A stretch of DNA of 46,442 nt from an uncultured bacterium. Its GTDB lineage: Bacteria > Krumholzibacteriota > Krumholzibacteriia > WVZY01 > JAKEHA01. The notes under the pieces were generated by a model. The model ran no database searches. It was not told the DNA's origin and worked only from the letters and a program-made list of their open reading frames with translations. The stretch lies in assembly GCA_965371015.1 (NCBI GenBank), contig CBDUWU010000002.1, positions 1 through 46,442 on the forward strand. The letters are read 5' to 3'. Of this stretch, positions 1 to 46,442 are shown one piece after another (within the stretch, counting starts at the first letter, position 1; each line of letters opens with the position of its first letter). Both the position numbers and the translations under genes were made by a program.

Positions 1-1815
1 GTACCCCTTGACGTAGTTGGGGTCCAGCTCGATGACCTTCTGGAAATTATCCACGGCCAGCTGATATTCACGCAACTCCGCATGGGTAATTCCGAGATTG
101 TTGTACGCCTTGATCATCAACGGATCGATCGCGATCGCTTTTTTGTACTCCTCGATCGCCTGCTGTCGGAGATTGACCTGCCGGTAGGTCTGACCGAGAT
201 CGTAGTGGGTCCCGGAAAGGTCTGGCCGTATGTCGAGCGCGCGCGTGTAGTCTTCGATGGCCTTGAGGTAGTCCCTCGCTTCCTTGTGGATGATCGCGCG
301 GTGTACGTACCCCTCGTAATAGTCGGGATAAAGCGCGACGGCGCTGTCGATCTCGGCAACAGCCTGTCTGTACTCGCCGGCGATTCCCGCGCGTCTGGCC
401 CGGTGAACGTGCTCCCGGAAGTCCACTTCTCTGGCATCGAGAGCGAACAACCCCGGCTGGGTAACGATGAGAATTACCGCGGTGAGACCGGCGACGGCGA
501 ATGCGCGCCGGAGGTTGGCTAAACACCGGGGAAGGACTTCGATCAGCGCGTAGGCGGCGAACAGCGCCACGACGGGCGCGAGCTGTACGCGGTAACGAGC
601 GGTGACGAAGAACAGGATGATGGACAGTGCGTACACGACGACAAAACCCTGCAGCGGAAATAAACGCCGCCACCGCGGAAGCGACAGCAGCAGACCGAGA
701 ATTCCGATCGATCCGAGCGCCCAGAAACTGACAAAGAGGAACTTGAGTGTGACGTATTCGCGTCGCGACAGGTCGAAGCTTTCGATCTGGGGGATTTCGT
801 AGCCGTTGAAGAACATGGCGAACTTGCGTGCCGTCAGCCTGAGCGCGCCGCCGGGATCTGAACGCAGATAATCGAAGGCCTTGTCGAACCAGTACCGGGA
901 CACCTCGGACGGGTTCATGTCGCGGCCCATCAGCCGTTCGACGTAAGAACGCGTGGTCGCGTCGGTAACGAAGTCGGTACCCGCCGGCGGATAGAAAAAT
1001 CCGGTCGACATCTCGCTGTTCCCGATGTAGAAGTTGATCCCCGCGTTGGACGTGACGGGCACAAAGTCCCGGCTGGCGATGTAGTTGTGGATGGTGGCGG
1101 GAAGGACGGCCAGCACGACGGCGGCGGTAAAGGCAGCGGCGCTTTTCACGGGTCCCGCCCAGGCTCCGGGCGCGCGGCGTACGGCGACGATCCATAGCAC
1201 GGCCACGGGCCAGTAAACGAGCACGTTGGCCCGCGCGAGAGCGGATACGCCGAGCACCAGGCCGGGCGCCAGCCACGCGCTCCACTTTGCCTCACGTGGA
1301 ATCCGCACGAGAAGTACGAGCGTGAGCAGGTTGAGCAACGTGCCCATCCACATCATGAGCATCTGGCTCTCGTAAAACGTCATGGCCCCGTAGAAGAACA
1401 GGACCACGGCGGCGAGAAGTCCGGTCGACGGACGGAACAGGCTCCGGCCGAGGAAGTACGTCAGCAGGACGACGGCGGTGCCGCCGGCCGCCTGGATGAG
1501 GCGCACGACGGTAAAATCGCGACCGGCCACACCATAAACGGCGGCGAGAAAATACGAATACAGTGGCCCCATGAAGAACGCTTCGCGCCGCATCACGTTA
1601 CCGGCGAGGATGTCGACGGCGGTCTTGTCATAATGTTTGGCGTCCATGATGGGAACGCGGATCTGCAGCGACTGGGCGCTTTCGAGCACGAACGCGACCT
1701 TGACGGCGAACACGACGGCCGCAAACGCCACGAGCCACTTCCAGTTGCTCTCCAGCGCCCCGTCGAGGCGGGACAACCACCCCTCTATCCTCATTATCTT
1801 CCGCTCTTCCGTCAT
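1..1815 (-). CDS. GT-C fold membrane glycosyltransferase (ArnT/PMT-like, GT39/GT83 type) with C-terminal TPR repeats; C-terminus runs off the left window edge
   Basis: Absent from the ORF track because the frame is open to position 1. My translation of the minus strand from ATG 1815..1813 gives MTEERKIMRIEGWLSRLDGALESNWKWLVAFAAVVFAV... It has many hydrophobic spans (FFMGPLYSYFLAAVYG, LARANVLVYWPVAVLWIV, FVVVYALSIILFFVTARYR). TPR-like repeats follow (AVALYPDYYEGYVHRAIIHKEARDYLKAIEDYTRALDIRPD; AIEEYKKAIAIDPLMIKAYNNLG; NFQKVIELDPNYVKGY). 605 codons, exactly in frame to position 1. Confidence 0.75.
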   Translation of the reverse strand, partial: MTEERKIMRIEGWLSRLDGALESNWKWLVAFAAVVFAVKVAFVLESAQSLQIRVPIMDAKHYDKTAVDILAGNVMRREAFFMGPLYSYFLAAVYGVAGRDFTVVRLIQAAGGTAVVLLTYFLGRSLFRPSTGLLAAVVLFFYGAMTFYESQMLMMWMGTLLNLLTLVLLVRIPREAKWSAWLAPGLVLGVSALARANVLVYWPVAVLWIVAVRRAPGAWAGPVKSAAAFTAAVVLAVLPATIHNYIASRDFVPVTSNAGINFYIGNSEMSTGFFYPPAGTDFVTDATTRSYVERLMGRDMNPSEVSRYWFDKAFDYLRSDPGGALRLTARKFAMFFNGYEIPQIESFDLSRREYVTLKFLFVSFWALGSIGILGLLLSLPRWRRLFPLQGFVVVYALSIILFFVTARYRVQLAPVVALFAAYALIEVLPRCLANLRRAFAVAGLTAVILIVTQPGLFALDAREVDFREHVHRARRAGIAGEYRQAVAEIDSAVALYPDYYEGYVHRAIIHKEARDYLKAIEDYTRALDIRPDLSGTHYDLGQTYRQVNLRQQAIEEYKKAIAIDPLMIKAYNNLGITHAELREYQLAVDNFQKVIELDPNYVKGY

Positions 1816-1940
1816 GACGTTCTCTCTCGCTATACTCCGCACGTTACCGGCCGCCCACCGGCGCCCTAAAGGGCCCAAGCGCTGCGATGCCGCGTTCCCA
1901 TCATATTATAAAGGGAGGGAGAGAGGCGACCCGAATTAAA

Positions 1941-1969
1941 TTGACCCGACGGCGCGTCGGACATAACCT
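1941..1969 (+). promoter_or_regulatory. sigma70-type promoter candidate for pyrE (TTGACC-17-TAACCT)
   Basis: TTGACC at 1941-1946, 17-nt spacer, TAACCT at 1964-1969, about 50 nt upstream of the pyrE ATG. Confidence 0.4.
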
Positions 1970-2018
1970 GTCCTGCGACGGTCCCACCCCGCAACCACAC
2001 ATACAAAGGCAATAAGAT

Positions 2019-2564
2019 ATGAACTATCGAGACGAACTCATCAAGCACGTGACCACACACGCCCTCAAGAAAGGCGAGTTTACCCTCGCGTCAGGACGGA
2101 AGAGCAACTATTACATCAACGGCAAACTCAGCACCCTGGACGCGCGCGGCGCGTATCTCGTGGCCCGCACGTTCCTCGCCATGCTCACCGACAACGTGCC
2201 CGACGCCATCGGGGGCCTCACCCTCGGCGCCGACCCCATCATCGGGTCAATGCTGTCGCTGGCCGGTCTCGAGGATATGCAGCTCAAGGGATTCATCGTG
2301 CGCAAGGAAGCCAAGGGGCACGGCACGAAGTCGCAAGTCGAAGGTCCCCTGACCGGCGACGAGGAAGTCGTCATCATCGAGGACGTCATCACCACCGGCG
2401 GATCATCGATGAAGGCGATCAAGGCGCTCGAATCGGCCGGCTGCAGGGTGAAGCGGGTTCTGACGGTCGTCGACCGCGAAGAGGGCGGCAAGGACAACCT
2501 CGCCGCGGAGGGTTACCAGCTGGAAAGCATATTTACCGCGCGCGAATTGCTCGACTTCGAATAG
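2019..2564 (+). CDS. pyrE: orotate phosphoribosyltransferase
   Basis: 181 aa. Contains FTLASGRKSNYYINGK and the PRPP-binding loop VVIIEDVITTGGS. Length is typical of short PyrE. Confidence 0.93.
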   Translation: MNYRDELIKHVTTHALKKGEFTLASGRKSNYYINGKLSTLDARGAYLVARTFLAMLTDNVPDAIGGLTLGADPIIGSMLSLAGLEDMQLKGFIVRKEAKGHGTKSQVEGPLTGDEEVVIIEDVITTGGSSMKAIKALESAGCRVKRVLTVVDREEGGKDNLAAEGYQLESIFTARELLDFE

Positions 2565-2573
2565 CGGCAGTCT

Positions 2574-3740
2574 CTACAACACGTGACGCTTTCGCGCCGC
2601 CAGCCGGCCCAGCAGCAGACCCAGCGCGGGTATCAACCACGCGGCCGCCGCGGCAAATACGATATTGCCGATCACCGGTATGCCGCCCAGTAGAAACCGT
2701 ATCCCGCCCAGCAGAAATGCCAGTCCAACCGTGATCAACGCCGTGACGGCATATTCCTGCCCCATGCGAGCCATCGAACGGACTACCGAATACGGGTTGA
2801 GCAGGTGGACGATGATCCCGACCGAGTGCGTGATCTTCACCAGCACCGCGGGCAGATAAACCAGCCCGGTCAGCGTTAATGTGACGAGCAGTACCGGACT
2901 TCCCGCCACGTGAGAGAACGCGGTACCTTCTCTGCCGGTCAGCGCCCCGACAGCCCGGCCGATGCCGTATACCACCAGTATGCTCTGTGCCGCCACCAGT
3001 GCGCCGGCCAGAAGGGGCAGTATGATTTCGCGCGCCGGGTTTTGCAGAGACCGATTCCACTCGGGTAACGTCTTCGCACCTCCGGCGGCATGACGAGCCG
3101 ACTGAATGCACCAGAGGTACGCGAGCGGCGCCGCTGCGAACACGCCGAACGGAACAAAGGAAAGGATCAGGAGCACCGCCGCCAGAATCGCCAGATAGAG
3201 CGGCCCCCTGCTGAGCGGGTAGACAAGAAGTTCGCCGGGTTCATCCCACACGGGCGGCTCGCGCCGGAGAAACTGAAACTGCCGGCATTCCGATTTCGAG
3301 AACCGACGCATCACCTCGTTGGCCACGCGGGAATTAAACGGTTCGAGCTCCAGCGCTTTCTGGAAGTGGTCGCGGGCCAGTTCACGGTCACCGCGGATTG
3401 CCGCCACTCGGCCCGCCTCCACGTAACCCCTCACCGCGTCCGGATTCCGGGAGATCGCATCCAGCGCCTCGGTGTACTCGGTTTCCAGGGTCGCCGCCTC
3501 GCCATCTCCCTCTTCTTCTTCCTGACCACCGTCCACCAACATCTCCACCACCGCCCCGAAGAGCGGCCTCAGGTCGGTCTCTTCCGCCCGGACCCATTTG
3601 TTCTTGTCGGGGAAAAAGATCTGGGCGTCGGCGGTAATCTGCCCCGACCGGCACATCTCCTCGATCGCCGCCCAGCCGTATTGCTCTTCCTGCGACGCGC
3701 CCTCGGGCAGCACCCAGAATGTCGTATCAAGAGTTTTCAT
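2574..3740 (-). CDS. membrane protein: N-terminal GYF_2 (DUF4339)-like domain, one TPR-like segment, C-terminal multi-pass membrane domain
   Basis: Start moved to ATG 3740, preceded by GAGGAGG (cgaggaggctggagcgaATG). N-terminus is MKTLDTTFWVLPEGASQEEQYGWAAIEEMCRSGQITADAQIFFPDKNKWVRAEE (GYF_2-like). Then RELARDHFQKALELEPFNSRV (TPR-like), then about 6 hydrophobic helices. Confidence 0.75.
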   Translation of the reverse strand: MKTLDTTFWVLPEGASQEEQYGWAAIEEMCRSGQITADAQIFFPDKNKWVRAEETDLRPLFGAVVEMLVDGGQEEEEGDGEAATLETEYTEALDAISRNPDAVRGYVEAGRVAAIRGDRELARDHFQKALELEPFNSRVANEVMRRFSKSECRQFQFLRREPPVWDEPGELLVYPLSRGPLYLAILAAVLLILSFVPFGVFAAAPLAYLWCIQSARHAAGGAKTLPEWNRSLQNPAREIILPLLAGALVAAQSILVVYGIGRAVGALTGREGTAFSHVAGSPVLLVTLTLTGLVYLPAVLVKITHSVGIIVHLLNPYSVVRSMARMGQEYAVTALITVGLAFLLGGIRFLLGGIPVIGNIVFAAAAAWLIPALGLLLGRLAARKRHVL

Positions 3741-3770
3741 TCGCTCCAGCCTCCTCGAACCACGGTAAAT

Positions 3771-3787
3771 AGCACGAGTTGTGCCAA
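3771..3787 (-). promoter_or_regulatory. sigma54 (-24/-12) promoter candidate for the GYF/TPR membrane protein gene
   Basis: Minus strand reads TTGGCAC-AACTC-GTGCT, against the consensus TGGCAC-N5-TTGCW. The -12 GC lies about 32 nt upstream of ATG 3740. Confidence 0.55.
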
Positions 3788-3824
3788 AAACCCCAGAAGG
3801 CGGGGCGGTTTCGGTCCCCAACGC

Positions 3825-3854
3825 AAAAGAACCGGCCTGGAATTCCGGACCGGC
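3825..3854 (-). terminator. intrinsic terminator candidate after the PEP-CTERM gene
   Basis: Minus strand GCCGGUCCGG-AAUU-CCAGGCCGGU forms about 9 pairs including wobbles. It is followed by UCUUUUGCG, 40 nt past the stop at 3897. Confidence 0.55.
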
Positions 3855-3896
3855 TCTGTGAACAGACAAGAGGAGAGAAGGGAGTTTTTCGCCGAC

Positions 3897-4559
3897 CTAG
3901 CCCATCTCGCGCTGTTTTCTTCTGACCGAGTACAGGAGTGTCAAACCGATCAGACCGCTGGCGAGCAGCACCCAGGTCGCAGGCTCGGGCGCCGGGTGGA
4001 CGGTCATGCGCACAGCCATATGGTCGTAACTCTGGTCGGCGTGGGAGCTGCCGGCGTAGAGCCCGTTCCAGGCCATCAGGTACGAATTCGAATTCATCGG
4101 ATCCCGGTAGAACAGCGCCTGGACGGCGCCGTTGGTGTTGAACGGACTGAACGAGTAATAGCGCGTCGTCCTCCATCCCTCCCTCCTGGAGATATAGAAA
4201 CCGTACGTCGTGTTGTCGCGACTCGCATCGTACATCCGGTTGGCACCGACCTTGGTTGCGGCCTTAAATACATCCTTGTGACGATAATATGTACCCCACT
4301 GGCGGGTTCGTCTTTCCAGGACACCAAAGCTCAAATCGGTGATGCCGGAGCGGCTCATCAACTGGAACTCCATCATGCCCTGCAGCCGGAAGTTGAGGTC
4401 GGTCTGGTAGTTGGCGACGTCGATATAGTCGTAGCCCAGGCTGTTGAACACGTTCTGGAGCGATCCGCCGCCGGAGCCGGAAAACACGGATGCATGGGTC
4501 TGGAACGCACACAGCGCCAGGACGCCAAAAGCAATTAGTAACACTCTACCCTTCATCAT
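3897..4559 (-). CDS. secreted PEP-CTERM sorting-domain protein of unknown function
   Basis: Start set at ATGATG 4559/4556, preceded by GAGAGG. Signal peptide MMKGRVLLIAFGVLALCAFQTHA. The C-terminus PAPEPATWVLLASGLIGLTLLYSVRRKQ shows the PEP motif, a TM helix and a basic tail. Confidence 0.8.
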   Translation of the reverse strand: MMKGRVLLIAFGVLALCAFQTHASVFSGSGGGSLQNVFNSLGYDYIDVANYQTDLNFRLQGMMEFQLMSRSGITDLSFGVLERRTRQWGTYYRHKDVFKAATKVGANRMYDASRDNTTYGFYISRREGWRTTRYYSFSPFNTNGAVQALFYRDPMNSNSYLMAWNGLYAGSSHADQSYDHMAVRMTVHPAPEPATWVLLASGLIGLTLLYSVRRKQREMG

Positions 4560-4614
4560 CGCGCCTCTCGATACTGATAGTCTTGATTGGATGCAATTCA
4601 GCATAAGATATAAA

Positions 4615-4630
4615 AGCACAATACATGCCC
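4615..4630 (-). promoter_or_regulatory. sigma54-like promoter candidate for the PEP-CTERM gene
   Basis: Minus strand reads GGGCAT-GTATT-GTGCT. Spacing and the -12 GTGCT are the same as in the 3771-3787 element. It lies about 57 nt upstream of ATG 4559, in an AT-rich tract. Confidence 0.35.
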
Positions 4631-4904
4631 GGAACCGGTGTTCCGCGGAAATACCGCATCAGTAACTCTCTGGAATCAAACAACTTAGAAGCACAACGGA
4701 TTCGATATAGCTGTGTTTTTCCGGTAATTCACAAGCCGGGCCTTCTTCCCCAATCAAATATCGCCGACCCGGATCGTTGCGAGAAATCACCCGAAATCCC
4801 CGGCGCGGGGCCCCGGCCGGCCGTTTCGCCGACCTCTTCCCGGAACTCACTCTTGTACAACAAGTTTGCTCCCCGAGTCAAGCGTGGCCTCCTCCCGGAC
4901 GCGC

Positions 4905-4930
4905 GAAGGCCGCCCTTGCGGGCGGCCTTC
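4905..4930 (-). terminator. GC-rich hairpin downstream of the M16 operon (terminator candidate, no U-tract)
   Basis: gaaggccgccc-ttgc-gggcggccttc forms a perfect 11-bp stem with a 4-nt loop, 35 nt past the stop at 4965. Confidence 0.5.
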
Positions 4931-4964
4931 ACAGAGTCTTCAGAAGCGCCTTGCGCGCGCGAGA

Positions 4965-7043
4965 TTATTCGGCGTGGCTCTTCAGTTCCATGGTGAGTCC
5001 CTGCGCGGGCATCTCCTGCTTGACCAGGTAATGCGGCGCGTCGGTGCGAACGTACATGATCAGGTTGCCATCAGGCCGGTTGACCTCAACCTTGTACACG
5101 GAGAACGACCCCGCCGACACCATCAATTCCTCTTCGCCCAGCACCTCGATCTTGTAGCTCTGGAGCGAGCCGGACTGGCTGTCGAGGAACGGGAACTTGA
5201 AGCTCTTGCCCACCTCGAGTGGCAGAACGGCGATCACCAGATCCAGGGCACCATCGATGAGCGTGCCGCCGACCAGATCGAGAGCGACGTCCTTGGGTCC
5301 ATCGGGCATTCCCTCGATCTTGCCCGTCGCCGTGCCGTCCTCGATCTCGTAGACGATCTTCATCTGCTGAGGGCCGGCTGCCATCGAAAAGTCGTAGAGC
5401 ATCGGCTCGAAGTTGCCCGCTCCGACGGTGACCGCTTCCGTCATCGAGATCATCCCCGAGATCTCCGACGATGACTCGATCGTCTCGCCGATGCGTTTGA
5501 CGGAAACGTTCATGTCTCCGAGGTTCATCTCCTGGACGATCACCGCGAACACCGATTCGTGATCCTTGATCAGCGACGTATCGAAGTCGTAGTCACTGGG
5601 CTGGATCGCCAGTTCGTCGCGCGTCATCTCGTTACCCTCGATGTCGTACAACGCGAGTGCCGCAATCGGTTCGACCATGTCGATCACTTCGATGGCATCA
5701 CCCACCATGACGAGTGCCATCCGGTCGGGGTGCAGGTATTTCTGCATCGCCAACTGGGCGTCTTCTACTTCGACCTTGGCGATTTCCTTGCGATAGCCCT
5801 CGAGATACTTCTTGCCCAGGCCGAGCATCTTGACCTGACTGATCTGCCCGGCGATCTGGTTGGGTGTTTCGATCGTCGTGGGGAAATTGCCGATCAGATA
5901 CGACTTGGCGTCGTCGAGTTCCTGCTGGGAAACCGGCTCCTCCACCATCCTCTCGAACTCTGCCAGCACCTCGACGAGCGCGCTGTCGGTCACCTCGGTG
6001 CGCACATTAGCCGTCATCCGGAAGTACCCGACGTCCACCGGCTTGGTGAACTGGCTGTAAGCACCATAGGTCCAGCCCTTTTCCTCGCGGATGTTCAGAA
6101 ACAGCCGGCCCGTGGCACCGCCTCCGAGAACCTTGTTGGCCACCGTGACCGACGCCCAGTCCGGGTTGTCGGGACGGAGTCCGATGTGCCCCAGGTACAG
6201 GTTGGTCTGAACGGAACCCGGGCGGTGATAAAGGCTGATGTTCTTCGCCGTCCGCTCGGGGGGGTCAGGATAGGTCACGCGGTCGGGCTCGCCCGGCTCC
6301 CAGTCGCCGAAATACTTCTCGACGGCCTTCTTGACTTCCTTCTGTTTGACGTCACCCACGACGAAGAGCTTGGCGTTGTTTGCCACGTAGTTCTTCTTGT
6401 GGTAGGCCACGATGTCCTCGCGGGTCACCGCTTCGACGGTCTCGACGGACGGTGACACCGCGTAGGGGTGGTGGCCGTAGACGACCGATTTGAAGTGCCG
6501 GTCCGCCATCGCGTTGGGATCGGAGAGCTCGAATTCCAGAGCCGTCTTGGCGCGCTTGCGCTCCTGCTCCAGTTCGTCTTCCGGAAACGTGGGCCTCAAC
6601 ACGACGTCGGCCAGAAACTCGTAGGCGACGTCAAGATACTCGGACATGATCGAGATACTGATAAAGGTGAAGTCATTGCCCGATCCGGCTCCGAAATCGC
6701 CGCCGTACGACTCGATCCACTCGGCCAGTTCGTCCGAGTTCCGCGTCTCGGTGCCCTTGTTGAGCAGCGTCGAGGTGAACGTCGCCAGCGACGACTTGCC
6801 CTCTGGGTCGAGGGTTGTCCCCGCCTGGATCACGAAATAAACGGTAGCGATCGGCTGTTCGTGGTGTTCGACCACGATCACTTCCATCCCGTTGTCCGCC
6901 GTGTATTCCTTCCACTTGGGGAAAGACAGTTTTTTCATTTTGCCCGGCTCGGGAGGTTGCTCCTTCGCCAGCGGAACGCCTGTGAACATCGCCAACAGCG
7001 CGACCGCCAGTACGCCGGCGAACATTGTCTTGAAGATCTTCAT
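4965..7043 (-). CDS. M16 (pitrilysin/insulinase) family protein, non-catalytic partner, with an extra C-terminal domain of about 230 aa
   Basis: 692 aa with signal peptide MKIFKTMFAGVLAVALLAMFTGVPLA. The M16 N and C lobes are recognisable, but the zinc motif position reads SLATFTSTLL (no HxxEH). GGAGGAA sits upstream of ATG 7043. Confidence 0.85.
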   Translation of the reverse strand: MKIFKTMFAGVLAVALLAMFTGVPLAKEQPPEPGKMKKLSFPKWKEYTADNGMEVIVVEHHEQPIATVYFVIQAGTTLDPEGKSSLATFTSTLLNKGTETRNSDELAEWIESYGGDFGAGSGNDFTFISISIMSEYLDVAYEFLADVVLRPTFPEDELEQERKRAKTALEFELSDPNAMADRHFKSVVYGHHPYAVSPSVETVEAVTREDIVAYHKKNYVANNAKLFVVGDVKQKEVKKAVEKYFGDWEPGEPDRVTYPDPPERTAKNISLYHRPGSVQTNLYLGHIGLRPDNPDWASVTVANKVLGGGATGRLFLNIREEKGWTYGAYSQFTKPVDVGYFRMTANVRTEVTDSALVEVLAEFERMVEEPVSQQELDDAKSYLIGNFPTTIETPNQIAGQISQVKMLGLGKKYLEGYRKEIAKVEVEDAQLAMQKYLHPDRMALVMVGDAIEVIDMVEPIAALALYDIEGNEMTRDELAIQPSDYDFDTSLIKDHESVFAVIVQEMNLGDMNVSVKRIGETIESSSEISGMISMTEAVTVGAGNFEPMLYDFSMAAGPQQMKIVYEIEDGTATGKIEGMPDGPKDVALDLVGGTLIDGALDLVIAVLPLEVGKSFKFPFLDSQSGSLQSYKIEVLGEEELMVSAGSFSVYKVEVNRPDGNLIMYVRTDAPHYLVKQEMPAQGLTMELKSHAE

Positions 7044-7058
7044 CGGTTCGTTCCTCCT

Positions 7059-8396
7059 TTAAGAGCTTTCCTGCGACGGCGGCGCCGCGACAACAACCGT
7101 CCTGTTTTCGACCTTGAGATACTCGTTGGCAACGCGTTTGATGTCCTCAGTCGTTACCTCCATGAACCGGTCGATGTCGGTGTTGATTTCGGCGAGGTCG
7201 TCGTGGAAGAACGCGTAATGCTGGAGCGCCTCGGCCTTCTGCATGCACGTCTGGCGTCCCGTAATAAAATTTTTCTTCCACTGGATCTTGACCTTGTTCA
7301 GTTCTTCTTCCGTCACGCCGACGGTTTGGACCTTTTCGATTTCTTCCTGCATGAGGCTTTCGACGACGCCGATATCGACACCGGCGTTCGAAGCTCCAAT
7401 GAGGCGAAAGAGGCTCGGGCCCATACGGCTGTCGTGAAAGCCGAATACGCCGAATGCCGCCTCTTCGTCCTTGACGAGGCGCTTGTGCATACGGCTCGAT
7501 TCCCCATCGACGAGGATGCTGTTGAGCAGCTGCAACGCGGGCGTGTCCGAGTCGATGTGAGGCGGCGTGACGTAGCCGATGAATACCGCGGGGACGTTGG
7601 CCTTGGGCGAGTCGACGATCTGCCGGCGCTCTCCCTTGTTGATCGGCTCTTCGCCGGTGAGTTTCGGAATCGCATTGCCGCCGGGAATGTCGCCGAAGTA
7701 CTCTTCGACCATTTTCATCGCCTTTTTCTGGTCGATGTCGCCGACGATCACGAGTACCGCGTTTTTCGGCTGGTAATACTCGTCGAAGAAATCCTGGACG
7801 TCGGTGACTTCGGCTGCGTCCAGGTCGACCATGCGGCCGATGACCGTGTGGTTGTACGGCCACCAGTCGAAGTTGAGCGTGTCCGAAACGAGAAACGCTT
7901 CACCGTAGGGCTGATTGTCGATGCCCTGGCGACGTTCTTCCTTAACCGTCTCGCGCTGGTTCTCGAATTTTTCCGCAGTAATCACGAGAGAACGCATACG
8001 GTCGGCTTCCAGCCACAGTCCGAGATTGAGGCGATTTGCAGGGAGCGTCTCGTAGTAGTTGGTCCGGTCCACCGTGGTGGAACCGTTCATTGTCCCGCCG
8101 GCCTTGGAGACCAGCTTGAAGTGCTCCGTCTTGTCGACGTTCGCGGACCCTTCGAACATCATGTGCTCGAACAGATGGGCAAAACCGCTGCGTCCTTGTT
8201 CCTCATAACCGCTGCCCACGTGATACCACACGTTGACCGCTACAATCGGCACCGAATGATCCTCGGAGAGAATCACCCGGAGTCCGTTATCGAGTTTGTA
8301 CTCTTTGTATTCGACGTACCCCGGTTGTTCGTCGGCGGCCAGGCCAGCCGTGACGATCAGGCACATCATAGCGAGTACCAGAATAAAACGCTTCAT
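7059..8396 (-). CDS. M16 family zinc metallopeptidase (catalytic subunit)
   Basis: Start moved to ATG 8396, preceded by GGAGG (tcatcggaggtatcATG). Signal peptide MKRFILVLAMMCLIVTAGLAA. Inverted zinc motif HLFEH lies within GFAHLFEHMMFEGS. Confidence 0.9.
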   Translation of the reverse strand: MKRFILVLAMMCLIVTAGLAADEQPGYVEYKEYKLDNGLRVILSEDHSVPIVAVNVWYHVGSGYEEQGRSGFAHLFEHMMFEGSANVDKTEHFKLVSKAGGTMNGSTTVDRTNYYETLPANRLNLGLWLEADRMRSLVITAEKFENQRETVKEERRQGIDNQPYGEAFLVSDTLNFDWWPYNHTVIGRMVDLDAAEVTDVQDFFDEYYQPKNAVLVIVGDIDQKKAMKMVEEYFGDIPGGNAIPKLTGEEPINKGERRQIVDSPKANVPAVFIGYVTPPHIDSDTPALQLLNSILVDGESSRMHKRLVKDEEAAFGVFGFHDSRMGPSLFRLIGASNAGVDIGVVESLMQEEIEKVQTVGVTEEELNKVKIQWKKNFITGRQTCMQKAEALQHYAFFHDDLAEINTDIDRFMEVTTEDIKRVANEYLKVENRTVVVAAPPSQESS

Positions 8397-8451
8397 GATA
8401 CCTCCGATGAGATGGTGAAACAGAAACCGATCGAGTGTTGCATACACAAAT

Positions 8452-8481
8452 TTGACAGGATCGACATCGGGAATGTATGAG
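8452..8481 (+). promoter_or_regulatory. sigma70-type promoter candidate for the flavoenzyme operon (TTGACA-18-TATGAG)
   Basis: Perfect -35 TTGACA at 8452-8457 and a weak -10 TATGAG at 8476-8481. This would give a leader of about 200 nt. Confidence 0.3.
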
Positions 8482-8519
8482 GGACCGGGTAAGCACTAAT
8501 GGGTAATTACCAATATGTA

Positions 8520-8632
8520 CCTGAATTCCCCCCCCCGGTCAAGCCCCCGGAAAGGGGGGAGCAAAAACCCCTGTGCCTTGGTAACTCATGCAATACTACG
8601 GACCAATTTCAATTGCGGTTGCGGTCTTTTTG
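8520..8632 (+). promoter_or_regulatory. structured 5' leader (possible cis-regulatory RNA/attenuator) upstream of the flavoenzyme operon
   Basis: C9 run at 8528-8536. CCCCC-GGAAA-GGGGG hairpin at 8544-8558. GGAGCAA and CUCAUGCAA...GGACC strings. TTGCGG x2 direct repeat at 8613-8624. Weak GACC..GGUC stem followed by UUUUU at 8601-8631. Confidence 0.25.
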
Positions 8633-8687
8633 GCCTAGAATGGGTTTTCTTCAAGGCATTTACATTGACGGAACCCGTTAGCGGATA

Positions 8688-10154
8688 ATGATGTCGCACA
8701 CAGCAGACCCGCCCCACCCCCGCACCCGCCCCCACGCTCACGACACCGGCTTTGTGGCCGGCCGCGAGGTTTTTTTTACGTTCGAAGGCAGAAAACTCGC
8801 GGCCCTCGAAGGCGAATCGATTGCCAAAGCATTGTTTTGTAATGGGATACGCGTTTTTTCGTACAGTATCAAATACGGCCGTCCACGCGGCATCCACTGC
8901 GGGCGCGGCCGGTGCATCATGTGCCACGTCGAGGTCGACGGGGTCACAGGTGTGGAGTCTTGTATCACCCCCCTGGCCGCGGGGATGCGCATCCGCCGCC
9001 AGCAGTACAAACCGTTCTACGGCTCGTTTCTCACCTGGGTAATGCGCAGGGTTCCGTTTCCGGCGGGATTCTATTACCGGATGTTTACCCGGCCGCGGCT
9101 GATCCGGGAGGCGTTCATTGCGACGGTCCGCCGCGTCGCCGGTGCGGGTCGGATCGACGCGGGTCCGCAGGCACCGAGAGACCTGTCTGTGCCGCCTGCC
9201 ATCCTGTCACGGATCGCCGACGCTTATGACGTCGTCGTCGTCGGGGCCGGCGTTTCGGGGATGACGGCGGCGCTGGCTGCCTCGGACGCCGGAGCCGGTG
9301 TGCTGCTCGTCGACGAATACGGCGCGCCCGGCGGACACATGATCGGCCGTGTGGCCGACTCCGGGCTGGAGACCGCGCGGGACGACTTGATCCGGCGCAC
9401 CGCCGCCGCAGGTTTCGAATCGGCTGCGGGATTGACTGCGCAGGGCTATTACGAACCCGGCAGGTTGCTCGTCGGCCGCGAATCAAAAGGCAACAAAGGT
9501 GGCGCGGGAATGAAATCGATCGCCGCCGGTGCTTTCGTCTTTGCCACCGGCGCGCAGGACCTGATCCCGCTGTTCGAAAACAACGATCTCCCCGGCATAT
9601 TCGGAGCCCGCGGCCTGAGACTGTTCGTCGAACGCGACGACCTCGTCCCCGGCCGGAAAGCCGTCGTGTACGCCGATGGCCCCGGCGTGGCGGATACCGT
9701 CGCCATGTTGTCATCTCGCGGCGTCGAGATCGAAGCGGTGGTCAGTCCCGGCGCCGACCGACCCGCGGGCATTCCCGCCGGTTTCCGGTTCGTCGGCGGC
9801 GCGAGGCTGGTTCGAGCCGAAGGCCGCGAGTGGATAGACCGGGCGGTATTCAAAATCAGCGGCGGTGACCGCGTCACCCTGCCATGCGACCTGTTGTGCG
9901 TCGCGGGGCCGGGCCAGCCGTCATTCGAACTCGCCCAGCACGCCGGATTTCGCTTCGAGCTGCGGACGCCGGGCGTCCCCGCCGTCCCGGGCGACGACAC
10001 CGCGTCGAAGGTGATGATGCCGGTGTCCGACCTGATCGACGACGACGATGGACCGCGCCGATACCTCGTCGGGGAAGCGTCGGGCCGATTCGACTGGAAA
10101 ACAAAAATCGAACACGCGGCCGCCGCCGGAGCGGCCGCCGCAGGCAGGGAGTGA
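8688..10154 (+). CDS. oxidoreductase large subunit: N-terminal 2Fe-2S (Fer2_4-like) domain plus FAD/NAD(P)-binding domain (SoxA / HcnB / OoxA / proline-dehydrogenase alpha-like)
   Basis: Cys cluster CGRGRCIMCHVEVDG...SC near the N-terminus. Rossmann motif YDVVVVGAGVSGMTAALAAS. The exact start (8688 or 8691) is uncertain. Confidence 0.8.
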   Translation: MMSHTADPPHPRTRPHAHDTGFVAGREVFFTFEGRKLAALEGESIAKALFCNGIRVFSYSIKYGRPRGIHCGRGRCIMCHVEVDGVTGVESCITPLAAGMRIRRQQYKPFYGSFLTWVMRRVPFPAGFYYRMFTRPRLIREAFIATVRRVAGAGRIDAGPQAPRDLSVPPAILSRIADAYDVVVVGAGVSGMTAALAASDAGAGVLLVDEYGAPGGHMIGRVADSGLETARDDLIRRTAAAGFESAAGLTAQGYYEPGRLLVGRESKGNKGGAGMKSIAAGAFVFATGAQDLIPLFENNDLPGIFGARGLRLFVERDDLVPGRKAVVYADGPGVADTVAMLSSRGVEIEAVVSPGADRPAGIPAGFRFVGGARLVRAEGREWIDRAVFKISGGDRVTLPCDLLCVAGPGQPSFELAQHAGFRFELRTPGVPAVPGDDTASKVMMPVSDLIDDDDGPRRYLVGEASGRFDWKTKIEHAAAAGAAAAGRE

Positions 10155-10157
10155 CCC

Positions 10158-10505
10158 GTGGGCAAGACGATCGTATGCCACTGCGAAGACATCTCGCTGG
10201 AAGACTTCTACTCGGCGCTCGAGCAGGGTTACAACGAGATCGAGTCGATCAAGCGGTTCACCGGAATCGGCACGGGCAAGTGCCAGGGCAAGTGCTGTCT
10301 CATCCAGACACTCCGCGAACTGGACAGTCCCGGCGGACGAATGGCGGTGACCGGCGGAACGGGAGCCGGCCCGGGATCTCCCATGACCCCTCCGACGACC
10401 GCCGAGCTGGACGCGAAAATCCACCTCCCCACCATCCGGCAGCCGGTGGTCCCGTTGAGGATCGACGACATTATCGAAGCCAAAGAAGGAGAAGACTCGC
10501 CGTGA
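10158..10505 (+). CDS. small BFD-like [2Fe-2S]-binding protein
   Basis: GTG start 8 nt after AGGGAG. VGKTIVCHCEDISLEDF...GIGTGKCQGKCC shows the CxC...CxxxC pattern of Fer2_BFD. Confidence 0.75.
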   Translation: MGKTIVCHCEDISLEDFYSALEQGYNEIESIKRFTGIGTGKCQGKCCLIQTLRELDSPGGRMAVTGGTGAGPGSPMTPPTTAELDAKIHLPTIRQPVVPLRIDDIIEAKEGEDSP

Positions 10506-12208
10506 CCGCGTTACCCGAACTCTGGCGCCGGGGCACCGGCCTGCTGGCGATCGTCGCCACCCTGTCGGCGCTTTCGGCAATTACGTGCACTCAGAGTGAT
10601 CACTCACCGCCGCCACCGCGCCTCGTCGTCGTGATCGTCGTCGACCAGATGTGCCACCACCACGTCGACCGTTTCCGCGACCTGTACTCGGGCGGTTTCG
10701 ACCGATTGCTCTCCGGCGGTGCCGTCTTCACCAACGCATGGCACGACCACGCCAGGACGCACACTTCTCCGGGACACGCCAGTATTGCTACCGGTTTCCA
10801 TCCCGGGCGCCACGGCATCGTCGCGAATTCGTGGTACGACCGCACGAACGAGTTCGCCGTCACCTATTCGGCCCGTGACGAAGAAGCCCACCTGGTTGGT
10901 CACCCCGATCGCGCCGGCGCGTCGCCGCGGCAACTGCTCCGTGACGCACTGGGAGACCGACTCAAGGAGCAGTCGGCGGACAGCCGGGTGTTCTCCGTCG
11001 CCCTCAAAGACTACGCCTCGGTGCTGATGGGCGGACGCCGGCCCGACGCGGCGTACTGGTACGACGCCGAGACCGGCACTTACTGTTCCTCGACCTGGTA
11101 CATGGACCGGTACCCGGCGTGGGTCGAGGCATTCAACGCCGTCCGGCCGGCGGACGCCTACCGCGGCGCGGTCTGGACGAGGTCGCTGCCCGCGGCCGCC
11201 TACGAACGTTCCCGCCCCGACGAGTTCGAGGCCGAATCCGACGGTGAACACACGACGTTCCCCTATCCCGTCGAAACCACCGCCGGAAACCTGGAAGAAA
11301 ATTTTTATGGTTTCCTGCGCAGCACACCGTTTGCCGACGAACTGACGCTTCGCTTTGCCGCCGGAATCGTCGTCGAAGAAGACCTCGGGATGGATGACGT
11401 CCCCGACGTGTTATTCGTGGGCTGCTCGGCGGCGGATTTTATCGGGCACACGTGGGGACCCTACAGCCAGGAGGTCGAGGACTATTACCTCCGGCTCGAC
11501 GGCTATCTCGCGACGTTCTTCGATATCCTGGACGATCGGGTCGGACCCGGCCGCTACGTGGTGGCGCTGACGTCCGATCACGGCGTCGATCCGCTCCCCG
11601 AGGAACTCGCCGGAAAATTCGAAGGAGCCGAACGAATCAACCGCGGCCGTTATTACGAAGACCTCGACCGCGTGGCGGAAAATCTCGCGCGCGAATACGG
11701 GTTCAGAACTCCCCTCATCGCCCACCGTAGCCGCGGCCTCGTTCTCGACCCCGCCGCGCCGTCCGAGTTGCGCGACCGCCTTGCGGCGGAGATCCGGAAG
11801 TTCCCCTACGTCGAGGACGTCTTCACGTACAACGAACTCGATGAGGGCAATATTTCGGTTACCGGCGATACCCGTCCGAGACGCTGGAACTTCTACCGGT
11901 TGTACCGGAACGGATTTCATCCCGACCGGTCCCCCGACCTCTACGTCACGTTCAGGGAACATCGCCTGTTGACGGGCGGATCGACAGGGACGACGCACGG
12001 ATCACCGCACCCGTACGACCGCCGGGTACCTCTGGTCTTCCTGGGCCCGGGCGTGGCGGGCGGCGTCTACGACGGCGAGGTACACACGATCGACGTGGCC
12101 CCGACGCTGGAGCTCATGCTGGGCATCCCTGTGCGGGAGCCGGACGGCGCGGTCGACGGACGGGTACTCGGGCAGGCGCTGACCGGTAGCGCGAGAAGGG
12201 ACGACTGA
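10502..12208 (+). CDS. exported alkaline-phosphatase-superfamily enzyme, nucleotide pyrophosphatase/phosphodiesterase (NPP) type
   Basis: GTG start overlaps the upstream stop (GTGA). N-terminus VTALPELWRRGTGLLAIVATLSALSAITC looks like a signal or lipoprotein peptide. Metal and nucleophile motifs VVIVVDQ and ARTHTSPGHASIATG are present, plus TSDHG. The ORF-track start at 9884 is rejected. Confidence 0.8.
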   Translation: MTALPELWRRGTGLLAIVATLSALSAITCTQSDHSPPPPRLVVVIVVDQMCHHHVDRFRDLYSGGFDRLLSGGAVFTNAWHDHARTHTSPGHASIATGFHPGRHGIVANSWYDRTNEFAVTYSARDEEAHLVGHPDRAGASPRQLLRDALGDRLKEQSADSRVFSVALKDYASVLMGGRRPDAAYWYDAETGTYCSSTWYMDRYPAWVEAFNAVRPADAYRGAVWTRSLPAAAYERSRPDEFEAESDGEHTTFPYPVETTAGNLEENFYGFLRSTPFADELTLRFAAGIVVEEDLGMDDVPDVLFVGCSAADFIGHTWGPYSQEVEDYYLRLDGYLATFFDILDDRVGPGRYVVALTSDHGVDPLPEELAGKFEGAERINRGRYYEDLDRVAENLAREYGFRTPLIAHRSRGLVLDPAAPSELRDRLAAEIRKFPYVEDVFTYNELDEGNISVTGDTRPRRWNFYRLYRNGFHPDRSPDLYVTFREHRLLTGGSTGTTHGSPHPYDRRVPLVFLGPGVAGGVYDGEVHTIDVAPTLELMLGIPVREPDGAVDGRVLGQALTGSARRDD

Positions 12209-12214
12209 CGCGCG

Positions 12215-13363
12215 ATGGCGGCGAAGACGGCGGACATCATCATCATCGGCGGCGGCGTCAACGGAGTCGCGACGGCGTACAACCTGGCCCGCATGGGCAT
12301 GCGGAACGTCGTTGTGCTGGAAAAAGGATACCCCGGGTGCGGCGCTACCGGACGGTGCGGAGGCGGCATTCGTCAGCAGTGGGGACTGGCGGAAAACGTC
12401 GTCCTCGCCCGCGAAAGCGTAAAAAAGTTCGAGAACCTCTCGGCCGAACTGGGCTTCAACATCTTCTTCCGTCAGGGCGGATATTTGATGCTCGTCTATG
12501 ACGAGCGCGAGCGCGAACTCGTCAACACGACGATCCCGATGCACAACTCGCTCGGCGTTCCCACGCGGTATCTCTCACCCGATGATATCGCCGCTTTTAT
12601 TCCCGGGCTCAACCTCGACGGTGTGATCGGAGGCGCGTTCTGCTCGACCGACGGTACGGCCTATCCGTACGCGGTCCTGTGGGGCTACGCGGAAGCGGCG
12701 CGGCGGCTGGGTGCCGCGATCTACAACTACGCCGAAGCCCGGACGGTCACCAGGCCGGGTGGCGGCGTATTCCGCGTAGAAACTCCCGGCGGCGTGTTCG
12801 AGGCGCCGCGACTGGTCAACGTCGCCGGCGCGCGGACCCGTGATATCGCCGCGCAACTCGGCATCGAGATACCGACCCGGCCGTTCCGGCACGAGATCGC
12901 CGTTACCGAACCGCTCGTTTCGTTCCTCGAGCCAATGATAATCTCGCCCAAGAAGGGATTCTACTTTTCGCAGAGCATGCGCGGCGAAATCGTCGGCGGG
13001 ATCAGCGGCAACGACGAACCCTCTTCTTACACGGTGAAGTCTTCCCCGGAATTCCTCTTCAAGTACGCCGCCGCGCTGCGCGAAGTCTTTCCCGGCATGG
13101 GAAGCGCACGCGTCATCCGCCAGTGGGCGGGTTCGTATGACATGTCGCCCGACCACCGGCCCATCGTCGGGACGGTGAGCGGGGTCGACGGCTATTTCCA
13201 CGCGTGCGGTTTCAGCGGCCACGGGTTCATGCTCTCACCGATCGTATCCCAGCTGCTCGCCGAGCTCATCACCACCGGAGAGACGAGCCTGCCCATCGAC
13301 TCCCTCAGCCTGAGCCGGTTCGAGTCGGGCGACCTCACCCACGACCCGTACGTCGTCGGCTGA
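12215..13363 (+). CDS. FAD-dependent oxidoreductase, sarcosine oxidase beta (SoxB) / DAO family
   Basis: ADIIIIGGGVNGVATAYNLA dinucleotide fold, GGGIRQQW, and C-terminal HACGFSGHGFMLSP. 382 aa. Confidence 0.9.
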   Translation: MAAKTADIIIIGGGVNGVATAYNLARMGMRNVVVLEKGYPGCGATGRCGGGIRQQWGLAENVVLARESVKKFENLSAELGFNIFFRQGGYLMLVYDERERELVNTTIPMHNSLGVPTRYLSPDDIAAFIPGLNLDGVIGGAFCSTDGTAYPYAVLWGYAEAARRLGAAIYNYAEARTVTRPGGGVFRVETPGGVFEAPRLVNVAGARTRDIAAQLGIEIPTRPFRHEIAVTEPLVSFLEPMIISPKKGFYFSQSMRGEIVGGISGNDEPSSYTVKSSPEFLFKYAAALREVFPGMGSARVIRQWAGSYDMSPDHRPIVGTVSGVDGYFHACGFSGHGFMLSPIVSQLLAELITTGETSLPIDSLSLSRFESGDLTHDPYVVG

Positions 13364-13391
13364 ACACGCTATTACCCTCCAATAACTGTAA

Positions 13392-13421
13392 TTGACACGT
13401 TTTCCGCACCCGCGATATTCT
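13392..13421 (+). promoter_or_regulatory. sigma70-type promoter candidate for the sensor gene (TTGACA-18-TATTCT)
   Basis: TTGACA at 13392-13397 is the 'TTG start' of the ORF-track model. TATTCT lies at 13416-13421. Confidence 0.4.
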
Positions 13422-13481
13422 GCAGCCGAACGGGGAACAATTGCCAGAAACCGTCATCCCGACTGTGGACAAGAAGATCTC

Positions 13482-15560
13482 TTGAAACTGACACTCTCCA
13501 ATACCGGCAACAGCGAAGACGGTAGCGACCTGCTGTCCAACCGCGCGTCCAACCAAAGCGCGAAGACAGCCCTGCTGTTCGCCTCGGGTGCGCTGCTATA
13601 CTGGGCCGCCATTACTCTGGTTCCATACTTTTCCGGCCTCAATGCGATGAGACTGTCGCCGTTCTTCGTCGGCGCGGCGGGTTACTTCCTCGGATTCCGC
13701 GCCGGCGCGCTCGCCAGCGTCGCCGCCGTCGTCGTCCACACCGTCTTGTTCAACGGGCTCGGTTACCACGGCCCATTCGCCGCTTTCCAGGTGAATCCGG
13801 CCCTGCACGCCGGCATCCTCCTGCTCGGACCGATGGCGGGGCGTCTGCGTAGTGTCTTGAGGCGTCTGCAGATCGAGTCACAGATCCGGCAGGCCGCCGC
13901 CGGGAGTCACGAAGCACTGTGGATCGTAACGGCGGATCGGTCGCGGGTACTATACGTCAACCCGGCTTTCGACGACGTATTCGGGATCCCCACCGATTAC
14001 ATCCTCGAGAACCCCGGGGCGATGCAGGATGTCGTCCATCCCGACGACCGGCCGGTTGTTGAAGAATCGTTGGCGTCGGTGCCGGAAGAAGGGCGCCGTT
14101 TCGAGTACCGCATCGTTCGTTTCGACGGCGCCGTTCGCTGGATCGAAACCACGATATCCCGGGTCAAGGGCAACAAGGGCGGGATAGTTGGTGTTTCGAG
14201 GGACGTTACCACGCGGAAGTACAGCGCCACGGAACAGTCGGGACGCAACCGCGTTCTCGAGAAACTCGCGACCGGCGCCTCGCTGCTCGACGCACTCACG
14301 ACTCTGGCGATATCAATAGAAGAAACGGTCCCGGACTCGATCTGCTCGATCACGCTGGTCGACAACGAAACAGGACGCGTGTACTCCGGGGCGTTCCCGG
14401 GCCTTCCCGAGGGCTTCGTCGAATTGTCCGACGGGCTCGAACCCGCGTCCAACGTCAGCTGCGCCGGCCACGTCATCGAGACGGGCGACCGGCTCCTCGT
14501 CGCCAATTTCGGGGAGAGCAACTTCGACGAGCGGTACATCGAACAGGCAGCGGCGGCGGGCATTCACGCCTGCTGGTCCGAGCCCATCCGTTCTCCCCAG
14601 GGCGGGATCCTGGGTGCGTTGACCCTGTACATAAAAAAACCCGTGGCACCGACGGAGCGCGACGGCGACCTGCTTGCATCGGCGGCAATCATCGCCGCCA
14701 TCGCGATCGAGCAGAAGCAGTCGGAGGTGGCGTTGAAGGAGACCGGGGAGCGGCTGCACGCGTTCGTCCGACACAGCCCGGCGGCCATCGCCATGCTCGA
14801 CGCCGAAATGCGCTACCTCGTCGCGAGCGAGCGGTGGCGCACCCTGCACAGTCTGGCGAACGAAGACATCCTCGGGCGCAGCCACTATCAGGCTATTCCC
14901 GGGTTGCCCGACCGGTGGAAACGAGTCTACGCACGCTGCCTCGGCGGCGCCGTCGAGACGTGCGACGGCGAGTCCATCGCCAGACCCGACGGATCCGTCG
15001 TCTCGATGAAGTGGGAGGTACGTCCCTGGAGGCGAAGCGACGGCGAGATCGGCGGCATCATGATCTTCAACGAGATCCTGGCCGCCGCGGCCGACGACCG
15101 CAAGCCGACAGCGCCGCCGGTGGAACCGGCCGCCGAATCGTCACAGGGTTTCAAGACGGTGGTCGTCGCCACGGACGAACAGTCCATCCGGGACACGGTC
15201 TGCGAGTTCCTGCGGGAAAAGGGATGCCGCGTGCTGAGGGCCGGGGAGGGCGAAGAGGCGATTGCGCTCGCGGGCGCCGGGGAGGAGGACATCGACCTGT
15301 TGATCACCGACCTGGTCATGCCCCGCATGAACGGCCGCGACCTCGCCGCCGAATTACGCAAGACGAACCCGCGGCTGAAAGTCCTCTATATATCGGGGTA
15401 TATCGGAAAGGCCAGCGTGCGAATCGCGGAGTTGGGACCGGGAACCAGCTTTCTTTCCAAACCGTTCTCCCCTGAATCGCTGGCCCGAAAGGTCCGGCTG
15501 CTGCTCGACACCGCGCCGTCCGAAGCGGTCCAACCCACCATCGACTACCACGCAATCTGA
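13482..15560 (+). CDS. membrane-anchored PAS-GAF-PAS-receiver (REC) signalling protein without a recognisable kinase or output domain
   Basis: Start is uncertain: TTG 13482 is preferred, with TTG 13392 and ATG 13647 as alternatives. About 4 TM helices, then PAS (LWIVTADRSRVLYVNPAFDDVFG...), GAF (SITLVDNETGRVYSG...ILGALTLY) and PAS (AIAMLDAEMRYLVASERW...). REC follows (DLLITDLVMPRMNG...LSKPF). Confidence 0.8.
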   Translation: MKLTLSNTGNSEDGSDLLSNRASNQSAKTALLFASGALLYWAAITLVPYFSGLNAMRLSPFFVGAAGYFLGFRAGALASVAAVVVHTVLFNGLGYHGPFAAFQVNPALHAGILLLGPMAGRLRSVLRRLQIESQIRQAAAGSHEALWIVTADRSRVLYVNPAFDDVFGIPTDYILENPGAMQDVVHPDDRPVVEESLASVPEEGRRFEYRIVRFDGAVRWIETTISRVKGNKGGIVGVSRDVTTRKYSATEQSGRNRVLEKLATGASLLDALTTLAISIEETVPDSICSITLVDNETGRVYSGAFPGLPEGFVELSDGLEPASNVSCAGHVIETGDRLLVANFGESNFDERYIEQAAAAGIHACWSEPIRSPQGGILGALTLYIKKPVAPTERDGDLLASAAIIAAIAIEQKQSEVALKETGERLHAFVRHSPAAIAMLDAEMRYLVASERWRTLHSLANEDILGRSHYQAIPGLPDRWKRVYARCLGGAVETCDGESIARPDGSVVSMKWEVRPWRRSDGEIGGIMIFNEILAAAADDRKPTAPPVEPAAESSQGFKTVVVATDEQSIRDTVCEFLREKGCRVLRAGEGEEAIALAGAGEEDIDLLITDLVMPRMNGRDLAAELRKTNPRLKVLYISGYIGKASVRIAELGPGTSFLSKPFSPESLARKVRLLLDTAPSEAVQPTIDYHAI

Positions 15561-15563
15561 CGG

Positions 15564-17678
15564 CTAGTGCTCGTCTCCGCGGACGAGGATCCTGGCGTCG
15601 ACGACGCGGCACTCGTCCCGCTCGGGCCGCACGATCACGGGGTTCATGTCGAGTTCGGCGATCAACTCGGTGTCCGTCACCAACTGCGCGAGCCGCTGGA
15701 TGGACTCCACGATGAACTCGATGTCCACGCGGACCTCTCCGCGCACCCCTTCGAGCAGCGGGAACGACTTGATCTCGTGGACCATCTCCTGCGCGTCGAC
15801 GTCGGTCACCGGCAGCACGCGAAAAACGATATCACGCACGATCTCCACGTACTTGCCGCCCATACCGAACATCAACAGCGGGCCGAACTTCGGGTCCTGG
15901 GTAACCCCGAGGATCACTTCCTTGCCCGGGAGGGCCATTTCCTGTACGACAAATCCCTCAACCTGCTGGAACATGCCCGACGAGCCGACGTTGGCCTCGA
16001 TGCGCTGGCGCGCCTCGACCAGGTCGTCCTCGTCCTCGATGCCGACTTCGACACCGCCGATGTCCGACTTGTGTACGATCGCTTCCCCATCGACCTTCAA
16101 TACCAGCGGATACCCCACTTTTTTCGCCACCGACACCAGGTCGCCGCCGAGCGGGACCACCGTTTGCCGGCAGACGGGAAAACCGTACGCGCTCAACACC
16201 GTGTGAACTTCGTCGGGAGCGAGATAACCGCCGCCGTTCTTGTGCTTTTTCTCCAGCACGTCGAGAGCGGCTTTCTTTTTGACCTTGAACGTCCGGACAT
16301 TTCCGGCCGGAATCGTCCGCCATTTGCAGTACCGGACCATCGCCGCGGCGACCTCCGTCGCCGCTTCGGGAAACCGGTAGTACGGCACCACGTCCGCTAC
16401 CTTGTCGGGGATGACGTCGTAATACGACTCTTCCGCCATGACCACGGCGAGGACCGGCTTGTCGTGGTTGCGGCTCACCTCGGTGATTTTCTGGACGACG
16501 TCGAGGGGTTCGATCATCAGTGGCGGTACGAAAATCGGGATAGCGATGTCGACGCCGGGGTCAGAGAGTACGATTTCGAGGCATTCCGCGTATTCCCTCG
16601 AACCCGCGCCGGAAATCATGTCGATGGGATTGTGTACGCTCGCTTCGGCGGGGAGCAGCGCCGTCAGGCTCGCTTCTGTATCTTCGCTCAGCTCGGCAAT
16701 TTTTAACCCGTGCGACTCCACGCTATCGGCCGCCATGATCGCGGGGCCGCCGGCGTTGGTCACGATGGCGACCCTGTCGCCCCTGGGCAGCGGAGAGCGT
16801 CCGAACGCCGCCACTACATTAATTAGGTTTTCGATGGAAGACACGCGGATCACACCGCACTGGCGCAGCAGGGCGGCGGCGGCCACCTCGAGTCCCGCCA
16901 GGGATCCGGTGTGCGAACTCGCCGCCCGGGCTCCGGCCGCCGAAGTGCCGGACTTCACCGTGACGATCGGCTTTTTCTTCGAAATCCGCTTTGACAGTTC
17001 GGTGAACCGCATGGGGTCGTCGAACGACTCGAGGTAGAGGCCGATGACGCCGGTGTGCTCGTCGTTCTCCCAGTATTCGAGCAGGTCGACGGCCGACACG
17101 TCGGCCTTGTTACCCACACTGGCAAAGTAGGAAAACCCGAGGTTGAGCTTGTGCGCCGCCAGTATGATCGCCACCCCCAACGCGCCGCTCTGGGTCATGA
17201 ATGCGAGATTGCCCTGTTTGGGAGTGCTCGGCGAAAAGGTGGCGTTCATGTGCACTTCCGGCGTGGCCGCAATCACTCCCATGCAGTTGGGGCCGATGAT
17301 GCGCATGCCGTATTTTTTGGCGATCTCGACGAGCTCGCGTTCGCGCACGATACCCTCACCGCCGACTTCCTTGAACCCGGCGCTGATAATGACCATCCCC
17401 TTGATTCCCTTGCGGCCGCAGTCTTCCGCCGCCATCAGCACGTGTTCCTTGGGTACGACGATGACGGCGAGGTCGACGGGGTCGGGAATACTCAACACCG
17501 TGGGATAACACTTGGTGCTGTGTATGTACTGGTAGCGGGGATTGACCGGGAATATCGTTCCGTTGAATTCGAAGTTGAACAGGTTGCGGATGATCTCCCT
17601 GCCGATACTGCCACGGCGGGTGGTAGCGCCGATAATGGCGATTGATTTCGGTTTGAAAATAGCGTCCAACGATTGCAC
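15564..17678 (-). CDS. ADP-forming acetyl/acyl-CoA synthetase (fused alpha-beta, NDP-forming acyl-CoA ligase family)
   Basis: Start moved to GTG 17678, 8 nt after GGAGGA. VQSLDAIFKPKSIAIIGATTRRGSIGREI is the CoA-binding domain. Also has GPNCMGV, a succinyl-CoA-ligase-like domain and a C-terminal ATP-grasp. No GNAT domain. Confidence 0.9.
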   Translation of the reverse strand: MQSLDAIFKPKSIAIIGATTRRGSIGREIIRNLFNFEFNGTIFPVNPRYQYIHSTKCYPTVLSIPDPVDLAVIVVPKEHVLMAAEDCGRKGIKGMVIISAGFKEVGGEGIVRERELVEIAKKYGMRIIGPNCMGVIAATPEVHMNATFSPSTPKQGNLAFMTQSGALGVAIILAAHKLNLGFSYFASVGNKADVSAVDLLEYWENDEHTGVIGLYLESFDDPMRFTELSKRISKKKPIVTVKSGTSAAGARAASSHTGSLAGLEVAAAALLRQCGVIRVSSIENLINVVAAFGRSPLPRGDRVAIVTNAGGPAIMAADSVESHGLKIAELSEDTEASLTALLPAEASVHNPIDMISGAGSREYAECLEIVLSDPGVDIAIPIFVPPLMIEPLDVVQKITEVSRNHDKPVLAVVMAEESYYDVIPDKVADVVPYYRFPEAATEVAAAMVRYCKWRTIPAGNVRTFKVKKKAALDVLEKKHKNGGGYLAPDEVHTVLSAYGFPVCRQTVVPLGGDLVSVAKKVGYPLVLKVDGEAIVHKSDIGGVEVGIEDEDDLVEARQRIEANVGSSGMFQQVEGFVVQEMALPGKEVILGVTQDPKFGPLLMFGMGGKYVEIVRDIVFRVLPVTDVDAQEMVHEIKSFPLLEGVRGEVRVDIEFIVESIQRLAQLVTDTELIAELDMNPVIVRPERDECRVVDARILVRGDEH

Positions 17679-17776
17679 TGGTAATGTCCTCCGTAAATTT
17701 TGCTGCAAGCCTCCCCAACCCTACCACATCCGCGGATACGGTCAACCTGCACTCGGGGCGTCCGGGGGGGGGTCGT

Positions 17777-17806
17777 AAAAAAAGCCGTCTCCGTCTCGGA
17801 GGCGGC
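17777..17806 (-). terminator. rho-independent terminator after the LMW-PTP gene
   Basis: Minus strand GCCGCCUCCG-AGA-CGGAGACGGC is followed by UUUUUUU, 33 nt past the stop at 17839. Confidence 0.7.
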
Positions 17807-17838
17807 CTCGTTCGGGAACGGGCGTCTGCCTCTCCGGC

Positions 17839-18282
17839 TCAGGTCCGGGGCGAGAAATTGGCCTTCCGGATTTCTTCCAGGAGGTCCTTGACCTTTTCCT
17901 CGATTTCGTCGCCGATCCGGCGGAACACCGACAGGGGGCGGCCGATCGGGTCGTCGACGTCCCAGTCGATCAGTCTTCCCGGGAATTCGGCGGGAAACAA
18001 CTCGACGGCCGGGATACCGGTCATCGACACCACCATGTCCATTTCATTGAGTGGTACTTCGTCGAGACCGTTGGACCGCTGATGGGATATGTCGATGCCG
18101 TGCTCTTCCATCATGAGAATCGCGTCCTCGCTGACAACTCCCGTCGGGTGCAGCCCCGCGCTCCACACCTCGACCACGTCGCCGCCTATTTCGCGGGCGA
18201 ACCCTTCGGCCATCGGTGAACGGCACATGTTGCCGATACAGATGAAGAGCACTTTGGTCTTCTGGGTTGCGGGTGACGTCAT
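17839..18282 (-). CDS. low-molecular-weight protein-tyrosine phosphatase
   Basis: P-loop VLFICIGNMCRSPMAEG (CX5R-S) and a DP acid loop (WDVDDPIG). GAGGAA sits upstream of ATG 18282. Confidence 0.85.
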   Translation of the reverse strand: MTSPATQKTKVLFICIGNMCRSPMAEGFAREIGGDVVEVWSAGLHPTGVVSEDAILMMEEHGIDISHQRSNGLDEVPLNEMDMVVSMTGIPAVELFPAEFPGRLIDWDVDDPIGRPLSVFRRIGDEIEEKVKDLLEEIRKANFSPRT

Positions 18283-18380
18283 GGGGTATTCCTCTGGAAT
18301 GATTCTGGCCGCCGGAAGCTTTCCGACCGCAGAAAACTACACAATTTCAACGGGTTTCACAAGTAAAGTTTGTATAAATT

Positions 18381-18420
18381 GCACGAAACGTGCCCCCCGC
18401 GCGCCGGCTCGGCCGGCGCG
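18381..18420 (-). terminator. tandem hairpins after ubiE (terminator candidate)
   Basis: 8-bp GC stem at 18400-18420, plus GCACG-UUU-CGUGC at 18381-18393. An A/U-rich tract follows on the minus strand. Confidence 0.45.
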
Positions 18421-18426
18421 GTGGCG

Positions 18427-19125
18427 TCACTCCTTGATGCCGCGGTAGATGAACGAGACCCCGCCGGCGAGTTTGCGGCGCCGGACATCCGAGAGACCGG
18501 CGTCGGCGAAGAAACGCCGGACTTCATCGTGCGAGGCGAATCCCCGGATCGACGACGACAGGTAGTCGTACGCCTCCTTCGAGCCGGATACGGCCCGGCC
18601 GACCACGGGGAGGACGGTCTTGAGGTAGAGGCGGTAGAGCTGGAGGAAGGCGCCGCTGGTGGGAGGAAAGAACTCGAGCACGAGCAGCCGGCCGCCCGGC
18701 TTGAGCACCCGCGCCATTTCGCGGACTCCGGCCGCGTAGTCGGGGAGGTTTCTCAGCCCGAACGCGATGGTCACAGCGTCGAACGATCCGTCGCCGAACG
18801 GCAGGTCGAGCGCGTCCCCCTCGATGACTTCTATACGCCCTTCGAGTCGCAGCTGCCCGATCTTGTCCCTGGCCACTTCGAGCATTCCGGCGGACCGGTC
18901 GAGGCCGACAATGTGATGCGCCCGCGAGCGGCGTGCAAATTCGATGGCGACGTCGCCGGTCCCGGTGGCGACATCCAATACCTCGCCCCCTGCGTCCACG
19001 CCGGACATGTCCACGAGGGCGCGGCGCCAGCCGCGGTCGACATTGAGGCTGAGGACGTGATTGAGCAGGTCGTAACGGCGCGCGATCGACGAAAACATCC
19101 CGGGTGTCTGTGATTTTTCGACCAT
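18427..19125 (-). CDS. ubiE: demethylmenaquinone / ubiquinone C-methyltransferase
   Basis: MVEKSQTPGMFSSIARRYDLLNHVLS, SAM motif VLDVATGTGD, and FGLRNLPD. Confidence 0.9.
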   Translation of the reverse strand: MVEKSQTPGMFSSIARRYDLLNHVLSLNVDRGWRRALVDMSGVDAGGEVLDVATGTGDVAIEFARRSRAHHIVGLDRSAGMLEVARDKIGQLRLEGRIEVIEGDALDLPFGDGSFDAVTIAFGLRNLPDYAAGVREMARVLKPGGRLLVLEFFPPTSGAFLQLYRLYLKTVLPVVGRAVSGSKEAYDYLSSSIRGFASHDEVRRFFADAGLSDVRRRKLAGGVSFIYRGIKE

Positions 19126-19140
19126 GCCGCCGCCCGCGCT

Positions 19141-20355
19141 CTATTCCGTCGTTTGTTTGAGTTTGTAAACCCGGGTTGCCTCACCGGAGGGGTCGAAATC
19201 GCAGATGTAGAGTTCGCCGTCCTCGTCGACACCGAACGCCGAAATCCTCCCCGGGCTGTCGGCGATATCGATGACGGGCGAAGCGCTCGACCCGTCGTAT
19301 TCGATCCCCCAGATGAGTCCCGTGTTGTAGTCGGCGAACACGTACACGCCCTCGAGCGAGGTGATGGTCGGACCGCGGTAGACGTGGCCGCCGGTCACGG
19401 ATACGTTCCCGTCTGCGTCGTGGGGGTATTCATAAATGGGATTAATCGCCGTTTTGAGCGTGTCGCACATAGGCGAGGGCGCGCCAGGGTCGGTGCCGTC
19501 CGCGTCGTACTCGTGCGCTCCTTCGAAGCAGTCCCACCCGTAGTTGCCGCCGATGTCGATGATATCGATTTCCTCCCACCTCGCCTGTCCGACGTCGCCC
19601 GCGTAAAGCCGGCCGGTGACGGGATCGAAGCTGAACCGCCACGGATTGCGCAGCCCGTACGCGTAGATTTCGGGCCGGTATCCTTTGATGTTAAACACAA
19701 AGGGGTTGGTGTCGGGAATCCCGTAGTTCCCCTGCGAGTTGGAATCGACGTCGAGGCGGAGGATCGTGCCGAACACGTTGGTGAGGTCCTGGGCGTTGTC
19801 GTTGGGGTCGCCGGCGCCGCCGCCGTCGCCAACGGCCACGTACAGGAATCCGTCAGGACCAAAAGCGAGCTGCCCGCCGTTGTGGTTGCCGGCGGTCTTG
19901 GTAAACGTCATGAGCACAGTCTCGGTCGACTGGTCGGTGGAATCGGGGTTGGTGGCGCTCACCTCGAAGCGCGAGAGCCGGTTGTCCCCGCCTGCGACGG
20001 TATAGTACACAAAGAAGCGCCCGTTGGTCGCGTAGTCGGGGTGGAATGCGAGCCCCAGGAGTCCCTGCTCGAGGCCGGCGCTATGGACGTTACCGGATAC
20101 GTCGAGAAAAGTCCTGGCCGCCGCGACGGACGCTTCATTCTCGAAGACTCTCACGGTGCCGCGCCGCTCGACGACGAATACGCGGCCACTGCCGTCGCCG
20201 GCATTCTGGAAGTCGACGGGCTGGACGAACGTGAGGTTCGGATAGGCGGCGACGAGCTGGTAGATGTAGCTGCCCGGAGCGACGGAGTCGTCGTCGCACC
20301 CGGCGGCGAGAGGCAGCGCCGCAAGAACGGCCGCCAGCAGTATTATCTGTTTCAT
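19141..20355 (-). CDS. PQQ-dependent (soluble glucose/sorbosone dehydrogenase-like) beta-propeller sugar dehydrogenase, lipoprotein
   Basis: Start moved to ATG 20355, preceded by GGAGGA. MKQIILLAAVLAALPLAAGC has a lipobox. Also GLLGLAFHPDY, NHNGGQLAFGPDGFLYVAVGDGG and YAYGLRNPWRFSFD. Confidence 0.85.
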   Translation of the reverse strand: MKQIILLAAVLAALPLAAGCDDDSVAPGSYIYQLVAAYPNLTFVQPVDFQNAGDGSGRVFVVERRGTVRVFENEASVAAARTFLDVSGNVHSAGLEQGLLGLAFHPDYATNGRFFVYYTVAGGDNRLSRFEVSATNPDSTDQSTETVLMTFTKTAGNHNGGQLAFGPDGFLYVAVGDGGGAGDPNDNAQDLTNVFGTILRLDVDSNSQGNYGIPDTNPFVFNIKGYRPEIYAYGLRNPWRFSFDPVTGRLYAGDVGQARWEEIDIIDIGGNYGWDCFEGAHEYDADGTDPGAPSPMCDTLKTAINPIYEYPHDADGNVSVTGGHVYRGPTITSLEGVYVFADYNTGLIWGIEYDGSSASPVIDIADSPGRISAFGVDEDGELYICDFDPSGEATRVYKLKQTTE

Positions 20356-21065
20356 GGTGTTCCTCCGGGACCCGGGTGAAGGGGCAGACGATCGAGCAGA
20401 AAGTGTAGATGGGCACGGGTGTCGTGTAAACGGCTTTCGGACGGCGCCAGATCCGCGGCTCCCTGGATGAAGGGCCCGGCGACGAGCTCGTCGCGGCAGT
20501 GTCTGGCGATCCCGGCCACACCCCCCGAGGTCATCTCGAGGTGGCACTGGAGCCCGAGCACGCGGTCGCCCCAGGCGAACATCTGGTTCTCACACGCCTC
20601 GCTCGAAGCCAGTTGAACGGCTCCGTCGGGGAGGTCGAACGTCTCACCGTGCCAGTGGAAGGCGTCGAACTGGCGGGGCAAACCACCCGACATCGCGTGG
20701 CCGGCACCCTCTTCGGTCAGCGTCACAGGATACCAGCCGATCTCCTGGTACCGGTTGGGGCGTACCACCGCCCCGAGAACCCGCGCGATGAGTTGCGCGC
20801 CGAGACACACGCCCACGACGATCTTTCCCGCGTCGATCGCGGCCCGCACGGCACGCTTTTCATCGGCCAGCCACGCGTACTTCGAATCCTCGTCGACATT
20901 CATCGGGCCGCCCATCACGACGAGCCAGTCGTACGCATCCACCCCGGGAAGCCGCTCACCGTCATAGAGCCGCGTGCCCGTCAACTCGTGTCCGTTGCCT
21001 TCGGCCCACTCGCCGATCGCACCGATCCCCTCGAACTCGACGTGCTGTATCCAATGAAGCCTCAT
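20352..21065 (-). CDS. class I glutamine amidotransferase-like protein (GMP-synthase-type GATase1 domain only)
   Basis: Nucleophile elbow VGVCLGAQLIA and FHWHGETF...CHLE. The stop overlaps the next ATG (ATGA). Confidence 0.85.
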   Translation of the reverse strand: MRLHWIQHVEFEGIGAIGEWAEGNGHELTGTRLYDGERLPGVDAYDWLVVMGGPMNVDEDSKYAWLADEKRAVRAAIDAGKIVVGVCLGAQLIARVLGAVVRPNRYQEIGWYPVTLTEEGAGHAMSGGLPRQFDAFHWHGETFDLPDGAVQLASSEACENQMFAWGDRVLGLQCHLEMTSGGVAGIARHCRDELVAGPFIQGAADLAPSESRLHDTRAHLHFLLDRLPLHPGPGGTP

Positions 21066-21090
21066 TTACTACTCTTTCTATTGTAAGTCG

Positions 21091-21204
21091 CGCACCCAGG
21101 CACGAGGGTCGACGGCGAGTTGCGCAGCGCGCCGCCCTGATATCAACATTTGAGGGCGGCGTAGCGAGCACCTGTCTGAGCCGGAGCGCCCTCGTGCCGG
21201 TGCG
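21091..21204. repeat. nested imperfect palindrome of about 115 bp in the DUF547/GATase intergenic region
   Basis: Outer arms are cgcacccaggcacgaggg (21091-21108) and ccctcgtgccggtgcg (about 21189-21204). Inner hairpin is cgccgccct-N13-agggcggcg (about 21130-21161). Confidence 0.5.
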
Positions 21205-21219
21205 CGGCGGCCGGTCAGA

Positions 21220-22059
21220 TTAGTCAGCGGCTGCGTGAGGCTGCTCGTTGAGAGTCCAGTCGTAGTCCAGGAACTTGATCTTGAAGTCGCCCGTCCGCAG
21301 GTACTCCGCGTCCGCATCGTCGACGTAGCGCATCACGAAGTTCAGCACCGCCTGCTTCTCTTCGCCGCGCCGGCCCGGCGGGTCGCCCGTTCCATAGCCG
21401 TCGACAAAGTCACCCCCGAACCAGTCGAAGATCGCCGAGAGGTACACCACGTCTTTGCCCCGGTTGATCCGGAAATTGGTATCGTTCGACAAAAACTCGC
21501 GCGCCTGGTCGTCCAGCTGATCGTCCAGCACGGCCGCCTCGAACGGCTCACCCCGCAGTTCCGGACACGAGAGCGCCGCACAAACGAGCGCCACGTGGAT
21601 CCGCGGCTCGGCGAACTTCCCTCGCAACACCGCGTGTTCGATCTCGTCCAGCGTCATCGGTTCGCCCATCACGCCGAACGACACTTTTTTCCACCGTCCA
21701 GGTATCTGCATGATGCTGTTCTTCGGTAACACGAGCGAGCGCAGACGGGACGACTCGATCGGATAATGATCGACGATCAGTTTCAAAGTCAGTCCGTTGT
21801 AAGCGTTGATCCAGAAGGCGATCTTCTCTTCGTCCGTCCAGCCCTCATAGACCTCCCGGTCGAGCCCGGCGAGCGACGCGGTCCACGCTTCGAGCAGCTC
21901 GCCGTTCGCTTTGAGGCCAGCATAGTCGACCAGTCCGCCGTCGTCGACGTATCCCGACAGAATGGCCGCGTAGCCGCCGTTGTCGAATGCCGCGACCGCG
22001 GTGGCCGGGGTAGAATATTGCGCGGCGATCAATATCAACACTGTAAAATAAGCTTTCAT
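21220..22059 (-). CDS. secreted DUF547 family protein
   Basis: Start moved to ATG 22059, which overlaps the upstream stop (ATGA). Signal peptide MKAYFTVLILIAAQYSTPATAVAA. Also has WINAYNGLTLKLIVDHYP and HVALVCAALSCPELR. Confidence 0.8.
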   Translation of the reverse strand: MKAYFTVLILIAAQYSTPATAVAAFDNGGYAAILSGYVDDGGLVDYAGLKANGELLEAWTASLAGLDREVYEGWTDEEKIAFWINAYNGLTLKLIVDHYPIESSRLRSLVLPKNSIMQIPGRWKKVSFGVMGEPMTLDEIEHAVLRGKFAEPRIHVALVCAALSCPELRGEPFEAAVLDDQLDDQAREFLSNDTNFRINRGKDVVYLSAIFDWFGGDFVDGYGTGDPPGRRGEEKQAVLNFVMRYVDDADAEYLRTGDFKIKFLDYDWTLNEQPHAAAD

Positions 22060-22763
22060 GATTTCCTTCTTTGTGACCTCAACCAGGCCGGGTAGTACCT
22101 GAATATCGTTCCGATAATCTTGGTCCCCGCCAGCACCGTTCCCCTTACAGTCCCGGTGATCTTTGACTGGCCGATCCTGGCCCGGTAGCGCACCGGCACC
22201 TCCACGATCCGCGAGCCCGCCATCAGCGCCTTGGCCTGCATCTCGACGTTCCAGCCGAACGTCGGGTCGGACATGCCGTAAGAGAGCAGGTGGTCGCGCC
22301 GGATCGCGCGGAACGGCCCCATATCGGTAAAACGAAATCCGTAGAACACCCGCATGAGAAAAGTGGCCAGCATGTTGCCCCAGCGCTGGTTCCACGGGAG
22401 AGATCCCTTCTCCGCCCGCCCCAGGGTGCGCGACCCGATCACCATGTCGGCGCGTCCCTCGCGAATCGGCGCCAGGAGGTCGGGGAGGTCTTCCGGGTAG
22501 TCCGAGTGGTCCGCGTCGAGGATGACGATCACGTCCGTATCGTCTCCCGTGTGGCGGATACCCTTCAGGCACGCGGCTCCGTACCCGCGCCGGTCTTCGC
22601 GCAACGTGACCGCCCCGTGCGCATCGGCGACCTCGGCCGTACGGTCGGTCGACCCGTTGTCGACGACGATCACAAGGTCGACGTATTCCCGCGGTATCTC
22701 GTCGAGCACGGCGCCCACGGACTGTTCCTCGTTGTACGCCGGCATCACGATGACTGTCTTCAC
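22056..22763 (-). CDS. GT2 glycosyltransferase, polyprenol-phosphate sugar synthase (DPM1/ArnC-like)
   Basis: GTG 22763 lies 7 nt after GGAGG and overlaps the upstream stop (GTGA). VKTVIVMPAYNEEQSV, VVDNGSTDRT and ILDADHSD (DxD). Confidence 0.85.
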   Translation of the reverse strand: MKTVIVMPAYNEEQSVGAVLDEIPREYVDLVIVVDNGSTDRTAEVADAHGAVTLREDRRGYGAACLKGIRHTGDDTDVIVILDADHSDYPEDLPDLLAPIREGRADMVIGSRTLGRAEKGSLPWNQRWGNMLATFLMRVFYGFRFTDMGPFRAIRRDHLLSYGMSDPTFGWNVEMQAKALMAGSRIVEVPVRYRARIGQSKITGTVRGTVLAGTKIIGTIFRYYPAWLRSQRRKS

Positions 22764-24046
22764 CCCACCGCCTCCTTCCGACGGCCGCGGAGAGCGTCGT
22801 AGAGGAGCAGGGCGTAGAACGGGACGTATTCGACCGCGTAGATCCGCCACGGGAGCACCCACTCTCCCCCGGCCGCGTCGATGACCCACACCCGGTACGA
22901 CACCATCACCAGCCCCGTGAACAGGATCCACGCCCGGTTGCGGTAGAAGCAGAGGAAGGGGACGATCCACGCTACGTACCACGGGTACAGCGTCGGTGCG
23001 AGCAAAAGACCCGTCGCCACGGCGACAAAGCCGAAACGAACCGGGTCTTTCTGCCGGAACGCCTGGTAGATCACGACACCACCGACGGCCAGCGTGAGCA
23101 GCCGCCGCGTCCACACGGGATCGTTGAGGACGGAATCGGCGACCTTGTATGCGAGCCCGTTGAAGTTCCAATCGGCGCTGTAGAGCTTCAGGCTGGAGAA
23201 CAGCCCCGCTCCGGCTCCGGCAAACGGCAGGTAACCCGCCACCACCACCGCCGTCATGACGCCGACCCAGGCGGCGTACTTTCTGCGCGCCAGGAAATAC
23301 GGCACAAAAACGGCGGAGAGATATTTGGCGAGGAACGACAAACCGAGCGCGGCGAATCCCCCGATGTTCTTTTGCCGTGCAACCAGAAACAGCCCCAGCA
23401 GGAGAAAGAAAATCCCCACGGGCTCGACGTGCCCCGAATGCCCGGTCTCGAAGATCACGAGCGGGTTCCAGGCGTAGACGACAACAGCCGCCGGGTCAAT
23501 CGAACGGAGCCGCAACATGGCCCCGATGAGGAGGATCACCCCCAGATCGAAGATCACGAAGAGCAGCTTCTGGGTCTGCACGTCGGGTCGAATTCCGGCG
23601 GCCAGGGCAAATACCGCCTGCGATACGGGCGGATAAATTGTTTCGAGGTGTTTGTGGTTGATGTCGTCGTAGTTTTCGTCGCGGAGGGGCTCGAGTTCTT
23701 CGGCGTCGGGCGCGTGAGAAAAGGGGTTGAAGCCGTGGGTGATCATGCGCCCTTCCCACAGGTAACGGTAGATGTCGGTGGACATCACCGGTTGGGCCGG
23801 AATCAGGACTCCCCGGCTGATCGCCGCCACGGCGAACACGAGAACGAACAGCCGGTGTCCGCGGACGGCGGCCCAACTGCGGCCAAGAACAAACAGGGTG
23901 AGCAGGTAAATGCCGAACGCAGCGAAATAGAGCGCGAGAAAGAGGCCGACCTTGTCGTTGAGTCCCTCGATTCGCGAAAGAGCCGCGAAGAGCATCGCCA
24001 GGGCGGTGCCGGCCCCTGCAACGATCCATCGCGAGTTTCGGCTCAT
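22760..24046 (-). CDS. GT-C type integral membrane glycosyltransferase (DUF2029/GT87-like)
   Basis: 428 aa with more than 10 TM helices. Periplasmic loop motif MSTDIYRYLWEGRMITHGFNPF. Confidence 0.8.
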   Translation of the reverse strand: MSRNSRWIVAGAGTALAMLFAALSRIEGLNDKVGLFLALYFAAFGIYLLTLFVLGRSWAAVRGHRLFVLVFAVAAISRGVLIPAQPVMSTDIYRYLWEGRMITHGFNPFSHAPDAEELEPLRDENYDDINHKHLETIYPPVSQAVFALAAGIRPDVQTQKLLFVIFDLGVILLIGAMLRLRSIDPAAVVVYAWNPLVIFETGHSGHVEPVGIFFLLLGLFLVARQKNIGGFAALGLSFLAKYLSAVFVPYFLARRKYAAWVGVMTAVVVAGYLPFAGAGAGLFSSLKLYSADWNFNGLAYKVADSVLNDPVWTRRLLTLAVGGVVIYQAFRQKDPVRFGFVAVATGLLLAPTLYPWYVAWIVPFLCFYRNRAWILFTGLVMVSYRVWVIDAAGGEWVLPWRIYAVEYVPFYALLLYDALRGRRKEAVG

Positions 24047-24047
24047 G

Positions 24048-25511
24048 TCATCGCTTCGCGTGAATAACGGAGAGTCCGAACACGTAGAGGTATCCGGACA
24101 CGAACAACATCACGTACGGCAGCGCCGCCCAGTTTCGCGTGATGATCAACGCACCCAGCGCGGCGCACATATAGACCGAGAGCACGAATTCGGCTACTAA
24201 CGTCGGCTTGCGCATCGAACGGTAGATTTTGCCCTTCCACCGGTCCTTGAACGACTCGATCCGGTACTTGGCCGTGCGCACGAACGGTGTCTGCCTGCCG
24301 AGCAACGCTTCGGTGACCGCCCACGCGTTGTTGATGCACATGCCGATTCCCAGCGCGAAAATCAACGGGACGTCCTTGATGCGCCAGCGCCAGTCCCGGT
24401 ACAACTCGCGCTGGGCCGTCAGGTAGAAGAGGAAGATCGACAGCGTCGTCAGAGCGAAGATCGCCATTTCCCAGAAGAGCGATCCGCGCGCCAGTGCGTG
24501 CGAGCGCAGAATCACCGACAACGGCATGAGTACCGACAGCAGAACGAGGAGGAGATAACTCAGGTTGGCGCTGAGGTGAAACGTCGCCTCGAGCTTGACT
24601 CGCAGCGGCACTTCGCTGCGCCATATCCGTCCCAGCAGCTTCCTGCCGACCTGTATCGAGCCCTTCGCCCACCGGTGCTGCTGGGTCTTGAACCCGAATA
24701 TATCGACCGGCAACTCGCTGGGACAAACGACTTCCGGCACGAATACAAACTTCCATCCGCAAAGCTGGGCGCGATACGAAAGGTCGAGGTCCTCGGTGAG
24801 CGTATCGCCCTGCCAGCCACCCGACTCGAGGATTGCGCGCCGGCGAAACACGCCGCCGGTGCCATTGAAGTTGAAAAACCGGCCCGACAGGTGACGCGCC
24901 GTGTGCTCGAGGATGAAGTGACCGTCGAGCAGCAGCGACTGGACGCGCGTGAGAAGCGAATAGTTCCGGTTGAGGTACCCCCACCGCGTCTGCACCATCC
25001 CGACGCGCGGATCCCCGAAGTGCGGCACGGTTTTCTCGAGGAAATCCGGCGGCGGTATGAAGTCAGCGTCGAAAACGGCCACCAGTTCGTCGGGCGACTC
25101 GTCGAGGCCTTCCTTGAGCGCGCCTGCCTTGAATCCCTCGCGGTTTTCGCGGTGCCGGTATTCGACGTTGAACCCGAGCGCCACGAGGTCGTCGGTCGCC
25201 TCACGGGCAACGACTCGCGTGTCGTCGACCGAGTCGTCGAGGACCTGGATCCTGAGGAGGTGCTTCGGGTAGCGGATCGCCGCCGCCGCCTCGATCACCC
25301 GCCGCGCGACGTAGTACTCGTTATACAGCGGCAGCTGGACCGTGACGGCCGGGTAGTCGGCGGGTTCCATCCGGGGCGGTGCCGGCCGGCGGGCAAACTT
25401 GTAGTGCCGGAAGTACAGATAGAGAATGAAATACCGGTGGATCCCGTAGATGGAGAGCATCGCCAGGATACCGAAATATGCATAAACCGTAATTGACGCG
25501 AGCGTATTCAT
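24048..25511 (-). CDS. membrane-embedded GT2 glycosyltransferase with D,D,D,QxxRW signature (CslA / glucosyl-diacylglycerol synthase-like)
   Basis: Start preferred at ATG 25511 (MNTLASITVYAYF...). The alternative, 25580, would overlap arsS. LPLYNE, VLDDSVDDT, VFDADF, TEDLDLSYR and QQHRWAKG, plus C-terminal TM helices. Confidence 0.85.
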   Translation of the reverse strand: MNTLASITVYAYFGILAMLSIYGIHRYFILYLYFRHYKFARRPAPPRMEPADYPAVTVQLPLYNEYYVARRVIEAAAAIRYPKHLLRIQVLDDSVDDTRVVAREATDDLVALGFNVEYRHRENREGFKAGALKEGLDESPDELVAVFDADFIPPPDFLEKTVPHFGDPRVGMVQTRWGYLNRNYSLLTRVQSLLLDGHFILEHTARHLSGRFFNFNGTGGVFRRRAILESGGWQGDTLTEDLDLSYRAQLCGWKFVFVPEVVCPSELPVDIFGFKTQQHRWAKGSIQVGRKLLGRIWRSEVPLRVKLEATFHLSANLSYLLLVLLSVLMPLSVILRSHALARGSLFWEMAIFALTTLSIFLFYLTAQRELYRDWRWRIKDVPLIFALGIGMCINNAWAVTEALLGRQTPFVRTAKYRIESFKDRWKGKIYRSMRKPTLVAEFVLSVYMCAALGALIITRNWAALPYVMLFVSGYLYVFGLSVIHAKR

Positions 25512-25560
25512 TTTACCGAGTGTATTTGTAACTGTACGTTTTCCGCAAGAGAGAAGGCCG

Positions 25561-26514
25561 TTACGCCAGCGCGCCGCCACACGAAGAACCCCGGCCGGCC
25601 GTGCAGCCGAAACAGTGGGCGCCCGTCTCGATGCGTCTTTGATGGAGTTGAGGGTCGAAATTGCTGACGTGCGTCGGCATGCCGTGGTTGACCTTGAGTT
25701 TCAGCGCAAGATTGAAATCACAGTCGTACATGTTGCCTTCCCAGTCGATATTGATCTGGTGCCGGCACATCAGCCCTTCTATGGTCGACGGGTTGAACGC
25801 GTCGCGAAGAAGCTGCCGGTATTCGTCCGCCTTCTTCTGCCGGCGAAGGCCGCCCATGAACCGTCCGATGGGCATATTGGTTATCGTGATCAGACGTGAA
25901 AATTCGATCCCGTGACGGGCCCGCAATTCGCGGTGGTAGTCCGCTTCCAGCGCGGCCTGGTCGGGCGGCAGGTAGGGCCCCACCGGGTTGTAGACCAGAT
26001 CGAGCGGAAGGCCCGGGTCACGCCCGTATCCCAGTTCGTTGAGCCTCCGGATGGACTCGATCGATCCGCTGTACACGCCCTCACCGCGCTGCCGGTCGAC
26101 GTTTTGCTCGAGATAACACGGGAGCGACGCGACGAGACGGACCCCTTGTTCCGCCATGAACCGGGCCACGCCCTCGTATCCCGGCTCGAGGTGGATGGTC
26201 AGGTTCGTCCGGACCTGGACGGGAATATCCAGCGCCCGCCCCTGTGAGACGAACCGCTCGAAATTCGCGTTGATTTCCGGAGCGCCTCCCGTGACGTCGA
26301 GGAGGCTGCAGCCGACGTCGCGGGCGATCCTGAGAACATGGTCCATCGTTTCCCAGTCCATCTCCTCGGTCCGTTTCGGCGAGGCGGCCACGTGACAGTG
26401 GACGCACTGCTGATTGCAACGCAGCCCCACGTTGACCTGGACGATCGAAATCCGATCGGCAAGGAGCGGCCCGCCGGTGGAATCGACAATTTTCTGATCG
26501 AACTCGTTTATCAT
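25561..26514 (-). CDS. arsS: radical SAM / Cys-rich-domain protein, arsenosugar biosynthesis ArsS family
   Basis: ATG 26514 preferred (alternative GTG 26535). CNQQCVHC (CX3CX2C) at 26395-26418. C-terminal Cys-rich tail HCFGCTAGRGSSCGGALA. Lies directly downstream of the arsM-like gene. Confidence 0.85.
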   Translation of the reverse strand: MINEFDQKIVDSTGGPLLADRISIVQVNVGLRCNQQCVHCHVAASPKRTEEMDWETMDHVLRIARDVGCSLLDVTGGAPEINANFERFVSQGRALDIPVQVRTNLTIHLEPGYEGVARFMAEQGVRLVASLPCYLEQNVDRQRGEGVYSGSIESIRRLNELGYGRDPGLPLDLVYNPVGPYLPPDQAALEADYHRELRARHGIEFSRLITITNMPIGRFMGGLRRQKKADEYRQLLRDAFNPSTIEGLMCRHQINIDWEGNMYDCDFNLALKLKVNHGMPTHVSNFDPQLHQRRIETGAHCFGCTAGRGSSCGGALA

Positions 26515-26525
26515 TTCCGTAGTTT

Positions 26526-27581
26526 TCAACAGCACGCCCCCCCGGTTCCTTCGGCGTCACGCGCGCCGGCCGCGGCGGGGTCGCAATCGAACGGCCCGTA
26601 GTGCGTGCCACGATCACCCGTCACGAGAAAATGGCCCGCGTATCTCGTTCCGGAGAGCATCGCGGCCGTGTTCCCGCATACGAGCGTCGGTTTGCCGGTG
26701 ACGAACTCGTGGTGGTCGTCCAGCGCAAACCGATGCGGCCCGCCCGGAATCGTCCCGCGATACGTGGCTGTCTGTCCGTAGTCTTCACAGATATCCTCGA
26801 GTGTGTCCAGATTGAAAGCCCTCACCGTCATCGAGTAGAAGTCGATACCCCCGACCTTTGCCTCTATTTCCGGATCTCCGGGCTCGATCGGGCTGCGCGA
26901 AATAACTCGATAATCGTTGATGCCCATGCCGCGGAGCATCCGCCGGAAGTCTTCGATGTACATCGCGCCCCCGAGACACTCTCCGTAGAGGACTGGGTCG
27001 TCGCGCAGGTGGTCGGGCACGCGGCGTCCGGCAAACACGTCGGAGAAGATCAGTTCACCGCCCGGCTTGAGAACGCGGAAAATCTCGGCAAAGGCGCGCG
27101 GCTTGTCGGGGGATAGGTTGAGTACGCAGTTCGAGATCACCACGTCGACGGAATCGTCTTCGATCCCGGCGGCGGCGAGGTCCTCGATGTATCCGTGCCG
27201 GAAAGAGACGTTCGGCCTTTCCAGACCGAATCTCTCCGCCTGGCCTTCCGCGTGACGGACCGCGACGGCGAGTTGTTCTTCCGTCATGTCGACGCCGATC
27301 ACCCGGCCGCCGGCGCCGGCGAGCGCCGACGCGATATAAACGTCCCGGCCCGTCCCGCAGCCCAGGTCGAGGACAACCCTGTCCTCGAGCAACGGCGGGA
27401 TCGGAGATCCGCAACCGTAGAACTTCTCGATGATCTCGGGATGAATATTCTCGAGTATCTCCCTGTGTTCGGCCCCAAGTCCTTCCGTTGGACAGCAGGC
27501 GTTTGTCCTGAGGTCCCGGGCGCCCGTCAGGGTTTTCCCGTAGTACTCTTTTACTTCTTTGTGTTTCAGCGGTACCGACAT
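26526..27581 (-). CDS. arsM: arsenite S-adenosylmethionine methyltransferase
   Basis: Start moved to ATG 27581 (GGAG upstream). VKEYYG, NACCP, FYGCGSP, SAM motif VLDLGCGTGRD, VISNCVLNL and YGECLGGAMY, giving four ArsM-type Cys positions. Confidence 0.85.
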   Translation of the reverse strand: MSVPLKHKEVKEYYGKTLTGARDLRTNACCPTEGLGAEHREILENIHPEIIEKFYGCGSPIPPLLEDRVVLDLGCGTGRDVYIASALAGAGGRVIGVDMTEEQLAVAVRHAEGQAERFGLERPNVSFRHGYIEDLAAAGIEDDSVDVVISNCVLNLSPDKPRAFAEIFRVLKPGGELIFSDVFAGRRVPDHLRDDPVLYGECLGGAMYIEDFRRMLRGMGINDYRVISRSPIEPGDPEIEAKVGGIDFYSMTVRAFNLDTLEDICEDYGQTATYRGTIPGGPHRFALDDHHEFVTGKPTLVCGNTAAMLSGTRYAGHFLVTGDRGTHYGPFDCDPAAAGARDAEGTGGACC

Positions 27582-27738
27582 CGGGCAATCTCCGGAACTT
27601 GTTTTTGCAAATGGACGGTTTCGTTTCAACGGGGCGGGCACACGTGCCGCGCCCCCGGATTGATTGTCTGCTTTGTCGCCGGGCAGGGAGATAACTTACG
27701 TTCGATCTGGTATCAGGGCAAGGGCGATCGCGGCCGAA

Positions 27739-28458
27739 TCAGCCGTTTTTGAGCCTGTAGTCTTCACTGTAGAACCTGACCAGCTTTTCAGGTGATACGC
27801 CGGCAGCGTAGAGAATCGATATCATATAGTTCTGGAGCACACGCCGGGCGATCCCTTCCGCCTCCAGTCGGCGGCGCGAGGTCCGGACGAAACTATCCAA
27901 TATTTTCATTCGCCCGCCGAGCCGGCGGATGCGGCGGACAATCTCTACGTCTTCCATGAGGGGAATCTCGCTGTACCCCCCGATCCGTTCGAAATGGGCG
28001 CGCCGGAGGAATATCGCCTGGTCCCCGTAGGGAAGCCGGTTCCAGCGCGAACGAATGGTGACGAAGCCCGACATGAGGCGATAAATGAACCGGTCGGAAT
28101 CGAATCGCAGCCGGAACGCCCCGCCGACGATTTCATCGCTGGAGAGAGCCGCGTCGATATCGGAAAGCGCGCCGGGAGGAAGCCGGGTGTCGGCGTGCAG
28201 AAATATCAACGTCGCGCCTCTCGCGGCGGCGGCCCCGGCATTCATCTGTCGGGACCGCCACCGTGGAGACGTCATGGTAACGACGTGATCGTCCTGGATG
28301 GTTCCGATGGTACCGCCGGCGGGGTCACCGTCGACGACGATCACTTCGCAGCGACCGGCGCCGTCGAGCCCGCCGATGTGTTCCAGCAGACCGGCGACCG
28401 TGTCTTCCTCATAGAGGACAGGCACGACGATCGAAAAATCCGGCCCGGCCTGTTTCAT
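27739..28458 (-). CDS. small soluble GT2-family transferase (resembles the 'rSAM/selenodomain-associated transferase 2' family)
   Basis: FSIVVPVLYEEDTV, IFLHADTRLP and LPYGDQAIFLRRAHFERIGGY. The ATG directly abuts the upstream stop (TAGATG). Confidence 0.8.
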   Translation of the reverse strand: MKQAGPDFSIVVPVLYEEDTVAGLLEHIGGLDGAGRCEVIVVDGDPAGGTIGTIQDDHVVTMTSPRWRSRQMNAGAAAARGATLIFLHADTRLPPGALSDIDAALSSDEIVGGAFRLRFDSDRFIYRLMSGFVTIRSRWNRLPYGDQAIFLRRAHFERIGGYSEIPLMEDVEIVRRIRRLGGRMKILDSFVRTSRRRLEAEGIARRVLQNYMISILYAAGVSPEKLVRFYSEDYRLKNG

Positions 28459-30645
28459 CTAGAGACTTTCGCTCGAAATACCCATCGTCTTGAGGACGAA
28501 TGAGTAAATGTCGGCGTATTCCTCGATGACCTTGGTCATCGGCTTGCCGCCCCCGTGTCCCGCCTTCATTTCGACGCGCAACAGGAGCGGATTCTTGCCG
28601 CTGTCCGCCGCCTGCAGCGTCGCGGCGAATTTCTTCGCGTGTGACGGCACGACGCGGTCGTCGGTATCGGCGCTGGTGATGAGCGTCGGCGGATACGTCG
28701 CGCCCGGTTCGACGTTGTGCAAAGGCGAGTACTCGTACATGAACTTGAAGTGCTCGGGGTCCGCCTCGGCGTTACCGTAGTCGCTCACCCAATAGCGCCC
28801 CACCGTGAACTTGTGGTAACGGAGCATGTCGGTCACCGGGACACGGCATACCACGGCGCCGAACAGCTCGGGACGCTGTAACAGGCACGCCGCCACCAGC
28901 AGGCCGCCGTTGCTGCCGCCGCTGATCAGGAGACGCGGAGTGCTCGTCCAGCCTTCGGCAATGAGATACTCGGCCGCGGCGATGAAATCGTCGAACACAT
29001 TCTGCTTGTTCCCGAGGATGCCCCCCTGGTGCCACTCTTCTCCGTACTCTTCGCCCCCGCGGATATTCGCTACCACATAAACACCGCCCATCTCGAGCCA
29101 CAGCAGGCGGCTGGCGCTGAAGTATGGCGTCATGCTGACGTTGAACCCACCGTAGCCGTAGAGCCAGCACGGATTCTGGCCGTCTTTCTCGAGCCCCTTC
29201 TTGTGGGTCACGAACATCGGGACCCGCGTCCCGTCTTTCGATTCGAAGAAGTACTGCTCGGTAACGTATTTGGAAGAATCAAAATCAATCTCGGGTTCGC
29301 GGAAGACGGACAGTTCGCTTTTCGCAAAGTCGTAGCGGTATGCCGTGGTCGGATAGACGTAAGACGTAAAGCCGTAAAACATCTCCTTGTCCGTGCGTTT
29401 TCCCGTTATGCCCCACACAGAACCGATCGTGGGCATCTCGATGTCGCCCGCCGGCTTGCCTTTCTTGTCGAACAATTTGATCTGATTGTGGGCGTCGTGC
29501 ATGTACCCTACGACGAACTTGTTATCCACCATCATGGCGAAGTCGATGACGTCCTTGCTCTCGGGAATGATTTCTTTCCAGTTCTTGCGGTCGGGATTGT
29601 CGACGTCGATGGCGATGATCCGGCTTCGCGGCGCATCGAGCGTCGTATTGAAGAACCACGTCGACCCGATGTTGTCTACGAAGACGTAGCGCGCTTCGTG
29701 CAGGTCCAGCAGCGTGGTAAAGTCACCGTCGTTCTCGACCTTGCGGTAGTAGATACCGTTGCGGTCGTCGGTCCCGTGGTACGCGTATAAAATCAGGTAC
29801 TTGCCGTCGTCCGTGATCCCCGGGCCGAAGCCGTACTCTTTGTTGGCCTCGTCCTCGTAAACGAGGACGTCTTCCGACTGCGGAGTGCCGAGTTTGTGCC
29901 AGTAGACGCGGCTGAAGTTGTTCATATCTTTTTCCGGCACCTCGCCCTCGGCGGGAAACCGGTTGTAGTAGAAGCCCGAGTTGTCGTGCTTCCACGCGAT
30001 GCTGGAGAACTTGCACCACTCGAGGACTTCATCGAAGTCCTTGGCCGCGTCGATGTCGCGGACGTGAATTTTCTGCCAGTCGCTGCCCGAGCTCGACAGA
30101 CCGTAGGCGAGCAGCGTGCCGTCGTGGCTGTACTCCTTGGCGTTGAGCGCGATCGTTCCGTCCTCGCTCAGTGTATTGGGGTCGATCACGACGGAGGCCT
30201 GTCCGTCGAGCGACTTCTGCATGTAGAGAACCGACTGGTTTTGCAGCCCGTCGTTCTTGGTGAAGAAATAGCGGTCCCCGTGTTTATAGGGGAGCGAATA
30301 GCGCGGGTAATTCCAGATGTTGGTGAACCAGTCGACGATCTTGTCGCGTCCCGCGTAGGAGTCAACGTAACCGCGGGTCAACTCGTTCTCCGCGTTGACC
30401 CACTCGATCGTATCATCGGCGTCGGGGTCCTCGAGCCAGCGGTACGGATCCGCCACGATGGTGCCGTGGTAGTCGTCGGCGACGTCGACTTTGTTGGCTT
30501 CCGGGTATTTATATTCGCCGGCTTCGCCGGCATGGACGGCGTCGAACACCGTCCCGGCCATGAAGACGGCGGCCACGGAGAACGCGATCAACGCTACGGT
30601 TTTGCACACGCCGCAGCTTTGCCGCACCGGTTGATTCGATGACAT
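28459..30645 (-). CDS. prolyl oligopeptidase (S9A), N-terminal signal/anchor
   Basis: Start moved to ATG 30645, preceded by AGGAGGAG. DPYRWLED. Ser-Asp-His triad context GGSNGGLL, D in ADTDDRV, and AGHGGG. Confidence 0.9.
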   Translation of the reverse strand: MSSNQPVRQSCGVCKTVALIAFSVAAVFMAGTVFDAVHAGEAGEYKYPEANKVDVADDYHGTIVADPYRWLEDPDADDTIEWVNAENELTRGYVDSYAGRDKIVDWFTNIWNYPRYSLPYKHGDRYFFTKNDGLQNQSVLYMQKSLDGQASVVIDPNTLSEDGTIALNAKEYSHDGTLLAYGLSSSGSDWQKIHVRDIDAAKDFDEVLEWCKFSSIAWKHDNSGFYYNRFPAEGEVPEKDMNNFSRVYWHKLGTPQSEDVLVYEDEANKEYGFGPGITDDGKYLILYAYHGTDDRNGIYYRKVENDGDFTTLLDLHEARYVFVDNIGSTWFFNTTLDAPRSRIIAIDVDNPDRKNWKEIIPESKDVIDFAMMVDNKFVVGYMHDAHNQIKLFDKKGKPAGDIEMPTIGSVWGITGKRTDKEMFYGFTSYVYPTTAYRYDFAKSELSVFREPEIDFDSSKYVTEQYFFESKDGTRVPMFVTHKKGLEKDGQNPCWLYGYGGFNVSMTPYFSASRLLWLEMGGVYVVANIRGGEEYGEEWHQGGILGNKQNVFDDFIAAAEYLIAEGWTSTPRLLISGGSNGGLLVAACLLQRPELFGAVVCRVPVTDMLRYHKFTVGRYWVSDYGNAEADPEHFKFMYEYSPLHNVEPGATYPPTLITSADTDDRVVPSHAKKFAATLQAADSGKNPLLLRVEMKAGHGGGKPMTKVIEEYADIYSFVLKTMGISSESL

Positions 30646-30712
30646 AATAGTCTCCTCCTGTATGTGGAATTTGTCTCGGGAGCCGTCATTATAATACACT
30701 CGCCGGCCCGTC

Positions 30713-30741
30713 TTGACAGTACGCATTTCAGGAGGTATCGT
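30713..30741 (+). promoter_or_regulatory. sigma70-type promoter candidate for the thi operon (TTGACA-17-TATCGT)
   Basis: TTGACA at 30713-30718, 17-nt spacer, TATCGT at 30736-30741. Confidence 0.45.
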
Positions 30742-30749
30742 AGGAACGA

Positions 30750-30800
30750 GACGGGGGTGCCCGGCCGTCATCCGCCGGGCCGGGCTGAAATCAAACCCAC
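30750..30800 (+). promoter_or_regulatory. THI-box-like element (5' half of a TPP riboswitch aptamer only)
   Basis: GGGGUGC, then a P3-like stem CCCGGCC...GGCCGGG, then CUGAAA (consensus CUGAGA), then ACCC. The ACCUGAUCUGG..GCG..GGGA half is not recognisable before ATG 30820. Confidence 0.3.
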
Positions 30801-30819
30801 CGCGAAATCATTCATACTG

Positions 30820-31971
30820 ATGTATAAAGAAGAAAAAGACCGCGTCGCCATCGTCGGCGGCGGCATCATCGGCCTGGGGCTGGGATGGCAGCTGGCGCGC
30901 CGCGGACGCCCGGTCACTGTGTTCGACAAGGACACCGCCGGACGGGCTGCCAGCTGGGTGGCGGCGGGTATGCTCGCCCCCGTGTCGGAGTTCGACTTCG
31001 AGAACGAAGATTTTCTACGATTCGGGCAGAAGAGTCTGGAACTCTTCCCCCGCTTTCTCGACGAACTGGCACAGGACAGCGGGCGCCGGGTGAAGCTGGA
31101 TACGCGCGGCACGATGATGGTGGGATTTCACCGCGACGATACCGAACGCATCCGCCGTATCTACAATTTCCGCGAACACCGTGGCCTGCCGGTCACGTGG
31201 TTGACGGGCACCGAGGCGAGAGAAATCGAACCCCTCCTCTCCCCCAAAGCCGCCTCGGCGATGTGGATTCCCGAAGACCACCAGGTCGACAACCGCGACG
31301 TGGTCGATGCGTTGAAACTCGCGCTGACCGGCGCGGGCGGCGAGCTGGTCGAGGAAACGGCGGTCAAGGCGATCCGCACGGAGAGAGGACGGTGCACGGG
31401 CGTCGTCACCTCCACCGCCGATCAGGCGGAAAGCCTGATCCACGATGCCGGAACGACGGTGATCGCGGCGGGCTGCTGGTCGGGCCTCATCGAAGGTATC
31501 CCCGAAGAAATCGCCCCCCCCGGGGTGCGCCCGGTCAAGGGGCAGATCGTCTCCCTCCTCACCGACGAGACGTACGAGTTCAAGCGCGTGATCCGCGCGC
31601 CGGACGCTTACATACTGCCGAAAGGCGACGGGCGCCTTCTCATCGGCGCGACGGAAGAGGAGATGGGATTCGACACGACGCCGACGGCGGGCCCTGTGAT
31701 GAGGCTCATCGAACGTGCGTGGGAAGCGGTTCCGTCGATATACGACCTGCCGATCGAGCGCATCGACGCTGGCCTGCGCCCGGGCACCCGGGATCACGAA
31801 CCGCTGATCGGTGAGACGGGAATGGAGGGGCTGGTGTACGCGACGGGACACTACCGGCACGGAATACTGCTGGCGCCGATCACCGCTTATTCGCTGTGCG
31901 ACATGATTGTCGACGGCGCGGTACCGGATGACCTGGCGCCGTTCGCTCCGACGCGTTTTTCGAGGCGATGA
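30820..31971 (+). CDS. thiO: glycine oxidase
   Basis: Start moved to ATG 30820. RVAIVGGGIIGLGLGWQLARRG. DAO fold. Located immediately upstream of thiS and thiG. Confidence 0.88.
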   Translation: MYKEEKDRVAIVGGGIIGLGLGWQLARRGRPVTVFDKDTAGRAASWVAAGMLAPVSEFDFENEDFLRFGQKSLELFPRFLDELAQDSGRRVKLDTRGTMMVGFHRDDTERIRRIYNFREHRGLPVTWLTGTEAREIEPLLSPKAASAMWIPEDHQVDNRDVVDALKLALTGAGGELVEETAVKAIRTERGRCTGVVTSTADQAESLIHDAGTTVIAAGCWSGLIEGIPEEIAPPGVRPVKGQIVSLLTDETYEFKRVIRAPDAYILPKGDGRLLIGATEEEMGFDTTPTAGPVMRLIERAWEAVPSIYDLPIERIDAGLRPGTRDHEPLIGETGMEGLVYATGHYRHGILLAPITAYSLCDMIVDGAVPDDLAPFAPTRFSRR

Positions 31972-32180
31972 ACGACATGGAACTGACGGTCAACGGCACG
32001 CCCCGGACGATCGAAGCGGCGACGGTCGCCGAACTGATGGTCGAGCTGGGCTTCGAGCTCAACGCGCCCGGCATCGCGGCGGCGCTCAACGGCGCGGTGG
32101 TACCGCAGACGGAGTGGGGCTCGGCGAAGCTGGACGACGGCGACACGATCGACATCATCCACGCCGTCCAGGGCGGTTGA
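31968..32180 (+). CDS. thiS: sulfur carrier protein ThiS
   Basis: 70 aa ending ...IIHAVQGG. ATGA overlap with thiO. Confidence 0.9.
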   Translation: MNDMELTVNGTPRTIEAATVAELMVELGFELNAPGIAAALNGAVVPQTEWGSAKLDDGDTIDIIHAVQGG

Positions 32181-32213
32181 TATCTGTCGGCCTTATACGA
32201 TCAAGGAATCAGT

Positions 32214-32990
32214 ATGGACAAGTTCAAGATTGCAGACAGAGAATTCGGCTCGCGGTTGATCGTCGGGACGTCGCGGTATCCCGACCCGCAGACCATGCTC
32301 GACGCCCTCGAAGCCAGCGGGACCGAGATGGTCACCGTCGCCATTCGGCGCGTCAAGCTCGACGACCCCTCCGAAGAGAGCCCCCTGCGGCTGTTGCGCA
32401 AACGCGGCTACTTCATCCTCCCCAACACCGCCGGTTGTTACACCGCCAGGGAAGCCGTGCTCACAGCCCGGCTCGCGCGAGAAGCCCTCGGCGAGAACTG
32501 GATCAAACTCGAGGTCATCGGCGACGACGAGACCCTCTTTCCCGACGTTCCCGAGCTCCTCAAGGCCGCCGAGCAGCTCGTCGCCGAAGGATTCGTCGTG
32601 CTTCCCTACTGCAACGACGACCCCATCTCGTGCAAAAAACTGGCCGGCATCGGATGCGCCGCCGTCATGCCGCTCGGCGCGCCCATCGGCAGTGGAATGG
32701 GCGTTCGCAATCCATACAATCTCCAGATCATCCGGAAAATGGTAGACGTTCCGCTCATCGTCGATGCCGGGGTCGGGACCGCATCCGACGCCGCCATCGC
32801 CATGGAACTCGGCGCCGAGGGAATCCTCCTCAACACCGCTATCGCCCAGGCCAAGCACCCCGTCGACATGGCCCGGGCCATGCGTCTCGGCGTCGAAGCC
32901 GGCAGGTTGGCCTTCCGTGCCGGGCGAATACCCCGTAAACTGTACGCGACTGCGTCGAGCCCCCTGGAAGGCATGATCGGAGGCGATTGA
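32214..32990 (+). CDS. thiG: thiazole synthase
   Basis: [32 protein letters not shown] and [13 protein letters not shown]. Confidence 0.95.
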
Positions 32991-32991
32991 A

Positions 32992-33636
32992 GTGATAGAT
33001 TTCCGCTTTTACCTCGTTACGGACCGCAAGCAATGCGCTCCGCGGTCACTGCAGTCCATGGTCAGGGAGGCGTGCGACGCCGGCGTCAAAGCCGTGCAGT
33101 TGCGCGAAAAAGACCTCGCCCCCAGGGAGGTCGAGGAGTACATCGCACGGCTCCTCGAAATCACACACGACCGGGACACCCGGCTTCTGCTCAATCGCAA
33201 GGAACCCATCCGCGAAGCCGAGGACGCATATCTCGCAGCCAGCCTCACCGTCGACGGATTTCACTTCCCCGAGGGAATGACGTTTCCGCACGAACTCCGC
33301 GCGCGGTTTCCGAAAGTGCTCGTCGGCATGAGCACCCACTCGGCGGGGGCCGCCGTTACCGCCGCGGCGGAAGGCGCCAGCTTTATCACGTTCGGCCCCG
33401 TGTTCGAGACACCGTCCAAAAAGACCTACGGACCGCCGCAGGGACTCGACGCCCTCGCGAAAGTAACGGCGAGTATCACCGTCCCCGTGTTCGCCATCGG
33501 CGGCATCACGCCCGACAATGCGGCCGATTGCATCGCCGCCGGCGCCCACGGAGTGGCCGCCGTCAGCGCCGTAATGACGGCCGAGGACATCGGCAACGTC
33601 GTCGGCCGTTTCCGCTCTGCAATCGGATCGCTGTGA
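32992..33636 (+). CDS. tenI: ThiE paralog lacking the ThiE Mg/PPi motifs; probable TenI-like thiazole tautomerase
   Basis: GTG start. TMP-TENI fold. NRK replaces NDR, GFHFPEG replaces GVHLGxxD, and FGPVFETPSKK resembles TenI. Confidence 0.65.
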   Translation: MIDFRFYLVTDRKQCAPRSLQSMVREACDAGVKAVQLREKDLAPREVEEYIARLLEITHDRDTRLLLNRKEPIREAEDAYLAASLTVDGFHFPEGMTFPHELRARFPKVLVGMSTHSAGAAVTAAAEGASFITFGPVFETPSKKTYGPPQGLDALAKVTASITVPVFAIGGITPDNAADCIAAGAHGVAAVSAVMTAEDIGNVVGRFRSAIGSL

Positions 33637-34286
33637 TTCCCGCGCGTCCCCCGATCGGCCGGCTTCACGTCATCACCGACACCCGCATCCAGGACCGGTT
33701 CGACCACGTCGAGCTCGCGCGCATGTCGGTCGCGGGCGGCGCCACCGTCATCCAGATTCGTGACAAACAGTTGACCGATGCGGAACTCGTGTCCGTAGCG
33801 AAACGCGTTCTTGCCGATTGCCGCGCCGCGGGAGCGTCGCTCATCGTCAACGACCGCATCGAGGTGGCGGCACGGGCGGGGGCCGACGGCGTCCATCTCG
33901 GCCACGATGACGCGCCCATTGCCCAGGCACGGCGAGTGCTCGGCGCCGATGCGGTCATCGGCGGCAGCGCGGGAACGGTGGACGAGGCGGTGGAAGCGGC
34001 CCGGGCCGGCGCCGACTACGTCGGCTTCGGCCACGTATACCCGACCTCGACCAAGAACAAACCGGGGCCGCCCGTGGGGCTCGATGGACTCGCGCTCGCG
34101 TGCTCGGCAATCGAAATTCCCGTCATCGCCATCGGCGGTATTACCGGAGAGTCCGCCGCCGGCGCCCTGGCCGCCGGCGCCTGGGGGGTGGCTGTCGTCG
34201 GCGCCGTCTGCGCCGCCAGCGATCCCGAGGCCGCCGCGCGCGCCCTCGCGTCGTGCATCGCCCAGGGCCACGGAGACGCATCATGA
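33633..34286 (+). CDS. thiE: thiamine-phosphate synthase
   Basis: GTG 33633 overlaps the upstream stop (GTGA). [35 protein letters not shown] and [10 protein letters not shown]. The ORF-track start at 33033 is rejected. Confidence 0.85.
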
Positions 34287-35098
34287 CAAAAATTAAGCAG
34301 GCGCTCACCATCGCCGGCTCCGACTCCGGAGGGGGCGCCGGCATCCAGGCCGATATCAAGGCGATGCAGGCCAACGGCGTTTTCGCCGCATCCGTTGTCA
34401 CCGCGGTGACCGCGCAGAACACGGTCGAGGTACGCAGCGCCGTCGAGTTGCCCCTCGAATCGATTCGCGCCCAGCTCGAAGCGGTATTCGACGACTTCGA
34501 CATCACCGCCGCCAAAACGGGCATGCTGGCATCGACGGGCGTCATCGAAACCGTCGCTTCGTTTCTCACCGAAACCGGTTTTCGGGACCTCGTCGTAGAC
34601 CCCGTAATGATCTCGAAGAGCGGCTATTCCCTCCTCGCCGCCGACGCGGTCACGGCACTCCGCGACCAACTTCTGCCGCTCGCGCTCGTCGCCACTCCCA
34701 ACCTCCACGAAGCCTCGCTGCTCGCTGGAATCGAAATCGCCGGACTCGACGACATGAGAGAGGCGGCGAGGATCATTCACGGTTCGGGTCCGCGAAACGT
34801 GATCGTCAAGGGCGGACACGCCGACTTCAGCCCGGGGACCGACGTGCTGTTCGACGGCAGAGAGTTCCATGAATTCGCGGCGGACGCAGTGTTCGACAGG
34901 AGCGTCCACGGGACCGGGTGCACGTTTTCAGCCGCGATCACCGCCCGCCTGGCGCTGGGGGAACCCCTCACCACCGCCGTCGCCAACGCCAAGACGTACG
35001 TCACCTGCACCATCGAGCACCAACTCGAGATCGGCGCCGGCCACGGCCCCGGGCATCACTTCTATTTCCTCGACTCGTCGGATTTTCAGAAGAACTGA
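34283..35098 (+). CDS. thiD: hydroxymethylpyrimidine / phosphomethylpyrimidine kinase
   Basis: ATG 34283 overlaps the thiE stop (ATGA). [26 protein letters not shown] and [10 protein letters not shown]. Confidence 0.9.
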
Positions 35099-35112
35099 CG
35101 TTATCAACGAAA

Positions 35113-35143
35113 GCCGCCCGGAATTCCATCCGGGCGGTTTCTT
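35113..35143 (+). terminator. rho-independent terminator after thiD (usable in both directions)
   Basis: ccgcccgga-attcca-tccgggcgg forms a 9-bp stem, followed by tttctt. It lies between the convergent thiD and racemase genes. Confidence 0.75.
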
Positions 35144-35183
35144 GTCAAATCTGTTTGACGGTATTCGCCCCCCGCCCCCGGGG

Positions 35184-35876
35184 TTACTCCAGCGCCGCGC
35201 GCAGGGCCGCCCTGGCGAGCAGCCGTGTGGAGTCGAGTACGGGCAGCGGTGAATTCTCGGGCGTCACGATCAGCGGAATTTCCGTGCAGGCGAGCGCGAC
35301 GGCGTCACAACCGTCATTCGCCATCTCGCCGATTAACCCGGTAAAGTACTCCTGCGCTTCTTTGGTGAAGCGGTGGGCGACCAGTTCGTCGAATATGATC
35401 TTGTTGATCAGCTCGCGATCCTTGGCGCCCGGTATCGTGTTCTCGATGCCGACCTCCGACAGCTTGTCGCTGTAAACGGGTCCGTCCATCGTATACGTCG
35501 TCCCGATGATGCCGAGGCGTTTGAACCCCTCGCGCTGGGCGGCCATTGCCACTTCCTCGGCGATGTGCAGCCAGGGAAGGCTCGACTTTTCGACCACCGC
35601 ATCGTAGACGCGGTGAATCGTGTTGTCGGGGCAGATCACCAGTTCGGCGCCCGCCTTCGCGATCTTTTCCTGCGACGACAGCATCAGCGCGGCCACGCCG
35701 TCCCACGCCCCCGCCTCCATCAGTCTTACGTAATCGCTGAACGGGTGCGTGTGTATACTCACTTCCGGGTGGGCGTGACGGGCGCCCAGCAATGCGGGCG
35801 CTTCTGTGCAAATCGTCGTGTAGCAAAGCGCCGCGCCCTCGGCACTACAGGCTACGATTCCGATGTGTTTGGCCAC
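35184..35876 (-). CDS. Asp/Glu/hydantoin racemase superfamily protein (single-Cys variant)
   Basis: Start moved to GTG 35876, 10 nt after GGAGG. GAELVICPDNTIH aligns to the ..PCNTAH.. motif, and VALACTEIP aligns to ..GCTE... Confidence 0.75.
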   Translation of the reverse strand: MAKHIGIVACSAEGAALCYTTICTEAPALLGARHAHPEVSIHTHPFSDYVRLMEAGAWDGVAALMLSSQEKIAKAGAELVICPDNTIHRVYDAVVEKSSLPWLHIAEEVAMAAQREGFKRLGIIGTTYTMDGPVYSDKLSEVGIENTIPGAKDRELINKIIFDELVAHRFTKEAQEYFTGLIGEMANDGCDAVALACTEIPLIVTPENSPLPVLDSTRLLARAALRAALE

Positions 35877-36028
35877 TCTCTCCGAGCCTCCTTGGGAAAT
35901 ATCGGGCAGCCGTTGGATCTCCCCTTCCCTGCTGCCCGTCGTAACTGCATTCAACGTTCCACTGTAATCGCAAACCAGTATTTTTAAAAGAGAATTCCTT
36001 TCAGGGGACACCGTTATCCCGAAAGTCG

Positions 36029-36058
36029 TTGACAGTCATCGCGGATCACGGGGATACT
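36029..36058 (+). promoter_or_regulatory. sigma70-type promoter candidate for the acyl-CoA ligase gene (TTGACA-18-GATACT)
   Basis: TTGACA at 36029-36034 is the 'TTG start' of the ORF-track model. GATACT lies at 36053-36058. Confidence 0.4.
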
Positions 36059-36109
36059 CAGGGGGTCCGCCCTCCGAACGATCAAACAGATTCCGACAGG
36101 GGACCCCCC

Positions 36110-37894
36110 ATGCCTATCGAAACGATTCCCCAGCAGCTTCTCCACGTTGTCGAGACCTTCAACAAGCCCGACGCTTTTCGGTACAAACCCCCGGGGGGCG
36201 GTCGCTATGTCGACGTGTCACACCGGGAGGCGCTCGAGCGCGTCTACCACGCCGCCCTCGGATTGCACGCGCTTCAACTCGCCAAACAGGACCGCGTGGC
36301 ACTGCTCTCCGAGAACCGGTTGGAGTGGGCGGTGGCCGACCTTGCCATCCTGTCGGCCGGATGCATCAACGTCCCGGTATACGCCACGCTGCCCGCGCCA
36401 CAGGTGGAATATATTCTCTCCGACTCCGAGGCGAGGGCGGTGTTCGTTTCGACGCGGGATCAGCTGGCCAAGGTGGAAGCCAGCCGGAGCAAGCTGCCGA
36501 AGCTGCAGCACATTATTTCATTCGACCCGGAATGCGACGCGGAAGGCGTCATCACCCTGGACGCGCTCGTCGCCCGCGGCGAAATGGTCGCGGACAAGCC
36601 CGCCTACAAGGACCTCATCGCCACGATCGGCAAGTACGACTGGGCGAGCATAATCTATACCTCGGGAACGACGGGAGTCCCTAAGGGCTCGATTCTCACG
36701 CACTGGAACTTTCTCAGCAACGTCAACGCGGCGCTGTCGGTCCTCCGCATCACACCGACCGACTCGTGTCTGTCTTTTCTGCCGTTGAGCCACGTCTTCG
36801 AGCGCACGGCCGGATACTACACCATGCTCACCGCCGGCGTTTCGATCGCCTACGCCGAGACGATGGAATCCGTGGCCGACAACATGCTGGAAATATCCCC
36901 CACGATCATGATCGCCGTCCCCCGGTTCTACGAAAAGATTCACGGGCGCGTCATGGCGGCGGTCGAGCAGGGTTCAGGGATGAAAAAAGGTCTGTTCAAG
37001 TGGGCGATGAAGACGGGAGATAAGTACGTGGCGGAAACGCTCGCCGGCAAAGTGGGTTTCATGACCAGCCGCAAACGCGGATTGGCCGACGCTCTTGTAT
37101 TTCGCAAACTCAAGGCTCGAACAGGCGGAAGTATCCGCTTCTTCGTATCGGGCGGGGCTCCGCTCAACCCGGGAATCAACCGGTTTTTCCACGCGGCGGG
37201 CTTAACGCTGCTGGAGGGCTACGGTTTGACAGAGACGTCACCCATGATTTCGGCCAACACATTCGAGCACCTCAGATTTGGAACGGTGGGCAAGCCCCTC
37301 CCCGGTGTCGACGTCAAGATTGCCCCGGACGGCGAGATCCTGGTGCGCGGCGACCTCATCATGCAGGGCTACTACAAGAAGCCGGATGAGACCAATGAGG
37401 CCATCGTCGACGGTTGGTTCTATACCGGCGACATCGGACATATCGACGAGGACGGTTTTCTTTCCATTACCGACCGCAAAAAGGACATCATCGTCACGGC
37501 GGGGGGCAAGAACGTCGCGCCCCAGCCGATGGAGAACTGCCTCAAAAACAGCAGATTCATCGACGAGGTGATCGTGATCGGGAACGGTCGCAAGTTCGTT
37601 TCGGCGCTGATCATCCCCAACTTCGAAAACCTGCGTCAGTTCGCCGTCGGCCATCACATCGCCCACACCTCGGACGATGAGCTGGTCGCCCACGCCCAGG
37701 TTTTCGAGCTCTATACCGACGAAATCGCACGGCTCTGCGAACCGTTCGCCGGGTTCGAGCAGATCAAGAAATTCACGATTCTCGCGACACCGCTCACCAT
37801 CGAGTCGGGCGAACTCACCCCGAGCCTCAAGGTCAAGCGCCGGATCATCGAGAGCAAGTACAAGGACCAGATCGACTCGCTTTACGCGGATTGA
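36110..37894 (+). CDS. long-chain fatty acid--CoA ligase (AMP-forming)
   Basis: Start moved to ATG 36110. IIYTSGTTGVPKG, GYGLTETSP and GWFYTGDIGHIDEDGFLSITDRKKD. Confidence 0.9.
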   Translation: MPIETIPQQLLHVVETFNKPDAFRYKPPGGGRYVDVSHREALERVYHAALGLHALQLAKQDRVALLSENRLEWAVADLAILSAGCINVPVYATLPAPQVEYILSDSEARAVFVSTRDQLAKVEASRSKLPKLQHIISFDPECDAEGVITLDALVARGEMVADKPAYKDLIATIGKYDWASIIYTSGTTGVPKGSILTHWNFLSNVNAALSVLRITPTDSCLSFLPLSHVFERTAGYYTMLTAGVSIAYAETMESVADNMLEISPTIMIAVPRFYEKIHGRVMAAVEQGSGMKKGLFKWAMKTGDKYVAETLAGKVGFMTSRKRGLADALVFRKLKARTGGSIRFFVSGGAPLNPGINRFFHAAGLTLLEGYGLTETSPMISANTFEHLRFGTVGKPLPGVDVKIAPDGEILVRGDLIMQGYYKKPDETNEAIVDGWFYTGDIGHIDEDGFLSITDRKKDIIVTAGGKNVAPQPMENCLKNSRFIDEVIVIGNGRKFVSALIIPNFENLRQFAVGHHIAHTSDDELVAHAQVFELYTDEIARLCEPFAGFEQIKKFTILATPLTIESGELTPSLKVKRRIIESKYKDQIDSLYAD

Positions 37895-38065
37895 CCGGGA
37901 CTCCGTCCTGGACCGGATAGCCAGAAGCACCGGACACAGGGACCCCGGCTTCGGCTCGAATCGCGGAAACCCCGTGCCTGTCCGCGAATCACCAGCTTAT
38001 CGTGGCCGCATGGCTTCTCATCCGCTATAATAGAGCACGTACTTCCCCTGCGATTGCGCCGTGCC

Positions 38066-40621
38066 ATGCGTCATTGTATCGCCATCATCTGTCTGCTAAC
38101 CGTCGTGATCCCACCGGCTTCGGCGCGCGGTGAAGCCGCGTCCGATTCGCTCTACCGCGCCAACCACCCGCGTCTGCTCCTTACCCGCGGGGAACTCCCC
38201 GCGCTGCGGGCGAAGGTCCGCGACGGGACCCGCGACGGAGAGGCGTACCTCTACGCCCGCCACCTGATGGACGACGTGTTTCCCGGATACGACAACGACA
38301 AGATGCTGTCCCACTCCTACGGCGTGGGGACGTTCCCCACCGTGTGCATGCTCGCCTGGCTCGAAGCGGTCCCCGACACGGCGGCGATCAACCTGGGGCG
38401 CCGCCTGGTGGATCACACCATCGCCGCCTACGGACCCGACGACAACGTCTACTACGCGCCACTTCGCCTCCGCCTCCTCGCGCTCGGATACGACTCGTTC
38501 TACCAGGACGCGACGGCGCCCGAGCGCGCCGCCGTGCGTGCTGAAATGGAAGCCTACATCGACACCATGGTCACAACGCGCACGTACGAGTATTGGAAGT
38601 ATCGCCCTTACCTCGCCAACATCTCCACGATGATCGCGTCGGCGCTCGGGCTCGCCGCGATCTGCCTCGACGGCGAAACCGACCCCGCCCGCGTCGAGGC
38701 GGCGCTGTCGGCGTCGTACGAGTACATCGACCAGTGGCTCGAGTACCAGCTCGACCCCGGCGGCTCCTACAAGGAAGGCGCCATGTACGCCGGCTGGTGC
38801 ATGCGCAACCTCTGCTACTACTTCTGGGCGCGCAAGCGCTTCGACGGGTTCGACTACTCGAACGAGGACCGGATCCGCAACATCGAGCGCTGGGTCGCCC
38901 ACACACTGTTGCCTATCGGCAACGCGTGGGTCAATAACGTTGGCGACGCGACGACGCTCAACTTCCCCTGGTCGCGGCACCACACCTACTTCGACTGGGC
39001 GCAGTGGGAGTGGAACAGCGGGTTGTCGGCGTGGCTGTGGGAATATATCCTGGGGTGGTATGGACACGATTCGGGCGAGCTCGCCGACCCGACCGCCACC
39101 ATGCTGTGGCACCGTACCCTCGTCCCCGTCGACCCGGAGTCGATACTCCCCCCCACGAGGGTGCTGTGGGCGGACCGCGGCCAGTACTATTTCCGCACGG
39201 GGTGGCCGTTGTACGGATCTTCGTCGGATGACATCGTACTGAGCTTCTACTCGGGGAAATTCCACGGCGGGCATTCGCAGGAGGACCAGAACAACTTCAC
39301 CCTCTACGGTTACCTTTCGCGGTTCGTCATCGACCACGGGTATGGCGAGCCAGGGCGCACGAGCGCGGCGCACAACATGGTGTTCATCGACGGCGCCGGC
39401 CAGCATCACTCGGGCGCATCGGTCGGCACCGACGGAAGGATCGCCGAATACCTTCCGGGTGGACTCGCCGACTACATCATGGGCGACGCGACGGCGGCGT
39501 ATACCACCTATAGCGAGTTCAACCGGCCCGGATATCCCTTTCCCGAGAACGACTGGTCGTACGGATACCGGGGCGCCAATCCCGTCCGTTACGCCCACCG
39601 CCGGCTCCTCGTCGTCCACGGCCGGGAGGCGCTTCCGTACGTGATCCTGATGGACGACATCGACAAGGACGGCGCCACGCACGACTACGAGTGGCGGCTC
39701 CACACCGACGCGTCCAATACGGTGGACGTGTCGCAAAATCCGGTAGTTATCGGCGGCCCCGGCGGGTGGATGGACGTCCACGTCGTTGCGCCCGCGTTCG
39801 GATCGCTGACGGCGGAAACGTCGGTGTTCGACAACGGCCACGAAGACCCCGACGCCACGGTGATCTCTCTTTCCACGACGGATGACGCGGCGCATTTCAT
39901 TTTTTTACTGCTGATGCGAGACGGCAACACCCCGGTCCTCACTCCGGAGATCACGAACGCCTCGTGGGGCGAGGCGTTCGTGATCGAAAGAGCCGACAGC
40001 GTCGTCGATTCGTTTGCGCGCAACCACTCGGGCGAACGGATCGGGTTCCACGATTTCGTGACCGACGCCACCATGACGCTGACGCGGAGCGCGTCACGGT
40101 CGCTGACCAGTTTCGTCATAACAGGTGCGACCGTGCTGAAGTGGGGCAAATTTCCCTGGGTGACGGTCGCCGACGGCCCGCTGGGTGTGTCGTACGGCGG
40201 CGGCGAGATCCACATCGACCGGCGCGATGCGGCATTCCGCATCTATGCGCCCGGGGGCGAAACAGTCCTCTACCAGGGCTCGCCCGTGCGTACGCGGCGC
40301 GACGGCGACTACGTGGTGTCGGCGGAGTACGAGGCGTCATCGGTCCCCGGAGTAACGATCACGGCGTATCCCAATCCGTTCAACACCGACACCCGCATCA
40401 AAGTCAACATGGCGCGTGCCGGACACCTGAAAGTCGAGATATTCGACGCGGCGGGCCGGCGCGTCCGGAAGCTGTGGGAAGGCGAGGCAGACTTCGGGGA
40501 GCGGATCGTGGTCTGGGACGGCTGGAGCGACAAGGGCCGGCCCGTCGCCAGCGGGGTTTACCTGGTGCGCGCGGTCTCGCCGGATGGCGTTGCTTCCACC
40601 AAACTCGTTCGCATCAGATAA
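38066..40621 (+). CDS. heparinase II/III-like polysaccharide lyase with C-terminal T9SS sorting domain
   Basis: ATG 38066 with signal peptide MRHCIAIICLLTVVIPPASA. GGHSQEDQNNFTLYGY...IDHGYGE...AHNMVFIDGAGQ. The C-terminal 88 aa are ITAYPNPFNTDTRIKV...GVYLVRAV...KLVRIR. Confidence 0.85.
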   Translation: MRHCIAIICLLTVVIPPASARGEAASDSLYRANHPRLLLTRGELPALRAKVRDGTRDGEAYLYARHLMDDVFPGYDNDKMLSHSYGVGTFPTVCMLAWLEAVPDTAAINLGRRLVDHTIAAYGPDDNVYYAPLRLRLLALGYDSFYQDATAPERAAVRAEMEAYIDTMVTTRTYEYWKYRPYLANISTMIASALGLAAICLDGETDPARVEAALSASYEYIDQWLEYQLDPGGSYKEGAMYAGWCMRNLCYYFWARKRFDGFDYSNEDRIRNIERWVAHTLLPIGNAWVNNVGDATTLNFPWSRHHTYFDWAQWEWNSGLSAWLWEYILGWYGHDSGELADPTATMLWHRTLVPVDPESILPPTRVLWADRGQYYFRTGWPLYGSSSDDIVLSFYSGKFHGGHSQEDQNNFTLYGYLSRFVIDHGYGEPGRTSAAHNMVFIDGAGQHHSGASVGTDGRIAEYLPGGLADYIMGDATAAYTTYSEFNRPGYPFPENDWSYGYRGANPVRYAHRRLLVVHGREALPYVILMDDIDKDGATHDYEWRLHTDASNTVDVSQNPVVIGGPGGWMDVHVVAPAFGSLTAETSVFDNGHEDPDATVISLSTTDDAAHFIFLLLMRDGNTPVLTPEITNASWGEAFVIERADSVVDSFARNHSGERIGFHDFVTDATMTLTRSASRSLTSFVITGATVLKWGKFPWVTVADGPLGVSYGGGEIHIDRRDAAFRIYAPGGETVLYQGSPVRTRRDGDYVVSAEYEASSVPGVTITAYPNPFNTDTRIKVNMARAGHLKVEIFDAAGRRVRKLWEGEADFGERIVVWDGWSDKGRPVASGVYLVRAVSPDGVASTKLVRIR

Positions 40622-40644
40622 CCGCATTGAGTTATAATTCTCCA

Positions 40645-41496
40645 ATGGCCAACTGCTTTTTCGTCAGCGATCTGCACGGCAAGCCGCACCGATACGAGCG
40701 GCTGTTTGAAGCCATCGGGGCCGAAATCCCGTCTGCCATCTTCATCGGGGGAGACCTGTTCCCCCACATGGCCGGTCACGAGGGCGTCCCGTCGGATTTT
40801 CTCGGTGAGTTCCTCGGTCCGCTCCTGGAAAAAACCAGACAGCAGCTCAAGGATCGGTACCCGACCGTGTTCGTGATTCTCGGAAACGACGACACGAAGA
40901 GTGAAGAGGCCACCGTCAAGACGATTGCCGACCGCGGTCTGTGGCACTACGCCCACCGGCGGCGATACGAGTGGGGACGGCACCAGGTCTATGGATATGC
41001 CTGCGTCCCGCCGTCGCCGTTTCTGCTGAAGGACTGGGAAAAGTACGACGTATCGAGGTATACGCCGCACGGCAGTGTTTCACCCGAAGAGGGATACCGC
41101 AGCGTGCCCGTCGACCCGAGCGATATCCGCCACGCCACCATCGAACAGGATCTCGAAGAACTGGCGGGTACGGACGACGTTACGAACGCCCTGTTTCTCT
41201 TCCACACCCCCCCGCACGAAACTCGCCTCGACCGGGCCGCACTCGACGGCAAGATGATCGACCACGTTCCGTTCGACGTGCACGTGGGCAGCATCGCCGT
41301 GCGCCGCTTCATCGAAGCAAGGCAACCTCTGATCACACTCCACGGCCATATCCACGAGTCTACGCGCCTGACGGGCGAGTGGCGCGACAGAATCGGCCGC
41401 ACCCATTCGTTCAACGCGGCACACGACGGTCCGGAGCTCTCTCTTATTCGTTTTGATCCGAGTGACCCCGCCGGGGCAGAGCGGGAATTGTTGTAG
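40645..41496 (+). CDS. calcineurin-like metallophosphoesterase
   Basis: ATG 40645. FFVSDLHG, GGDLF, LGNDD, FHTPPH and LHGHIHE. The ORF-track start at 39964 is rejected. Confidence 0.85.
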   Translation: MANCFFVSDLHGKPHRYERLFEAIGAEIPSAIFIGGDLFPHMAGHEGVPSDFLGEFLGPLLEKTRQQLKDRYPTVFVILGNDDTKSEEATVKTIADRGLWHYAHRRRYEWGRHQVYGYACVPPSPFLLKDWEKYDVSRYTPHGSVSPEEGYRSVPVDPSDIRHATIEQDLEELAGTDDVTNALFLFHTPPHETRLDRAALDGKMIDHVPFDVHVGSIAVRRFIEARQPLITLHGHIHESTRLTGEWRDRIGRTHSFNAAHDGPELSLIRFDPSDPAGAERELL

Positions 41497-41511
41497 GTCT
41501 CACCGCCGCTC

Positions 41512-44500
41512 TCAACCGTCCCCACCCGGCTCGAGGAACCGGGCCGCGTCGGTGACCGCCCCGATCTTGCAGGCGTAGCTGGTCTGCTTTTCGATATCAT
41601 CATCGGTCACATAGTGCACGTCCAGCAACCCGTCCGAACGGTACCCCGTCCTCAGGTAGTTGAACTCGGCGAGGGACCGGCTCCAGCCATCGAGCCACAG
41701 CGACAGCTTCTCACGCTGCTCTTCGCTGCCATCGATGTGGACGATGAGATCGAGGTCGCTTCCCGGCCCGGCCGTGGCGTTTTTGACGCTCCCGAACACG
41801 TAGACCCCTTTGACGCCAAAAACGTCCCGATCCAGCATCCGCGCCATTTTTTTGGCCATACGCAAACGCCACCGCCAGTGATCTTCGGACCGGCTTTCCT
41901 TCCGGAGTTGTCCGGCGGGTTGTTCATCAACAGTCTGCACGCCGGGCTGTGAAAGAACACCAACGGCCTCGTCCAGATCGGCATTGAGGAGAATCTTCAG
42001 TATCTGCCCGTCCGCAACATCGGGGATATCGATGACGTGGATAACGTCACTTAGGCGCTCGTACTCCGGCAACAAATCGGCCAGGATGTTCTTTTTTCGT
42101 CGCAAAAACCCTTCGTTGAACACCGTGTCGTCATCGTCGGGATAAAGCGGGAGATAGCGGATATCCGCTTCTACGAGGTCCTGAAAAAAGTGGGTGCCGA
42201 ATGATAACTCGGGCACGTAGTTTTCTTTTTGACGCGCGACCTCGATCAGGGCACAGGTATTGTTGATGTCAGAGTAAGTGACCCCCACACCCAGCTTGAT
42301 ATCACCTCGACTACCCCAACGCCCCGGACCGATCAGCACAAACTGACGTTTGGGAAGTATCTTGTTGAGCCGGCTCACTGCACGCCCGACGTCCTTGAGG
42401 TCTCCCAGTTCCGGTAGTTCCCCGTACCGCTCCGGATCCACGTAGACGACATGGGAGACGTCTGGGACCCGACCGTTCGAAATATATCGGTTGGCGGTAA
42501 AGATCACCCTTTCCCGGGGGAGGTCCCGCGGGATCGGAGCGGGTTCGAAATCGGGAGACGCGCTCTGCGCCCGGCACTGCAGGAGATACAGGTTCTGTCC
42601 ATCGGACGCAAACTCGATGTCGACCGGGTATCCGGTACTCTCTCCGAGAAAATCCAGAACGGCCTTGACCCTGGAAACGAATTCACCGTCCTCGATCAAC
42701 CCCTGGAAAGTGAACGCGAGATCGTCGGAATCCCAGTCGGGCTCCAGCCCTCTCGGCCGCCGGATCTGCTCGCGCGTCACGATCGAAACGAGATCACGAA
42801 TCGCCGGGTAGTCTTCCCCCGCCTCCTTGAGCAACTTTCGGACTTCAATCGTAACGAAGGTGTTTTGCTCGAGGTCAATCACGTCGATCATTTTGGGAGA
42901 GTAGCGCATGACTTCGTCGGGTGTGACGTTGACGCGGAGTCCGGGCTGACCCGGCGCCAGAAGAACGGGATAGTCGTCGCTGATCCGGTCGACGGCCCTC
43001 GTCCCCAGCCCGGGAACCATGCGGACGAGCCCATCGTCGCGCTGGATCCGCGGCGACCAGCGAAATTCGTTGCGCGAAAAAGCCACTCCGGCATAGGCCG
43101 GCAGGAAGTAGCGGCCCACGCGCCGTCCGACCACCTCCTGGATCATCACCGCCATTTCCTCGTGAACGTCAAGAAGGCCGCGTTCGGCCCTGTATTCTAT
43201 CGGGTCCGGCCCGAAAATCGACGCGTACACCTCGGCGATCGCGTCCTGGAGCGCTTCGAGCCGTTCGCGTTTACTTCCCTGGTTGGCAACAAAAAGGCTC
43301 TTGTACTTGCCCGAGAACGCCGCTCCCGTCTGATCTTCCAGGAGACTGGAACTGCGCACCACGAGGGGCTTGTCCTCGAAGTCATCCAGCGCAACCGCCA
43401 ATCCGTTGACCATTTCGGCCGGGAATCGGGAGTTCTTGAATACCTGTACGATCCGCGGGTAGTCGCGACGGATCCGTTCGACATCGGCGTACTTGTGGTC
43501 GTAGATATCGTCGAGATTGTTGTGGCGAATGAATTCGAGCTGGCTGTCAGAACTGACGTACCACGTCCGGGGGTTTTTGATCTGATCGAACATCTCGCGA
43601 TTTCCCAGGGAATTCTTCAAAAGAGTGCAGGCAAGAAACAACCCGGTACTCTTGCCGCCCAGGCGCCCGTGGCTCTGCGCGGGGTAGACGATGTGATTGA
43701 GCAATTCGTGAAAATCGGAGACCCGCACCTGGTTCTTCATAATATTGAGAAATTCCAGGTCGCTGCTGAAGAATCGGCGGAGCAGCGAGACGTGGAGGCT
43801 CTTCTGGAGAGCCGGAGGAAGCTCGTCTTCCTCGATCTCTGAAGACTTGAACCGGTCGAGGGCCGCGGCGACGTCGGAAAGGCTGCTGTGGGGCGTTTCG
43901 AGCGTCTCTATCAGCCCGCTGGCTTTGTCCTCTTCAATCCACGCGCGGATATTGGCGATCATTTCCTCGTCGCTGCAATGCTCCGCCGCGATGGTGAACG
44001 TTTTGTCGGCGAGGGCCGCGACGTCGCGCAGGTCGGATCGGCGGGCCGGCCGGTTCTCGTCCTCCTCCCCCGCCGTCTCGACGTCCTCGGAGACGAATTC
44101 GCGCAAGAGATCTCCTGCGTCTCCGGCTCCCGTCCAGCAGAGATAGTTGATCATCTTGCGGGTGATTCGGGCGAGCAGGGCGTGATCCGTTCTCCTGAGG
44201 AACGCCATAATGACCTGCCATTCGCTGCTCGACGCGTTCGACGCTTTTTCGACTGCGTTCGTCCAGTTTTCGTGATCGGAACGCAGTCGCTTCTGGAGAA
44301 CGTACAGGCCGATGCGCTCGGCTATCGTGTTTATCAGCCGACGTTCTTCTTTTAGAAACGGGCCCTCGTCGGCCGCAGGCCGCTGTTCTCCGTAGCAAAC
44401 CACCACCTCCCCGATAACACGTTGCTCGAACTCGATGTCGGCCTGCTGGCGCCACTCGGTCTCCTCGCAACCGTCACTTTCGTACTTGTCCTCCTCGATC

Positions 44501-44694
44501 CTGATCCTCGCCTGGCACACGTCGGGATACTGCCATCCCGGCGGCAGCGCGGCGGCCAGCTCGTTCATGATCTCGTCCTCGGGGCGGTCGAGCTGACTCA
44601 ACAATTCGTCGACCCGGTAGAGGCAATTCAGCTCTTTGGCGCGTTCCTGGAGGGAATGCATTATTTCGCCGAGAGGGTTTTCCTGTTCCTTCAT
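41512..44694 (-). CDS. multidomain protein: GAF-like sensor, helical linker, PPDK_N (PEP/pyruvate-binding ATP-grasp), GRWGS/HFF C-terminal module and Pol-beta-type nucleotidyltransferase
   Basis: ATG 44694 lies 2 nt after the upstream stop (TGAAGATG); 1060 aa. KELNCLYRVDEL...GPFLKEERRLINTIA spans aa about 10-135. GGKSTGL, VVRSSSLLED, MAVMIQEVV, VDIEFA and LYLLQCRA mark the ATP-grasp. Then LIGPGRWGS...FGTHFF. C-terminal VYVFGSVKNATAGPGSDLDLIVHI. Confidence 0.8.
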   Translation of the reverse strand: MKEQENPLGEIMHSLQERAKELNCLYRVDELLSQLDRPEDEIMNELAAALPPGWQYPDVCQARIRIEEDKYESDGCEETEWRQQADIEFEQRVIGEVVVCYGEQRPAADEGPFLKEERRLINTIAERIGLYVLQKRLRSDHENWTNAVEKASNASSSEWQVIMAFLRRTDHALLARITRKMINYLCWTGAGDAGDLLREFVSEDVETAGEEDENRPARRSDLRDVAALADKTFTIAAEHCSDEEMIANIRAWIEEDKASGLIETLETPHSSLSDVAAALDRFKSSEIEEDELPPALQKSLHVSLLRRFFSSDLEFLNIMKNQVRVSDFHELLNHIVYPAQSHGRLGGKSTGLFLACTLLKNSLGNREMFDQIKNPRTWYVSSDSQLEFIRHNNLDDIYDHKYADVERIRRDYPRIVQVFKNSRFPAEMVNGLAVALDDFEDKPLVVRSSSLLEDQTGAAFSGKYKSLFVANQGSKRERLEALQDAIAEVYASIFGPDPIEYRAERGLLDVHEEMAVMIQEVVGRRVGRYFLPAYAGVAFSRNEFRWSPRIQRDDGLVRMVPGLGTRAVDRISDDYPVLLAPGQPGLRVNVTPDEVMRYSPKMIDVIDLEQNTFVTIEVRKLLKEAGEDYPAIRDLVSIVTREQIRRPRGLEPDWDSDDLAFTFQGLIEDGEFVSRVKAVLDFLGESTGYPVDIEFASDGQNLYLLQCRAQSASPDFEPAPIPRDLPRERVIFTANRYISNGRVPDVSHVVYVDPERYGELPELGDLKDVGRAVSRLNKILPKRQFVLIGPGRWGSRGDIKLGVGVTYSDINNTCALIEVARQKENYVPELSFGTHFFQDLVEADIRYLPLYPDDDDTVFNEGFLRRKKNILADLLPEYERLSDVIHVIDIPDVADGQILKILLNADLDEAVGVLSQPGVQTVDEQPAGQLRKESRSEDHWRWRLRMAKKMARMLDRDVFGVKGVYVFGSVKNATAGPGSDLDLIVHIDGSEEQREKLSLWLDGWSRSLAEFNYLRTGYRSDGLLDVHYVTDDDIEKQTSYACKIGAVTDAARFLEPGGDG

Positions 44695-44696
44695 CT

Positions 44697-46430
44697 TCAG
44701 TCCTTTTTGCCGTAACAGACGGTCCCTCGCCCGGAGCGTCCGTCCACCTTGACCAGCAGCGGTTGATCGAGCTCGACGTGACAAACGTAATCCGTTTCCC
44801 GGACGACGCGTTGGCGGGACAGCCAGTCCCACGCGATGGGGGTGGCACTCTCGTGGTGCACCGTAAAGTAACTCACGCGGAAACTCGATATATTGTGAAA
44901 GAAATGTGCGCCCTGGCTGGGTTCGACGGTCATTCCTTCCAGTGTTGATTCCACAATGACTCTGGCTCCGCTGATCTGCCCCCAGTTGACCGGTATGCCC
45001 AGCCACGGATCGGAGCTGCCCCATCTTCCGAATCCTATCAACATGTAGGGTCTTTTCTGGTCGAACAGTCCGCGGTTGAAGGTCTCTATTTCGCCAACGA
45101 TTACCGGCGTGAGCCGCGCCTCGAACACATCCGGTTTGACGAATACAACGTCCCGAATCGCATTCTCGACACCGTTTCCCATCACACGGTTCGACGCCAG
45201 CAGAAGGTCGCCGGTCCCTTCAACGATTTCCGGCACTTCGACACGTTGCTTCGACACCATCATGGGGCGTACCTGCAGGAAGGCAAGCCGGGCGTCTCCA
45301 TCTTCCCGACGTGGAAACGTCATGGCAAACTCCATCTCCACCGCACTGCCCGTCGCGTTTCCGAACACGTCGAGAAGTTTTTTGATCACCGCATTCACGG
45401 GCCAGGTCTGCAAATCAAGCAACGGGGCAAAGTCCAGCACGCGCGCCCCCTTGATGCCCACACCGGGCGAGAGCCGGTCGCGCCCCGGATCGTAAGTGGA
45501 CGCGACGAACCGCAGCGTGTCGTCGTAGTCGGCATCCTCGAGGCCGCTTTCAGCGAGGTATTCCGTTTCTATCGTCGGATCAAAAGCGGGGGGCTTGCCC
45601 AGGTTGACAGCCCAGAAACGAAGCTGCGTGTTCTTCATCAGCTCACCCGTCGTCGCAAACGGCGGCCGCGACCGGGGATGCGCGGGTGAATACGCCCACG
45701 ACACCCCCCCGTCGACGATCGTCTTCCCCAGGCCGAGGGCGAGATTGACCACGCCCTCTTCCGGTTTCGCGGAGCCCGTTCGATAGTAGTTGTACGACCG
45801 GCACACGCCGGAGAGTTGGGGGTAAAAACGATTTCCGAACTGTTCACCCACGACTTCCTGGATAACGACCGCCATTTTCTCGTCGCGCACCGTCTTGTCC
45901 GTCGCCTGGATATAACTCGCCGCGGCCCGGGAGAATGTCGACGCATAGACAAATTTGATCGCTTCGACAAGGCTCTTGAACCGGGCGTCAGGGTCGGCCT
46001 GGTTGTTCGGAATCATCTTGGTTTCGTAAATACCCGCGAAGGGATGCGCCAGTGCATCTTCAAGAAGGCTGGATGAACGGAGCGCGAGCGGCCGACCTTT
46101 GGTCTGTTCGACCAGGGCACGCAGGTCACCGACGTGCTCGACGGGCAGGTCCGCTTTCTGGAAGGCAAGCGCGATCCGCTCGTCCGCCACTCCGGAGAGC
46201 GCGATCTCGTACAACCCGTTCCGCTCCATGAAGGCGTCGAACAAGTCCGTCGTGAGCACGGTGGACGTGGGGATGTCGATCCGGATTCCCTGAAATTCGC
46301 CGGCCTCGAAGTGTTCGTTGAGTACGTCGCGCCCCTGGACGAGCCCGGTCGCTTTGCCACCCAGCCCACCATCCCCGATGCGCATGAACGGCTCGCCCGA
46401 TTCGAAGAACTTCCGGGCGAACCGCGGCAC
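44697..46430 (-). CDS. PPDK_N (PEP/pyruvate-binding ATP-grasp) domain protein with GRWGS/HFF C-terminal module; 5' end may continue past the window
   Basis: GTG 46430 is taken as the start, but the frame stays open to 46442. GGKATGL, ALRSSSLLED, MAVVIQEVV, VEMEFA and LAFLQVRPM. Then LIGFGRWGS...QGAHFF. Confidence 0.8.
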   Translation of the reverse strand: MPRFARKFFESGEPFMRIGDGGLGGKATGLVQGRDVLNEHFEAGEFQGIRIDIPTSTVLTTDLFDAFMERNGLYEIALSGVADERIALAFQKADLPVEHVGDLRALVEQTKGRPLALRSSSLLEDALAHPFAGIYETKMIPNNQADPDARFKSLVEAIKFVYASTFSRAAASYIQATDKTVRDEKMAVVIQEVVGEQFGNRFYPQLSGVCRSYNYYRTGSAKPEEGVVNLALGLGKTIVDGGVSWAYSPAHPRSRPPFATTGELMKNTQLRFWAVNLGKPPAFDPTIETEYLAESGLEDADYDDTLRFVASTYDPGRDRLSPGVGIKGARVLDFAPLLDLQTWPVNAVIKKLLDVFGNATGSAVEMEFAMTFPRREDGDARLAFLQVRPMMVSKQRVEVPEIVEGTGDLLLASNRVMGNGVENAIRDVVFVKPDVFEARLTPVIVGEIETFNRGLFDQKRPYMLIGFGRWGSSDPWLGIPVNWGQISGARVIVESTLEGMTVEPSQGAHFFHNISSFRVSYFTVHHESATPIAWDWLSRQRVVRETDYVCHVELDQPLLVKVDGRSGRGTVCYGKKD

Positions 46431-46442
46431 CGGCGTCTTGTT

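Follow-up and report, generated by a model that had tools for sequence, protein, structure and literature searches.

An arsM-arsS gene pair in a glycosyltransferase-rich block that may extend the arsenosugar pathway to the cell envelope

The window (the whole stretch of DNA that was analysed, 46,442 nucleotides in length) carries seven tightly packed genes on its minus strand, running from 28458 to 21220 in the order TIGR04283 GT2, ArsM, ArsS, membrane GT2, GT-C, DPM1-like GT2 and DUF547. All of these genes lie where an earlier, sequence-only reading had placed them, and its spacings of 11, 49 and 1 nt and its GTGA and ATGA overlaps match our direct reading of the sequence exactly. The seven genes of that reading stand, but its upstream limit probably does not: the block should begin at the gene for an S9 prolyl oligopeptidase (28459..30645, minus strand; Pfam Peptidase_S9_N 422.5 bits, Peptidase_S9 215.4 bits) that has a membrane anchor or signal at its N-terminus (hydrophobic segment at residues 10-38). 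The TAG of this gene and the start codon (ATG) of the small GT2 gene adjoin, with 0 nt between. Read from the sequence, the junctions from the peptidase gene to DUF547 are 0, 157, 11, 49, 1, -4 and -4 nt, with the GTGA overlap at the GT-C/DPM1-like junction and the ATGA overlap at the DPM1-like/DUF547 junction (DUF547 start at 22059). We read the S9 peptidase, TIGR04283 GT2, ArsM, ArsS, membrane GT2, GT-C, DPM1-like GT2 and DUF547 genes as a co-directional single transcription unit, which is probably one gene longer upstream and starts with the peptidase. The peptidase gene is joined to the cluster only inside the Latescibacterota/Krumholzibacteria-like clade.

A promoter-like site (CTGTCA-17 nt-TATTAT; 30688..30719, minus strand) is located upstream of the S9 peptidase gene and is the likely start of the transcription unit. 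In the relative L004, the peptidase orthologue has the same element (CTGTCA-17-TATAAT) upstream of it. In the window, the peptidase ATG at 30645 has an AGGAGG ribosome-binding site in front of it. In a pattern scan of the window, no promoter or terminator pattern was identified within the block. The 49-nt gap between arsS and the membrane GT2 gene, where the sequence-only reading had allowed for a promoter and terminator splitting the two, contains neither a promoter-like nor a terminator-like pattern, and the equivalent gaps in two relatives likewise lack both. The 157-nt gap (27582..27738, minus strand) contains a GC-rich palindrome (27631-27656) that is possibly an internal regulatory site; a search of this gap for a consensus promoter or terminator found none, and its predicted RNA structure does not exceed shuffled sequence in stability (z = -0.15).

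The small GT2 (27739..28458, minus strand) has no hydrophobic segments and belongs, as proposed earlier, to the family once labelled 'rSAM/selenodomain-associated transferase 2' (TIGR04283, 230.9 bits; cut-off 182), whose current NCBIfam name is 'arsenosugar biosynthesis glycosyltransferase'. ArsM (As(III) S-adenosylmethionine methyltransferase; 26526..27581, minus strand; 351 aa) is recognized by its PDB matches, which are full-length (5evj, E 4e-105; 4fr0, CmArsM, E 9e-93), and by its catalytic cysteines: those of the motifs NACCP, YGCG, SNCV and GECLGG align to CmArsM Cys44, Cys72, Cys174 and Cys224, so that all four positions described earlier as essential are occupied. The full-length alignment with crystallised ArsM, with the four cysteines kept, speaks against a placement of this methyltransferase outside ArsM. 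ArsS (25561..26514, minus strand) starts 11 nt past the arsM stop codon and was correctly assigned as a radical SAM protein with a Cys-rich tail: it has the CX3CX2C motif (CNQQCVHC), a Pfam DUF3641 tail (172 bits) and a TIGR04167 score of 411.9 bits (cut-off 300), and is 48-63% identical to homologues sampled outside its own clade. The NCBIfam comparison suggested earlier places ArsS and the TIGR04283 protein above cut-off but not ArsM, which lies under every ArsM cut-off (NF008823, 177.5 vs 263; NF038099, 105 vs 400). Approximately 3 kb downstream of the block, on the same strand, is a gene for an ArsC-like low-molecular-weight phosphatase (17839..18282; TIGR02689 101.7 bits, cut-off 157.6; Pfam LMWPc 82.9 bits). 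Its location is kept in clade relatives and a homologue adjoins arsS in locus L062; the protein is possibly an arsenate reductase supplying ArsM.

None of the four proteins encoded downstream of arsS is covered by an NCBIfam model above cut-off, and the earlier assignments of all four (a membrane GT2 with D,D,D,QxxRW, a GT-C enzyme of the DUF2029 type, a DPM1-like synthase and a secreted DUF547 protein) were borne out. The membrane GT2 (24048..25511, minus strand; 487 aa) is a BcsA/PgaC-like, synthase-type protein with D, D, D, QxxRW present as DD, DAD, TED and QQHRW, hydrophobic segments towards both ends (one at the N-terminus, about five at the C-terminus), and an alignment of residues 20-473 on 91-545 of the BcsA core (E 3e-27). 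It scores far under the CelA (128 vs 699) and PgaC (115 vs 422) cut-offs and matches Pfam Glyco_trans_2_3 and Glyco_transf_21; with 42.6 bits for the latter, a role as glycolipid synthase is just as possible. The GT-C fold protein (22760..24046, minus strand; 428 aa) is of the GT87/MptA_B type, with a Pfam GT87 (former DUF2029) score of 29.8 bits (cut-off 25), homologues bearing the precomputed label PF26314 MptA_B, at least seven hydrophobic segments, and an invariant Asp91 in the motif SxDIYRYxWEG. The sole match in a profile search, to the mannosyltransferase 9dm5, was weak (E 0.098).

The DPM1/AglJ-like GT2 (22056..22763, minus strand; 235 aa) consists of the catalytic domain only. It matches the dolichol-phosphate mannose synthase 5mlz (E 2.7e-12) as well as ArnC, though the membrane anchor found in typical polyprenol-phosphate sugar synthases is absent and no hydrophobic or membrane segment was identified. 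It also falls below the cut-offs for AglJ (TIGR04182, 123.6 bits; cut-off 325) and DPM, and its acceptor could therefore be soluble. The DUF547 protein (21220..22059, minus strand; PF04784, 94.6 bits) has a signal-peptide-like N-terminus and an invariant H-x4-C-x4-C-P motif, with Cys160 and Cys165 invariant across lineages. A Foldseek search with its AlphaFold2 model (pLDDT 89.7) returned no PDB matches at E < 1.

Comparative genomics shows the genes of the block to be functionally linked. The sequence-only reading would have fallen had the glycosyltransferase genes never occurred with arsS elsewhere; co-occurrence was found in unrelated genomes, with DUF547, DPM1-like GT2 and GT-C genes adjoining arsS in Planctomycetota, Acidobacteriota, Poribacteria, Verrucomicrobiota and Desulfomonilaceae. 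Among arsS loci of 77 non-clade species (together 1,089 kb), TIGR04283 is present in 29, VTT/DedA in 15, and DUF547 and an FAD disulfide oxidoreductase in 12 each; the DPM1-like gene (identity at least 50%) and GT-C are found in a minority (5/77 and 3/77, respectively). A second sample comprised metagenome loci chosen by the DPM1-like gene alone, 45 of them at least 8 kb in length. Arsenosugar marker genes are present in 24 of these 45 loci and a membrane GT2, GT-C or DUF547 in 30 (membrane GT2 directly downstream, 25; GT-C, 16; DUF547, 18), while nine are solitary DPM1-like genes amid housekeeping genes. Of 80 metagenome loci, 32 have a membrane GT2 homologue (36-56% identity) as the gene immediately after the DPM1-like one, in every case co-oriented with it. 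When long contigs were chosen by DUF547 regardless of arsS, arsS was no more than 5 kb away in two of four; DUF547 with the FAD oxidoreductase is also found without arsS within 10 kb. One 13-gene operon (L149) includes ArsS, TIGR04282, purine nucleoside phosphorylase (343 bits vs cut-off 218), AsSugarArsM (569 vs 400), DUF547, TIGR04283, DPM1-like GT2 and membrane GT2.

The locus can be compared with four known systems. The arsM-arsS arsenosugar pathway of Synechocystis sp. PCC 6803 (Xue et al. 2019 and Cheng et al. 2021, via bioRxiv 10.1101/2022.09.23.509062, PMC12159101) has in common with the window an adjacent, co-oriented pair, the ArsS CX3CX2C motif with Cys-rich tail, and the four ArsM cysteines. 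The characterised Synechocystis pair ends at the adenosyl-arsenical step, and later genes are not known to be assigned, whereas the pair in the window lies amid four glycosyltransferases and DUF547. The hosts also differ, Synechocystis being a phototroph and the window organism a Latescibacterota/Krumholzibacteria-like non-phototroph. The NCBIfam arsenosugar set (formerly 'rSAM/selenodomain-associated') comprises TIGR04167 ArsS, TIGR04169 AhpD-like, TIGR04282, TIGR04283, NF038099 AsSugarArsM and NF045521 rhodanese. The full set is found in related loci; a model search of the window found TIGR04167 and TIGR04283 above cut-off but no TIGR04282 or TIGR04169, and its ArsM is not of the NF038099 type. 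Periplasmic glycosylation from polyprenyl-phosphate sugars is known from GtrA/GtrB/GtrC O-antigen glucosylation, ArnC/ArnT lipid A modification and mycobacterial Ppm1/PimE/MptA. Like these, the window pairs a DPM1/GtrB/ArnC-like GT2 with a multi-span GT-C, and DedA/VTT proteins occur in related loci; unlike GtrB, ArnC and archaeal DPMS, its DPM1-like GT2 has no C-terminal membrane helices, and in contrast to the Gtr system the window has no GtrA-like flippase or other flippase candidate. The membrane GT2 resembles BcsA/PgaC in having a D, D, D, QxxRW domain followed by membrane helices aligned to the BcsA channel region, but is only 487 aa, lacks PilZ, and is without BcsB or PgaA/B/D partner genes.

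We lean towards reading the block as a compact form of a widespread, undescribed extension of the arsenosugar pathway, in which an arsenoriboside would be transferred to an envelope lipid or glycan via a polyprenyl-phosphate carrier. This agrees with the earlier proposal of an arsenosugar pair working with envelope glycosylation genes: the gene identities hold, and the three contrary findings considered above were not made. The first two steps are established for homologues: As(III) is methylated by ArsM as far as dimethylarsenite, which ArsS combines with the SAM-derived 5'-deoxyadenosyl radical to form 5'-deoxy-5'-dimethylarsinoyl-adenosine. The arsenoriboside would then be released from adenine and activated; in other lineages the operon includes for this a homologue of purine nucleoside phosphorylase together with TIGR04282, which is nucleotidyltransferase-like, and the window has neither. 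Transfer may follow by the soluble GT2s (TIGR04283 and DPM1/AglJ-like), one of them onto polyprenyl phosphate, and the GT87-type GT-C would use the lipid-linked donor at the membrane's outer face. The acceptor would belong to the envelope and be either a membrane lipid or a glycan made and exported by the BcsA-like GT2, and the secreted DUF547 protein, with its Cys-x4-Cys pair, may handle the arsenic centre in the periplasm by thiol binding or redox. Donor, acceptor and product (an envelope glycolipid or glycan) are those that we infer. In place of the hexose or Ara4N of known polyprenyl-phosphate systems, the sugar transferred would be a pentofuranose that carries arsenic; if so, the nearest analogy is decaprenyl-phosphoryl-arabinofuranose, the donor for mycobacterial GT-C arabinosyltransferases.

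A less probable but still serious alternative is that two independent modules are often adjacent: an ordinary envelope glycan or glycolipid set and an optional cassette for detoxification through soluble arsenosugars, with location or regulation in common but not substrates. All four downstream families are generic glycan-biosynthesis types, and 12 of the 45 DPM1-sampled loci contain a membrane GT2, GT-C or DUF547 with no arsenosugar marker within reach. At the same site in clade relatives, the four-gene module is present with arsM but without arsS and TIGR04283 (L089), or without all three (L090); the module is therefore not strictly dependent on a neighbouring arsS. L001 has no TIGR04283 and the contig carrying P0006 no arsM; the ars genes thus behave like an insert of varying content, flanked by the peptidase gene and the membrane GT2. 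Against this separation, the families adjoin arsS in several phyla, with many gene orders and GC contents of 31-64% in the DPM1-based loci; DUF547 sits between arsM and TIGR04283 in marine operons; and the 49-nt arsS/membrane GT2 gap in the window lacks transcription signals. Moreover, several lineages have proteins that join the DPM1-like domain covalently to TIGR04282 and TIGR04283: L012 and L019 each encode a single DPM1-like::TIGR04282::TIGR04283 ORF, with DPM1-like domains 50-58% identical to the window protein, and in L087 the Pfam domains are arranged likewise. These fusion proteins are from Planctomycetota and Desulfomonilaceae; VTT::DUF547 and VTT::FAD-oxidoreductase fusions were also seen.

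It is unlikely that the DPM1-like GT2 is instead a soluble, glucosyl-3-phosphoglycerate-synthase-type enzyme that transfers the arsenoriboside to a glycerol-type acceptor, giving classical soluble arsenosugars, while the GT-C and membrane GT2 act elsewhere. The aglycones of arsenosugars are glycerol derivatives, and the lack of hydrophobic segments in this 235-aa protein, its glucosyl-3-phosphoglycerate synthase matches (PDB, E 4.5e-6; NF010496, 49 bits) and its fusion to soluble domains are all consistent with such a role. Its best matches, however, are dolichol-phosphate mannose synthase, AglJ and ArnC, and it is accompanied by the membrane GT2 (25/45) and by the GT-C (16/45), which needs a lipid-phosphate-sugar donor. 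DedA/VTT proteins also recur in the neighbourhood, and DedA proteins are implicated in polyprenyl-phosphate recycling.

That the ArsS-family enzyme acts here on a selenium compound or another 5'-deoxyadenosyl acceptor, yielding a non-arsenical modified sugar, is very improbable. In its favour, the family function comes from one cyanobacterial enzyme (cited in bioRxiv 10.1101/2022.09.23.509062 and PMC12159101), NCBIfam labels the family '(seleno)protein', and its recurrent neighbours are thiol/redox proteins (AhpD-like, rhodanese, FAD disulfide reductases), but an ArsM with four As(III)-binding cysteines lies 11 nt upstream of arsS, three distinct ArsM lineages have been recruited beside arsS in different phyla, an ArsC-like gene is located downstream, and the window ArsS, at 48-63% identity to non-clade homologues, is well above the equivalog cut-off.

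On the envelope-directed reading that we prefer, the block couples both known early arsenosugar enzymes with four membrane or secreted sugar-transfer proteins, a set that recurs in unrelated bacteria, and its genes would be the first candidates for those steps of arsenosugar and arsenolipid synthesis that come after ArsM and ArsS.

All seven genes named in the sequence-only reading are real and lie on the minus strand between 28458 and 21220, and the tight junctions described there (11 nt, 49 nt, 1 nt, a GTGA overlap and an ATGA overlap) are present as claimed. The extent of the block held for these seven genes, and its start coordinate was one gene short: an S9 prolyl oligopeptidase gene (28459–30645, minus strand), whose product has an N-terminal anchor, ends in a TAG stop followed directly (0 nt, junction 28458/28459) by the ATG of the TIGR04283 glycosyltransferase gene. 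The sole good promoter-like site of the block is located 5' of this peptidase gene (CTGTCA-17-TATTAT with an AGGAGG ribosome-binding site; window 28459–30771, minus strand), and CTGTCA-17-TATAAT precedes the orthologous peptidase gene in the related locus L004 (5919–5947), matching the window element as TATWAT. In consensus scans of the window, L004 and a further related locus, L006, promoter-like and terminator-like patterns inside the block are at background level, and neither a promoter nor a terminator was found in the gap between arsS and the membrane GT2 gene, in keeping with the single operon that had been proposed.

The 157-nt gap between the TIGR04283 gene and arsM contains a GC-rich palindrome (27631–27656). 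A riboswitch or attenuator at this position was considered and dropped, as the stability of the RNA fold is no greater than that of shuffled sequence. An Rfam scan of the whole window gave no match, and the whole window contains no tRNA genes. A thiamine biosynthesis block (30664–35098, plus strand; thiO-like DAO, two TMP-TENI domains and Phos_pyr_kin) is divergent from the cluster; the Rfam scan, which covered the whole window, identified no TPP riboswitch. Approximately 3 kb downstream of the cluster, after genes for a GATase, a glucose/sorbosone dehydrogenase and a UbiE-type methyltransferase, is a gene for an ArsC-like low-molecular-weight phosphatase (17839–18282, minus strand; TIGR02689, 101.7 bits, below the cut-off of 157.6). 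Its position is kept in relatives from the same clade (close relatives resembling Latescibacterota/Krumholzibacteria), and a homologue adjoins arsS in locus L062. The S9 peptidase, GATase, dehydrogenase and UbiE-type methyltransferase were left out as pathway members because their linkage is found only within the clade.

The 351-aa methyltransferase (26526–27581, minus strand) is ArsM, as had been recognized from its cysteines. Its alignment with crystallised ArsM proteins is full-length, spanning the N-terminal, Rossmann and C-terminal domains (5evj, E 4e-105, residues 9–341 against 26–363; CmArsM 4fr0, E 9e-93, residues 4–334 against 19–352), and the cysteines in NACC, YGCG, SNCV and GECLGG align on CmArsM C44, C72, C174 and C224 (alignment to 4kw7/4fr0). 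The NCBIfam searches suggested in the sequence-only reading placed ArsS and the TIGR04283 protein above cut-off; ArsM fell below every ArsM cut-off (NF008823, 177.5 vs 263; NF040538, 161.4 vs 500; NF038099, 105 vs 400), these models representing narrower subfamilies. The radical SAM gene 3' of arsM (25561–26514, minus strand) likewise proved to be arsS: the protein scores 411.9 bits on TIGR04167 (cut-off 300), its CX3CX2C motif reads CNQQCVHC, and its Cys-rich C-terminus matches PF12345 (DUF3641, 172 bits; tail CFGCTAGRGSSCGG). For homologues it is established (work cited in bioRxiv 10.1101/2022.09.23.509062 and PMC12159101) that ArsM supplies methylated As(III) and ArsS moves the 5'-deoxyadenosyl group of SAM onto it. 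Depending on the group, the ArsM encoded beside arsS belongs to one of three lineages (that of the window, a 387-aa type or the NF038099 type), which argues that the system needs methylated arsenic. In one Phycisphaerae MAG (L018, 3003–4064), the ArsM encoded directly after arsS is 67% identical to that of the window; other Planctomycetota loci have the 387-aa type instead (approximately 32% identity), and the arsM type may have been horizontally transferred.

Four glycosyltransferases are encoded around this pair. The small GT2 (27739–28458, minus strand), two genes 5' of arsS, had been likened to the 'rSAM/selenodomain-associated transferase 2' family and scores 230.9 bits on that model, TIGR04283 (cut-off 182), whose present NCBIfam name is 'arsenosugar biosynthesis glycosyltransferase'. 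No homologue of its partner TIGR04282 (DUF2064) was detected by tblastn anywhere in the 46 kb window. The membrane GT2 (24048–25511, minus strand) is BcsA-like and of the synthase type that had been supposed, with the motifs DD, DAD, TED and QQHRW, an alignment on the BcsA core (residues 20–473 against 91–545, E 3e-27) and hydrophobic segments both N-terminal (one) and C-terminal (approximately five, in 310–485 after the GT domain). It scores below the curated cut-offs for CelA (128.4 vs 699) and PgaC (115.1 vs 422), and no BcsB or PgaABD homologue was found among the window ORFs scanned. The GT-C enzyme (22760–24046, minus strand) is of the GT87/MptA_B type: the DUF2029 assignment corresponds to what is now Pfam GT87 (29.8 bits vs a gathering score of 25), and the protein has at least seven hydrophobic segments and an invariant Asp91 in SxDIYRY, the acidic residue of the first external loop. 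A single-sequence search of the PDB with GT-C returned nothing, and a profile search only a marginal match (9dm5, 'Mannosyltransferase', E 0.098).

The 235-aa DPM1/AglJ-like GT2 (22056–22763, minus strand) merits the name it had been given, its closest structures being dolichol-phosphate mannose synthase (5mlz, E 2.7e-12) and ArnC (E 6.6e-8). Its catalytic domain is of the GT-A type and has a DxD motif; LDADHSD is conserved throughout the orthogroup, and the scores of the protein are under the curated cut-offs (TIGR04182 AglJ, 123.6 vs 325; NF041391, 92.9 vs 375). No hydrophobic 19-mer that could form a membrane anchor of C-terminal helices is present in the 235 residues. Human DPM1 is likewise not known to have a membrane anchor, and the missing anchor is therefore compatible with function as a polyprenol-phosphate sugar synthase. 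Among the 120 homologues listed in a search with this protein, all are standalone and at least 62% identical, and fusions were not revealed there. Pfam scans identified no GtrA-family flippase among the window ORFs tested; in this the window differs from the three-component Gtr-type system, in which a GtrA-like flippase accompanies GtrB and a GT-C enzyme. Nor was a VTT/DedA gene found in the window by tblastn; such proteins occur in the clusters of other lineages.

The last gene of the block (21220–22059, minus strand) encodes the DUF547 protein (PF04784, 94.6 bits vs a gathering score of 27), and its signal-peptide-like N-terminus agrees with the secretion that had been predicted. DUF547 is a domain of unknown function; the 28 papers that mention it are, by the titles listed, mostly on plants, in which the domain has been found fused to glutaredoxin (PMC13621322). 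The motif H155-x4-C160-x4-C165-P166 is invariant across lineages (alignments A2 and A4), and the DUF547 proteins, which are either secreted or joined in one chain with a membrane VTT domain, often adjoin a disulfide reductase. The AlphaFold2 model is confident (pLDDT 89.7, pTM 0.87); a Foldseek comparison with the PDB gave no match with E < 1, nothing meaningful came from PDB searches by sequence or by profile, and the fold therefore gives no mechanism. Our best guess, based on the invariant Cys motif, the secretion or VTT fusion, the neighbouring disulfide reductase and the plant glutaredoxin fusion, is that DUF547 acts at the arsenic centre by thiol chemistry.

Close relatives (ArsS 63–96% identical), annotated where named as Latescibacterota or Krumholzibacteria, have the complete arrangement, and the thiamine genes beside it, in common with the window. 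Because the thiamine and peptidase genes are conserved as well, this synteny is explained by shared ancestry, and it was not counted in favour of coupling. Linkage was instead assessed by three independent tests, the first on 77 arsS loci from outside the clade (one genome per species, 1,089 kb in total), in which neighbouring ORFs were grouped by unbiased clustering. Among the groups obtained were the curated partners TIGR04283 (29 loci), TIGR04282 (29), ArsM-like (20) and AhpD-like TIGR04169 (17), and also VTT/DedA (15), a fatty-acid hydroxylase (13), an FAD disulfide oxidoreductase (12), DUF547 (12), a phosphate transporter (7), the DPM1-like GT2 (5, at 50–56% identity) and GT-C (3). The sequence-only reading would have been refuted had the glycosyltransferase genes never co-occurred with arsS in related genomes; they do co-occur, also outside the clade. 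Twelve DUF547 copies in approximately 1.1 Mb amount to one per ~90 kb, a more than 10-fold excess near arsS if, as we assumed, a genome has few copies.

Gene fusions join several of these partners. A single ORF encodes the DPM1-like GT2, TIGR04282 and TIGR04283, in that order, in a Sedimentisphaerales locus (L012, 13369–15369) and a Planctomycetaceae locus (L019, 4834–7059), and by Pfam the same architecture is found in a Desulfomonilaceae locus (L087, 17123–19156). In three others, a VTT/DedA membrane domain has as its fusion partner DUF547 or a MerA-like FAD disulfide oxidoreductase, NF004991 (L007, 4868–7180; L085, 12186–14483; L031, 13993–15651), and DUF547, VTT and the oxidoreductase occur as a trio in L086 and L088, both without arsS.

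A reciprocal sample of metagenome loci, picked by the DPM1-like orthogroup alone, comprised 80 loci, 45 of them at least 8 kb in length. These 45 include an arsenosugar marker gene in 24, a membrane GT2 homologue in 25, DUF547 in 18 and GT-C in 16; in nine, the DPM1-like gene is solitary among housekeeping genes. Across all 80 loci, a membrane GT2 homologue (36–56% identical) is present in 32, always on the same strand and at a median gap of 164 nt, and the linked loci range from 31 to 64% GC with many gene orders. Sampling from DUF547, with contigs chosen blind to arsS, gave arsS within 5 kb in two of four long contigs, and DUF547 with the FAD oxidoreductase only in the remaining two.

A fuller arrangement is a 13-gene same-strand operon on a marine contig of 38% GC (L149): AhpD-like TIGR04169, ArsS, rhodanese (NF045521), TIGR04282, purine nucleoside phosphorylase, AsSugarArsM (NF038099, 569 bits vs 400), DUF547, TIGR04283, FAD oxidoreductase, NapH-like iron-sulfur membrane protein, DPM1-like GT2, membrane GT2 and GT-C (the GT-C follows in L156). 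The gene for the phosphorylase homologue (3768–4583; NF006054, 343 bits vs 218) thus lies inside the arsS operon, with TIGR04282 on one side and ArsM on the other. Homologues are also encoded in other loci, 14 of those sampled by the DPM1-like gene and four of those sampled by arsS (among them L109, L130, L136, L138, L145, L152, L155, L156, L162 and L166; L025, L029, L039 and L054), and the enzyme is an obvious candidate for removing adenine in arsenosugar synthesis. The rhodanese comes after ArsS in the low-GC marine clusters; together with the FAD oxidoreductase and the NapH-like protein, it suggests a branch dedicated to redox or sulfur chemistry. In these clusters (L149, 7028–9962, and approximately 20 other metagenome loci), the FAD pyridine-nucleotide-disulfide oxidoreductase and the NapH-like 4Fe-4S membrane protein are encoded directly 5' of the DPM1-like gene.

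Other observations speak against obligatory coupling. In the window's clade, the interval from the peptidase gene to the membrane GT2 gene holds arsM, arsS and the TIGR04283 gene in all combinations, with the four downstream genes constant: L001 is without TIGR04283, a JGI contig (P0006) has a 99-aa gene replacing arsM, L091 has arsS only, L089 has arsM only and L090 has none of the three. The pattern resembles that of genes lost repeatedly, or of a mobile cassette with one fixed site, and the last two variants indicate that the downstream module can be kept where no arsS adjoins it. Most of the 77 arsS loci are also without the DPM1-like and GT-C genes, and the window itself is without TIGR04282, TIGR04169, nucleoside phosphorylase, DedA/VTT and the FAD oxidoreductase.

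To our knowledge, genes have been assigned for only the first two enzymes of arsenosugar synthesis, ArsM and ArsS. From the window and approximately 170 related loci emerges a recurring set (DPM1/AglJ-like GT2, BcsA-like GT2, GT87-type GT-C and DUF547), to which nucleoside phosphorylase, TIGR04282, DedA/VTT, FAD disulfide reductases and fatty-acid hydroxylase are added in other lineages. The set suggests that many bacteria end with a membrane- or envelope-bound product, not a soluble one. The reading we hold to be somewhat more likely than not, inferred from the gene families, is that adenine is removed and the arsenoribose activated, that the two soluble GT2 enzymes pass the arsenoribose on, one of them onto polyprenyl phosphate, and that the GT-C takes this lipid-linked donor outside the membrane and acts on a lipid or on the product of the BcsA-like synthase. 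GtrB/GtrC, ArnC/ArnT and Ppm1/PimE follow the same logic, a lipid donor loaded by a GT2 and used by a GT-C. The recurrence of DedA/VTT proteins and fatty-acid hydroxylase in related loci fits a lipid-linked route. On a bolder reading, possible if on balance unlikely, this cluster and the related ones supply the late steps of arsenosugar and arsenolipid synthesis for which genes are missing: adenine would be removed by the phosphorylase, the arsenoribose-1-phosphate activated by TIGR04282 and loaded onto polyprenyl phosphate by the DPM1-like GT2; the GT87-type GT-C would then transfer it, outside the cytoplasmic membrane, to a lipid or to the glycan product of the BcsA-like synthase, and DUF547, as a new-fold periplasmic Cys-x4-Cys protein, would act on the arsenic centre.

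The arsM, arsS and TIGR04283 core is already recognized by NCBI annotation models; no NCBIfam model above cut-off covers the extension genes. The searchable literature on DUF547, ArsS/arsenosugar, arsenolipid and the TIGR accessions does not describe these neighbours, and a prior description in subscription journals is possible. The linkage narrows the biochemical question of the late arsenosugar and arsenolipid steps to a short, testable list of genes, and gives DUF547, a domain also found in plants, a first genomic context. In aquatic food webs, arsenic occurs to a major extent as arsenosugars and arsenosugar phospholipids. If the bolder reading is correct, many non-phototrophic bacteria, including Latescibacterota, Planctomycetota and low-GC marine lineages, would put arsenic into their envelopes.

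Follow-up and report, generated by a model that had tools for sequence, protein, structure and literature searches.

A widespread pair of PPDK-type ATP-grasp proteins that lacks the phosphohistidine swivel domain and is linked to glutamate dehydrogenase genes in related loci

PEP synthase, pyruvate phosphate dikinase (PPDK; PDB 1KBL, 1DIK, 2OLS) and rifampin phosphotransferase (Rph; PDB 5HV1, 5HV3, 5HV6, 5FBS) share an N-terminal ATP-grasp nucleotide-binding domain (PPDK_N, PF01326), in which conserved lysine, arginine, E-x-E and Q-x-R residues act as nucleotide and Mg ligands. All characterised members are defined by a mobile phosphohistidine (swivel) domain (PF00391, GGxTSH motif), and the acceptor substrate is bound by the PEP/pyruvate TIM barrel (PF02896) or by the rifampin-binding domain. 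In the split dikinases (phenylphosphate synthase, AcvAB, CreHI) two adjacent genes encode products that act together, the ATP-grasp domain works as a separate polypeptide, and the PPDK_N subunit transfers pyrophosphate from MgATP to a His on the partner subunit (His569 of Protein 1; bioRxiv 10.1101/2022.04.28.489975). Glutamate dehydrogenase (GDH) is one of the two entry points of ammonium into biomass and the main exit point for amino-acid nitrogen. Glutamine synthetase, a central enzyme of ammonium assimilation, is reversibly modified by GlnE adenylyltransferase and GlnD uridylyltransferase, large multidomain enzymes with a Pol-beta-type nucleotidyltransferase and sensory input, while we know of no equivalent described for bacterial GDH.

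A sequence-only reading of a 46,442-nucleotide stretch from an uncultured bacterium of the Krumholzibacteriota (contig CBDUWU010000002.1, assembly GCA_965371015.1; hereafter the window) had proposed two translationally coupled PPDK_N paralogs, P1 and P2, without a swivel-His domain and with a shared, uncharacterised C-terminal module. This observation was confirmed. The ORFs are located where they had been placed (Table 1), the junction reads TGAagATG, FGRWGS of P1 lies at 45015-45032 and GRWGS of P2 was likewise placed correctly. P1 and P2 align at 29% identity over 528 residues, through the C-terminal module (E 6e-36). The start of P1 has to be corrected, as a relative that is 94% identical in DNA to the window (locus L001) starts at an ATG 10 codons upstream of the GTG, and homologs of P1 are 585-589 aa long.

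Table 1. Coordinates of the gene pair, its domains and the neighbouring gene in the window.
Feature	Position	Strand	Residues or size	Characteristics
P1 gene	44697..46442	-	577 aa from GTG 46430	5' end cut by the window; true ATG about 18 nt (about 6 codons) beyond the window end
P1 PPDK_N ATP-grasp domain	45237..46364	-	23-398	GGKATGL, RSSSLLED, VEMEFA and LQVRP motifs
P1 C-terminal module	44700..45233	-	400-577	Alpha/beta domain (model) without database match; GRWGS 45015-45029, SQGAHFF 44898-44918
P2 gene	41512..44694	-	1060 aa from ATG 44694	Starts 2 nt after the P1 stop codon
P2 N-terminal domain	44275..44694	-	1-140	Invariant ERAKELxCLY motif; possibly a GAF-like sensor, not established
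P2 linker region	43675..44274	-	141-340	Unknown fold
P2 PPDK_N ATP-grasp domain	42550..43665	-	344-715
P2 C-terminal module	41980..42531	-	722-905	GRWGS 42310-42324, SFGTHFF 42184-42204
P2 Pol-beta-type nucleotidyltransferase domain	41515..41907	-	930-1060	GS...DLD...D motifs
Metallophosphoesterase gene	40645..41496	+	283 aa	Convergent with P2; conserved neighbour

To test whether both proteins contain PF01326 but lack PF00391, as the sequence-only reading had predicted, they were searched against Pfam. PPDK_N was detected in P1 (E 1.4e-34) and in P2 (E 1e-54), whereas neither PF00391 nor PF02896 was found even at E<=1, and no GG.TSH-type motif occurs in any frame of the window. The ATP-grasp domain of P1 (AF2 model, pLDDT 86) matched that of Rph in a Foldseek search (5HV3, E 3e-14; TM 0.67 over the isolated ATP domain), and the HpeI structure and PPDK were matched as well. 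Rph was also the only significant match among PDB sequences, and the PDB sequence matches were confined to ATP-grasp residues of about 84-207. K26, R118, E365, E367, Q386 and R388 of P1 are invariant in 28 homologs, as are K348, R447, D692, E694, Q706 and R708 in the P2 family, indicating that the ATP-grasp domains are catalytically intact.

The C-terminal module, for which profile searches and structure prediction had been named as tests, was analyzed next. Modeled alone, the P1 module gave a confident AF2 prediction (pLDDT 90.8), but it matched nothing in Pfam, NCBIfam or PDB sequences and no PDB fold (best Foldseek E 0.02, TM below 0.3). A module profile retrieved 2314 clusters at 50% identity. 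Of 150 family representatives, 136 carry both GRWG[ST] and SxGxHFF, 37 or 40 residues apart, and the module was found only fused to PPDK_N (all 8 representatives tested). We suspected that FGRWGSSDPWLGIP was a degenerate swivel motif (GGRTSHAAIxARExGIP) with Ser in place of the catalytic His. However, hhalign of the module against a genuine PPDK swivel domain gave a probability of 0.04, no swivel-domain protein appeared among the top 50 listed Foldseek matches, and HMMER yielded only a meaningless -4 bit stretch against Rph residues 763-785, so that this idea was rejected.

P2 contains two further regions that had been overlooked. Its C-terminus is a nucleotidyltransferase domain (PF01909, PF18765 and PF22600, E 1e-6 to 1e-8; PF01909 32.7 bits against a cut-off of 21), in which G968, S969, D980 and D1025 are invariant and D982 nearly so. 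The domain aligns weakly with the active-site region of kanamycin nucleotidyltransferase (E 0.02) and is present in 60 of 62 P2 orthologs, being absent from two Gemmatimonadota orthologs. The N-terminal region of roughly 340 residues may be a sensor, but this assignment rests on very weak GAF hits to its first domain (2 of 15 members at E 0.08), and profile searches of that domain against the PDB found nothing. The linker region had no Pfam hit, while the corresponding region of paralogs with a receiver domain gave weak DUF5752 hits.

Conservation of the two-gene arrangement across phyla had also been named as a test. In related loci from about ten phyla, P2 follows P1 in 62 of 63 loci that have room for it, which is far beyond chance. 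The gap between the genes has a median of 16 nt, the genes often overlap, and P1-P2 fusion proteins of about 1630 aa exist, supporting the heteromer that the sequence-only reading had considered plausible. A GDH gene lies directly upstream of P1 in 70 of 74 loci (median gap 110 nt), and the same order was observed in the Pfam-annotated contigs L001, L002, L086 and L087, whereas L088 has P2 but no P1 after the GDH gene. As the window ends inside the 5' end of P1, an adjacent GDH (ELFV) gene is out of sight here, which leaves this point undecided for the present genome, although in L001 the GDH stop codon lies 60 nt before the P1 start. On the other side, a metallophosphoesterase gene (Pfam Metallophos, E 1.8e-9), also overlooked before, follows P2 in 43 of 59 loci, is convergent in 41 and is absent in 16. 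The cluster occurs in at least 586 species-level genomes from soil, sediment and aquatic lineages, comprising Acidobacteriota, Planctomycetota, Gemmatimonadota, Ignavibacteriota/Bacteroidota, Calditrichota and several candidate phyla.

The link to GDH recurs independently. Paralogs of about 990 aa with a receiver domain, PPDK_N and the module follow a second GDH in the related loci L004, L014, L044, L057 and L087, and in L087 this GDH is of the NADP-GdhA class. In L014 the phosphoesterase gene is co-directional with the operon of GDH and receiver-domain paralog. A 1403-aa ORF in L057 was checked as a possible GDH to ATP-grasp fusion, but it is an over-extended call without an ELFV domain. A divergent split version follows a GDH in L073. 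In human gut Bacteroidales (Parabacteroides and Phocaeicola) such paralogs lie upstream of and divergent from gdhA, not downstream as the title of Baggio and Morrison (1996) says, and Prevotella sp. oral taxon 299 has the paralog with no GDH gene within 8 kb. Neighbouring 'nucleotidyltransferase' and 'RapZ' genes in Parabacteroides were first read as a writer/eraser set, but Pfam shows NTP_transferase and APH plus RapZ_C, an AmgK/MurU-like combination, and they are probably unrelated. A homolog search with the Parabacteroides protein returned only near-identical sequences and did not reach B. thetaiotaomicron, for which an assignment of the gdh genes to BT1970 and BT1973 was not confirmed (BT1971 is a catalase).

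Taken together, the interpretation given in the sequence-only reading was supported, although it was incomplete: neither a swivel nor a known substrate-binding domain was detected in the C-terminal region, the pair was not assignable to a characterised family, and the pairing is conserved, so that none of the findings that it had named as contradicting it was obtained. Its functional idea, ATP-dependent phosphorylation of a protein or small molecule, remains inference. No published characterisation or definition of this family was found in the literature. We tentatively propose that P1 and P2 are two subunits of a conserved enzyme functionally tied to the upstream GDH, which would use ATP in response to a metabolic signal to covalently modify GDH, by phosphorylation and/or nucleotidylylation, or otherwise switch its activity. 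The new domain would replace the swivel-His domain, either as a phospho-carrier (candidates H509/H835 or S472/S795) or as the target-docking domain, and the phosphoesterase would reverse the modification. Whereas the domain anatomy, the absence of the swivel domain, the conservation of the pair, the fusions and the GDH linkage in related loci are shown by our data, the chemistry, the target and the role of the phosphoesterase are deduced only. Dedicated partners for two different GDH classes argue for a protein-specific relationship, and the receiver domains and the conserved P2 N-terminus are in line with signal input. There is, however, no direct evidence of any modification of GDH, only the genomic association with GDH is shown, adjacency could reflect a shared pathway or co-regulation, and in most loci the phosphoesterase gene is not co-transcribed with the pair. 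Furthermore, P1 and P2 are 55-60% identical across phyla, which is more typical of core metabolic enzymes than of regulators. The absence of the phosphoesterase gene in 16 of 59 loci, the lack of P1 in L088, the lack of the nucleotidyltransferase domain in two Gemmatimonadota orthologs, the paralog without a nearby GDH gene in Prevotella sp. oral taxon 299, the upstream, divergent position in Parabacteroides and Phocaeicola and the weak support for a sensor in P2 also count against the proposal.

A serious rival, which we regard as somewhat less likely, is a small-molecule enzyme in a pathway shared with GDH that performs an ATP-dependent phosphorylation, pyrophosphorylation or ligation of glutamate, 2-oxoglutarate or a derivative, with the module as substrate-binding domain and the nucleotidyltransferase and phosphoesterase processing the product. 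All characterised PPDK_N enzymes ultimately phosphorylate small molecules, for example the split phenylphosphate and acetovanillone synthases (bioRxiv 10.1101/2022.04.28.489975), and the very high sequence conservation and the operon with a central metabolic enzyme would fit. In the module model the conserved motifs sit in loops following beta-strands, which we infer to be possible phosphate-binding loops. On the other hand, no known metabolite or pathway fits, no other pathway genes are conserved around the cluster in L002 and L086-L088, a shared metabolite would not require separate paralogs for two unrelated GDH classes, and receiver and sensor-type domains are unusual on pathway enzymes. 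It is unlikely that the pair makes a nucleotide-derived messenger reporting nitrogen or carbon status, with the ATP-grasp pyrophosphoryl-transfer step and the nucleotidyltransferase acting together and the enzyme co-expressed with GDH without acting on it. Input domains are present, and nucleotidyltransferase and phosphoesterase could serve synthesis and degradation, but P1 and the receiver-domain paralogs lack a nucleotidyltransferase domain, no receptor or effector gene is conserved nearby in L086-L088, and the tight and repeated GDH adjacency would be left unexplained.

A divergent PEP synthase, PPDK or Rph-type dikinase with a known role such as gluconeogenesis or xenobiotic inactivation is very unlikely and is refuted at the level of domain content. 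Although database names include 'pyruvate, phosphate dikinase' and 'pyruvate, water dikinase' and the best structural matches are Rph and PPDK, these matches cover the ATP-grasp domain only, NCBIfam equivalog scores are 9-52 bits against cut-offs of 456-1350 (for example 52 against 883), and a genuine PPDK coexists with the cluster in L025. A toxin-antitoxin or anti-phage module built around the MNT-like nucleotidyltransferase is the least likely and was rejected. The weak hits of this domain to the PADLOC candidate system PDC-S09 (E 2e-5) and to the MntA antitoxin model (E 8e-4; 19 bits against a cut-off of 60) cover only 35 residues of the generic motif, P1 gave no PADLOC hit, no HEPN domain appeared in the annotated neighbours (L002, L086-L088), and the context is housekeeping with synteny conserved across phyla.

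If the proposal is correct, which is possible but doubtful on present evidence, the cluster and its receiver-domain paralogs would be a previously unrecognised and widespread system for post-translational control of GDH, the counterpart of GlnE/GlnD for glutamine synthetase, in which a new fold has replaced the swivel-His carrier of a dikinase-type ATP-grasp domain. It could also be the long-unidentified 'trans-acting gene' behind the reported modulation of GDH activity in Bacteroides. It would further show that the PPDK-type ATP-grasp domain can work without the swivel domain, and it adds a confidently modeled domain with no structural relative in the PDB. Even if the target proves to be a metabolite, a new ATP-dependent reaction attached to glutamate or 2-oxoglutarate metabolism would be significant.

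The resemblance to GlnE and GlnD is a functional analogy only, as there is no sequence relationship beyond the generic nucleotidyltransferase motif, GlnE and GlnD have no ATP-grasp domain, and GDH as the target is unproven. With kanamycin nucleotidyltransferase ANT(4') and MntA, the P2 C-terminus shares the GS-x(9-10)-D-x-D active-site motif, but the similarity is marginal, the domain is fused to a 900-residue ATP-grasp protein, and there is no HEPN or aminoglycoside context. As in the split dikinases, two adjacent genes are present, and a phosphatase gene also lies in the AcvAB cluster. In those systems the partner subunit carries the catalytic His, whereas here both subunits are ATP-grasp paralogs with the same new module, and no PF00391 gene lies within 8-10 kb in L002, L086, L087 or L088. 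PEP synthase and PPDK share the ATP-grasp domain with P1 and P2, which have neither the phosphohistidine domain nor the PEP/pyruvate-binding barrel and score more than tenfold below the NCBIfam equivalog cut-offs. Rph, the best fold match, passes phosphate through a C-terminal swivel-His domain and has a rifampin-binding domain, while P1 and P2 have neither, carry the GRWGS/HFF module instead and, in related loci, sit in a GDH operon.

Two co-directional open reading frames, encoding P1 and P2, were identified on the minus strand, and the junction between them reads gac TGA ag ATG, as had been reported in the sequence-only reading. To test the proposal, made beforehand, that both proteins carry a PPDK_N domain but no swivel-His domain, they were searched against Pfam. 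PPDK_N (PF01326) was found in P1 at residues 23-398 (E 1.4e-34) and in P2 at residues 344-715 (E 1e-54), while at E<=1 neither a PEP-utilizers swivel domain (PF00391) nor a PEP/pyruvate-binding barrel was obtained. NCBIfam hits to PEP synthase, PPDK, rifampin phosphotransferase and the PigC/RedH ligases cover only the ATP-grasp part and score 9-52 bits against cut-offs of 456-1350. Hits among PDB sequences are likewise limited to the ATP domain of Listeria rifampin phosphotransferase. P1 and P2 are paralogs that share 29% identity over 528 residues, running through the C-terminal module, and the GRWGS motifs lie exactly where they had been placed from the sequence alone. The observation of this gene pair therefore holds, although two corrections apply. 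The P1 reading frame is open to the window end, and since a 94%-identical relative (L001) starts at an ATG 10 codons upstream of the GTG, about 6 codons of P1 are missing from the window. Furthermore, P2 contains more than had been seen, namely a C-terminal Pol-beta-type nucleotidyltransferase domain (PF01909, PF22600, PF18765; E 1e-6 to 1e-8) and a conserved N-terminal region of about 340 residues.

Coordinates of the genes and loci described in the text, in the window and in related loci (L numbers)
Sequence	Position	Strand	Feature
Window	44697..46430	minus	P1, 577 aa from a GTG
Window	41512..44694	minus	P2, 1060 aa
Window	40645-41496		Metallophosphoesterase gene
Window	38054-40621	plus	855-aa protein with heparinase II/III-like and FlgD Ig-like C-terminal domains
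Window	30664-35098	plus	Thiamine biosynthesis block
L087	12607-17021		Second GDH gene and receiver-domain paralog
L014	15868-20239		Second GDH gene and receiver-domain paralog
L083 (Parabacteroides distasonis)	5106-9590		Receiver-PPDK_N-module gene divergent to gdhA
L085 (Phocaeicola massiliensis)	6188-10707		Receiver-PPDK_N-module gene divergent to gdhA
L088	6621-11186		GDH gene followed directly by a P2-type gene (1061 aa)
L073	3509-8106		GDH gene followed by a 551-aa P1 relative and a 479-aa protein
L086 (Planctomycetes-related contig)	1-19177		gdh-P1-P2-(287 aa) unit with its flanks
L002	16370-19048		892-aa protein after the metallophosphoesterase gene

To characterize the C-terminal module, its sequences from 14 P1-type and 14 P2-type proteins were aligned. 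The columns invariant across both families are G-N-G, V..V.P, L.G.GRWGS, LG, E494, S505-x-G507-x-H509-F-F, Y521 and one Gly (P1 numbering). Profile comparison and structure prediction of this region had been named in advance as a way to reveal a hidden swivel or known substrate-binding domain. A profile of the alignment found nothing significant among PDB sequences (best E 0.15). AlphaFold2 gave confident models for full-length P1 (pLDDT 86.4, pTM 0.88) and for the module alone (pLDDT 90.8, pTM 0.89), the latter being predicted as a beta-beta-beta-alpha-beta-loop-beta-alpha-beta alpha/beta core followed by a small beta-sheet. In this model the GRWGS and SxGxHFF motifs lie in loops that follow beta-strands, and we infer that these may be phosphate-binding loops. 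The model coordinates themselves were not inspected. Foldseek with full-length P1 retrieved the ATP-grasp domains of rifampin phosphotransferase (E 3e-14), HpeI and PPDK, whereas with the module alone no match was found (best E 0.02, TM below 0.3), and no swivel-domain protein was among the top 50 listed. We also considered that GRWGS..LGIP might be a decayed GGxTSH..GIP swivel motif, but this was not supported by hhalign (probability 0.04). An exhaustive profile search of 1.84 billion representative proteins identified 2314 clusters with the module. All eight that were checked carry PPDK_N directly upstream, and 136 of the 150 best representatives have both GRWG[ST] and SxGxHFF, spaced 37 or 40 residues apart. 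The module is therefore a family-specific domain without a Pfam or NCBIfam model, which is predicted to fold confidently and was never seen apart from this ATP-grasp domain.

P1 and P2 each have thousands of homologs at 55-78% identity, which are named only 'PEP/pyruvate-binding domain-containing protein', 'pyruvate, water dikinase' or 'predicted nucleotidyltransferase'. In a scan of one genome per species, at least 586 species with a P1 relative were found, the best 80 of which come from Acidobacteriota, Planctomycetota, Gemmatimonadota, Ignavibacteriota/Bacteroidota, Calditrichota, Zixibacteria, Eisenbacteria, Krumholzibacteriota and others. Cultivable carriers include Melioribacter, Ignavibacterium, Caldithrix and an Acidobacterium. 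Whether the two-gene arrangement is conserved across phyla had been posed beforehand as a question that could refute the reading. In these loci P2 follows P1 in 62 of 63 cases with room for it, with a median gap of 16 nt and an overlap of the genes in 11. P2 keeps the nucleotidyltransferase domain in 60 of 62; in two Gemmatimonadota loci (L032 and L037) the P2 orthologs match only to about residue 914 and gave no hit to this domain, which is therefore not universal. Proteins of about 1630 aa are P1-P2 fusions, of which one (P0168) was verified and seven others of similar length appear among the best 120 hits, supporting a physical complex. The ATP-grasp residues K26/K348, R118/R447, E365-x-E367/D692-x-E694 and Q386-x-R388/Q706-x-R708 (P1/P2) are invariant in both families. 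In PPDK these are the nucleotide and Mg ligands, so that both subunits look catalytically competent.

The decisive finding came from the genomic context. As the window ends at the 5' end of P1, the upstream gene could not be seen in the sequence-only reading. In L001, which represents the same or a sister population, a gene for a 428-aa Glu/Leu/Phe/Val dehydrogenase (ELFV; GDH) ends 60 nt before P1, and across the related loci a GDH gene sits directly upstream and co-directional in 70 of 74 (median gap 110 nt). Pfam-annotated contigs from unrelated phyla show ELFV, then P1, then P2, with otherwise unrelated flanks. In L086 the unit is flanked by genes for RadC, a Cdc6-like AAA protein, a DUF87 protein and a resolvase/recombinase, and the cluster may travel on a mobile island in some genomes. 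In L088 no P1 is present at the locus; P1 may therefore be dispensable, or encoded elsewhere, in some lineages. A metallophosphoesterase gene (Pfam E 1.8e-9) follows P2 in 43 of 59 loci and is convergent in 41. Just after this gene, L002 (a related locus) encodes a protein with CoA_binding, Succ_CoA_lig, ATP-grasp_5 and Acetyltransf domains, a domain set that resembles Pat-type protein acetyltransferases but is not conserved in other loci. The rest of the window is ordinary chromosome, comprising an AMP-binding enzyme, a prolyl oligopeptidase and the thiamine block, in which genes for a DAO-family FAD oxidoreductase (possibly ThiO), a TMP-TENI thiamine-phosphate synthase and a phosphomethylpyrimidine kinase were found; these are ordinary housekeeping genes. 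The heparinase-like protein has an N-terminus that looks like a signal peptide by eye, suggesting that it is secreted, and appears unrelated to the finding.

The link to GDH recurs in paralogs. A roughly 990-aa architecture (receiver domain, linker, PPDK_N, module) follows a second GDH in the related loci L004, L014, L044, L057 and L087. In L087 that GDH is an NADP-GdhA equivalog, whereas the P1/P2-linked GDH is of the roughly 425-aa type, and in L014 the second operon runs into the same phosphoesterase gene that converges on P2. In L073 the P1 relative that follows the GDH gene is Pfam-negative, is 25% identical to P1 residues 7-494 and lacks both GRWGS and HFF, and the next protein resembles the linker region of the receiver-domain paralogs; this looks like a degenerate split version of the system. 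In gut Bacteroidales (P. distasonis and P. massiliensis) a 984-aa receiver-PPDK_N-module gene is divergently adjacent to gdhA, and a second NADP-GDH gene lies a few kb away. Prevotella sp. oral taxon 299, in contrast, has the paralog with no nearby gdh.

Taken together, the analysis itself establishes two ATP-grasp subunits that are translationally coupled and in some organisms fused, without a phosphohistidine swivel domain in cis or encoded nearby, and a new conserved C-terminal domain with an invariant His and an invariant Ser/Thr. It further establishes a nucleotidyltransferase in P2 with an intact GS/DxD/D motif, input-type domains (receivers in the paralogs and a conserved ERAKELxCLY domain in P2 with only weak GAF hints), and a genomic link to GDH that is strict and repeated. 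The sequence-only reading of a coupled ATP-grasp pair that lacks the swivel-His domain and carries an uncharacterised module is thus supported, though incomplete. How the system works, on the other hand, is inferred. In characterised PPDK_N enzymes the ATP-grasp domain pyrophosphorylates a His, which can sit on a separate polypeptide, as in phenylphosphate synthase and AcvAB. Here the new module probably takes over that role, either as carrier, with H509/H835 or S472/S795 (P1/P2) as candidate residues, or as the domain that docks the acceptor.

As two different GDH classes each have a dedicated paralog and the architecture is that of a signalling enzyme, we tentatively favour GDH itself as the acceptor or regulatory target, with the nucleotidyltransferase as a second modifying activity and the phosphoesterase as the eraser. 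The main rival, which we consider less likely but serious, is a small-molecule reaction on glutamate, 2-oxoglutarate or a derivative, and it is this rival that the unusually high sequence conservation favours. The only experimental hint found is the title of Baggio and Morrison 1996, reportedly on trans-acting genes that affect Bacteroides GDH activity, with a 3-kb trans-acting fragment, to which the Bacteroidales loci may relate. However, in the two loci examined the paralog lies upstream of and divergent from gdhA, and we regard this as a lead, not as evidence. In a 2D-DIGE table of Bacteroides fragilis (PMC4539542), NAD(P)H-dependent GDH was identified in three separate gel spots (9, 10 and 11), which would be compatible with charge or mass isoforms but is not evidence of modification.

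No description of this family, its module or its GDH linkage was found in the literature. The system is widespread, strongly conserved, structurally unprecedented in part and directly testable, while its function is inferred; that it represents a new GDH control system is possible, but less likely than not. The pair works like, and shares an ATP domain with, the PEP-utilising dikinases, but two of their three defining features, the swivel-His domain and the acceptor domain, are lacking. It also lacks the defining feature of the split dikinases, a His-bearing partner subunit.

Follow-up and report, generated by a model that had tools for sequence, protein, structure and literature searches.

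To our knowledge, all characterised PPDK_N enzymes use a phosphohistidine. In ammonium assimilation, GlnD and GlnE control glutamine synthetase by reversible nucleotidylylation. GlnD and PtsP act on signalling proteins and not directly on a metabolic enzyme, and the GAF domains of NifA, NtrC-like proteins, CodY and PtsP sense 2-oxoglutarate, glutamine or amino acids. A receiver domain joined to PPDK (REC-PPDK) appears in Galperin's two-component censuses as a response regulator with enzymatic output whose function is unknown (PMC5847659).

Here we analysed a window of 46,442 nucleotides (the whole stretch of DNA that was studied), in which one gene encodes a protein of 1060 residues that combines a PPDK_N core with a sensor-like domain and a nucleotidyltransferase (NTase). 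The features of this big gene and of its two neighbours are as follows.

40645-41496, forward strand: metallophosphoesterase, 283 aa (Pfam Metallophos, 1.8e-9, 38.8 bits against a cut-off of 21.5)
41515-41883, reverse strand: minimal Pol-beta nucleotidyltransferase, aa 938-1060 of the big protein (PF01909 and Foldseek)
41884-41949, reverse strand: disordered, variable joint between C-domain and NTase, aa 916-937 (pLDDT below 50 for aa 919-937)
41950-42549, reverse strand: C-domain, aa 716-915, common to all paralogue classes, with GPGRWGS and SFGTHFF
42550-43668, reverse strand: PPDK_N-type ATP-grasp nucleotide-binding domain, aa 343-715 (Pfam PF01326 and Foldseek)
43669-44244, reverse strand: acidic helical domain, aa 151-342 (AF2 full-length model)
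44026-44088, reverse strand: disordered acidic loop within the helical domain, aa 203-223 (pLDDT below 50)
44245-44694, reverse strand: GAF-like sensor domain, aa 1-150 (AF2 model and Foldseek)
44700-46430, reverse strand: small paralogue, 577 aa (Pfam PPDK_N at aa 23-398, plus C-domain only)

The big gene is one intact open reading frame (41515-44694, reverse strand) closed by a stop codon at 41512-41514, and the longest form of the frame spans 41512-45024 on the same strand. The biological start is the ATG at 44694, at which all 26 aligned homologues begin; it comes 2 nt downstream of the stop codon that ends the 577-aa gene and is preceded by an AAAGGA ribosome-binding site. Of the 120 best database homologues, 119 carry the 1060-aa architecture unbroken (57-78% identity, 97-100% query coverage) and the other is a 693-aa fragment; the architecture is likewise unbroken in 80 genome loci, including the complete chromosomes CP054675.1 and OY969696.1. 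Species-level genomes with a full-length homologue (50-78% identity) number at least 567 and represent more than 10 phyla, and the family forms 246 clusters at 50% identity (E <= 1e-30). The original prediction of a single protein of 1060 residues is confirmed by the intact gene and by these continuous homologues, and each motif that it quoted was recovered at its position. Its four modules also hold, with PPDK_N and NTP_transf_2 scoring above the Pfam thresholds and the GAF-like module recognised by fold. The break in the assembly that had been suspected between about 41860 and 41980 is contradicted by the joint at aa 916-937, which is unbroken in the 119 homologues and the 80 loci; sequence conservation in the joint is poor, yet 24 of 27 aligned homologues preserve its frame and length. 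The architecture had been called unusual: it is uncharacterised, and a literature search on the family found no report, but it is not rare. The big protein thus belongs to a widespread, uncharacterised bacterial family.

The core of the big protein matches Pfam PF01326 (PPDK_N) at aa 344-715 with an E value of 1e-54 and 186.5 bits against a cut-off of 27. In Foldseek searches, the best fold match of the core was rifampin phosphotransferase (RPH; 5hv3 and 5hv6, E 3e-9 to 3e-8; TMt 0.68 against the RPH ATP-binding domain), followed by PPDK, with weak matches to ATP-grasp ligases such as tubulin tyrosine ligase. The catalytic residues are intact: G346, G347, K348, R447, S448, S449, E453, D454, E512, Q519, E694, Q706 and R708 are kept in at least 70 of 71 sequences drawn from three paralogue classes. 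The predicted PPDK_N core is therefore well supported. The GRWGS and HFF motifs had been assigned to the same core; both are present (GRWGS at aa 791-795, 42310-42324; THFF at aa 834-837, 42184-42195), but this part forms a conserved domain of its own that lies beyond PPDK_N and has no detectable relatives. The C-domain had no match in Pfam, aa 716-930 contained no PEP-utilizers domain (PF00391) even at E <= 10, a profile search of the PDB found nothing, and hhalign against the swivel domains of E. coli PpsA, PtsI and PtsP gave a probability of 0.6%. The AF2 model has low confidence at aa 791-850 (pLDDT 30-40). In the 71-sequence alignment, G791, R792, G794, G802, E818, S831, G833, H835 and F836 of the C-domain are identical in 71/71, while W793 (69/71) and D798, F837 and Y847 (70/71 each) are near-invariant. 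His835 (42190-42192) is the only histidine that is invariant across all three paralogue classes, and we consider it a candidate phospho-carrier that could possibly play a role analogous to the swivel histidine. We rejected membership of the complete dikinases (PEP synthase, PPDK or RPH): the big protein has no recognisable swivel or substrate domain, Pfam found neither a PEP-utilizers_C barrel nor a RIF-binding domain, and the best NCBIfam equivalog scores are below the cut-offs (PEP synthase, 48 bits against 598 and 739.75; RPH, 34 bits against 999).

The N-terminal domain was modelled with AF2 from a 38-sequence alignment (pLDDT 86.5, pTM 0.79). The model has a long helix at aa 7-32 that carries ERAKELNCLY (ELNCLY at aa 21-26, 44617-44634), a second helix at aa 39-49, four antiparallel strands at aa 60-101, the loop EGPFLKEE (GPFLKEE at aa 111-117) and an exit helix at aa 107-149; YPD is at aa 56-58. 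Invariant residues include C24, Y26, W54, G95, Y101, G111, P112, F113, E116 and E117. Nearly all of the top 50 Foldseek matches in the PDB were GAF domains (TM 0.5-0.63, probability up to 1.0, best E 1.5e-3), among them 4g3k, 4g3v, NifA (8jrc), CodY (8c7t), PtsP (3ci6), PDE5/6 and NtrC-like proteins. The domain is a reduced form with four strands. The description of the N-terminus as GAF-like is therefore right for the fold of this confident model but not for sequence models: no Pfam model matched at E <= 10, including the GAF models PF01590, PF13185 and PF13492, and the canonical GAF domain of the PAS-GAF protein in the same window reached a probability of 0.2% in hhalign. Ligand binding by the domain is a prediction.

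The region that follows had been described as an acidic helical linker of about 200 residues. It is indeed acidic and helical (38 D+E versus 23 K+R at aa 136-342; net charge -15), but it is mostly a folded domain and not a mere linker, as the AF2 full-length model places about ten helices there and reaches pLDDT 75-92 over aa 225-340. Pfam gave no significant match for it. A class of relatives of about 770 aa keeps the helical domain and lacks the GAF-like and NTase ends.

At the C-terminus, NTP_transf_2 (PF01909; gathering score 21) matches aa 959-996, with 29.3 bits when the whole protein is searched and 33.2 bits when the domain is searched by itself. MTPAP-like_central reaches 27.9 bits (cut-off 27), and Polbeta falls just under its cut-off (24.5 versus 26.9 bits). 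The GS-X10-D-L-D motif is at aa 968-982 (41749-41793) and the third carboxylate is D1025; G968, S969, D980, D982, H986, D1025 and H1027 are invariant in 27 of 27 sequences. The Pfam score and these catalytic residues corroborate the minimal NTase of the original prediction. Foldseek matched the domain to 2rff, to the MNT antitoxins 7bxo, 8xeo and 7ae9, and to HI0073 (1no5) with probabilities of 0.84-1.0. The MNT antitoxins are the closest structural relatives, and 7ae9, by its description, was solved with an AMPylated HEPN partner. The best PDB match by sequence was kanamycin nucleotidyltransferase (E 0.012). The chain ends only about 30 residues after the NTase core and has no C-terminal substrate domain; together with a score of 13.5 bits for ANT(4')-I (cut-off 350), this led us to reject ANT membership. 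The NCBIfam matches of the big protein included no GlnD or GlnE model. The NTase is accessory to the core, because the ~770-aa class does without both it and the GAF-like domain.

The only gene families conserved around the big gene are PPDK_N paralogues, glutamate dehydrogenase (GDH) and Metallophos. Among the 66 loci with enough flank, 65 have a GDH gene with at least 60% identity to the reference upstream of the big gene and on the same strand. The loci span more than 10 phyla in which the other flanking genes are completely different. In the present window the GDH gene would fall just past the window end and was therefore invisible to the original prediction. By its match to 1euz (E 4e-126), this GDH (GDH1) is a genuine hexameric enzyme, and comparison with solved GDHs revealed no obvious extra regulatory segment. 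In the closest relative (78% identity) the gene order is GDH, small paralogue, big gene and convergent metallophosphoesterase; one locus (L082) has the big gene without any of these partners. The near-constant linkage suggests an undescribed way of controlling GDH.

The stop codon of the small paralogue at 44697-44699 is followed by the ATG of the big gene at 44694, and the two genes are translationally coupled. In 63 of 78 loci the small paralogue separates GDH from the big gene, and in the other 15 it is missing. Translational coupling is usual, the spacing is mostly -4 or -8 nt with overlap in most loci, and in several lineages the two genes are fused into proteins of about 1630 aa (for example P0048, with two PPDK_N stretches and NTP_transf_2). 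From the overlap and the fusions, the best explanation is that the small and big proteins are physical partners. A parallel pair recurs nearby, in which a second GDH accompanies a receiver-domain paralogue of the same core. The second GDH is of a different type, NADP GdhA (758 bits, cut-off 536). Each GDH type is paired with a PPDK_N paralogue, and therefore both GDH types are tied to a signal-regulated PPDK_N protein.

The third enzyme with intact catalytic residues is the metallophosphoesterase, which is convergent to the big gene with the stop codons 15 nt apart. Its active site is complete (D9-x-H11, G36-D37, G80-N81-D82-D83, H187 and G234-H235-x-H237), and 12 of 12 orthologues keep D9, H11, D37, N81, H187, H233 (just before motif V), H235 and H237. 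No close relative was found in the PDB, and the only NCBIfam hints were LpxH and a phosphodiesterase. Across phyla, it is the immediate downstream neighbour of the big gene in 41 of 70 loci and is not adjacent in the other 29. The orientation is convergent in 38 cases and co-directional in 4, and two of these four genes overlap the big gene's stop codon. The link to the big gene, which had been offered as speculative, is thus better than speculative.

Taken together, our best guess is that the big protein is the large subunit of a conserved module made of GDH, the small PPDK_N paralogue, the big protein and often the metallophosphoesterase. The results themselves establish the domain set, catalytic residues that are intact in each of the three enzymes, the obligate pairing of a small with a large protein, the synteny with GDH and the GAF-like fold. 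We tentatively propose, as a reading that has somewhat less than an even chance, that the module is a metabolite-sensing switch that acts by phospho- or nucleotidyl-transfer on GDH or a partner and is reversed by the phosphoesterase. The GAF-like domain would bind a small metabolite, possibly one reporting carbon or nitrogen status, and would gate two transferase activities via the helical domain. In the first, the ATP-grasp and GRWGS/THFF domains would move the ATP phosphoryl group onto His835 and then onward; in the second, the minimal NTase would act like an MNT antitoxin and place an NMP on a protein side chain. The most likely target would be GDH itself or the partner paralogue docking on GDH, such that the module would set GDH activity post-translationally, and the metallophosphoesterase would strip the mark. 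The inputs, GAF-like or receiver domains, support a regulatory character. Against this proposal, the synteny fits a metabolic role just as well, modification of GDH is something we infer, and GDH1 has no obvious additional regulatory segment. The searches for a phosphohistidine swivel domain (Pfam, PDB profile and hhalign) were all negative for the C-domain, the metallophosphoesterase is not adjacent in 29 of 70 loci and the small paralogue is absent in 15 of 78, and the ~770-aa class is without the NTase.

The strongest alternative, which we regard as rather unlikely, is a small-molecule enzyme in the metabolism of glutamate and 2-oxoglutarate whose core phosphorylates or ligates a metabolite that GDH makes or uses, whose NTase makes an NMP- or NDP-activated form that the LpxH-like phosphoesterase hydrolyses, and whose sensors only tune the flux. 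The characterised PPDK_N enzymes among the weak NCBIfam matches of the big protein (PEP synthase, PPDK, rifampin phosphotransferase and PigC/RedH) act on small molecules; rifampin phosphotransferase is the best fold match and ATP-grasp ligases match weakly; the phosphoesterase hints are LpxH and a phosphodiesterase; and enzymes of one pathway are commonly grouped in operons. However, there is no substrate-binding, PEP-utilizers_C or RIF-binding domain, and the small paralogue consists of ATP-grasp and C-domain only. The minimal NTase is without a C-terminal substrate domain and its nearest structural relatives modify proteins, fusions to receiver or GAF-like domains are more typical of signalling proteins, and no further pathway genes are conserved nearby.

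Less probable again, and unlikely on the whole, is a nitrogen- or carbon-status signalling device whose output is not GDH (the protein itself, the small paralogue only or a nucleotide signal), with GDH in the same transcript simply because one condition controls both. The domain logic resembles that of GlnD (NTase, hydrolase, sensor) and PtsP (GAF, phospho-His), with 3ci6 among the fold matches, and the locus with the big gene and none of the partners is in its favour. But co-regulation alone is hard to credit for a linkage that is seen in 65 of 66 loci and repeated with a second GDH type, and GDH, the paralogue and the phosphoesterase are the only conserved target candidates nearby.

A dual enzyme inactivating antibiotics or xenobiotics, with rifampin-phosphotransferase-like and aminoglycoside-nucleotidyltransferase-like modules, is very improbable. 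The core fold is nearest to rifampin phosphotransferase and the NTase sequence to kanamycin nucleotidyltransferase, but RIF_Ptrans_rph scores 34 against 999 and ANT(4')-I 13.5 against 350 bits, and neither a RIF-binding domain nor an ANT C-terminal domain is present. The family is conserved like a housekeeping protein (50-78% identity across phyla), its GDH synteny is fixed, and its setting is not that of a mobile or resistance gene.

We give still less credence to a HEPN-less MNT-type toxin-antitoxin or anti-phage defence component. MNT antitoxins resemble the NTase by fold and PADLOC gave weak matches (NTase region to PDC-S09, E about 2e-5; phosphoesterase to PDC-S10), but these are limited to the generic NTase motif of about 35 residues, and the conserved partner is a core metabolic enzyme. 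The earlier view that a classical HEPN-MNT module is unlikely stands, since no HEPN gene is conserved around the big-gene loci and the MntA model reaches 19.3 bits where 60 are required. An artefact of assembly or of a frameshift that joins separate genes, for which the disordered and poorly conserved joint might speak, is already refuted by the continuous homologues and complete chromosomes, and its probability is negligible.

Compared with known systems, the big protein shares the PPDK_N ATP-grasp and its catalytic residues with RPH and PEP synthase/PPDK, and the single invariant histidine in the following domain fits phosphohistidine chemistry. Unlike these enzymes, it is without a recognisable swivel domain, PEP-utilizers_C barrel or RIF-binding domain, its histidine sits in the GRWGS...G-T-H-F-F domain, and it has additional GAF-like, helical and NTase parts and works as the large member of a pair with a small paralogue. 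PtsP, the Enzyme I-Ntr of the nitrogen PTS, is similar in having an N-terminal GAF-type sensor before a phosphotransfer module in a nitrogen-metabolism setting, and 3ci6 is a fold match. However, PtsP uses PEP, has no ATP-grasp, carries a canonical swivel domain and a TIM barrel and targets NPr, and hhalign found no sequence similarity between its swivel domain and the C-domain.

The likeness to GlnD and GlnE is one of logic only, a Pol-beta-fold NTase combined with a removing activity and a metabolite sensor. Here there is no sequence membership, the NTase is minimal and MNT-like, the sensor is GAF-like and not ACT, the linked enzyme is GDH and not GS, and the candidate remover is a separate metallophosphoesterase instead of an HD domain or a second NTase domain. 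MntA of the type VII toxin-antitoxin systems has the same minimal NTase fold with GS...DxD and AMPylates a protein partner (7ae9 description), whereas the domain described here has no HEPN partner, falls below the MntA cut-off and is fused to a 940-residue enzyme. The receiver-domain-PPDK response regulators have the PPDK_N and C-domain core in common with the big protein, and 989-aa REC-DUF5752-PPDK_N proteins are 42-43% identical to the small paralogue of the window over about 540 residues. In contrast to the big protein, they take their input through a receiver and not a GAF-like domain, lack an NTase and pair with a GDH of the GdhA type.

The big gene, at window 41515-44694 on the reverse strand, is intact and encodes a protein of 1060 aa. 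Its longest open reading frame extends to 45024, and the natural start is the ATG at 44694, which is preceded by an AAAGGA ribosome-binding site, lies 2 nt past the stop codon of the 577-aa gene (44700-46430, reverse strand; the small paralogue) and has an equivalent in 26 of 26 aligned homologues. The original prediction had taken the big protein as the product of one gene; this observation is confirmed, and each motif it quoted was found where it had been placed. The domains were delineated with a full-length AF2 model (mean pLDDT 72) and a model of the N-terminal part (pLDDT 86.5, pTM 0.79).

Domains of the big protein
aa 1-150: N-terminal domain; helix, helix, four antiparallel strands and a long exit helix (AF2 models)
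aa 151-342: helical domain, acidic and mostly well folded, with one disordered acidic loop (AF2 and composition)
aa 343-715: ATP-grasp; best fold matches rifampin phosphotransferase (E 3e-9) and PPDK (Foldseek)
aa 716-915: C-domain, a separate conserved domain with GPGRWGS and SFGTHFF
aa 916-937: disordered joint (AF2)
aa 938-1060: minimal Pol-beta nucleotidyltransferase (NTase); fold matches minimal NTases and MNT antitoxins (Foldseek)

Pfam searches identified PPDK_N at aa 344-715 (E 1e-54) and NTP_transf_2 at aa 959-996 (29.3 bits against a gathering score of 21); MTPAP-like_central was barely above its cut-off and Polbeta slightly under its own. By these matches the big protein belongs to two domain families, PPDK_N and NTP_transf_2, which supports the domain interpretation of the original prediction for the core and the C-terminus. 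PPDK_N is the sole Pfam domain of the small paralogue, and the convergent gene at 40645-41493 encodes a calcineurin-like metallophosphoesterase (the phosphoesterase). The NTase residues G968, S969, D980, D982 and D1025 are invariant in the homologue alignment. All 71 aligned sequences, from three paralogue classes, share the catalytic residues of the ATP-grasp and the motifs of the C-domain, and His835 is the sole histidine conserved throughout. Catalytic sites are intact in all three enzymes, the ATP-grasp, the NTase and the phosphoesterase.

The GAF-like character proposed for the N-terminus holds for the fold and fails for the sequence. The N-terminal domain had no match to GAF-type or other Pfam models, even at E <= 10, and in hhalign its profile did not resemble that of a canonical GAF domain, so that sequence-level GAF membership was rejected. 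In contrast, the top 50 Foldseek matches of the confident model are GAF domains nearly throughout (TM 0.5-0.63, best E 1.5e-3), including NtrC-like 4g3k and 4g3v, NifA 8jrc, CodY 8c7t, PtsP 3ci6, PDE5/6 and phytochromes, and on this basis aa 1-150 is modeled as a reduced GAF-like fold. As sole query, the domain yielded only short fragments from its own family, uninformative about other architectures. Cys24 (window 44623-44625), in its first helix (ERAKELNCLY), is invariant in 27 of 27 full-length and 38 of 38 N-terminal sequences, and could indicate redox or covalent-ligand sensing.

The C-domain had no relative detectable by Pfam, by PDB profile search, or by hhalign against three E. coli swivel domains, a template profile of three sequences only; searching all loci with the swivel domains (tblastn) likewise did not identify the C-domain as a PEP-utilizers swivel domain. 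AF2 confidence for aa 791-850 was too low for structural use, and the four negative sequence searches do not disprove the idea that the C-domain is such a swivel domain. As it stands, the GRWGS/THFF domain is conserved and has the look of a catalytic module, and no relatives of it are known.

Identity of the big protein as PEP synthase, PPDK or rifampin phosphotransferase was rejected: curated models give 34-48 bits where their cut-offs are 598-999, and the protein has neither the swivel nor the substrate domains. The MntA antitoxin and ANT resistance enzyme identities were likewise rejected by curated-model scores. Since the defining domains of those enzymes are missing from the family, names such as 'pyruvate, phosphate dikinase' are misleading, and thousands of database entries carry this label or 'PEP/pyruvate-binding protein'.

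The best 120 database homologues share 57-78% identity across 97-100% of the query, except for one 693-aa fragment (92% over 65%); the majority range from 1045 to 1101 aa, with eight fusions of about 1630 aa and one protein of 1202 aa. In a scan of one genome per species, the big protein was encoded in at least 567 genomes, two of them complete chromosomes, with carriers among others in Planctomycetota, Krumholzibacteriota, Eisenbacteria, Calditrichota, Acidobacteriota, Ignavibacteria/Melioribacter, Zixibacteria, Cloacimonadota, Gemmatimonadota and Fermentibacteria. With aa 716-1060 as a filter-free query, 1886 clusters (50% identity) were found at E <= 1e-3 and 246 at E <= 1e-30; the cluster members checked for a cultured host came from metagenome-assembled genomes only. 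This functionally uncharacterized architecture is widespread and not rare. The module occurs in many environmentally dominant, little-studied phyla and is strongly constrained, with 50-78% identity between phyla and a fixed place beside glutamate dehydrogenase (GDH). Relatives of about 770 aa have the helical domain and the core and neither the GAF-like nor the NTase domain; P0402, P0442, P0459 and P0490 (about 765-790 aa) consist of the helical domain, PPDK_N and the C-domain. Another relative, P0461 (342 aa), appears to be a degenerate C-domain (AHFF retained, GRWGS gone) with the NTase alone.

Gene context was compared in 83 non-redundant loci. Upstream of the big gene, GDH is encoded on the same strand in 65 of the 66 loci with sufficient flank; the small paralogue sits between these two genes in 63 of 78, and the phosphoesterase is directly downstream of the big gene in 41 of 70. 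When all ORFs of these loci were clustered all against all, no conserved family emerged beyond the PPDK_N paralogues, GDH and the phosphoesterase, which argues that the linkage is selected and is not inherited synteny. As a rule, the small gene overlaps the big gene by 4 or 8 nt, and in several lineages they are fused into proteins of about 1630 aa with two PPDK_N domains and the NTase; therefore, the two proteins work together physically, as an obligate small/large pair. The upstream GDH is a true hexameric GDH, of the type known from Thermococcus and Bacillus (1euz, E 4e-126), and comparison of this type with solved GDHs made no extra regulatory segment evident. Locus L082 (7998-11171) is the sole one of the 66 without GDH, small paralogue or phosphoesterase near the big gene; its neighbors encode an FtsX/MacB-type permease, a tRNA methyltransferase and a two-component propeller protein.

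The closest relative (78% identity) has the gene order GDH, small paralogue, big gene, convergent phosphoesterase, acyl-CoA synthetase, which the window follows from the small paralogue on, with one more gene between phosphoesterase and acyl-CoA synthetase. No GDH is encoded inside the window. Because the window edge is 12 nt upstream of the small paralogue and the relative has GDH at this place, the window's GDH gene almost certainly lies directly past the edge; the window's own protein is absent from the assembly collection, and we infer its upstream GDH from that relative. The other genes of the window include the following.

Other genes in the window
9884-12205, forward: type I phosphodiesterase / nucleotide pyrophosphatase
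15567-17708, reverse: ADP-forming acyl-CoA synthetase
28462-30771, reverse: prolyl oligopeptidase
35187-36011, reverse: Asp/Glu racemase
36029-37891, forward: AMP-binding acyl-CoA synthetase
38054-40618, forward: heparinase II/III-like protein with a C-terminal FlgD_ig domain

These genes would fit an organism that lives by degrading peptides and polymers, with GDH in a central role. The window also encodes a canonical GAF signaling protein (13392-15557, forward; 722 aa, PAS-GAF-PAS-receiver) with no recognizable output domain.

The phosphoesterase gene is convergent with the big gene in 38 loci and co-directional in 4, in 2 of which it overlaps the big-gene stop codon. The stop-to-stop gap is -9 to +20 nt in 25 of the 38 convergent loci and 15 nt in the window (41494-41514). 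With so little spacer between genes placed tail to tail, the two transcripts must overlap at their 3' ends, and the big gene and the phosphoesterase might thereby antagonize each other's expression. On the forward strand, a terminator-like hairpin (41569-41587) lies within the big-gene coding region; matches in the terminator scan were no more frequent than in shuffled sequence. On an Aminicenantes chromosome (L072:11179-16073, reverse), an OmpR-type response regulator precedes the phosphoesterase on the same strand, and ahead of it are two proteins without Pfam domains that have weak tblastn similarity to the PPDK_N core and the DUF5752 region.

About a quarter of the fully flanked loci contain a second, parallel pair, in which an NADP-GdhA-type GDH precedes a protein of 989 aa that combines a receiver domain and DUF5752 with the same core of PPDK_N and C-domain (L004:12607-17018; also L007, L010, L012, L014, L020, L042, L078, L081 and L083). 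The 989-aa protein shares 42-43% identity with the small paralogue of the window across about 540 residues and belongs to a large, highly conserved family (63-89% identity among the top 120 matches). The GDH linkage is thus near-universal and is repeated with a second GDH type, and signal-input domains, GAF-like or receiver, are present. Our literature search on the big-protein family, DUF5752, the ELNCLY motif and a GDH-dikinase link found only a mention in a census that REC-PPDK response regulators exist (PMC5847659).

With its fixed GDH association, paralogues that are paired and in places fused, a phosphoesterase that recurs beside them and a parallel module with a receiver domain, the big-protein module is a good candidate for a control system, so far undescribed, that acts on a central enzyme. 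To our knowledge, all characterized PPDK_N enzymes use phosphohistidine, and by this analogy the core probably takes a phosphoryl group from ATP and passes it on through His835. Since the core is without a substrate-binding domain of its own, the acceptor would be supplied in trans. Protein AMPylators (7ae9) are among the nearest structural relatives of the NTase, and by this likeness the NTase probably nucleotidylylates a protein. The target would be GDH or the paralogue, the sole conserved candidates near the big gene, and the phosphoesterase would be the natural eraser of the mark. Such a phospho- and nucleotidyl-transfer switch on GDH or the paralogue is a realistic possibility, though short of probable.

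A small-molecule pathway around glutamate and 2-oxoglutarate, which we consider unlikely, would mean novel chemistry around these two compounds if the module acts on a metabolite. A status-signaling device with an output other than GDH is quite improbable. An antibiotic-inactivating enzyme is very improbable, with curated resistance models far under their cut-offs, and a toxin-antitoxin or defence component is barely credible, PADLOC matches being weak and confined to the generic NTase motif. An artefact joining separate genes, for which a break at aa 916-937 had been suspected, is next to impossible: the joint is poorly conserved, yet its length and frame are kept in almost all aligned homologues.

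The proposed GDH-control module occurs in Acidobacteriota, Planctomycetota, Ignavibacteria, Gemmatimonadota, Latescibacterota and others. It brings three types of enzymes that write or erase phosphate or nucleotide marks under one predicted metabolite sensor, and GDH stands at the junction of carbon and nitrogen metabolism. More tentatively, and on the doubtful side, GDH, the two paralogues and the phosphoesterase may form a widespread, hitherto unrecognized post-translational control of GDH by an ATP-grasp/phosphohistidine relay and protein nucleotidylylation, gated by metabolites through the GAF-like domain, with a receiver version for the second GDH. We know of no dedicated covalent control system for GDH established in bacteria. 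If GDH is modified by the module, this would be a new regulatory paradigm on a par with the glutamine synthetase adenylylation cascade. The logic of the proposed module resembles that of GlnD/GlnE acting on glutamine synthetase, that of PtsP and that of AceK, and as a control of GDH the module would be a counterpart of the GlnD/GlnE cascade on glutamine synthetase or of AceK and isocitrate dehydrogenase.
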